Source: Afifellaceae bacterium (lineage in GTDB: Bacteria > Pseudomonadota > Alphaproteobacteria > Rhizobiales > Afifellaceae). From it: DNA of 29,309 nucleotides. Positions 1-29,309 of the stretch are shown piece by piece (the first letter of the stretch is position 1; the number at the start of each line of letters is the position of its first letter). The position numbers and the translations under genes are program-made. Location: assembly GCA_035465195.1 (NCBI GenBank), contig DATHRP010000379.1, forward strand, positions 1-29,309, given 5' to 3'. The notes under the pieces are model-generated. The model was not told where the DNA came from and did no database searches. It was given only the letters and a program-made list of their open reading frames with translations.

Positions 1-1183
1 AGCGCTCGATCGGCGCAGAGGCATCGATCTCCAGCATCTTGCGATAGGGCCGCAATGCGAGGATCAGCGCCCAGGCGAAGAACAGGACGATGAAACTGCC
101 GATAAAGATGATGATCGATTGCGGCACATGCGCCACATGGGCGATACCGCTCAGGAACACTCCGATGGCGATCGTCGCCGAGGCAGTGCCGATCAGGTAT
201 GCGAGGTTCCGGGCTTCGAGGTCCCCAACATCGACGAGACGCCACTTCGGCCGTTTCGGCGCAAGAATTGCGCGCGATAGGCCGATGCTTGCGGAGACCA
301 CGATGATGGCGATGACCGTCTGGTCGACTATTTCCAGTAACCCCGGTGACGCGAGTCCGAGCATGCTTGTAGCCCACCGGGATACGATGAGCCCTGCAAC
401 CGGCACCAGCGTGACGAACACCGCGACAAGACAGGCGACGACCGCCCGGCCGAAATCGGTCGGTTCTTCGTGACCGAAACGGGAGGCGACCATGTCGACC
501 AGGCCATGGCGAAACCTGCGGACGAGAACCAGCGAAAGCGCGCCAAGGAACAGGATCGGCGGAACCAGGCCGATAACGCCGCGGCTGGCGAACCGATGCC
601 CGATGTCGCCGAAGAGCCGGTCGATCCCCCGCAGTCCCTGGGAGGTATCGGCAGCAAATTCCGTCCACAGATCAAGGCCGGCGATCGTACTGCCCCGCTC
701 GAAGATGCGCTGGGCAAACCTGTCCCGTTCGACCGATGCAGCCTTTGCCGCCAGTTGGTTTGCCCGCGTCTGAACGGCGGTCGCACGCTTTGCCAGTTCA
801 TCGACGGCGCCGTATTCCGCGTCGATTTTCGCCTGGTCGCGCGCCAATTCTTCCGACTGCGGCGCTTGCTCGGCCGGCGTATCGCCTTCCGCCGTTGCGG
901 CAGGTTCCAGCGCTTTCCGCCGCGCATGCAGGTCTGTCAGCGGCGGCTGCAGGGCGGCGATGACTGACTGGGCATCGGCGGCGACCTTATAGGCTTCGCG
1001 CCGGTGCTCCACCAGTTCTTCGGCAGTCAGGCCATCACGGTCCAGGGACGCCTCGATTGTATCGAGGATGGCGTTCATCCCGTTAAGTCGTTGGTTGATC
1101 TCTTCAGGCGCTTGGGCAAAGGCGGATAGTGTCCAGACCGCAACGACCAGCCAGAGCATGACGCTTATGCAGCGAATAGGCAC
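1..1183 (-). CDS. DUF3772-domain / MscS-family mechanosensitive channel-like membrane protein, 5' part (runs off the left edge)
   Basis: Not in the ORF track because it has no stop in the window. Manual translation from GTG at 1183 (SD GGAGGAG upstream) gives MPIRCISVMLWLVVAVWTLSAFAQAPEE: signal peptide, long helical region, ERDRFAQRIFERGSTIAGLDLW (DUF3772-like), then TM helices with ILAPKRPKWRLVDVGD. The MscS core would lie outside the window. Confidence 0.8.
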   Translation of the reverse strand, partial: MPIRCISVMLWLVVAVWTLSAFAQAPEEINQRLNGMNAILDTIEASLDRDGLTAEELVEHRREAYKVAADAQSVIAALQPPLTDLHARRKALEPAATAEGDTPAEQAPQSEELARDQAKIDAEYGAVDELAKRATAVQTRANQLAAKAASVERDRFAQRIFERGSTIAGLDLWTEFAADTSQGLRGIDRLFGDIGHRFASRGVIGLVPPILFLGALSLVLVRRFRHGLVDMVASRFGHEEPTDFGRAVVACLVAVFVTLVPVAGLIVSRWATSMLGLASPGLLEIVDQTVIAIIVVSASIGLSRAILAPKRPKWRLVDVGDLEARNLAYLIGTASATIAIGVFLSGIAHVAHVPQSIIIFIGSFIVLFFAWALILALRPYRKMLEIDASAPIER

Positions 1184-1247
1184 TTCTCCTCCGGTCCCCT
1201 GTTCCTCCGCAGAGATTTGTGTCTAGCACATCTGCAGGTCCTTCAAG

Positions 1248-1265
1248 CGGAAATCCGGATTTCCG
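1248..1265. promoter_or_regulatory. Perfect 18-bp palindrome CGGAAATCCGGATTTCCG, putative operator upstream of the MscS-like gene
   Basis: Exact reverse-complement symmetry, 65 nt upstream of the GTG at 1183. The binding factor is unknown. Confidence 0.35.
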
Positions 1266-1295
1266 AAAATCACGACCTGCCGCCGGAGAGACAGC

Positions 1296-1328
1296 AAAAA
1301 GCCGCGCGGGTCCTGACCCGCGCGGCTT
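1296..1328 (-). terminator. Rho-independent terminator of the PilZ gene
   Basis: Minus strand reads AAGCCGCGCGGGT-CAGG-ACCCGCGCGGC-TTTTT: GC-rich stem, 4-nt loop, U tract, about 30 nt after the PilZ stop. Confidence 0.85.
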
Positions 1329-1356
1329 GAAGAGCAGAGTTGTAAAATGGCGAACT

Positions 1357-1638
1357 TCAGGCAGCCACGTGCCGGTCGATCCATTTCAGTTTTTCGTTGA
1401 AGCTGACGCCGGCCTGGCAGCCGCGCTGCCAGCTGGTCGAGACTTCGAGCGTCTTGTTTTCCTTCGTGATATGGAGATGGAAACGCTGGCCCAGCGTGGT
1501 GACGTCATCGAATACGATACGCGCGCCGGCACCGCTGATATCCCTGATCACGCAATCAAAGCCCGTTCCCGAAGCCGCGACGATGGCTCGGGCGCCCTTG
1601 ATGGAACGAATTCGCTTGTGCTTCCTGAGATCTTGCAT
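1357..1638 (-). CDS. Stand-alone PilZ-domain protein (c-di-GMP receptor)
   Basis: RxxxR motif (RKHKR) followed by DxSxxG (DISGAG), 93 aa, SD AGGAGAG before the ATG. Confidence 0.88.
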   Translation of the reverse strand: MQDLRKHKRIRSIKGARAIVAASGTGFDCVIRDISGAGARIVFDDVTTLGQRFHLHITKENKTLEVSTSWQRGCQAGVSFNEKLKWIDRHVAA

Positions 1639-1696
1639 CGGTCTCTCCTGGTCCTCCGTTGATCAACCAGAGCACGCAATCGGGAGGCGCTCAATT

Positions 1697-1712
1697 TTTA
1701 CCATGTGTTAAC
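1697..1712. promoter_or_regulatory. CtrA-like box TTTA-N7-TTAAC upstream of the PilZ gene
   Basis: 8/9 match to the CtrA consensus TTAA-N7-TTAAC in an AT-rich patch about 60 nt upstream of the PilZ ATG. A second TTAAC lies at 1727-1731. Confidence 0.5.
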
Positions 1713-1739
1713 CTTACAGAGCAGAATTAACATGAAACA

Positions 1740-2750
1740 TCATGCCGGCGGACCGGCGGCTTCCGCCGCCTCTGCATGAAAGCGCTCCGACTGGTGTTCG
1801 TACCGGGGAGAAAAATGGAAAAGCTCGAAACGGGCCACCCCTGCACGCCTGGCGATTTCACCGGCCTGACGTGCCGTCAGGTGCATTTTCTCCAAGGCCA
1901 GTTCGGCATCCTCGTCCAGAAAGGCACTCTCGATGAACAGCAGGTCGGAACCCGCTGCCAGCCTGACGGCTTTCCCGATATTGTCCGGCGTGTAGCCGAT
2001 GTCGGTGATATAGGCGATCTTCTGACCGGGCGTTACCTGGACCGCCTCTCGCAACGCATCAAGCCGGAGGACGGCTTCACGCCTGTCGCCGTCGTCCGTC
2101 CAGCGCGCAGTGATCATGGTATCACTCGGCGCGCCGGCCATGATCGCCTGCTTGAGATCATTGAGCCATGGGCCAACGCCCAACTGCATTTCGGCAAGGC
2201 GGTTCCGCCAGATGTTGAGATGTTCCTTTTCCTCGATCGCAAAGCCAAGGCACGGAATACGGTGGTCGAAGTGCTCTGCGCGAACCCGGTATGCCGGCTC
2301 GTCGAGGATTACATTGTCGGCAATGAAACGAACCAGCCTGTCTTCCTGCCGGAATCCATTCCGGAACCGGAACAATGCCGACTTTAGCTGGCGATCTTCC
2401 GAAAATTCCGAAGCGGATATCGCGAAATCGGCGGCATCGCTGCTGGCCAGATTCCAGGAATATCCGCCGAGCTTGCTGGCGACACGGTCGATGAAGCCGG
2501 CCGGGCCGGTCACGGCCAGCACTTTCGGTCGGCCGAGAAGGACTTTCAACAGCCTGTCGAAGCCGCAGAAATGGTCCATGTGGGTGTGGCTGACAAAGGC
2601 ATGGCGAAGCCTCAGCATCTTGCGCGGCGGAAGATTGGCAAGGTCGCCCATGTCGATCAGCAGGGCGTCCTTCTGGTGGAGCATGTCCACGTAGAGGGCA
2701 GGATCACCAAACCGGTCATTGACCAGTTCCGTGTGCAACAGCAAAGACAT
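1740..2750 (-). CDS. MBL-fold metallo-hydrolase, ribonuclease Z-like family
   Basis: HxHxDH (SHTHMDH), later H (EHFDH), D (YITD), FIESAF, KMHLTA and C-terminal LFHFSPRY as in RNase Z, with a long internal arm. Start placed at ATG 2750 (MSLLLHTELVNDRFGDP); the track start at 2810 runs into the promoter region. Confidence 0.85.
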   Translation of the reverse strand: MSLLLHTELVNDRFGDPALYVDMLHQKDALLIDMGDLANLPPRKMLRLRHAFVSHTHMDHFCGFDRLLKVLLGRPKVLAVTGPAGFIDRVASKLGGYSWNLASSDAADFAISASEFSEDRQLKSALFRFRNGFRQEDRLVRFIADNVILDEPAYRVRAEHFDHRIPCLGFAIEEKEHLNIWRNRLAEMQLGVGPWLNDLKQAIMAGAPSDTMITARWTDDGDRREAVLRLDALREAVQVTPGQKIAYITDIGYTPDNIGKAVRLAAGSDLLFIESAFLDEDAELALEKMHLTARQAGEIARRAGVARFELFHFSPRYEHQSERFHAEAAEAAGPPA

Positions 2751-2818
2751 GATAGTGCTATCCGGCGTTGCCGGTATGAATGCAAGCCGATGATGGCGCT
2801 GCTTTCGCATTGTTGCCG

Positions 2819-2832
2819 TTGACGGGCATCAA
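2819..2832. promoter_or_regulatory. FNR/FixK-type box TTGAC-GGGC-ATCAA between the divergent RNase Z-like and CheR-like genes
   Basis: 9/10 match to TTGAT-N4-ATCAA. A minus-strand -10-like CATCAT (2795-2790) places the box near -42.5 of a promoter for the RNase Z-like gene. Confidence 0.7.
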
Positions 2833-2892
2833 TGCTCCCCACGTTTCGATCGGACCACGGTCGGCATTTCCAAGCCCGGAGACAGCCGGTTC

Positions 2893-3741
2893 ATGACGAA
2901 TCAGGATCTGGTCGAGTTCCTGAAATGGTGCCTTCCCGAAATGCGCCTGCGCTGGCCCGGATTCCGGAAAGTCCGCCGCACGGTCCGAAAACGCCTGAAC
3001 AGGCGCCTGCGCACCCTCGGCCTGTCCGGCCTCGCGGAATACAGGCGGAAGCTGGAGAACGATCCGGCGGAATGGGCCGTCCTGGACGAGATCTGCCGCA
3101 TTCCGATTTCGCGTCTCTACCGCGACAGACACGTCTATGACACGCTTGCCGAGCAAATCCTGCCGGACTGCGCCGAAGCGGTACGGCGAAACGGCCGGGA
3201 TAGGATATCCATCCTGTCAGCGGGAAGCGCCTCCGGCGAGGAGCCCTATACCGTGAGCCTGATCTGGTCATTGCGCGTTGCGAACCGGTATCCCGAATGC
3301 GCGATCGATATTCTTGCACTTGATATCGACGAGCGGATGCTCGCCCGTGCCGCAGTCGCCTGCTATCCGCGGGGTGCCTTGAAAGACATGCCGTCGGATA
3401 TTGTCGAAAGCGGCTTCGCGCCGACCGATGGTGAATATTGCCTGCGGCCGGATTTCCGCAGATGCGTCACGTTTAAGAAGCACGATTTGCGCGTTTCGAT
3501 TCCACCCGGCCCGTTCAACCTGATACTCTGCCGCAACACGGCCTTCACCTATTTCGACAGGGCGACACAGGCGATTGTTCTGCAGCAGTTCGTTGCTGCA
3601 CTGAGTACCGGCGGCTATCTTGTCATTGGCTCGCATGAAGCCTTGCCGGACAAAGCCTCCGGTCTTCGGCACCTGTCGCGCGGTCTGCCGATCTTTCGGA
3701 AGGTCGAGATGCAGGGCTGGCGGCCCGGCTCACGTCATTAG
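2893..3741 (+). CDS. Orphan CheR-family SAM-dependent methyltransferase
   Basis: ISRLYRD, SAGSASGEEPYT, ALDID and FNLILCRN motifs of CheR. No che or MCP genes in the window. Confidence 0.88.
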   Translation: MTNQDLVEFLKWCLPEMRLRWPGFRKVRRTVRKRLNRRLRTLGLSGLAEYRRKLENDPAEWAVLDEICRIPISRLYRDRHVYDTLAEQILPDCAEAVRRNGRDRISILSAGSASGEEPYTVSLIWSLRVANRYPECAIDILALDIDERMLARAAVACYPRGALKDMPSDIVESGFAPTDGEYCLRPDFRRCVTFKKHDLRVSIPPGPFNLILCRNTAFTYFDRATQAIVLQQFVAALSTGGYLVIGSHEALPDKASGLRHLSRGLPIFRKVEMQGWRPGSRH

Positions 3742-3823
3742 TCCCGGCCGTATCCGCCATGCCTATATTGCGATCAAACGTATTTGCCGTGATGCGAGGC
3801 TCGTCCCCCTCTCGTGGAACGAC

Positions 3824-5182
3824 TCATGCTTCAACCGGCACTTCAATGGAGGGCGGGCTGGAGCGCGGCTCCCTGACCGAGAGGAGTACCAGTCCACCAA
3901 GCAGAAGGAAGACGATGATCGTCGCCATCCCCGCGCGCTGCGATCCGGAATAGGATACGACGAGCCCCAGCACGAAGGGTCCGGCGAAAGCCGTCGCTTT
4001 GCCGGCAAGGGCGTAAAGCCCGAACATTTCCGTCTCCATCCGCTCGGGCGCCAGCCGGGCCATCAGCGATCGGCCAGCCGCCTGTGCCGGCCCGACGCAG
4101 ACGCCGAGAAGCAGAGCAAACCCCCAAAATTGCCAGTCGACGCGGACAAGAACGAGCCCCGCACCGGCAAGGATCAGGCCGGCAAGCGCCATGAGGATCG
4201 TCCGCTTAGAGCCCATGGCATCATCTAGCCACGCAAAGCCAGCAGCACCGGCTCCGGCAGCGACGTTTAGAACGATGCCGAATACGAGAATATCTGCAGG
4301 TTCCATGCCGAATTCGGCAGCGGCATATATGCCGCCGAACGCGAATCGAGTGAAAAGGCCGTCGGTATAGAACATGTGGGCGATCAGGAACCGGCTGATC
4401 GGCGGATTACGCCGCAACAGGCCAAGCGTACCGCCAAGTTGTCGCAAACCGGCTCTTACGGCCGCTCGCAGAGTCAATCCGGTTGCCGCGCGGTCCGGTG
4501 TCATCATGAACAGCGGCAGCGAAAAGACCACGAACCATAGGGCGACAAGGACCGAAGTCGCTCGCACATGTTCCGCCTGTGCCGTATCCAGCGCGAAGAC
4601 CCTGGCCCCGCCACCCTTGACGATCCAAAGGCACGCCACCAGGCACGCGAGCCCGCCGGCATAACCGAGTGCCCAGCCCCAGCCGGAAATGCGGCCGACC
4701 ATTCCGCGGGGCGCGATATTCGGCAGCATGGCATCATAGAAGACGATGGCGAACTGGTAGGCGATCGACGCTGCGGCATAGAGAACAAGCGCAATCGCCA
4801 CGAAATCCGCCGACGGTTCGACGAGCCAAAGCAACCCTGTCAGAATGGCACAGAAGGCGCTGAAGACGAACAGCCACGGTTTCCGGGGGCCAAGATTGTC
4901 CGAGATGGCGCCGAGCAGCGGGCTGGCGGCCGCAACGACAAGCCCGACCACGGTCACGGCCCGGCTCCAAAGGACCGTGCCTTCCACCGGGTTCGGCGCG
5001 ACCGCTTGGGTAAAATAGGCGGCGAAGATGAACGTCGTGATCACCGTCGGGAAAGCGGAATTCGCCCAGTCGTAAAGACACCAGGCAGCCAGTTCGACCC
5101 GGTTGGCGGTCGCCGCGCGACCCCCGCCGTCCCGCGACGGCGCAGAATCAGTCTCCGGCCTTCCGGTCGCCTTCCCTCGCAA
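3824..5182 (-). CDS. MFS transporter (UMF1/Atg22/BtlA-like family)
   Basis: WCLYDWANSAF start motif, about 12 hydrophobic helices, GRISGWGWALGYAGG, EMFGLYALAGK. The TTG start at 5182 overlaps the upstream gene by 35 nt; the exact start is uncertain. Confidence 0.88.
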   Translation of the reverse strand: MRGKATGRPETDSAPSRDGGGRAATANRVELAAWCLYDWANSAFPTVITTFIFAAYFTQAVAPNPVEGTVLWSRAVTVVGLVVAAASPLLGAISDNLGPRKPWLFVFSAFCAILTGLLWLVEPSADFVAIALVLYAAASIAYQFAIVFYDAMLPNIAPRGMVGRISGWGWALGYAGGLACLVACLWIVKGGGARVFALDTAQAEHVRATSVLVALWFVVFSLPLFMMTPDRAATGLTLRAAVRAGLRQLGGTLGLLRRNPPISRFLIAHMFYTDGLFTRFAFGGIYAAAEFGMEPADILVFGIVLNVAAGAGAAGFAWLDDAMGSKRTILMALAGLILAGAGLVLVRVDWQFWGFALLLGVCVGPAQAAGRSLMARLAPERMETEMFGLYALAGKATAFAGPFVLGLVVSYSGSQRAGMATIIVFLLLGGLVLLSVREPRSSPPSIEVPVEA

Positions 5183-8033
5183 AAACCACCACCTTTTCCG
5201 ACATTGCCGGCTCGCCGCAATGAGCCAGGATCACCGCCCGCGCCTTGTCCCTCAATTGGACTGCGTCGGCGAAATCCTGCCCGCCGGGCGTCAGGGGTTC
5301 AAGCACTTTGACGTTCACGGAACCGCGCCGTGGAAACCATTGTTCGCCGCGCAGGATCGACCGGGTCCCGGTGATGGCGATCGGCAGAACCTCGGCATTC
5401 GCCGCGGCGGCAACGCTGAAGGCCCCGAGCCGGAACGGCAGCAGGCCGGGGATTCTGAAAAAGGTGGCCTCGGGGAAGAACACCAACTGTCCGCCGCCAC
5501 GCACAACATCCTTGAACGCCTCCACCTCTTTCAATCCCGCCTCCGCCGCGGTCCGCTCGGCGAACTGGGCGCCGAGCCTGCGCAGAAACGGACCGGCGAT
5601 GCGCTGCCCGGACAGTTCCTGCTTGGCGACGAAAACCGGCTCCCCGCGTAGTACGGCGCTCATGACAATGGCATCGAAATAGCTTGAATGGTTGGCGACG
5701 ATGACACGATGATCGGCAGCAAGACGATCGGCACCGGACACGTCCAGCGGTATGCCCGCGAGCCACAGGACAGCGCGCGACATGAAGCGCATGAATGCCC
5801 ATCGCCAGCTGCGCCGCGGCAATGCGAGTACAGCCAGCCATGTCACGGCTCCCAGAACGCCGATCACGCTCCACCACCAACCGGCATAGGCGAGATCGGC
5901 CATCATCGCCTTCAGGTGCCGCATCCGTGCCACGACCGAAAGCAGGCGAAGACGGACGACCTGCAGCCAGACAGCCCGGACCGGTTCGCCGAGTTTCCCA
6001 GCTTCGAACAGGTCGCACGTGGTCGAGCGACGGATCTTGCCGCTCGACGTTTTCGGCACGGCGTGCGGCGGAGCGATAATGATCTGATCGGCCGGCATGC
6101 CGAGTACGTCGGTGACCGTTTCGGCAACGCTCTGCTGCAATTGTACCCAGATCGCCGGGTCGGTGCTGCGGGTCTCCGCCACGACGATCAACCGCTCGGA
6201 ACCGGTGGTCGGATCGGCACTTGCGAACGCGGCGACGCATCCTTTCCGGATACCGTCCAGCTCGCCGACGGCCTCCTCGATTTCTTGCGGATAGATGTTG
6301 CGGCCGCCCTTGATGATGATGTCCTTGATCCGGCCGGTGATGAAGATATTGCCGTTGGCGACATAGGCGAGATCACTGCTGTCCAGCCAGCCGTCATGGA
6401 AGAGCGCCCTGGATCTATCCGGATCTCCGAAATAACCTTGCGTCGCCGACGGGCTGCGAAATTCCAGCCGGCCCTGCCGGCGCTCCGCGGCTTCGCGGCC
6501 CATCCGGTCGACAATGCGGATTTCGTTGTCCGGTAGCGGAACCCCGCTGGAGACGAAATTCATCGGATGCCTGTCGTCCGCGCTGGCCGGCAACGCCATG
6601 CCGGATTGCTGCAAGGTCTTGCGGTCCACCTTGTCGATGACCGGTTTCTCGCCGAGCCGCGAGAAGGCCAGTCCGACGGAGTTCTCCGCAAGCCCGTAGA
6701 CAGGTGCCATGGCCTCCGGCCTGAACCCGTACGGTTCGAACCGTTCCGTAAAGCGCCGGATCGTTTCGGGGCTGACCGGCTCCGCGCCGTTCGCGACCAT
6801 GCGCAGCGAACTGAGATCCAGACCTTCGAGCTCGCTGTCTTCGATCTTGTTGACGCAGAGTTCAAAGGCGAAATTCGGTGCGGCGGAAAGCGTGGCGGAA
6901 TTGCGATGGATAGCCCACAGCCAGCTTTCCGGCCGAACGATGAAGCGCAGTGGCGACATAATCACCACTGGTACTGCGTAGTATAGCGTGCCGAACCACG
7001 CACCAATCAGCCCGAGATCGTGATATAGCGGCAGCCAGCTCACGAAGACGTCCTCCGACGTCGCCTCGATCGCCGTCCCCATGGCGCGAATGTTGGCGAG
7101 CAGATTTGCGTGGGTCAGCATGACGCCTTTCGGATCGCCGGTGCTGCCCGATGTGTATTGCAGCATGGCAAGATCATCGGCCTGCCGCTCTACCGAAAAC
7201 ACGTCACCGTCATATTCTTCGAGACCCCCGACGGTGGTGACGCCACGCAGAGATTCGATTTGCCCTGAAAGCAGTCCGGCCAGGGCTTTGCCTTCCGGCG
7301 GCACGAAAAGCAGGACCGCCTCGCAATTCTTGAGGATCTTCGCTTGCCGCCGCAGGTGCTCCTCAAGCTGCGAAAGGCGCATCGGAGGATACATGGGCAC
7401 GGGTACCCCGCCGGCCAGCAGCGTTCCAAAGAACGCTTCGAAGAAATCGCGCCCCGTCGGCAACATGATGCCAACCGAGGCGCCAGGTTCCAGCCCCCAG
7501 GATTGAAGGTTGCCGGCAAGCCGGCCTGCGGCTGCAGCCAGATCGCCATAGGTGATGGTTTCGTTCTCGCGATAACCGTCGGACAAGAGGATATGCGGCC
7601 TGTCGGCATGGCGCCGGACATGCCAGTCCAGGACGCCCGTTAGAGTCGTTTCCGAATCCGGCACCGCTTCGACGCGCACTCGCGGCAGTCCCTCCGCCTT
7701 CCGCACAAAAACTGCGCCGACCCCACCGGCGGACTTCGCAATCTCGGCGACCAGATCGCCAGTGGTGTCGAGCCGGCCGATGAGATCGTCGGGCAGCCGG
7801 ACTTTGAACTCCTTTTCCGTCCGCAGCAGGAGTTCCGAAAGCCCGAGACTGTCGAAGCCGAGATCGCGTTGCAGCGACGATTGCAACGCGGCCTGCACAT
7901 AGCGTTGCGGGTTGAGTTCGTGCGCGAGGCCCTCCACGAGGACCAGCACACGCTGTTCCAGCGCCGATCGATCGTCGCTGGTTGACGGTTGGGAGCGCGG
8001 ACCTTGCCCGTTCATGTTCTTATCGTCCGGCAA
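5148..8033 (-). CDS. Tri-domain acyl carrier protein - fatty acyl-AMP ligase (FAAL) - PlsC-type acyltransferase
   Basis: N-terminal ACP with LGFDSLG (Ser codon 7848-7850). Adenylation domain LQYTSGSTGDPKG, WLPLYHDLGLIG, APNFAF, YGLAEN followed by a long FAAL-type insertion. One or two TM segments. C-terminal NHSSYFD and FPEAT acyltransferase blocks. Start is TTG 8033 or ATG 8015. Confidence 0.9.
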   Translation of the reverse strand: MPDDKNMNGQGPRSQPSTSDDRSALEQRVLVLVEGLAHELNPQRYVQAALQSSLQRDLGFDSLGLSELLLRTEKEFKVRLPDDLIGRLDTTGDLVAEIAKSAGGVGAVFVRKAEGLPRVRVEAVPDSETTLTGVLDWHVRRHADRPHILLSDGYRENETITYGDLAAAAGRLAGNLQSWGLEPGASVGIMLPTGRDFFEAFFGTLLAGGVPVPMYPPMRLSQLEEHLRRQAKILKNCEAVLLFVPPEGKALAGLLSGQIESLRGVTTVGGLEEYDGDVFSVERQADDLAMLQYTSGSTGDPKGVMLTHANLLANIRAMGTAIEATSEDVFVSWLPLYHDLGLIGAWFGTLYYAVPVVIMSPLRFIVRPESWLWAIHRNSATLSAAPNFAFELCVNKIEDSELEGLDLSSLRMVANGAEPVSPETIRRFTERFEPYGFRPEAMAPVYGLAENSVGLAFSRLGEKPVIDKVDRKTLQQSGMALPASADDRHPMNFVSSGVPLPDNEIRIVDRMGREAAERRQGRLEFRSPSATQGYFGDPDRSRALFHDGWLDSSDLAYVANGNIFITGRIKDIIIKGGRNIYPQEIEEAVGELDGIRKGCVAAFASADPTTGSERLIVVAETRSTDPAIWVQLQQSVAETVTDVLGMPADQIIIAPPHAVPKTSSGKIRRSTTCDLFEAGKLGEPVRAVWLQVVRLRLLSVVARMRHLKAMMADLAYAGWWWSVIGVLGAVTWLAVLALPRRSWRWAFMRFMSRAVLWLAGIPLDVSGADRLAADHRVIVANHSSYFDAIVMSAVLRGEPVFVAKQELSGQRIAGPFLRRLGAQFAERTAAEAGLKEVEAFKDVVRGGGQLVFFPEATFFRIPGLLPFRLGAFSVAAAANAEVLPIAITGTRSILRGEQWFPRRGSVNVKVLEPLTPGGQDFADAVQLRDKARAVILAHCGEPAMSEKVVVFAREGDRKAGD

Positions 8034-8093
8034 ACGGAATGTGAGACGCCGGCTGTTCCGCGGCCACTATCGCAGTTCCGGGGGACGGCGCGT

Positions 8094-8107
8094 TTGAAGC
8101 AGATCAA
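8094..8107. promoter_or_regulatory. FNR/FixK-type box (minus strand TTGAT-CTGC-TTCAA) upstream of the ACP-FAAL-PlsC gene
   Basis: 9/10 match. The centre at 8100.5 is exactly -41.5 relative to a start implied by the minus-strand -10 GATAGT (8071-8066), which is class II geometry. Confidence 0.72.
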
Positions 8108-8132
8108 ACACCGCGGGCCGAAGCAGCGCGCG

Positions 8133-9953
8133 CTAGGCATGGCCGGAAAAAAGCGCCTCGATTTCATCGGCGTATTTCGCCGATACGGCATTCCGCTTGA
8201 TTTTGAGCGTCACGGAGAGAAGGCCGGCTTCCGTTGTCCAGGGATTGAAGCCCGCGTGAACGCGCCTGATCTGCGCGTAATCGGGGAAAGCCCGGCATAA
8301 TCCGGCGATGTGCCGGCGCAGTGCCCTCTCGCACGCCGGGCTGTTCGGATCGTCCGGGCTGAGCCCGTTCCGCGCGGCAAAGTCGACCCATGCTCCGCGG
8401 TTGAGCACGACGAGGGCCACGACGATCGGCCGTCGGTCGCCAATCACCATTACCTGTTCGAACATCGGATCGCTGACGATCCGGGTTTCCAGATCCGAAG
8501 GCGCCAACTTTTCACCCGTTGACAGCACGATGATATCGCGCAGGCGTCCGTGGATGTGGAGCCGGCCATCGCGCAATTCGCCCACGTCTCCGGTGTGCAG
8601 CCAGCCCTCGCGGTCGATCGCCTCCGCCGTCTCCTCCGGCCGTTTCCAGTACCCGGACATGACGGCCGCCGAGCGGAGCAGGATCTCGCCGTTCTCGGCG
8701 ATGCGCACGTGCACACCGGGCAGCGGCCTGCCGACGGCACCGGGCCTGTACTCGCTGAGCGGGTCGCCACTGACCGGACCGGCCGCCTCGGCCAGGCCGT
8801 AGCCCTCGATCAGCGGTAGCCCTATTGTCCGCAATGCGGCGGCGAGTTCGGCGGACAGGGGAGCTCCTCCGCACACGGCGATGCGCAACCTGCCGCCAAA
8901 TCGCTTGAGCAGCTTTCCGGTGATCAGATGTCCGATCAGCCAGCGCGCGATCCGTGTCGCAATGTCGTCCCGGCTGGCATCCGGCCCGATGAATTTCACC
9001 TTTCCGAGCAGCCACCGGCCAAGTGGATTCGAGGACGCAGAGCCCGCGACACCCGCCCACACGCGCTCGAAAATGCGGGGCACGCCCATGATGACAGTCG
9101 GTCTGATCTCGCGCATGTCCTGTGGCAGGTCAGGGATGGAGCGCGCGAACGCGACCTGCCCGCCGCAAGCCATGGCCAGATAATATTCGGTCGTTCGTTC
9201 GAAAATATGCGCCATCGGAAGAAACGATAGGAAGACGTCCTCCAGATAGCCGGGATTGCGCTCGGCTGTCGCGCTCACTGCAGCGACGAGATTGCGGTGA
9301 GACAGCATCACGCCCTTGGGCCGACCGGTCGTGCCCGAGGTATAGGTAATCGTTGCCAGCATATCGCCGCGGACGTCGGCGGCACCCACCGGAGTACCTG
9401 CATCCAGCCAGCTGTCGAGGGACACCCCTCCTTCCAGGTCCTGGATACCCGGCTCAACGCAAACCACATGTTCAAGCATCGGAAACTGATCCCGCCGGGC
9501 AAACAGTTCGCGCCAATGATCCGTCGACCCGACGAGCAGCAGACGCACCTCGGCATCGGCAAGCTGATCGGCCCAGTTGTAGGCACCATCGGTGACATGA
9601 AGCGGCACCGTGACCAGGCCGAGGCTCAAAGCAGCCACGTCAAAGCATACCCACTCCACGCTGTTTCTTAGGAGCACTACCACGCGATCCCCGGCGGTCA
9701 GGCCCGAACCGGCAAATCCGGCACGCCACCTGGCGACTTTTACCGCCATATCTCGCCAGCTGTAATTCTGCCAGCATCTTTCTGCCGGTTCGAACTGCCG
9801 ATAGGCGATCCGTTCCGGCGTCCGCCGAACCCGTTCTTCGAAAAGTGCGGGAATCGTATCGACGACGTCGATCCCGATCATGTCGCCGGCCGCCGACAAC
9901 CTGGCTGCCATGCCCGCTGATTTTGCGCTGAGCGCTTCCTGTTCCCCCGACAT
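8133..9953 (-). CDS. Long-chain fatty acid--CoA ligase (AMP-dependent synthetase, FadD/FAA1-like)
   Basis: TITYTSGTTGRPKG, FLPMAHIFER, EGYGLAE, GWLHTGDVG, IIVLSTGEK and C-terminal TLKIKR (catalytic Lys). Confidence 0.9.
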   Translation of the reverse strand: MSGEQEALSAKSAGMAARLSAAGDMIGIDVVDTIPALFEERVRRTPERIAYRQFEPAERCWQNYSWRDMAVKVARWRAGFAGSGLTAGDRVVVLLRNSVEWVCFDVAALSLGLVTVPLHVTDGAYNWADQLADAEVRLLLVGSTDHWRELFARRDQFPMLEHVVCVEPGIQDLEGGVSLDSWLDAGTPVGAADVRGDMLATITYTSGTTGRPKGVMLSHRNLVAAVSATAERNPGYLEDVFLSFLPMAHIFERTTEYYLAMACGGQVAFARSIPDLPQDMREIRPTVIMGVPRIFERVWAGVAGSASSNPLGRWLLGKVKFIGPDASRDDIATRIARWLIGHLITGKLLKRFGGRLRIAVCGGAPLSAELAAALRTIGLPLIEGYGLAEAAGPVSGDPLSEYRPGAVGRPLPGVHVRIAENGEILLRSAAVMSGYWKRPEETAEAIDREGWLHTGDVGELRDGRLHIHGRLRDIIVLSTGEKLAPSDLETRIVSDPMFEQVMVIGDRRPIVVALVVLNRGAWVDFAARNGLSPDDPNSPACERALRRHIAGLCRAFPDYAQIRRVHAGFNPWTTEAGLLSVTLKIKRNAVSAKYADEIEALFSGHA

Positions 9954-10013
9954 TCGGAATGCCCGTTATTGGCTGGTTTTTGAAATGCGAACACGGAACG
10001 CGCCGGTGTGTCC

Positions 10014-10027
10014 TTGCGCGGTGTCAA
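10014..10027. promoter_or_regulatory. FixK-type box TTGC-GCGGTG-TCAA upstream of the acyl-CoA ligase
   Basis: Fits TTG(A/C)-N6-(T/G)CAA, 60 nt upstream of ATG 9953, overlapping the hydrolase stop codon. I could not find a clear -10 at the expected distance. Confidence 0.5.
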
Positions 10028-10880
10028 TCCGCGCGCCGCCCGAGAACTGAAGAGAGAAAGCCGTCAAGCCCCTCGGTGTAGAGGTGGCCGCTGAGAAGAA
10101 AACCGCCATTGTGATCGCCGCGAAGCGTGAGGAACTGTTTCGGATCCCTTGCTTTCTCGAAGAGGGCCTCGCCCTGCTGATAGGGAATGATCTCGTCATC
10201 GAGGCTGTGTACGATCAGCACAGGGCAGGTTGCGGCGGCCAGATATTCACCAGTCGGATAGCCGATCCGGGCGAGCCACCGTGCCGGGAGCCATGGATAG
10301 AGCCGCGCGGCCATGTCCGGAACGGAGACGAAGCCGCTCTCCACGATGATGGCGGCGGGGTTGCTTCTGCTGGCCAGATAGGCCGCCACCGCACCGCCGA
10401 GCGACCGGCCGAACAGGACGATATTTTTTCCGGAACACCGCGTTCTTGCGTCAAATAGCGCCAGGTCGCTTCCGCGTCGCGATAGGTGCCCGCTTCGGAG
10501 ACCCTCCCCTCGCTTATGCCGTATCCCCTGTAATCGATGATCAAGGTCGAGAGCCCCAGATCGTGAAAGATCTTCAGGGAATCCAGACGATGAGAAATAT
10601 TGCCCGCGTTGCCATGGAAGAACAGGACCACGCCGCGGGGGCTTAGCGCCGGGATGAACCAGCCGTTCAACCTGACATTATCCTCGGTCACGATGTGAAC
10701 GTTGTCGTAGGCAAGGCCTATGGAGTCCGGCCCCGGGCCAAGGGCCCGGGAGGGATAATCCGCAAGAAACAGCAACCGATGCTGAGCGAAATACATGTAG
10801 ATGACGATGAGCGCATAGACGATTGCCACCGCGACGATAATCAGAACGGGGCTGTTCACGCGGCTTCTCTCGGCAGACAT
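10024..10880 (-). pseudogene. Alpha/beta-hydrolase (BEM46/ABHD13/YfhR-like), frameshifted at an A6 run
   Basis: The 5' half (N-terminal TM anchor, FFHGNAGN, DYRGYG) and 3' half (GRSLG, SLDDEII, GDHNGG: Ser-Asp-His triad) are in different frames. Adding one A to the run at 10424-10429 gives PEKNIVLFGRSLGG and a 285-aa protein. Confidence 0.85.
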
Positions 10881-10959
10881 CGCACCCAGTCCGGCTTCAC
10901 CTGGCGGCCCGAGCCGGCGGACACATAAACATCTTCCGGTTTGCTCTCACAGCCGACAA

Positions 10960-11373
10960 CTAGGTTGCAGCCCTGCCGATCGCTCGCGCCATGCGAACAA
11001 AATCGGCGCACAATCTGATCATGGCATCGATACACGCGTTCGCCGTGGCCCATCGGTAGCGCTCGGCATAGCGTTCTCCATCATACCAGGAATGCGCGCT
11101 CTCCTCGCCGAGAAACTTCTGTGATTGGGCATCAAAAGTGCACCAGAATTCCCGGTCGACCAGGCTGATGCAGATGCTGTCCGGGTTGATCGTGAACTTT
11201 ATGCTCGGGATCGCACGCACATCTTCGCGGATCTCTTCGGCTGCCTGTCTGACCGGCTCCAGTGCCACTTCCGCCTCTGCTGTTGTTTCGCGGACGGCTT
11301 CCATCTCTTGCAGACGCTTTTCATCGGCTTCGCGAATGGCCGCGTGCAACCGCTCCCGTATATCCCTGGTCAC
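10960..11373 (-). CDS. Hypothetical protein (N-terminal charged helical segment, C-terminal aromatic-rich alpha/beta domain)
   Basis: Fills the space between the hydrolase and the divergent CitE gene, with protein-like composition. GTG at 11373 follows GGGAAAC; the alternative start is ATG 11406. No family recognised. Confidence 0.65.
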   Translation of the reverse strand: MTRDIRERLHAAIREADEKRLQEMEAVRETTAEAEVALEPVRQAAEEIREDVRAIPSIKFTINPDSICISLVDREFWCTFDAQSQKFLGEESAHSWYDGERYAERYRWATANACIDAMIRLCADFVRMARAIGRAAT

Positions 11374-11468
11374 AATTCTGTTTCCCAAAAATCGCGCCGC
11401 GGCCATGCTTGAGCCGCGCCAATATCACAGGACGTGACAAACCCTGATCCCGGGCTTGCATTCCTGCC

Positions 11469-11482
11469 TTGACGCGGGTCAA
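11469..11482. promoter_or_regulatory. FNR/FixK-type box TTGAC-GCGG-GTCAA
   Basis: Fully symmetric arms. Minus-strand CAGGGT (11446-11441, with the conserved A and T) sits at the -41.5 geometry, pointing to the hypothetical gene. Confidence 0.62.
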
Positions 11483-11549
11483 TAAGGCCGAAACCCTGTT
11501 TGCGTCGCGCGGGCGCAACGAGCCGAACAAGCACGAAAGAAATCTGGAC

Positions 11550-12419
11550 ATGTCCGTCAGACCCCTTCGCAGTGTCCTCTATATGCCGGCCACCAATCAG
11601 AGAGCGCTGGAGAAGGCGAAGACGCTTCCGGTCGATGCGGTCGTCTTCGATCTAGAGGATGCCATCGCGCCGGACGTCAAGACGGCTGCCCGGGACAAGG
11701 CCTGTGAAGCCGTGCGCGCCGGCGGCTATGGGAGCCGGCAGGTCGTCATCCGGATCAACGACTTTTCCACGCCGTGGGGCGAGGACGACCTCGATGCGGC
11801 GCTTGCCGCCGGTCCGGACGCCGTTCTGGTTCCCAAGATCAACCGCAGGGAGGACGTCGTCGTGCTCTCGCAGTCGATTGCCTCATCCGAAAGCGCCGAT
11901 ACGCGGCTCTGGATCATGGTCGAAACGCCGATGGCGATCCTGAATATCGACCAGATCGCCGCGGCATCGCAGTCGGACGCCGCCAGGCTCGCCTGCTTCT
12001 GCATGGGCACGAACGATCTGGAGAAGGAGACGCGCGCAAGGCTCAATCCGGGCCGGGCCTCGATGCAGACCTGGCTGTCGCAGAGCGTCTGCGCCGCGCG
12101 TGCTTACGGGATATCCATCCTCGACGGCGTCTACAACGATTTCAACGACGCGGACGGCTTTCGCGCGGAGTGCGAACAGGGCCTGGAACTCGGTATGGAC
12201 GGAAAGACCCTGATCCATCCGGCGCAGATCGGAATCTGCAACGAGGTGTTCTCGCCCTCCGACGAAGAGGTCGCGTGGGCGCGGCGCATCGTCGCCAAGT
12301 TCGACAGTCCGGAAAACGCCAACGTGAACGTCATGTCGATCGACGGCCGTATGGTGGAACGCCTGCACGCCGATTTTGCGCGGCGGACAATCGCCATCGC
12401 AGATGCGGTCGGCAAATAG
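11550..12419 (+). CDS. CitE/HpcH-HpaI family CoA-ester lyase/thioesterase, Mcl2 ((3S)-malyl-CoA thioesterase)-like
   Basis: RSVLYMP, FDLEDA, VRIN, MVETP, MGTNDL, DGVYN and DGKTLIHPAQ. Start moved to ATG 11550 because the track start at 11469 is the TTG of the FNR box. Confidence 0.85.
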   Translation: MSVRPLRSVLYMPATNQRALEKAKTLPVDAVVFDLEDAIAPDVKTAARDKACEAVRAGGYGSRQVVIRINDFSTPWGEDDLDAALAAGPDAVLVPKINRREDVVVLSQSIASSESADTRLWIMVETPMAILNIDQIAAASQSDAARLACFCMGTNDLEKETRARLNPGRASMQTWLSQSVCAARAYGISILDGVYNDFNDADGFRAECEQGLELGMDGKTLIHPAQIGICNEVFSPSDEEVAWARRIVAKFDSPENANVNVMSIDGRMVERLHADFARRTIAIADAVGK

Positions 12420-12446
12420 CCGACCGCCGGTCGATCACGGACTGGA

Positions 12447-15260
12447 CTATTCGGCAGCGTCCGCCATGGGCAGCGGTCTCACGCTGGCCGCGCAGAACTT
12501 GAACTCTGGGATCTTGCCGAACGGATCGAGCTGCGGGTTGGTCAGCCTGTTTGCCGGGCTCTCGGCGAAACAGAACGGCATGAAGACCATGCCGTCCGCC
12601 ACTTCCCGGTCGGCGCGAAGCACGGCCTGCACGGTGCCGCGCCGGGTCTCCACCTCGATCATCTGCCCTGCGGTCAGGCCCATGCGCTCGATCTCGCGCG
12701 GGTTCATCGCCGCGATGCCCTCCGGCTCAATCGCATCGAGCACATCCGCGCGCCGCGTCATGGCCCCGGTGTGCCAGTGCTCGAGCAGCCGGCCCGTCGT
12801 CAGGATCATCGGATACTCCTCGTCAGGCAATTCGTCCGGCGGCAGCAGGTCGGCCGGGACGATCTTACCGCGGCCGTCCGGTGTCGGGAAGCCGCGAGCG
12901 AAGAGAATCTCGTTGCCGGGTTTGTCCGGCGCGTCGGCCGGATAGGTCACGGCATCCTCGCCGACGAGCCGCTCCCAGCTGATGTTGTTCAGCGACGGCA
13001 TGGTCGAGGCCATTTCCGTATAGACATCCGAAATGTCGGAATAATTCCAGTCCAGACCGATGCGTCCGGCAAGATCGGCGATCAGCTCCCAGTCCTGCCG
13101 CGCCTCGCCGGGCATGTCCAGCACGGGCCTGCCGACCTGCACCTGCCGGTTCGTGTTGGTATAGGTGCCGGTCTTCTCCGCGTGCGCCGAAGCCGGCAGC
13201 ACGACATCGGCATGCCAGGCGGTTTCGGTCAGGAAAATGTCCTGCACGACGAGATGCTCGAGCTCCGCGAGCGCGGCACGGGCATGGTTCTGGTCGGGGT
13301 CCGACATCGCCGGGTTCTCGCCCATGATGTACATGCCCTTGATCTGGCCAGCATGGATGGCGTCGATGATCTCCACCACCGTCAGCCCGCGCACCGGGCT
13401 CAACGTCCGGCCCCAGAGATCCTCGAATTCGCCGCGCACATCGGCGTTCTCGACCGAGCGGTAGTCCGGGAAGACCATCGGGATCAGCCCGGCGTCGGAT
13501 GCCCCCTGCACGTTATTCTGGCCGCGCAACGGATGCAGGCCGGTGCCTTCGCGCCCGATCTGGCCGGTGATCAGCGACAGCGCGATAAGACAGCGCGAAT
13601 TGTCGGTGCCGTGCGTGTGCTGCGATATGCCCATGCCCCAGAAGATGATCGAGCGTTCCGACGTGGCATAGGTGCGCGCGACGTCGCGCAGCGTGTCGGC
13701 ATCAATGCCGCAGACATCGGACATCGCCTCCGGCGTGAAGTTCGCGACCTTGGCCTTCAGGGCCTCGAAGCCCTCGACATTGGCCTGGACATATTGCTCG
13801 TCGTAAAGCCCTTCGGCGATGATCACGTTGATCAGCGCGTTGAGCATGGCAACGTCGGTGCCGGGCTTGAACTGCAGCGCATGGGAGGCATGGCGCATAA
13901 GGTCCTGCCGGCGCGGGTCCATGATGATCAGCTTCTTGCCCCGTTTGGCGGCCTGCTTGAAATAGGTCGCCGCCACCGGGTGGTTGATCGTCGGCCGCGC
14001 ACCAATGACGACGATGCAGTCGGCCTTCAGCGCGTCGGTGAACGGCGCGGATACCGCGCCGGAGCCGACGCCCTCCATCAGCGCGGCCACCGAAGAGGCA
14101 TGGCAAAGCCGGGTACAGTGATCGACATTGTTGGTCTGGAAGCCCTGGCGGATCAGCTTCTGGAACAGATAGGCCTCCTCGTTGGAGCCCTTCGCCGAGC
14201 CGAACCCGGCAATTGCGTCGCCGCCGTCGCGATCCCGGATCGTCCGCAGCCCCGAAGCCGCGCGCTCCATGGCCTCATCCCAGGTCGCTTCCCGGAAAAT
14301 CGTCATCGGATCGACGCCACGAAGGTCCATGTCGCCGGCCTTGGGCGCATCGTCGCGGCGGATGAGCGGCCTGGTTAGCCGCTCTGGGCTCATCGCGTAA
14401 TCGTAGCCGAACCGGCCCTTGACGCAGAGCCGGTTCTCATTGGCCGGCCCGTTGCGCCCGTCGACCTGGACGATCCGGTTGTCCTTGACATAGACCGTCG
14501 TCTGGCAGCCGACGCCGCAGAACGGACAGACACTGTCGACGACCTTGTCGAACTCCTGGATCGCCCGCTTGCGGCCCGACTCGTCCATCAGGCTCTTCTC
14601 GTAGAGCGCGCCGGTCGGACAGGCCTGGACACACTCGCCGCAGGTGACGCAGGTGGAATGCCCCATCGGATCGTGGATGTCGAAAACGGGTATCGAATGC
14701 GAGCCGCGGTCTGCCATGCCCAGCACGTCGTTGACCTGCACCTCTCGGCAGGCGCGCACGCAGGCATTGCAGGCAATGCAGGCGTCGAGATTGACGGCGA
14801 TCGCCGGGTTGCTGACATCGTGGATACCCGGGCGCGAGCCATTGCCCGCGTCTTCGGCGCCATCGAATTTCGACGGCAGCCTGTCGCTGCCGCTGATACC
14901 CATGGAACCCGCCCAGGCCCAGAAATCCGACTGGTTGTCGGGGCTCTCGGCCTGCGCCGGCATGTCGGCGGCCAGCAGTTCGAACACCATGCGGCGGGCT
15001 GCATCGGCGCGTTCCGTATCGATGCTGACCTTCATGCCCTCGCTAGGCTTGCGCACGCAGGACGCGGCGAGGGTCCGCTCACCGTCGATTTCCACCATGC
15101 AGGCGCGGCAATTGCCGTCCGGCCGGTAGCCGGGCTTGTCGAGGTGGCAGAGATGCGGAATGCGGGTGCCTTCGCGCTTGGCGACTTCCCAGATCGTCTC
15201 GCCCTCGGCGGCGCTGACGGTCTTGCCGTCAAGGATGAAATTGATTGTCTTCGACATCAC
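12447..15260 (-). CDS. fdhF: Formate dehydrogenase alpha subunit (Mo/W-bis-PGD, Cys ligand), FDH1/FdwA type
   Basis: N-terminal [2Fe-2S] (CH...NCRAC...SC), two ferredoxin motifs (CIACNACVRAC, CVTCGECVQACP), CPFCGVGC...LCVKG, active-site DHCTRLCHASS, LRGQNNVQG. Start is GTG 15260 or ATG 15257 (better SD spacing), overlapping the beta stop. Confidence 0.93.
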   Translation of the reverse strand: MMSKTINFILDGKTVSAAEGETIWEVAKREGTRIPHLCHLDKPGYRPDGNCRACMVEIDGERTLAASCVRKPSEGMKVSIDTERADAARRMVFELLAADMPAQAESPDNQSDFWAWAGSMGISGSDRLPSKFDGAEDAGNGSRPGIHDVSNPAIAVNLDACIACNACVRACREVQVNDVLGMADRGSHSIPVFDIHDPMGHSTCVTCGECVQACPTGALYEKSLMDESGRKRAIQEFDKVVDSVCPFCGVGCQTTVYVKDNRIVQVDGRNGPANENRLCVKGRFGYDYAMSPERLTRPLIRRDDAPKAGDMDLRGVDPMTIFREATWDEAMERAASGLRTIRDRDGGDAIAGFGSAKGSNEEAYLFQKLIRQGFQTNNVDHCTRLCHASSVAALMEGVGSGAVSAPFTDALKADCIVVIGARPTINHPVAATYFKQAAKRGKKLIIMDPRRQDLMRHASHALQFKPGTDVAMLNALINVIIAEGLYDEQYVQANVEGFEALKAKVANFTPEAMSDVCGIDADTLRDVARTYATSERSIIFWGMGISQHTHGTDNSRCLIALSLITGQIGREGTGLHPLRGQNNVQGASDAGLIPMVFPDYRSVENADVRGEFEDLWGRTLSPVRGLTVVEIIDAIHAGQIKGMYIMGENPAMSDPDQNHARAALAELEHLVVQDIFLTETAWHADVVLPASAHAEKTGTYTNTNRQVQVGRPVLDMPGEARQDWELIADLAGRIGLDWNYSDISDVYTEMASTMPSLNNISWERLVGEDAVTYPADAPDKPGNEILFARGFPTPDGRGKIVPADLLPPDELPDEEYPMILTTGRLLEHWHTGAMTRRADVLDAIEPEGIAAMNPREIERMGLTAGQMIEVETRRGTVQAVLRADREVADGMVFMPFCFAESPANRLTNPQLDPFGKIPEFKFCAASVRPLPMADAAE

Positions 15261-16933
15261 AGATCCTCCCGAAAATGGACCAGGAGATGATTGACCGGGT
15301 TGGGCGCGGCCTGCCCCAGGCCACAGATCGATGCGTCGCGCATGACCGCTTCAAGATCGCGCAGCGCCTCTTCGTCGAGCGCTCCGCCCTTCTGCAGCAG
15401 CGCCACCATCTTCTCCGTACCGCCGCGGCACGGCGTGCACTGGCCGCAGCTTTCGTGCTTGAAGAACTTCAGGAGATTGAGCGTGGCGTCCTTCACGCTG
15501 TCCTTGTCGGAAAGCACGACGACGGCATGCGATCCGACGAACGAATTCAGTTCCGCGAGCTTGCCGCCGAAATCGAGCGGCACGTCGTCCATCGACGCCG
15601 GCAGGATACCGCCGGACGCGCCGCCCGGCAGATAGGCCTTGAAGGTGTGGCCCTCGGCCATGCCGCCGCAATGATCGTCGATCAGTTCGCGGATCGTCAC
15701 ACCGGCCGGCGCGATCTTCACGCCGGGGTCCTTCACGCGGCCGGAAACCGACCATGAGCGCATGCCCGGATGGCCGTCCTTGCCCTGGGCCGCGAACCAG
15801 TCCGGCCCCTTTTCCATGATGTCGCGGATCCAGTAGAGCGTCTCGACATTGTGGTTCAGCGTCGGCCGGCCGAACACGCCGACCTCGGCAATATAGGGCG
15901 GCCGGTGCCGCGGCAGGCCGCGCTTGCCCTCGATCGATTCGATCATCGCGCTTTCCTCGCCGCAGATATAAGCGCCGGCGCCGCGTCGCAGTTCGATGAA
16001 ACCCTTTTCGCATAGTCCGGCCGCCTCGAGCGCGGCGATCTCGTCGGCGAGAATCCGCAGCACCTCCGGATATTCGTCACGCATGTAGAAATAGATGCGG
16101 TCCGCTTCCACGGCGTGGGCTGCGATCATCGCGCCCTCGAGCGCCCGGTGCGGATCGCGCTCCAGATAATAACGGTCCTTGAACGTGCCGGGCTCGCCCT
16201 CATCGCCGTTCACCGTCATCAGTCGCGGGCCGGGATAGCCGCGAACGAACTTCCATTTCGTCCCGGCCGGGAACCCAGCGCCGCCGAGGCCGCGCAGGCC
16301 GGCATTGCCGAATGCCTCGATCAGCGCATCGGCGGTGATTTCGCCGGCCCGGACCCTGGCAAGCAGGGCGTATCCGCCGTCGGCCTGATAGGCGGCAAGC
16401 GTCTGATGGTCGGGCATCTGCGGCTCGAATGGCGCGCCCTTGTCGAGCCGCGCCTTGACCGCCTCGGCCGCGGCCGGCGCGATCTCCGCCTTGCCGACCC
16501 GGAGCGCCGGCGCCTTGTCGCAGGCGCCCATACACGGCGCGCGCACGACACGCACATCGCTGCCCGCCACGGAATTTTCCAATTCCGCGATGAGCGCTTC
16601 CGCCCCGGCCATCATGCAAGACAGGGAATCGCAGACACGGATCGTCACCGGCGGCGGCGGCGCCTCGCCTTCCTTGACGATATCGAAATGATCGTAGAAC
16701 GACGCGACCTCGTATACCTCGGCCTGTGCGAGCCGCATCTCCTCCGCCAGCGCGGCAAGATGGGCAGCACTCAGGCAGCCGTAGCGATCCTGTATCAGAT
16801 GCAGATGCTCGATCAGCAGATCGGACCCGCGCGGCCGTTCGCCGAGAAGGTCTCGCACCTCCTTCAGGGCACTCTCATCGATCTGCCGCCCCTTCGGTTT
16901 GGCAGAGCGTTTCCTCGAAACCTGGATATTCAT
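15257..16933 (-). CDS. Formate dehydrogenase beta subunit (fused NuoE-like [2Fe-2S] plus NuoF-like FMN/NAD/[4Fe-4S]), Fdh1B/FdwB type
   Basis: VCDSLSC...CMGAC, GLRGLGGAGFP, NGDEGEPGTFKDR, GAGAYICGEE and ESCGQCTPCR...CGLG. Translationally coupled to the alpha gene. Confidence 0.92.
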   Translation of the reverse strand: MNIQVSRKRSAKPKGRQIDESALKEVRDLLGERPRGSDLLIEHLHLIQDRYGCLSAAHLAALAEEMRLAQAEVYEVASFYDHFDIVKEGEAPPPPVTIRVCDSLSCMMAGAEALIAELENSVAGSDVRVVRAPCMGACDKAPALRVGKAEIAPAAAEAVKARLDKGAPFEPQMPDHQTLAAYQADGGYALLARVRAGEITADALIEAFGNAGLRGLGGAGFPAGTKWKFVRGYPGPRLMTVNGDEGEPGTFKDRYYLERDPHRALEGAMIAAHAVEADRIYFYMRDEYPEVLRILADEIAALEAAGLCEKGFIELRRGAGAYICGEESAMIESIEGKRGLPRHRPPYIAEVGVFGRPTLNHNVETLYWIRDIMEKGPDWFAAQGKDGHPGMRSWSVSGRVKDPGVKIAPAGVTIRELIDDHCGGMAEGHTFKAYLPGGASGGILPASMDDVPLDFGGKLAELNSFVGSHAVVVLSDKDSVKDATLNLLKFFKHESCGQCTPCRGGTEKMVALLQKGGALDEEALRDLEAVMRDASICGLGQAAPNPVNHLLVHFREDL

Positions 16934-17127
16934 CGACGGACTGTCTCACCGTTTCTGCTTTAGCCATTTTGACTAATGCAGCAGGCCGCTGAAGTCTAGA
17001 AGCGACATGTTTGAAGCGGAATTCGGCAGCCCGACGATTGACCTCGGAATTTTGCCAAAACCCCAGTGATTCCAAGGCGATTCGCCTGATTTCATCAGGC
17101 CCCGCGCACCGGAAAAAAAATGATAAT

Positions 17128-17146
17128 CTGGCATCTGGTATGCCAG
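17128..17146. promoter_or_regulatory. Palindrome CTGGCAT-CTGGT-ATGCCAG with sigma54-like GG-N10-GC geometry, upstream of the FDH operon
   Basis: 7-bp arms. The minus strand reads TGGCATACCAGATGC (-24/-12 spacing correct, ATGC instead of TTGC). It could instead be a repressor site. Confidence 0.35.
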
Positions 17147-17211
17147 GCTTCCGGCAGAGAAATCGTATTTCGACGCTCCGATACCGCGAACCTGCCAGTA
17201 TCGGACCGGCG

Positions 17212-18006
17212 TCAGGGAGCCGGATCAGTCGTGGCGACTTCCAGAGCGGTCGATGACGCCTCAAGCCGCTCGATGATGGCGGGAGGCGGTCTGGCATCGG
17301 TGACCAGCAGGTCGAATTCGTCGAAGTCGCAGACCTTCACCAGCGCGCTGCGCGTGAACTTGGAATGGTCGGTGACCACCGTGCGCTGCTGGCCGCAACG
17401 CAGCACCATCCGGGCGAACTCCGCCTCGGCGAGATGGTAGTCCATCAGGCCGGTCGCGGCGTCGACAGCCGCGATGGAAATGATGGCGTGCCGGACGGCG
17501 AAATTCGCGACGAAGTCGATCGCGGTCCGGCCGAAGGCCGCGCCGTTGTCGCCGTGCAGTTCGCCGCCGGCCATGTAGACCCGGTTGCCGTTGACGGTCG
17601 CCAGCGTGCGGGCGACGTCGGACGAGTTGGTCACGATCGTCAGGCCGGATTTCCGCAGCAGTTCGCGCGCGAGAAGGCTGGTTGTCGTTCCCGTGTCCAT
17701 CATGACGCTGTCGCCGTCTTCGATCATCTTCGCCGTGTGGCGGGCGATGAGGCGTTTCTCGCGGGCGTTTTCCCGCATGCGGCGCTCAAACGGCGCTTCC
17801 GGGCCCCAGGCGGCAGTGCTGACCGCGCCGTGATGGCGGATCAGTTCGCCACTTTCCACCAGCGGACGGATATCGCGGCGGATGGTCTCCAGCGAAACGC
17901 CCAGCGCGCGGGCAAGATCGCCGATCCGGGCCGATCCGTTGGCCCGCACGGTTTCGATGATTCCCGACTGTCGGCTTGTGAGTTTTATGCGCTGTTGGAC
18001 GTTCAT
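17212..18006 (-). CDS. DeoR/GlpR-family transcriptional regulator
   Basis: HTH RQSGIIETV...DLARALGVSLETIRRDI and sensor domain MDTGTTT, TNS, AGGEL, DHSKF. Start moved to ATG 18006. Confidence 0.92.
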   Translation of the reverse strand: MNVQQRIKLTSRQSGIIETVRANGSARIGDLARALGVSLETIRRDIRPLVESGELIRHHGAVSTAAWGPEAPFERRMRENAREKRLIARHTAKMIEDGDSVMMDTGTTTSLLARELLRKSGLTIVTNSSDVARTLATVNGNRVYMAGGELHGDNGAAFGRTAIDFVANFAVRHAIISIAAVDAATGLMDYHLAEAEFARMVLRCGQQRTVVTDHSKFTRSALVKVCDFDEFDLLVTDARPPPAIIERLEASSTALEVATTDPAP

Positions 18007-18031
18007 GACGGCAATTTTTATTGATTCCCCG

Positions 18032-18087
18032 CCACAAAAGCAATTGATACGCCATATTGCCACAAATCCGGGCGCAATCACCACAAA
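18032..18087. promoter_or_regulatory. Three CCACAAA direct repeats (18032, 18060, 18081), putative DeoR operator
   Basis: Exact heptamer repeated three times in the AT-rich divergent promoter, with start-to-start spacings of 28 and 21 nt. Confidence 0.5.
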
Positions 18088-18104
18088 AAGCATCGCGATC
18101 CCGG

Positions 18105-18134
18105 TTGACTCCGTCTCGGCCCTGCTGTCACATT
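18105..18134 (+). promoter_or_regulatory. Putative sigma70 promoter of the ABC/catabolic operon
   Basis: TTGACT-N18-CACATT, immediately downstream of the repeats and 60 nt upstream of the SBP ATG. Confidence 0.35.
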
Positions 18135-18193
18135 TTCACCTTGGGCAACCACGCGTGTCCGCGGAGCCTGCCCTCAAGTGGGAGAATGTCGAG

Positions 18194-19162
18194 ATGTCTA
18201 GAAACTGTTCCAGGTCTTCGTCGGCGATTGCCGCGGCGGCCTTCATCGCCGCCATGGCCCTGCCGGCGGCGGCTTACGCCCAGGCGGAGTCCTCGGACCC
18301 GATAAAGCTCACCCTGCATGACTGGACCGGGCAGCTGGTCACCACGCAGATCATGGGCGAAGTGCTGAAGAAGGCCGGCTACAATGTCGAATATGTGCAG
18401 GCCGACTACATCGCCCAGTTCGCGGGCCTGAAGTCGGGCGATCTGCATGTCGCCATGGAAATCTGGGAAACGACCGGTCGCGACGCCATGGACGAGGCGA
18501 CCGCCACGGGCAATGTCGAAAATCTCGGCGAGACCGGCATGCAGGCGATCGAGGAATGGTGGTATCCCGCCTATATGACGGAAAAGTGCCCAGGCCTGCC
18601 GAACTGGGAAGTGCTCAAGGATGAAGCCTGCGCTGAAGCCTTCGCCACGGCCGAAACCGCGCCCAAGGGCCGTTATCTCGGCGGACCGGTGACATGGGGC
18701 GGTTACGACGACGAGCGAGCAGCCGCCCTGGAACTGCCTTTCGAGGTTGTCCATGCCGGCACCGATGCCGCGCTCTTCGCCGAACTGGAATCGGCCTACC
18801 AGCGCAAGGCGCCGATCATGCTGTGGGTCTATGCGCCGCACTGGGCGCCGGTCAAATATGAAGGTGCCTGGGTGGAATTCCCGGAATATTCCAAGGAATG
18901 CTACGACGATCCCTCGGCCGGCGTGAACCCGGACGCCACCTACGATTGCGGCAAGCCGCGCGGGCCGATCTGGAAGGTCGCCTGGTCCGGCGTGAAGGAC
19001 AAGTGGCCGGGCGCCTACAAGGCCATCAAGGCGTTCAACATTTCTAATGACGAGATGGGCGCGATGGTCGCCGACGTCGACCTCAACGGCAAGAAGCTGG
19101 ACGACACGGTCGCGGACTGGATGGCGGCCAACGAAGCGCGCTGGTCGGAGTGGATCAAATAG
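18194..19162 (+). CDS. ABC transporter substrate-binding protein, glycine betaine/proline (OpuAC) family, TmoX-related clade
   Basis: Sec signal peptide (AAAYA-Q), LHDWTGQ, MEIWE, EEWWYP, CPGLPNW, GRYLGGP, DPSAGVNPDATYDCG and WSEWI C-terminus. ATG 18194 has SD GGAGA; the track start at 17882 is spurious. Confidence 0.9.
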   Translation: MSRNCSRSSSAIAAAAFIAAMALPAAAYAQAESSDPIKLTLHDWTGQLVTTQIMGEVLKKAGYNVEYVQADYIAQFAGLKSGDLHVAMEIWETTGRDAMDEATATGNVENLGETGMQAIEEWWYPAYMTEKCPGLPNWEVLKDEACAEAFATAETAPKGRYLGGPVTWGGYDDERAAALELPFEVVHAGTDAALFAELESAYQRKAPIMLWVYAPHWAPVKYEGAWVEFPEYSKECYDDPSAGVNPDATYDCGKPRGPIWKVAWSGVKDKWPGAYKAIKAFNISNDEMGAMVADVDLNGKKLDDTVADWMAANEARWSEWIK

Positions 19163-19179
19163 TCCGCTCACCGTAACAA

Positions 19180-19217
19180 ACCGCCGCCGGAACCCTTGGC
19201 GTTTCTCCGGCGGCGGT
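19180..19217 (+). other. Intercistronic stem-loop after the SBP gene
   Basis: ACCGCCGCCGGA / TCCGGCGGCGGT 12-bp stem with no U tract, typical of an mRNA-stabilising hairpin in ABC operons. Confidence 0.6.
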
Positions 19218-19265
19218 CCCATTGCCGGCCTCTGTCTCATCGGAATCTGAGAGTCCGACCCGATC

Positions 19266-20306
19266 ATGACGACCGATCCATCCCGCTCAGTCAAACTGCA
19301 GTGCCGTTCGGTATGGCGATTGTTCGGCCACGGCGCTGCGCGGGCGCTGAGCGCGAGCGGTGGCCAGATGAGCGACGAGGATCTGATGGCCTCCGGCCTC
19401 GTCGGCGCAGTGCGCGATGTCGAACTGGACGTTCTCGAAAACGAGATCTTCGTCATCATGGGCCTGTCCGGCTCGGGCAAGTCGACGCTCGTGCGGTGCA
19501 TGTCGCGCCTGATCGAACCGACGTCTGGCGAAATCCTCTTCAACGGCGAGAACCTGCTGGAAGCCAGCGCCGCTCGGATGATCGAGATCCGCCGTCACCA
19601 GATGGGAATGGTGTTCCAGAACTTCGCCCTGCTGCCGCATCTGTCCGTGCTCGGCAACGTCGCCTTTCCGCTCGAGGTGCAGGGCGTGGACCGGCCGGCC
19701 CGCGAGGCGCGCGCCCGCGAGGTCATCGAACTGGTCGGCCTCCAGGGGCGCGAGGGGTTCTTCCCGGGTGAACTGTCCGGCGGCCAGCAGCAGCGCGTCG
19801 GCATCGCCCGTTCGCTCGCGGTGGAACCTGAGATCTGGTTCCTCGACGAACCGTTCTCCGCGCTCGATCCGCTGATCCGCCGCGAAATGCAGGACGAATT
19901 CATCCGCCTCCAGTCCGTCCTCAGAAAGACCATCGTTTTCATCACCCACGATTTCGACGAGGCGATCCGGCTTGCCGACCGCATTGCCATCATGAAGGAC
20001 GGCCGGGTCGTGCAGATCGGCACGCCGGAAGAGTTGGTGATCCGGCCGGCGACGGATTACGTCGCCGAATTCACCCGCAACGTCATCAAGGCAAAGGTTG
20101 TCCGGGCAGGCTCCGTCATGCAGGCGTTGCCGGCAACTCCTCCGGCCGGCGGTTTCGGAAAGGACGTCTCGACCGATCAGTGCATCGCCGAGATAGCGCC
20201 GCTGTTCGAGGCCGGCCCGGACACGGTGCGTGTTGTCGACGCGGCCGGCCGCCCGGCCGGCTGCCTGACGCGCGACGATGTCGTACGCGTCATGATGCAG
20301 GCCTGA
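19266..20306 (+). CDS. ABC transporter ATP-binding protein (ProV/OpuAA family)
   Basis: Walker A GLSGSGKST, Q-loop VFQ, signature LSGGQQQ, Walker B FLDEPFSALD, FITHD, and a degenerate CBS-like tail. Confidence 0.93.
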   Translation: MTTDPSRSVKLQCRSVWRLFGHGAARALSASGGQMSDEDLMASGLVGAVRDVELDVLENEIFVIMGLSGSGKSTLVRCMSRLIEPTSGEILFNGENLLEASAARMIEIRRHQMGMVFQNFALLPHLSVLGNVAFPLEVQGVDRPAREARAREVIELVGLQGREGFFPGELSGGQQQRVGIARSLAVEPEIWFLDEPFSALDPLIRREMQDEFIRLQSVLRKTIVFITHDFDEAIRLADRIAIMKDGRVVQIGTPEELVIRPATDYVAEFTRNVIKAKVVRAGSVMQALPATPPAGGFGKDVSTDQCIAEIAPLFEAGPDTVRVVDAAGRPAGCLTRDDVVRVMMQA

Positions 20307-20309
20307 GCG

Positions 20310-22343
20310 ATGAGCCTGACCACGCCATCCGGTATCGAGCGTTCAGACGACCGGCGGGCGGCCTGGCCGATGTCGCGCTGGCAGGTGGCATGGAGCGTAG
20401 CGCTCTGCCTTTTCCTTGCTCTGTGGATCTACGGAAAGCCCGTAGCCGGCTGGGCATTCAAGGTGCCGAGGGAATTGCGCATCCCGCTGCACCGCTGGAT
20501 CGGGGATTTCATGAAATGGCTGGTGGAGGATGCCAGCTTCGGCCTGTTCAGTTTTACCGACCTGACCCGCTTCGTAGCCTCCGTGATCGAGTTCCCCTAC
20601 CGCATCGCCCTGAGCCTGCTGTCCACCGGCTTCCTGCAGGGACAGGGGTCCGACGCGGTGCAGATCCTGCCGCCCGTTTCCTGGATTGCCGTCATCGCGA
20701 TCGCGGCCGGGATCGGCTACTACGCCGGCGGGCGGGCGCTTGCGCTGCTGGTTGCCCTCTGCTTCGCATTCCTCGCTTTGTTCGGCCAATGGGACAATGC
20801 GATGATCACGCTGGCGTCAATCCTGATCGCCGTACCGCTGGCGGTGGCCGGCGGCCTGCTGCTCGGAATTGCCGGATACCGCTGGACGCGCTTCGAGATG
20901 GCGCTGAAACCGCTGCTTGACCTGATGCAGACGATTCCGGTCTTCGCCTATCTGGTACCGATCCTCTTCCTGTTCGGTTTCGGTCCGACCTCCGCGATCG
21001 TGGCGACCATCATCTATGCGCTGCCGCCGATGACGCGCATCACCATTCTGGCCCTGCATGGCGTGCCCGACGAGATCGACGATCTCGGCCGCATGGTCGG
21101 CTGTACGCGCCGCCAGATGACCTGGCGCGTACTCGTGCCCTCGGCCATGAAGGGCCTGATGATCGGCGTCAACCAGGTCATCATGCTGTCTCTGAACATG
21201 GTGATCATCGCCTCGATGATTGGCGCCGGCGGTCTCGGCTTCGAGGTGCTGGCCGCCCTCAGGCGCCTGGACATCGGCAAGGGCCTGGAAGCCGGGCTTG
21301 CGATTGTCGCGCTGGCCATCGCGCTCGACCGGCTGACCCAAGCGCTGGCCCGCCGTACACGTGCGCACCAGAGCGACGTCATGGAAGGCGCCGGGCTCGT
21401 CCGGCGCAACCCCTATACTATTTCGGCCGTCGCGCTCATCCTTGTGACCGGCGTGGTCGGCCTGGCGATCCCCGCCATCCAGGCCTATCCCGAAAGCTGG
21501 CAGTTCTCCACCGGAACGTTCTGGTCGGAAGTGGTGCGCTGGATCAACGTTAATTTCTTCGACGACCTGGAGGCGATCAAGAACGTGCTCCTGCTCAATG
21601 TGCTGATCCCGTTCAAGCGCTTCCTGATCGGCTTGCCCTGGTTCGGAGTGGTCTGCCTCCTGGGCCTGGCCGGGTTGTCGCTTGGCGGCCTGCGCCTGGC
21701 GGCGGTCGTCACGGTCCTTGCCGGGCTGATCGCGCTTACCGGCCAGTGGGAAAAGGCGATGATCACCGTGTATCTGTGCGGCATCGCCGTCGTGTTCGCC
21801 TGCCTGATCGGTGTGCCGATCGCCATCCTGACAGCCGAACGCCGCAATCTCTGGCCCTGGGTGGAAACGATCATCGATACGCTCCAGACCCTCCCGTCAT
21901 TCGTCTATCTGATGCCGGCGGTCATGCTGTTCCGCGTCGGCGATTTCACGGCCATGATCGCCGTCGTGGCCTATGCTGTGGCGCCCGCCGTGCGCTACAC
22001 CGCGCACGGCCTGCGCCAGGTGGATCCGCAGCTCATCGAGGCCGGGACGGCCGCCGGCTGCACACCCTGGCAATTGCTCACCAAGATCAAGCTCAAGCTC
22101 GCATTGCCGGAGATCATGCTGGGTCTCAACCAAACCATCATGCTGGCGCTGTCGATGCTCGTCATCACCGCCCTGGTCGGTACGCGCGATCTCGGCCAGG
22201 AGGTCTATATCGCGCTCACCAAGGCGGATACCGGACGCGGCCTGGTGGCCGGCATGTCGGTTGCCTTTATCGCGATCATTGCTGACCGCCTGATATCCGC
22301 ATCGGCCGATCGCGTCCGCGTCCGGCTCGGGCTTGCGAAATAG
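20310..22343 (+). CDS. ABC transporter permease with two fused ProW-type domains
   Basis: Two repeats with DLMQTIPVFAYLVP / DTLQTLPSFVYLMP, EAA-loop equivalents (DDLGRMVGCT / IEAGTAAGCT) and NQVIMLSL / NQTIMLAL. Confidence 0.92.
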   Translation: MSLTTPSGIERSDDRRAAWPMSRWQVAWSVALCLFLALWIYGKPVAGWAFKVPRELRIPLHRWIGDFMKWLVEDASFGLFSFTDLTRFVASVIEFPYRIALSLLSTGFLQGQGSDAVQILPPVSWIAVIAIAAGIGYYAGGRALALLVALCFAFLALFGQWDNAMITLASILIAVPLAVAGGLLLGIAGYRWTRFEMALKPLLDLMQTIPVFAYLVPILFLFGFGPTSAIVATIIYALPPMTRITILALHGVPDEIDDLGRMVGCTRRQMTWRVLVPSAMKGLMIGVNQVIMLSLNMVIIASMIGAGGLGFEVLAALRRLDIGKGLEAGLAIVALAIALDRLTQALARRTRAHQSDVMEGAGLVRRNPYTISAVALILVTGVVGLAIPAIQAYPESWQFSTGTFWSEVVRWINVNFFDDLEAIKNVLLLNVLIPFKRFLIGLPWFGVVCLLGLAGLSLGGLRLAAVVTVLAGLIALTGQWEKAMITVYLCGIAVVFACLIGVPIAILTAERRNLWPWVETIIDTLQTLPSFVYLMPAVMLFRVGDFTAMIAVVAYAVAPAVRYTAHGLRQVDPQLIEAGTAAGCTPWQLLTKIKLKLALPEIMLGLNQTIMLALSMLVITALVGTRDLGQEVYIALTKADTGRGLVAGMSVAFIAIIADRLISASADRVRVRLGLAK

Positions 22344-22353
22344 GAAGGCGACC

Positions 22354-23238
22354 ATGGCGGACAAGGACGAGCTCATTCAGTCGCTGCCCTGCTGGACCGG
22401 CCCGGTCGGCTGGGAACCGCTGAAGGGCGGACTGTCGAACGAGAGTTTCCTCGTTGACCAGGGCGGGCAGAAATTCGTCGTCCGCCTCGGCCGCGACTAT
22501 CCCTTTCACCATGTCTTCCGCGACCGGGAAGTGATGGTGAGCCGGGCGGCCTGCGATGCAGGCTTTGCGCCCGAACTCGTCTATTCCGCCCCCGGAATCA
22601 TGGTTTCCCGCTTCATAGACGGCGAGACTTTCGACGAGGCCGCGGTCCGGGAGAATATCGGCCGCATTGCCGAACTGGTCGCGCGGTTCCACAACGAGAT
22701 GCCGAAGCACGTCAGCGGCCCGGGGTTCATGTTCTGGGTTTTCCACGTCATCCGCGACTATGCCCGCACGCTCGAAGAAGGCGGCAGCCGCATGACCGAC
22801 CGGCTGGCCGGCTATCTGGAGCTTGCAGATGAACTGGAAGCCGTCCAGGTCCCAATGCCGATCGTCTTCGGCCATCACGACCTGTTGCCGGCGAATTTCA
22901 TCGACGACGGAAGCCGGCTGTGGCTGATCGATTTCGAATATGCCGGCTTCTCCACGCCGATGTTCGACCTGGCCGGCGCCACCTCCAATGCCGGCTTCAA
23001 CGACAGCCAGTCCGAGGAATTCCTGACCGCCTATTTCGGTGGACCGCCGGACGAAGCCGTTCGCCGGAGCCATGCCGCCATGCAGTGCACCTCGCTCTTG
23101 CGCGAGGCGATGTGGAGCATGGTGTCGGAAATCCATCTCGATGCCCCCGGCGTCGATTACGTCGCATACACGCAGGAAAACCTGTCCCGGCTCGAACTGG
23201 CGCTGGAGTCCTACAGATCAAGGTACGGAAGGAACTGA
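22354..23238 (+). CDS. Choline/ethanolamine kinase-family (APH-fold) phosphotransferase 1
   Basis: GGLSN nucleotide loop, Brenner motif HHDLLPANF and LIDFEYAG. ATG 22354 has SD AGGAAGG. Confidence 0.88.
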   Translation: MADKDELIQSLPCWTGPVGWEPLKGGLSNESFLVDQGGQKFVVRLGRDYPFHHVFRDREVMVSRAACDAGFAPELVYSAPGIMVSRFIDGETFDEAAVRENIGRIAELVARFHNEMPKHVSGPGFMFWVFHVIRDYARTLEEGGSRMTDRLAGYLELADELEAVQVPMPIVFGHHDLLPANFIDDGSRLWLIDFEYAGFSTPMFDLAGATSNAGFNDSQSEEFLTAYFGGPPDEAVRRSHAAMQCTSLLREAMWSMVSEIHLDAPGVDYVAYTQENLSRLELALESYRSRYGRN

Positions 23239-23241
23239 TCC

Positions 23242-25683
23242 ATGCAATTGCCGGATCGGGCGCAGATCGTCGTCATCGGCGGCGGCATCATCGGATGCTC
23301 AACCGCGTACCACCTGGCCCGCGATCATCATGCCGATGTCGTCCTGCTGGAGCAGGGCAAGCTGACCGGCGGTTCGACATGGCACGCCGCCGGCCTGGTC
23401 GGCCAGCTTCGCTCGTCGGCTTCGATCACGCAGGTGCTGAAATATTCCGTCGATTTGTACCGCCGACTGGCGGATGAAACCGGCCTGGAAACCGGCTGGA
23501 AGATGTCGGGCTGCCTCAGGCTGGCCTGCAACGAAGATCGCTGGGCCGAGTACCGCCGTCTCGCCACCACGGCCGGAAGCTTCGGCATGGACATGCATCT
23601 GCTCTCGCCCTCGGACGTGAAGGGCATGTGGCCCCTGATGAATGTCGACGATCTGGTCGGCGCGACCTTCCTGCCGACCGACGGACAGGCAAGCCCGTCC
23701 GACATCACCCAGTCGCTCGCCCAAGGCGCGCGGATGCATGGCGCGAAACTGTTCGAGGGCGTCCGCGTCACCGGGTTCGATGTCGTGGAAGGAACCATTT
23801 CCGCGGTCAGGACCGGTGCCGGCAGGATCGCCTGCGAAAAGGTGGTCAACTGTGCCGGCATGTGGGCACGCCAGGTCGGCGCCATGGCCGGCATCAATGT
23901 TCCGCTCCAGCCGGTCAGGCACCAGTACATCGTCACCGAGCAGGTCGAAGGCCTGTCCACCGAAATTGCCACGGTACGCGATCCCGACAGGCTTACCTAC
24001 TTCAAGGAGGAGGTCGGCGGCCTGGTCATGGGCGGCTACGAGCAGAACCCGATATCGTGGACGACCGACGACGTGCCGGACGACTTCCAGTTCCAGCTCT
24101 TCGACGACGACTGGGATCATTTCGAGCAGCATCTGGTACAGGCGATCGAGCGCATACCCGCGCTCGAAAAGACCGGCGTCAAGCAGATGATCAACGGGCC
24201 GGAAAGCTTCACCCCCGACGGCAATTTCATCCTCGGGCCGGCGCCCGAATGCGCCAACATGTATGTCGGCGCCGGCTTCAATGCCTTCGGCATCGCTTCC
24301 GGCGGCGGCGCCGGCTGGGTGCTGGCCCAATGGGTGATCGACGACGAGCCGCCGATGGATCTGTGGGTCGTCGATATCCGGCGCTTTTCCGATCTGCACA
24401 AGGATCGGGACTGGGTCAACGAACGCACCCTCGAGGCCTATGGCAAGCATTATGCGGTTGGCTTCCCACACGAGGAATATCAGTCCGGTCGGCCGCGTAT
24501 CGTCTCGCCGCTCTACGAGCGCCTGAAGACGCATCGCGCGGTCTTCGGCTCCAAGCTGGGGTGGGAGCGGCCCAACTGGTTCGCGCCGGCGGACATGGAA
24601 CCACGCGACGAGCCCTCGATGGGCCGGCCGAACTGGTTCGATCCGGTCGGCGAGGAGCACAGGCTCGTGCGCGAGGTGGCCGGCATCTTCGACCAGTCCT
24701 CCTTCGCGAAATTCGAAATGTCGGGAACCGATTCCGCCCGGGCACTGGAATGGATCTGCGCCAACAGGGTCGCCAGGCCCGTCGGCCGGCTGACCTATAC
24801 CCAGCTTCTGAATTCGCGCGCCGGCATAGAATGCGACCTGACTGTAGCGCGCCTTGCCGACGATCTTTTCTATATCGTCACCGGCACCGGTTTCCGCGTT
24901 CACGACAGTGCGTGGATCCGAGATCACATCCCCGCGGGCCTGGATGCGACGCTGAGCGATGTCACGGAGGCGTTCGGAACGCTTTCGCTCATGGGACCGA
25001 AAGCCCGGGACATTCTGCAGGCAGTCACCGAAGACGATTGCTCCGGCCCGGCCTTTCCATTCGGCCATGTCCGGCAGATCGTGATTGCCGGCCATCCGGT
25101 TCGCGCGCTTCGCGTGACCTATGTCGGCGAACTGGGATGGGAACTGCATGTCCCGATAGAAGCGACGGGCGATGTGTTCGACACGCTGATGGAAGCCGGC
25201 GGCATCCACGGCGTCCGCCCGGTCGGCTACCGGGCGCTGGAATCGCTCAGGCTCGAGAAGGGCTACCGCACCTGGAGTTCCGATATCACGCCCAACGATA
25301 CGCCCTTCGACGCCGGGCTCGGCTGGGCCGTCAAGCTGAAGTCGGACACGCCGTTCATAGGTCGTGAAATGGCCGAGAAGGCGGCGAACTCCGTTCCGCG
25401 CAAGCAGCTCGTGGGATTTACCGTCGACGATCCGCGGGTCGTCCTGCTCGGCCGCGAGACGATCCTGCGCAACGGCGAATTCGCCGGATACCTGACAAGC
25501 GGTGGTTTCGGATACACGGTCGGAAAACCGATCGGTTACGGCTATGTGCGAAATGCCGACGGCGTGACGCCGGATTATCTCGAGAGCGGAACATACGAAC
25601 TTGTGGTCGCGCAGGACAGGATCCCGGCCGACCTGCATGTGACGCCGCTGTACGACCCGGCAGGCGAGCGGGTCCGGGCGTAG
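23242..25683 (+). CDS. GcvT-family FAD/folate-dependent N-demethylating dehydrogenase 1 (sarcosine-dehydrogenase-like signature)
   Basis: GGGIIG, STWHAAG (covalent-FAD His), RHQY, INGPESFTPDG, GFNAFGIASGGG, and folate domain GIECDLT, ELGWEL, SLRLEKGY. Confidence 0.92.
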   Translation: MQLPDRAQIVVIGGGIIGCSTAYHLARDHHADVVLLEQGKLTGGSTWHAAGLVGQLRSSASITQVLKYSVDLYRRLADETGLETGWKMSGCLRLACNEDRWAEYRRLATTAGSFGMDMHLLSPSDVKGMWPLMNVDDLVGATFLPTDGQASPSDITQSLAQGARMHGAKLFEGVRVTGFDVVEGTISAVRTGAGRIACEKVVNCAGMWARQVGAMAGINVPLQPVRHQYIVTEQVEGLSTEIATVRDPDRLTYFKEEVGGLVMGGYEQNPISWTTDDVPDDFQFQLFDDDWDHFEQHLVQAIERIPALEKTGVKQMINGPESFTPDGNFILGPAPECANMYVGAGFNAFGIASGGGAGWVLAQWVIDDEPPMDLWVVDIRRFSDLHKDRDWVNERTLEAYGKHYAVGFPHEEYQSGRPRIVSPLYERLKTHRAVFGSKLGWERPNWFAPADMEPRDEPSMGRPNWFDPVGEEHRLVREVAGIFDQSSFAKFEMSGTDSARALEWICANRVARPVGRLTYTQLLNSRAGIECDLTVARLADDLFYIVTGTGFRVHDSAWIRDHIPAGLDATLSDVTEAFGTLSLMGPKARDILQAVTEDDCSGPAFPFGHVRQIVIAGHPVRALRVTYVGELGWELHVPIEATGDVFDTLMEAGGIHGVRPVGYRALESLRLEKGYRTWSSDITPNDTPFDAGLGWAVKLKSDTPFIGREMAEKAANSVPRKQLVGFTVDDPRVVLLGRETILRNGEFAGYLTSGGFGYTVGKPIGYGYVRNADGVTPDYLESGTYELVVAQDRIPADLHVTPLYDPAGERVRA

Positions 25684-25692
25684 GAGGAAACC

Positions 25693-28113
25693 ATGGCGGA
25701 CGCGCGGGATCGACATTTCCGGATCGTCATAGTCGGCGGCGGCGCCATCGGCACCTCCGTCGCCTGCCATCTGGCGCGGGCCGGCGAGCGCGATGTCCTG
25801 GTCCTGGAAAAAGCGCAACTGACCCATGGCTGCACCTGGCATGCGGCAGGCCTTGTCGGCCAGCTGCGCGGCAAGCGGAACCTGACGAGGCTGATGCAGA
25901 ATTCGGTCGCCGTATTCGACAGGCTGGAAGCCGAAACCGGGCTCGCGATCGATTGGCGGAAGGTCGGCTCGCTGCGGCTGGCGTCGAGCCCCGAACGCTG
26001 GAGCGAAATCCGCCGCTCCATGTCACAGGCCAAGAGCTTCGGGGTGGAATGCGGGGAACTGTCGGCTGCGGAGGCAAAGGACCTGTTTCCCTATATCGAG
26101 GCCGGCGGGGTCGAAGGAGCCGCATTCATACCGGGCGACGGCTATGTAGATCCCTATGCCCTGACACAGGCCTATGCGAAGGCGGCCCGCAACGGCGGCG
26201 TCACCATCGAGGAAGGCGTGACGATCACCGATATTGTCAGGGAAGGCCGGCGGGCGACCGGGGTGGTCACCGACCACGGCACGATCGGGTGCGAAATTCT
26301 GGTCAACTGCGCCGGCCTTTGGGCGAAGCGCCTCGGCGAAATGGCCGATGTCCCGTTGGCCGCCGGCGTGGTCGAGCATCAGTATTTCCTGACGGAGAAG
26401 ACGCTCGATTTCGACCGCAACCTTCCGACCCTGCGCGATCCCGATCACAATTTCTACCTCAAGCCCGATACCGGCGCATTCGCGATCGGCGGCTGGGAGG
26501 AAGGCACGAAGGGATGCTGGCGGGGCATGCCGCCGCTGGAATTCGGCCGCGAACTGTTTCCGCCGGAAATGGACCGGCTGGAACGGTTCGCCCTTCCGGC
26601 GGCCGAGCGCCTCCCCATCCTCAACGAGATCGGAATCCAGACCATCATCAACGGCCCGATCCCGGTCTCCGCCGATGGCGAGCCGGTCATGGGTCCGGTT
26701 CCGGAGCTGGACAATTTCTACGTCGCTTGCGGCTTCACCGCCGGCATTGCGGCATCGGGCGGCGCTGGAGAGGCGATGGCAAACTGGATTCTGCACGGCG
26801 ATCCCGGCATGGATCTCTGGTCCTTCGATGTCCGCCGCTTCAGCGCCATTCACGCCCAGCCGCGCTACCTGGAAGAGCGCGCCATCGAAGCCTACGCCTC
26901 CTATTACAAGATCCACTGGCCGGGCGAGGAAAGTTCGGCCGGCCGTGGATTGCGCCGCTCTCCGCTCCATCACCACATCAAGGCGGCCGGCGCGGCTTTC
27001 GGTTCGAAATTCGGCTGGGAGCGGGCGAACTGGTTTGCCCCGCAGGGCGTCAAGCCTGTCGACGTTCCCGACTTCGAGGGCAGGCCGAACTGGTTCGAAC
27101 CTGTCGGCGCCGAATGCCGGGCCATCCGCGAGCGGGTGGCGCTGATCGACCAGTCATCCTTCTCCAAGTTCGAGATAACCGGACCGGGTGCACGCGCGGC
27201 GCTCGACCGGATCGCCGCCAACCGCATTCCGGAAGAGCCCGGCCAGGTCGTCTATACCCAGCTGTGCAACGAGAGGGGTGGTATCGAGGCGGACGTGACG
27301 ATCGTCCATGCCGGCCCGGAACGGTTCCTCGTCATGACCGGTGCCGGCTTCGCGGTCCGGGATCGGCACTGGATCGAAAGCCACCTTGGCACAGGCGAGG
27401 TCGCGCTGCGAGACGTCACCAACGCGCTTGCCGTGATCAATATCTGCGGTCCGCAAAGCCGCGCCGTGCTCCAGAGCGTGACGGACGATGACCTGGGCAA
27501 TCAGTCCCTTCCGTTCCTCGGCGCGCGCGACATCGATATCGGCCATGCGCGGGCGCTGGCCGTGCGGATCGGTTATGTCGGCGAACTGGGCTATGAACTA
27601 TACATCCCCCAGGAATTCGCCCCGCACGTCTATGAAACGCTTCGGGATGCGGGCGCGGAGCACGGGATCGCCAATGCGGGTTACCGGGCCATCGAAAGTT
27701 GCCGGCTGGAAAAGGGCTATCTCTACTGGTCCGGCGATATCGGACCGGACGTCAATCCGTACGAGGCCGGGCTGGGTTTCTGCGTTGCGCTCGACAAGGG
27801 CGATTTCATCGGACGCCATGCGCTTGAGGCGATCAGCCGGCGGGAGCCGGATCGCCGTGTCGCCACCTTCTCGCTCGACGGCTTCGTACCGCTCCATGGC
27901 GGCGAGCCGGTCATCCAGGGCGGCCGGATCGCAGGCTCGACCTCGAGCGCGGGATATGGTCATGCGGTCGGACAGACGATAGCCTTCGCCATGCTGCCGA
28001 CCGACCTGGGCGACGACCTGCCCTTCGAGATCGAGGCATTCGGAAAGTCATACCCGGCGGTCAGGCAGGCGCGCTGCCTTTACGACCCGAAGATGGAACG
28101 GCTGAAAAGTTGA
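25693..28113 (+). CDS. GcvT-family FAD/folate-dependent N-demethylating dehydrogenase 2 (dimethylglycine-dehydrogenase-like signature)
   Basis: GGGAIG, CTWHAAG, EHQY, INGPIPVSADG, GFTAGIAASGG, GIEADVT, ELGYEL, SCRLEKGY. Confidence 0.92.
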   Translation: MADARDRHFRIVIVGGGAIGTSVACHLARAGERDVLVLEKAQLTHGCTWHAAGLVGQLRGKRNLTRLMQNSVAVFDRLEAETGLAIDWRKVGSLRLASSPERWSEIRRSMSQAKSFGVECGELSAAEAKDLFPYIEAGGVEGAAFIPGDGYVDPYALTQAYAKAARNGGVTIEEGVTITDIVREGRRATGVVTDHGTIGCEILVNCAGLWAKRLGEMADVPLAAGVVEHQYFLTEKTLDFDRNLPTLRDPDHNFYLKPDTGAFAIGGWEEGTKGCWRGMPPLEFGRELFPPEMDRLERFALPAAERLPILNEIGIQTIINGPIPVSADGEPVMGPVPELDNFYVACGFTAGIAASGGAGEAMANWILHGDPGMDLWSFDVRRFSAIHAQPRYLEERAIEAYASYYKIHWPGEESSAGRGLRRSPLHHHIKAAGAAFGSKFGWERANWFAPQGVKPVDVPDFEGRPNWFEPVGAECRAIRERVALIDQSSFSKFEITGPGARAALDRIAANRIPEEPGQVVYTQLCNERGGIEADVTIVHAGPERFLVMTGAGFAVRDRHWIESHLGTGEVALRDVTNALAVINICGPQSRAVLQSVTDDDLGNQSLPFLGARDIDIGHARALAVRIGYVGELGYELYIPQEFAPHVYETLRDAGAEHGIANAGYRAIESCRLEKGYLYWSGDIGPDVNPYEAGLGFCVALDKGDFIGRHALEAISRREPDRRVATFSLDGFVPLHGGEPVIQGGRIAGSTSSAGYGHAVGQTIAFAMLPTDLGDDLPFEIEAFGKSYPAVRQARCLYDPKMERLKS

Positions 28114-28128
28114 ACGGAGGGACCGACC

Positions 28129-29061
28129 TTGGAGAATGATGCGACGGAGCAGGCCCGCGCTGCGCTGAAATTCGTTCCGGCGTTCGCCGGCCTGGACCCG
28201 AACCGGGTCGAGATCGAGCGGCTGGGCGGTCTGACCAATCTGGTGTTTCGCGTCTCGTACGCAGGCGACAACTGGTGCCTTCGTCTGCCCGGCGCCGGAA
28301 CGGAGGAATATATCGACCGCGCCGTCGAGGCGGTCGCCGCAAGGGAAGCGGCGCGCGCCGGCGTGAGCCCGCCGTTGATCTTTTCAGACCCGGAAAGCGG
28401 CATCATGGTGACCCGGTTCGTGGAAGGGGCGGAAACCATGACAGGCGACCTGTTCCGCAGCCGACCCTGTGCACCGGCTCGCGCCGGCGAAGCATTCCGG
28501 AAGCTGCACAGCTCGGACGCGAAATTCGACTTCGTCTTCGAACTGTTTTCCATGGTCGACGGATATCTCGGCATACTGGCCGGCAAGACCATCGATCTGC
28601 CGGACGGCTATCACGATGTTCTGAAGGAGGCCGAGAGCGTGCGCCGTGCGCTTCAGGCCGCTCCGGCAGAAATAACCGCATGCCACTGCGATCCCCTGGC
28701 GGAGAATTTTCTCGATACCGGGGAGCGCATGTGGATCGTCGACTGGGAATATTCCGGTATGAATGATCCGATGTGGGATCTCGGCGATCTTTCCGTCGAG
28801 GCCGGCTTCGACGATGCCCAGGACGAGGAGATGATCCGCGCCTATTTCGGCGACGAGCCGCGACCCGGTGAGCGCGGACGGATCGTGATCTACAAGGCGA
28901 TGTGCGACCTTCTGTGGACGCTCTGGGGCCTCATCCAGCACGCCAACGGCAATCCCGCCGAGGATTTCTGGGCCTATTCGACCGGGCGTTTCGCCAGGTG
29001 CAAGACGCTGATGGCGACGCCGGAATTCAACCGGCATGTCGCCGCCGTCGCGGCCGGCTGA
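28129..29061 (+). CDS. Choline/ethanolamine kinase-family phosphotransferase 2 (LicA-like)
   Basis: LGGLTN, CLRLPGAGT, Brenner motif CHCDPLAENF and IVDWEYSGMNDPMWDL. TTG start with SD GGAGGG. Confidence 0.88.
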   Translation: MENDATEQARAALKFVPAFAGLDPNRVEIERLGGLTNLVFRVSYAGDNWCLRLPGAGTEEYIDRAVEAVAAREAARAGVSPPLIFSDPESGIMVTRFVEGAETMTGDLFRSRPCAPARAGEAFRKLHSSDAKFDFVFELFSMVDGYLGILAGKTIDLPDGYHDVLKEAESVRRALQAAPAEITACHCDPLAENFLDTGERMWIVDWEYSGMNDPMWDLGDLSVEAGFDDAQDEEMIRAYFGDEPRPGERGRIVIYKAMCDLLWTLWGLIQHANGNPAEDFWAYSTGRFARCKTLMATPEFNRHVAAVAAG

Positions 29062-29112
29062 CATGGCCGGCCGTTCCCGAGCCCGGTCGGGATTCTCTTG
29101 CAAGCCGTCGCC

Positions 29113-29309
29113 GTGACCGGCTTCCGGCTGCCCGTCGATCTTCAGGCGATCCTGTTCGACAAGGACGGAACGCTGATCGACTATGAGCGCACCTGGGCTC
29201 CGATCAATTTCGAGGCGGCGCGGCTGGCCGCCGCCGGCGATGAGACACTGGCGCAGGAGCTTCTGAGAGCCGGCGGCGTCGATCCGCGGACAGGCCGGAC
29301 GCGGGCGGA
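29113..29309 (+). CDS. HAD-superfamily hydrolase (phosphatase), 5' part, runs off the right edge
   Basis: Not in the ORF track. Manual translation MTGFRLPVDLQAILFDKDGTLIDYERTWAP contains HAD motif I (DxDGTL). Start is GTG 29113 or TTG 29098. Confidence 0.85.
   Translation, partial: MTGFRLPVDLQAILFDKDGTLIDYERTWAPINFEAARLAAAGDETLAQELLRAGGVDPRTGRTRA

Follow-up and report, generated by a model that had tools for sequence, protein, structure and literature searches.

Gene content and organisation of the locus

The window, that is, the whole stretch of DNA that was analysed, comprises 29,309 nucleotides from an Afifellaceae bacterium. Reading of open reading frames and domains places a closely packed set of genes on the + strand at 18194-29309, which runs in the order binding protein, ATPase, fused permease, kinase 1 (K1), predicted demethylases 1 and 2 (D1 and D2), kinase 2 (K2) and HAD phosphatase (Table 1). 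From the ATPase to K2 the genes overlap or are spaced by 3 to 15 nt, with 103 nt between binding protein and ATPase and 36 nt between K2 and HAD; K1 has an alternative ATG start at 22354. The operon genes listed by a first-pass annotation of this DNA are all present on the + strand, and their positions agree exactly or closely with those it had assigned. The DeoR regulator under which it placed them is present, but it is divergent from the operon and lies outside 18194-29309. Likewise, the formate dehydrogenase that it saw as a neighbour is there, but on the opposite strand, and in none of 80 relatives (0/80) does a formate dehydrogenase adjoin the cluster; one relative (L075) has a beta-like formate dehydrogenase gene, 39% identical, 6.5 kb downstream. 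A search with Rfam of the window and of Mesorhizobium leaders found no family at gathering score and returned chance hairpin matches only (E >1).

Table 1. Features of the operon and its surroundings in the window
Feature	Coordinates	Strand	Evidence
Formate dehydrogenase genes	12447-15260 and 15257-16933	opposite to operon	
DeoR/GlpR-family regulator	17212-18006 (ORF open to 18093)	-	HTH_DeoR + DeoRC
Candidate promoter/operator	18032-18109	+	CCACAAA boxes + TTGAC hexamer
Periplasmic binding protein, TmoX-like, OpuAC fold	18194-19162	+	PF04069; signal peptide
ABC ATPase, ProV/ChoV type	19266-20306	+	TIGR01186, 334 bits, above cut-off
Fused double permease, ChoW/ProW type	20310-22343	+	two BPD_transp_1 stretches; TIGR03416, 407 bits, above cut-off
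Kinase K1, choline/ethanolamine-kinase fold, altered amine pocket	22333-23238	+	PF01633/PF01636 (Choline_kinase/APH)
D1, predicted FAD + folate (GcvT) N-demethylase, DMGDH/SARDH family	23242-25683	+	DAO + FAO_M + GCV_T + GCV_T_C
D2, predicted FAD + folate N-demethylase, distinct subfamily	25693-28113	+	DAO + FAO_M + GCV_T + GCV_T_C
Kinase K2, choline-kinase fold, complete choline-type pocket	28129-29061	+	3DXQ orthologue
Putative HAD-IA phosphatase N-terminus	29098-29309	+	FDKDGT motif; weak PF00702 match

As the window is an entire contig, the HAD gene is truncated at 29309. Another contig (C808, in reverse complement) overlaps the final 104 nt and probably completes the gene as that of a HAD-IA hydrolase; the HAD core is found on C808 only, a contig possibly from a co-binned strain, the overlap being 89% identical. 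Since the HAD gene is followed on C808 by a convergent PhnU2-type permease, it is probably the last gene of the operon. A weak hairpin (29075-29092) lies between K2 and HAD.

Regulator and importer

The DeoR regulator has both the HTH_DeoR domain and the DeoRC sensor domain of its family, whose usual effectors are phosphorylated metabolites. Its start is likelier the ATG at 18006 than the limit of the open frame at 18093, and it scores 167 bits with NF008154, below the cut-off. Orthologues in many relatives are also divergent from the cluster. Three CCACAAA boxes (18032-18039, 18060-18067 and 18081-18089) stand upstream of a -35-like TTGAC hexamer at 18105-18109. A (C/T)CACA box 6-22 nt 5' of TTGAC recurs in 13 of 16 DeoR-adjacent intergenic regions, compared with a mean of 0.15 and a maximum of 3 in 1000 shuffles, a statistic that is no independent test because the 16 loci share ancestry.

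What would the importer carry? The best solved relative of the binding protein is TmoX (4XZ6, E 1.3e-70). Its pocket reads W, W, G, E, W, W, Y where TmoX has W55, W102, F106, E131, W177, F220 and W222 (4/7 identical), and is invariant in 29 operon-linked orthologues, the third position being G or A. All 29 thus depart from the TmoX pocket, with G or A for F106, W for F220 and Y for W222. The ChoX family (TIGR03414) gives 33.5 bits, far below its cut-off of 379. Judged by these residues, an aromatic cage with a Glu and a small residue at the F106 site would fit a cationic ligand bigger than TMAO.

Kinases K1 and K2 and their amine pockets

The genome has no choline-kinase-family genes other than K1 and K2, and the Brenner and choline-kinase motifs are present in both. 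K2 is the orthologue of an uncharacterised M. loti protein (PDB 3DXQ, E 2.3e-136). It is identical to LicA at T29, D176, N181, D194, Y197, E213, W251, W254 and Y268, with V178 replaced by L, and its LicA-type catalytic and choline-contact positions are invariant in 71/71 orthologues. The methylated-ammonium cage (LicA Y197, E213, W251, W254 and Y268) is complete in all of them. The first-pass annotation had taken the kinases to act on amino-alcohols, and the complete choline-type pocket of K2 agrees with that claim. K1 keeps the catalytic residues, and its cage is partial: LicA E213 is N and W251 is E in 12/12 orthologues, and T29 is S, with T in one of the 12. As the two amine pockets differ, the kinase substrates would be differently N-substituted alcohols; two such kinases imply that methylated phosphate esters should exist, and these would require a demethylase. 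An apparent fusion of a K2 homologue (a 458-aa open frame) was rejected as just an upstream open frame.

Two predicted demethylases

In both D1 and D2 the four Pfam domains extend over the full length, and D1 matches human DMGDH (5L46) at E 4.6e-162. The His for covalent FAD and the His/Tyr dyad (DMGO His48, His225 and Tyr259) are kept in D1, D2 and their orthologues, where they appear as TWHAAGL, HQY and the Tyr. D1 and D2 are 42% identical, a figure that brings D2 no nearer to D1 than to the genome's other paralogues. Orthologues of D1 occur in 56 relatives (68-82% identical) and those of D2 in 34 (67-74% identical); by sequence, D1 and D2 are two old, separate orthologous groups. A curated equivalog search gave no match for either.

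Is there a trace of a phosphate-ester substrate in these proteins? Comparison of 57 D1 and 35 D2 sequences (the window copies included) with 8 other members of the DMGDH family yielded no phosphate-binding signature that separates D1/D2 from paralogues, the one shared column being uninformative; phosphate binding by D1/D2 is therefore not visible in sequence. The idea of the first-pass annotation that the phosphate mimics a carboxylate has a published precedent in Eubacterium limosum, discussed below.

Conservation across relatives and genomic background

The cluster is present in many soil and sediment bacteria. Of the 60 related loci whose upstream flank reaches 9 kb or more, 57 have K2 next to an orthologue of D1 or D2. 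Gene order varies among them, and as the pairing survives these rearrangements the clustering is well beyond chance. The first-pass annotation had made linkage of the kinases with the GcvT pair its own point of refutation, and the linkage is conserved. D2 is missing from 28 of the 60 loci and K1 from 7, and 3 have D2 and K2 only. The four-gene version accords with the earlier notion of two successive demethylations, but the loci that lack D2 do not. In a Mesorhizobium variant a SAM methyltransferase occupies the position of D2. The best solved relative of this enzyme is METTL27, and no PDB chain named phosphoethanolamine methyltransferase is among the matches listed for it at E <=0.01.

The 3' side is far less constant. 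No conserved step follows K2 in the relatives, where neighbours are variable or on the opposite strand; they include EamA, an aminotransferase, a kynureninase-like gene and an epimerase. The phospho-lyase, aldehyde dehydrogenase or folD/purU that the first-pass annotation had named as possible downstream support has no conserved match. The two nearest relatives, L001 and L002, carry a class-III aminotransferase-family gene that is convergent with K2; this genome holds no orthologue of it, the best match being 34% identical. The dephosphorylation step assigned to HAD is not borne out by conservation either: a similar HAD occurs in one relative only (L053), at a different place. The wider idea of a phosphatase fares better, as the cluster of a distant relative (L095) contains an unrelated IMPase-type phosphatase, and phosphatases of two unrelated superfamilies thus recur (a HAD in this genome and in L053, an IMPase in L095). 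Overall, the earlier interpretation is supported in part, by the conserved linkage, the K2 pocket, the family of the regulator and the recurring phosphatases among other points, whereas the HAD step, the formate dehydrogenase neighbour and the downstream genes are not conserved.

How does the cluster relate to other routes in the genome? As the first-pass annotation had listed, betAB, gbcAB, soxBDAG, tmm/tdm and lic genes, including licBCD, are all absent from the window. BetI-BetA lies on another contig, and ETF-QO, three further DMGDH-like paralogues and two SoxA-like genes are also found elsewhere; given BetI-BetA, ETF-QO and the DMGDH-like paralogues, the operon would be an additional route. 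Tdm above its cut-off, LicD and EutB were not found in the genome, which is 94% complete.

A proposed pathway and its alternatives

We propose, at about even chance, that the operon serves the catabolism of N,N-dimethylethanolamine and N-methylethanolamine, handled as phosphate esters. The cationic amino-alcohol would be taken up by the TmoX-like ABC system. The more methylated alcohol would be phosphorylated by K2, with its full aromatic cage, and the less methylated one by K1, in which Glu replaces one cage Trp. D2 (DMGDH-like) and D1 (SARDH-like) would then oxidise the N-methyl groups of the resulting phosphate esters, passing the one-carbon unit to tetrahydrofolate and electrons to ETF/ETF-QO. 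The phosphoethanolamine product would be dephosphorylated by HAD in this genome, and a phosphorylated intermediate would release the DeoR repressor. The gene content, the conserved linkage, the intact catalytic residues and the choline-type K2 pocket are observed; the substrates, the precedence of kinase over demethylase, the pairing of K1 with D1 and of D2 with K2, and the effector we infer. Several observations sit uneasily with this scheme, among them the missing D1/D2 signature, the lack of a conserved step after K2 and a genome search that found no EutB for the ethanolamine moiety. Absence of D2 from 28/60 loci fits poorly with K2 supplying D2. Moreover, as the K2 pocket is the same as that of choline kinase, K2 may phosphorylate choline, a point against the dimethyl- and monomethyl-ethanolamine reading; we know of no DMGDH-type flavoenzyme that demethylates quaternary amines.

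Could the same logic of import, phosphorylation and demethylation serve a different amino-alcohol or hydroxy-amine that bears N-methyl groups? Candidates include N-methylated aminopropanols, derivatives of serinol, compounds of the homocholine type and N-hydroxy/N-oxide compounds, and we regard such a substrate as unlikely. Among curated families, K1 and K2 score best with GntI (131 and 157 bits, below cut-off), a kinase of an N-hydroxy group whose substrate carries a dimethylamino group, which agrees with this alternative, as do the kinship of the binding protein with a TMAO binder and the want of a linked enzyme for ethanolamine as end product. The residue-level match of K2 to the LicA choline pocket, however, fits a two-carbon amino-alcohol, and the genome is without Tdm above cut-off. 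A quaternary N-oxide would in any case be beyond these enzymes, since no DMGDH-type flavoenzyme is known to us to oxidise one.

A second alternative inverts the order: D1 and D2 would demethylate the free amino-alcohols, and the kinases would phosphorylate the resulting ethanolamine for a PLP phospho-lyase or other use encoded elsewhere. Routes of kinase plus phospho-lyase are known for ethanolamine and aminopropanol, and the aminotransferase-family gene convergent to K2 in L001 and L002 could be read in this light, but that gene has no close copy here. One ethanolamine kinase would suffice for such a route, yet there are two with differing amine pockets, and K2, the universal one, carries the full methylated-ammonium cage. 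To our knowledge, DMGDH-family enzymes are on record with anionic substrates only. Taken together, these points make demethylation first rather improbable.

Least probable, and in our judgement very unlikely, is the reading in which D1 and D2 are plain dehydrogenases of dimethylglycine and sarcosine, and the neighbouring kinases supply phosphocholine or phosphoethanolamine to some other process, such as surface decoration, lipid synthesis or osmolyte trapping. The closeness of D1 to mammalian DMGDH, the retention of all its catalytic residues and the missing D1/D2-specific signature would suit it. Against it stand the kinase-D linkage in 57/60 loci, a genome search that found no LicD, the presence elsewhere in the genome of three more DMGDH-like paralogues, two SoxA-like genes and BetI-BetA, and the DeoR control, which would be unusual in betaine catabolism.

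Extending the preferred scheme of phosphorylated dimethyl- and monomethyl-ethanolamine to the relatives, the cluster might represent a widespread aerobic reversal of phosphobase methylation, in which kinase priming is obligatory and phospho-dimethyl- and phospho-monomethylethanolamine are oxidatively demethylated by dedicated flavoenzymes of the D1/D2 type; we hold this broader claim tentatively, at somewhat less than even chance. Both dehydrogenase activities and both kinases would be new, and in relatives where the SAM methyltransferase replaces D2 the phosphate ester would gain a methyl group instead. If the scheme is true, it also offers a new entry point for bacterial one-carbon and methylated-amine metabolism, and functions for four enzymes so far named by fold alone, including the long-orphaned 3DXQ.

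Comparison with known systems

D1 and D2 share with DMGDH, SARDH and Arthrobacter DMGO (5L46, 4PAA and 1PJ5) the four-domain architecture, the His motif for covalent FAD, the His/Tyr dyad and a folate domain. The known enzymes work without a kinase and act on carboxylate substrates, whereas D1 and D2 are each, as a group, fixed beside choline-kinase-like genes. K2 has in common with LicA of Streptococcus pneumoniae (PDB 4R77) the choline contacts and the Brenner and choline-kinase motifs, but the phosphocholine of LicA goes to cell-wall decoration via LicC/LicD, and LicD was not found in this genome. The TmoX Glu that contacts the ligand oxygen in TmoXWV of Ruegeria pomeroyi is kept in the operon's binding protein, whereas the operon's permease scores as ChoW-type. 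In plants, Plasmodium and nematodes, the phosphoethanolamine N-methyltransferase pathway proceeds via phospho-mono- and phospho-dimethylethanolamine; these are the intermediates proposed here, but the direction is opposite, methylation is SAM-dependent and no homology is known to us.

A literature search for a described aerobic pathway with this enzyme combination found nothing relevant, in line with the claim of the first-pass annotation that none had been described. The sole published precedent found for kinase-primed demethylation is the anaerobic system of Eubacterium limosum, in which MthK with MthB/MthC/MthA forms a phosphocholine:tetrahydrofolate methyltransferase system, dimethylaminoethanol is the excreted product, and the authors' rationale is that phosphate replaces the carboxylate (PMC12155760). 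It resembles the proposed route in that a kinase acts first and the phosphate ester is then N-demethylated onto tetrahydrofolate. None of its enzymes is related to those of the operon: MthK is serine-kinase-like and works with an MttB-family methyltransferase and a corrinoid protein. The substrate is quaternary phosphocholine, and demethylation goes no further than dimethylaminoethanol phosphate, without any oxidation by a flavin. Were the proposed pathway true, it would identify a consumer of dimethylaminoethanol excreted by anaerobes that demethylate choline, and would be a second, independent recruitment of a kinase that lets a carboxylate-binding demethylase take an alcohol.

Layout of the operon and genome context

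The source genome is a fragmented MAG (812 contigs, 4.04 Mb, 94% complete) that GTDB assigns to the order which also holds a Mesorhizobium-like genus, and the window is one complete 29.3-kb contig of it. Eight plus-strand genes lie between 18194 and the contig end, among them two choline-kinase-like enzymes (K1 and K2) and two DMGDH/SARDH-like FAD and folate demethylases (D1 and D2). From the ATPase through K2 the intergenic spacing is 3 to 15 nt, or the genes overlap; 103 nt separate the binding protein from the ATPase and 36 nt separate K2 from the HAD hydrolase, which the contig end cuts. Where does the operon stop? The reverse complement of another contig, C808, shares 93 identical bases in an overlap with the window's last 104 nt and carries the HAD frame through to its stop codon. 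As C808 completes this frame and then shows a convergent permease, the HAD-IA phosphatase is probably the operon's last gene, either in the source organism or in a close strain binned with it. The enzyme could be assigned to no specific family.

Features of the operon, its source genome and related loci
Feature	Location and strand	Remarks
Binding protein, OpuAC-fold	First operon gene, +	Domain/profile match
ATPase, ProV/ChoV-type	After binding protein, +	Domain/profile match
Fused double permease	After ATPase, +	Over ChoW cut-off
K1, D1, D2, K2	In that order after permease, +	
HAD hydrolase	Contig end, +	First 70 codons
DeoR/GlpR regulator	Divergent from operon	
NAD-type formate dehydrogenase	Farther upstream than DeoR regulator, opposite strand	
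961-aa protein	Window 5148-8033, with neighbouring gene at 8133-9953 (minus strand)	Carrier-protein site, adenylation domain, PlsC-type acyltransferase
C808 permease	L081:1-1185, +	Convergent to probable HAD continuation; over PhnU2 cut-off (putative 2-aminoethylphosphonate transporter subunit)
Class-III aminotransferase family	L001:5149-6528 and L002:10991-12370 (minus strand)	Converges on K2, 52-nt gap
Orn/DAP/Arg-family PLP-dependent decarboxylase	L093:8301-9593 (minus strand)	Same strand as K2, 78 nt after it
Class-I SAM methyltransferase	L046:9262-10035 (minus strand); L094:8141-8767	Examples
Mesorhizobium leader	L046:5667-5882; L025:5570-5800	Examples

The standard choline, betaine, sarcosine and TMA genes, reported as absent by the first-pass annotation, were indeed not found within the window. 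Other contigs carry BetI-BetA, two SoxA-like genes, an MttB-like gene and three further DMGDH-like paralogues (14 GcvT-family matches in the whole genome), so the operon adds to standard choline-betaine catabolism rather than replacing it. On contig C370 (L096) two of the DMGDH-like genes stand on opposite strands with genes for a MocR-type regulator and an alanine dehydrogenase between them; beyond the second comes a fragment of an MttB-like gene. Unrelated to the operon, the gene for the 961-aa protein adjoins a separate acyl-CoA-ligase-like gene and an MFS transporter gene.

Conservation in related loci

Is the kinase–demethylase linkage more than an accident of one genome? With K2 as the query, 80 related loci were retrieved, and architectures were counted in the 60 having at least 9 kb upstream. 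The neighbourhood survey proposed at first pass bears the linkage out: a D1 or D2 orthologue adjoins K2 in 57 of the 60, arranged as K1-D1-K2 (28 loci), K1-D1-D2-K2 (19), D1-D2-K2 (7) or D2-K2 (3). The linkage of K2 to a demethylase persists despite rearranged gene order in L054, L055/L095, L070 and L093, and the transporter is also present in most loci outside the Mesorhizobium group. The distribution is patchy: 11 of the 401 genomes sampled from the phylum have a K2 orthologue, and at genus level it is found in 5 of 212. In metagenomes, near-identical DNA was found in one soil run, possibly the sample behind the window's assembly, and partial matches in mangrove, marine-sediment and other sediment runs.

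The flanks are more variable. The formate dehydrogenase, which the first-pass annotation had noted beside the operon, is not conserved in related loci, and reading downstream gave no gene 3′ of K2 that is conserved across relatives. The two closest relatives have an aminotransferase there (see table), of which no close copy is present in the source genome. A distant minimal version (L093) has binding protein, ATPase, permease, DeoR, D2 and K2, all in one direction, followed by a decarboxylase.

In the K1-D1-K2 loci a methyltransferase occupies the D2 position on the opposite strand, divergent from K2 (25 of 80 loci, plus L094). Its best solved relative is METTL27, and no related locus was seen with D2 and the methyltransferase together. 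After its promoter, the Mesorhizobium K1-D1 operon has a conserved leader about 165-180 nt long (L046 and about 15 other loci), in which several hairpins are invariant and a strong stem resembling a terminator precedes a T run. Among such closely related sequences covariation is weak, and the leader, which matches no Rfam family, may be an attenuator or a riboswitch not yet described.

Kinases and demethylases

K2 is the orthologue of PDB 3DXQ, a M. loti structural-genomics protein (E 2.3e-136) whose biochemistry is stated as unknown in the paper on LicA, the choline kinase of S. pneumoniae. Taking the choline contacts listed in that paper as reference positions, K2 aligns with identical residues at T29, D176, N181, D194, Y197, E213, W251, W254 and Y268 and has L in place of V178, and all ten positions are invariant across 71 K2 orthologues. 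K1 keeps its catalytic residues, with the rim glutamate E213 replaced by N and the cage tryptophan W251 by E in 12 of 12 orthologues. The source genome has no other choline-kinase-family member, and LicD was not found in it. These pockets suggest that K1 and K2 are kinases for two amino-alcohols differing at nitrogen, K2 presumably taking the more methylated one.

The DMGDH architecture is complete in both D1 and D2, folate domains included, and both retain the flavinylation histidine and the His/Tyr dyad of dimethylglycine oxidase. They form separate orthologous groups across relatives and, at 42% identity, are no closer to each other than to the genome's other DMGDH-like paralogues (C370a, C155 and C370b). 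Where human DMGDH has NGPITYSPD, D2 has NGPIPVSADG and D1 has NGPESFTPDG, which we take to be SARDH-like. A column-by-column comparison gave no residue common to D1 and D2 that separates both from the other DMGDH-like paralogues, and phosphate-ester binding is therefore not readable from sequence. ETF-QO, present in the source genome, is a possible electron outlet.

Importer and regulator

The nearest solved relative of the binding protein is TmoX, the TMAO binder of Ruegeria pomeroyi (E 1.3e-70). Four of seven pocket residues are kept (three Trp and the oxygen-contacting Glu), whereas F106 is replaced by G/A, F220 by W and W222 by Y, a pattern invariant among 29 operon-linked orthologues. This pocket would fit a cationic, TMAO-related ligand larger than TMAO. 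No Tdm scored over its cut-off in the source genome. DeoR-family sensors typically bind phosphorylated metabolites, and the DeoR-type regulator agrees with a phosphate-ester intermediate in the pathway. Between it and the operon, three CCACAAA boxes upstream of a TTGAC hexamer are a candidate operator; a similar layout recurs in 13 of 16 corresponding regions of relatives.

Proposed pathway and comparison with known systems

What could such an operon do? In the best-supported reading, which we regard as evenly poised, dimethyl- and monomethyl-ethanolamine would be imported and phosphorylated by K2 and K1, D2 and D1 would demethylate the phosphate esters oxidatively in a folate-linked manner, and in the source genome the HAD enzyme would remove the phosphate. 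The evidence that the kinase acts before the demethylase is indirect: the universal kinase K2 has a methylated-ammonium pocket, the two kinases differ in the amine pocket, the regulator family senses phosphate esters, and the substrates of DMGDH-type enzymes are, to our knowledge, all anionic. The dephosphorylation proposed at first pass has partial support: the HAD is present in the source genome but not conserved, a similar one occurring only in L053, upstream of the binding-protein gene. In L095, a distant relative whose locus is also recorded as L055 (Stappia), a phosphatase of the IMPase family is encoded between K2 and the binding protein; most related loci have the cluster without a phosphatase. 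The recurrence of two unrelated phosphatase families in the cluster suggests such a step. Three weak points count against the reading: many loci are without D2, no enzyme for the end product is linked (EutB was not found in the source genome), and the real substrate of K2 may be choline, which flavoenzymes of the D1/D2 type cannot demethylate.

How new would this methylated-ethanolamine pathway be? None of the curated equivalogs in NCBIfam (release of June 2026) matches K1, K2, D1 or D2, and literature searches gave no description of such an aerobic route, in line with the first-pass statement that no described pathway with this enzyme combination was known. The closest parallel is Eubacterium limosum, in which choline is phosphorylated ahead of corrinoid-dependent demethylation, the phosphate, as its authors argue, replacing the carboxylate of the usual substrates (PMC12155760). 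This organism excretes dimethylaminoethanol (PMC12155760), and excretion of that type is a plausible environmental source of substrate. The two systems share the same priming logic but use unrelated enzymes. The enzyme families themselves are known, and there is a precedent for kinase priming; what is apparently undescribed is their combination and the substrates.
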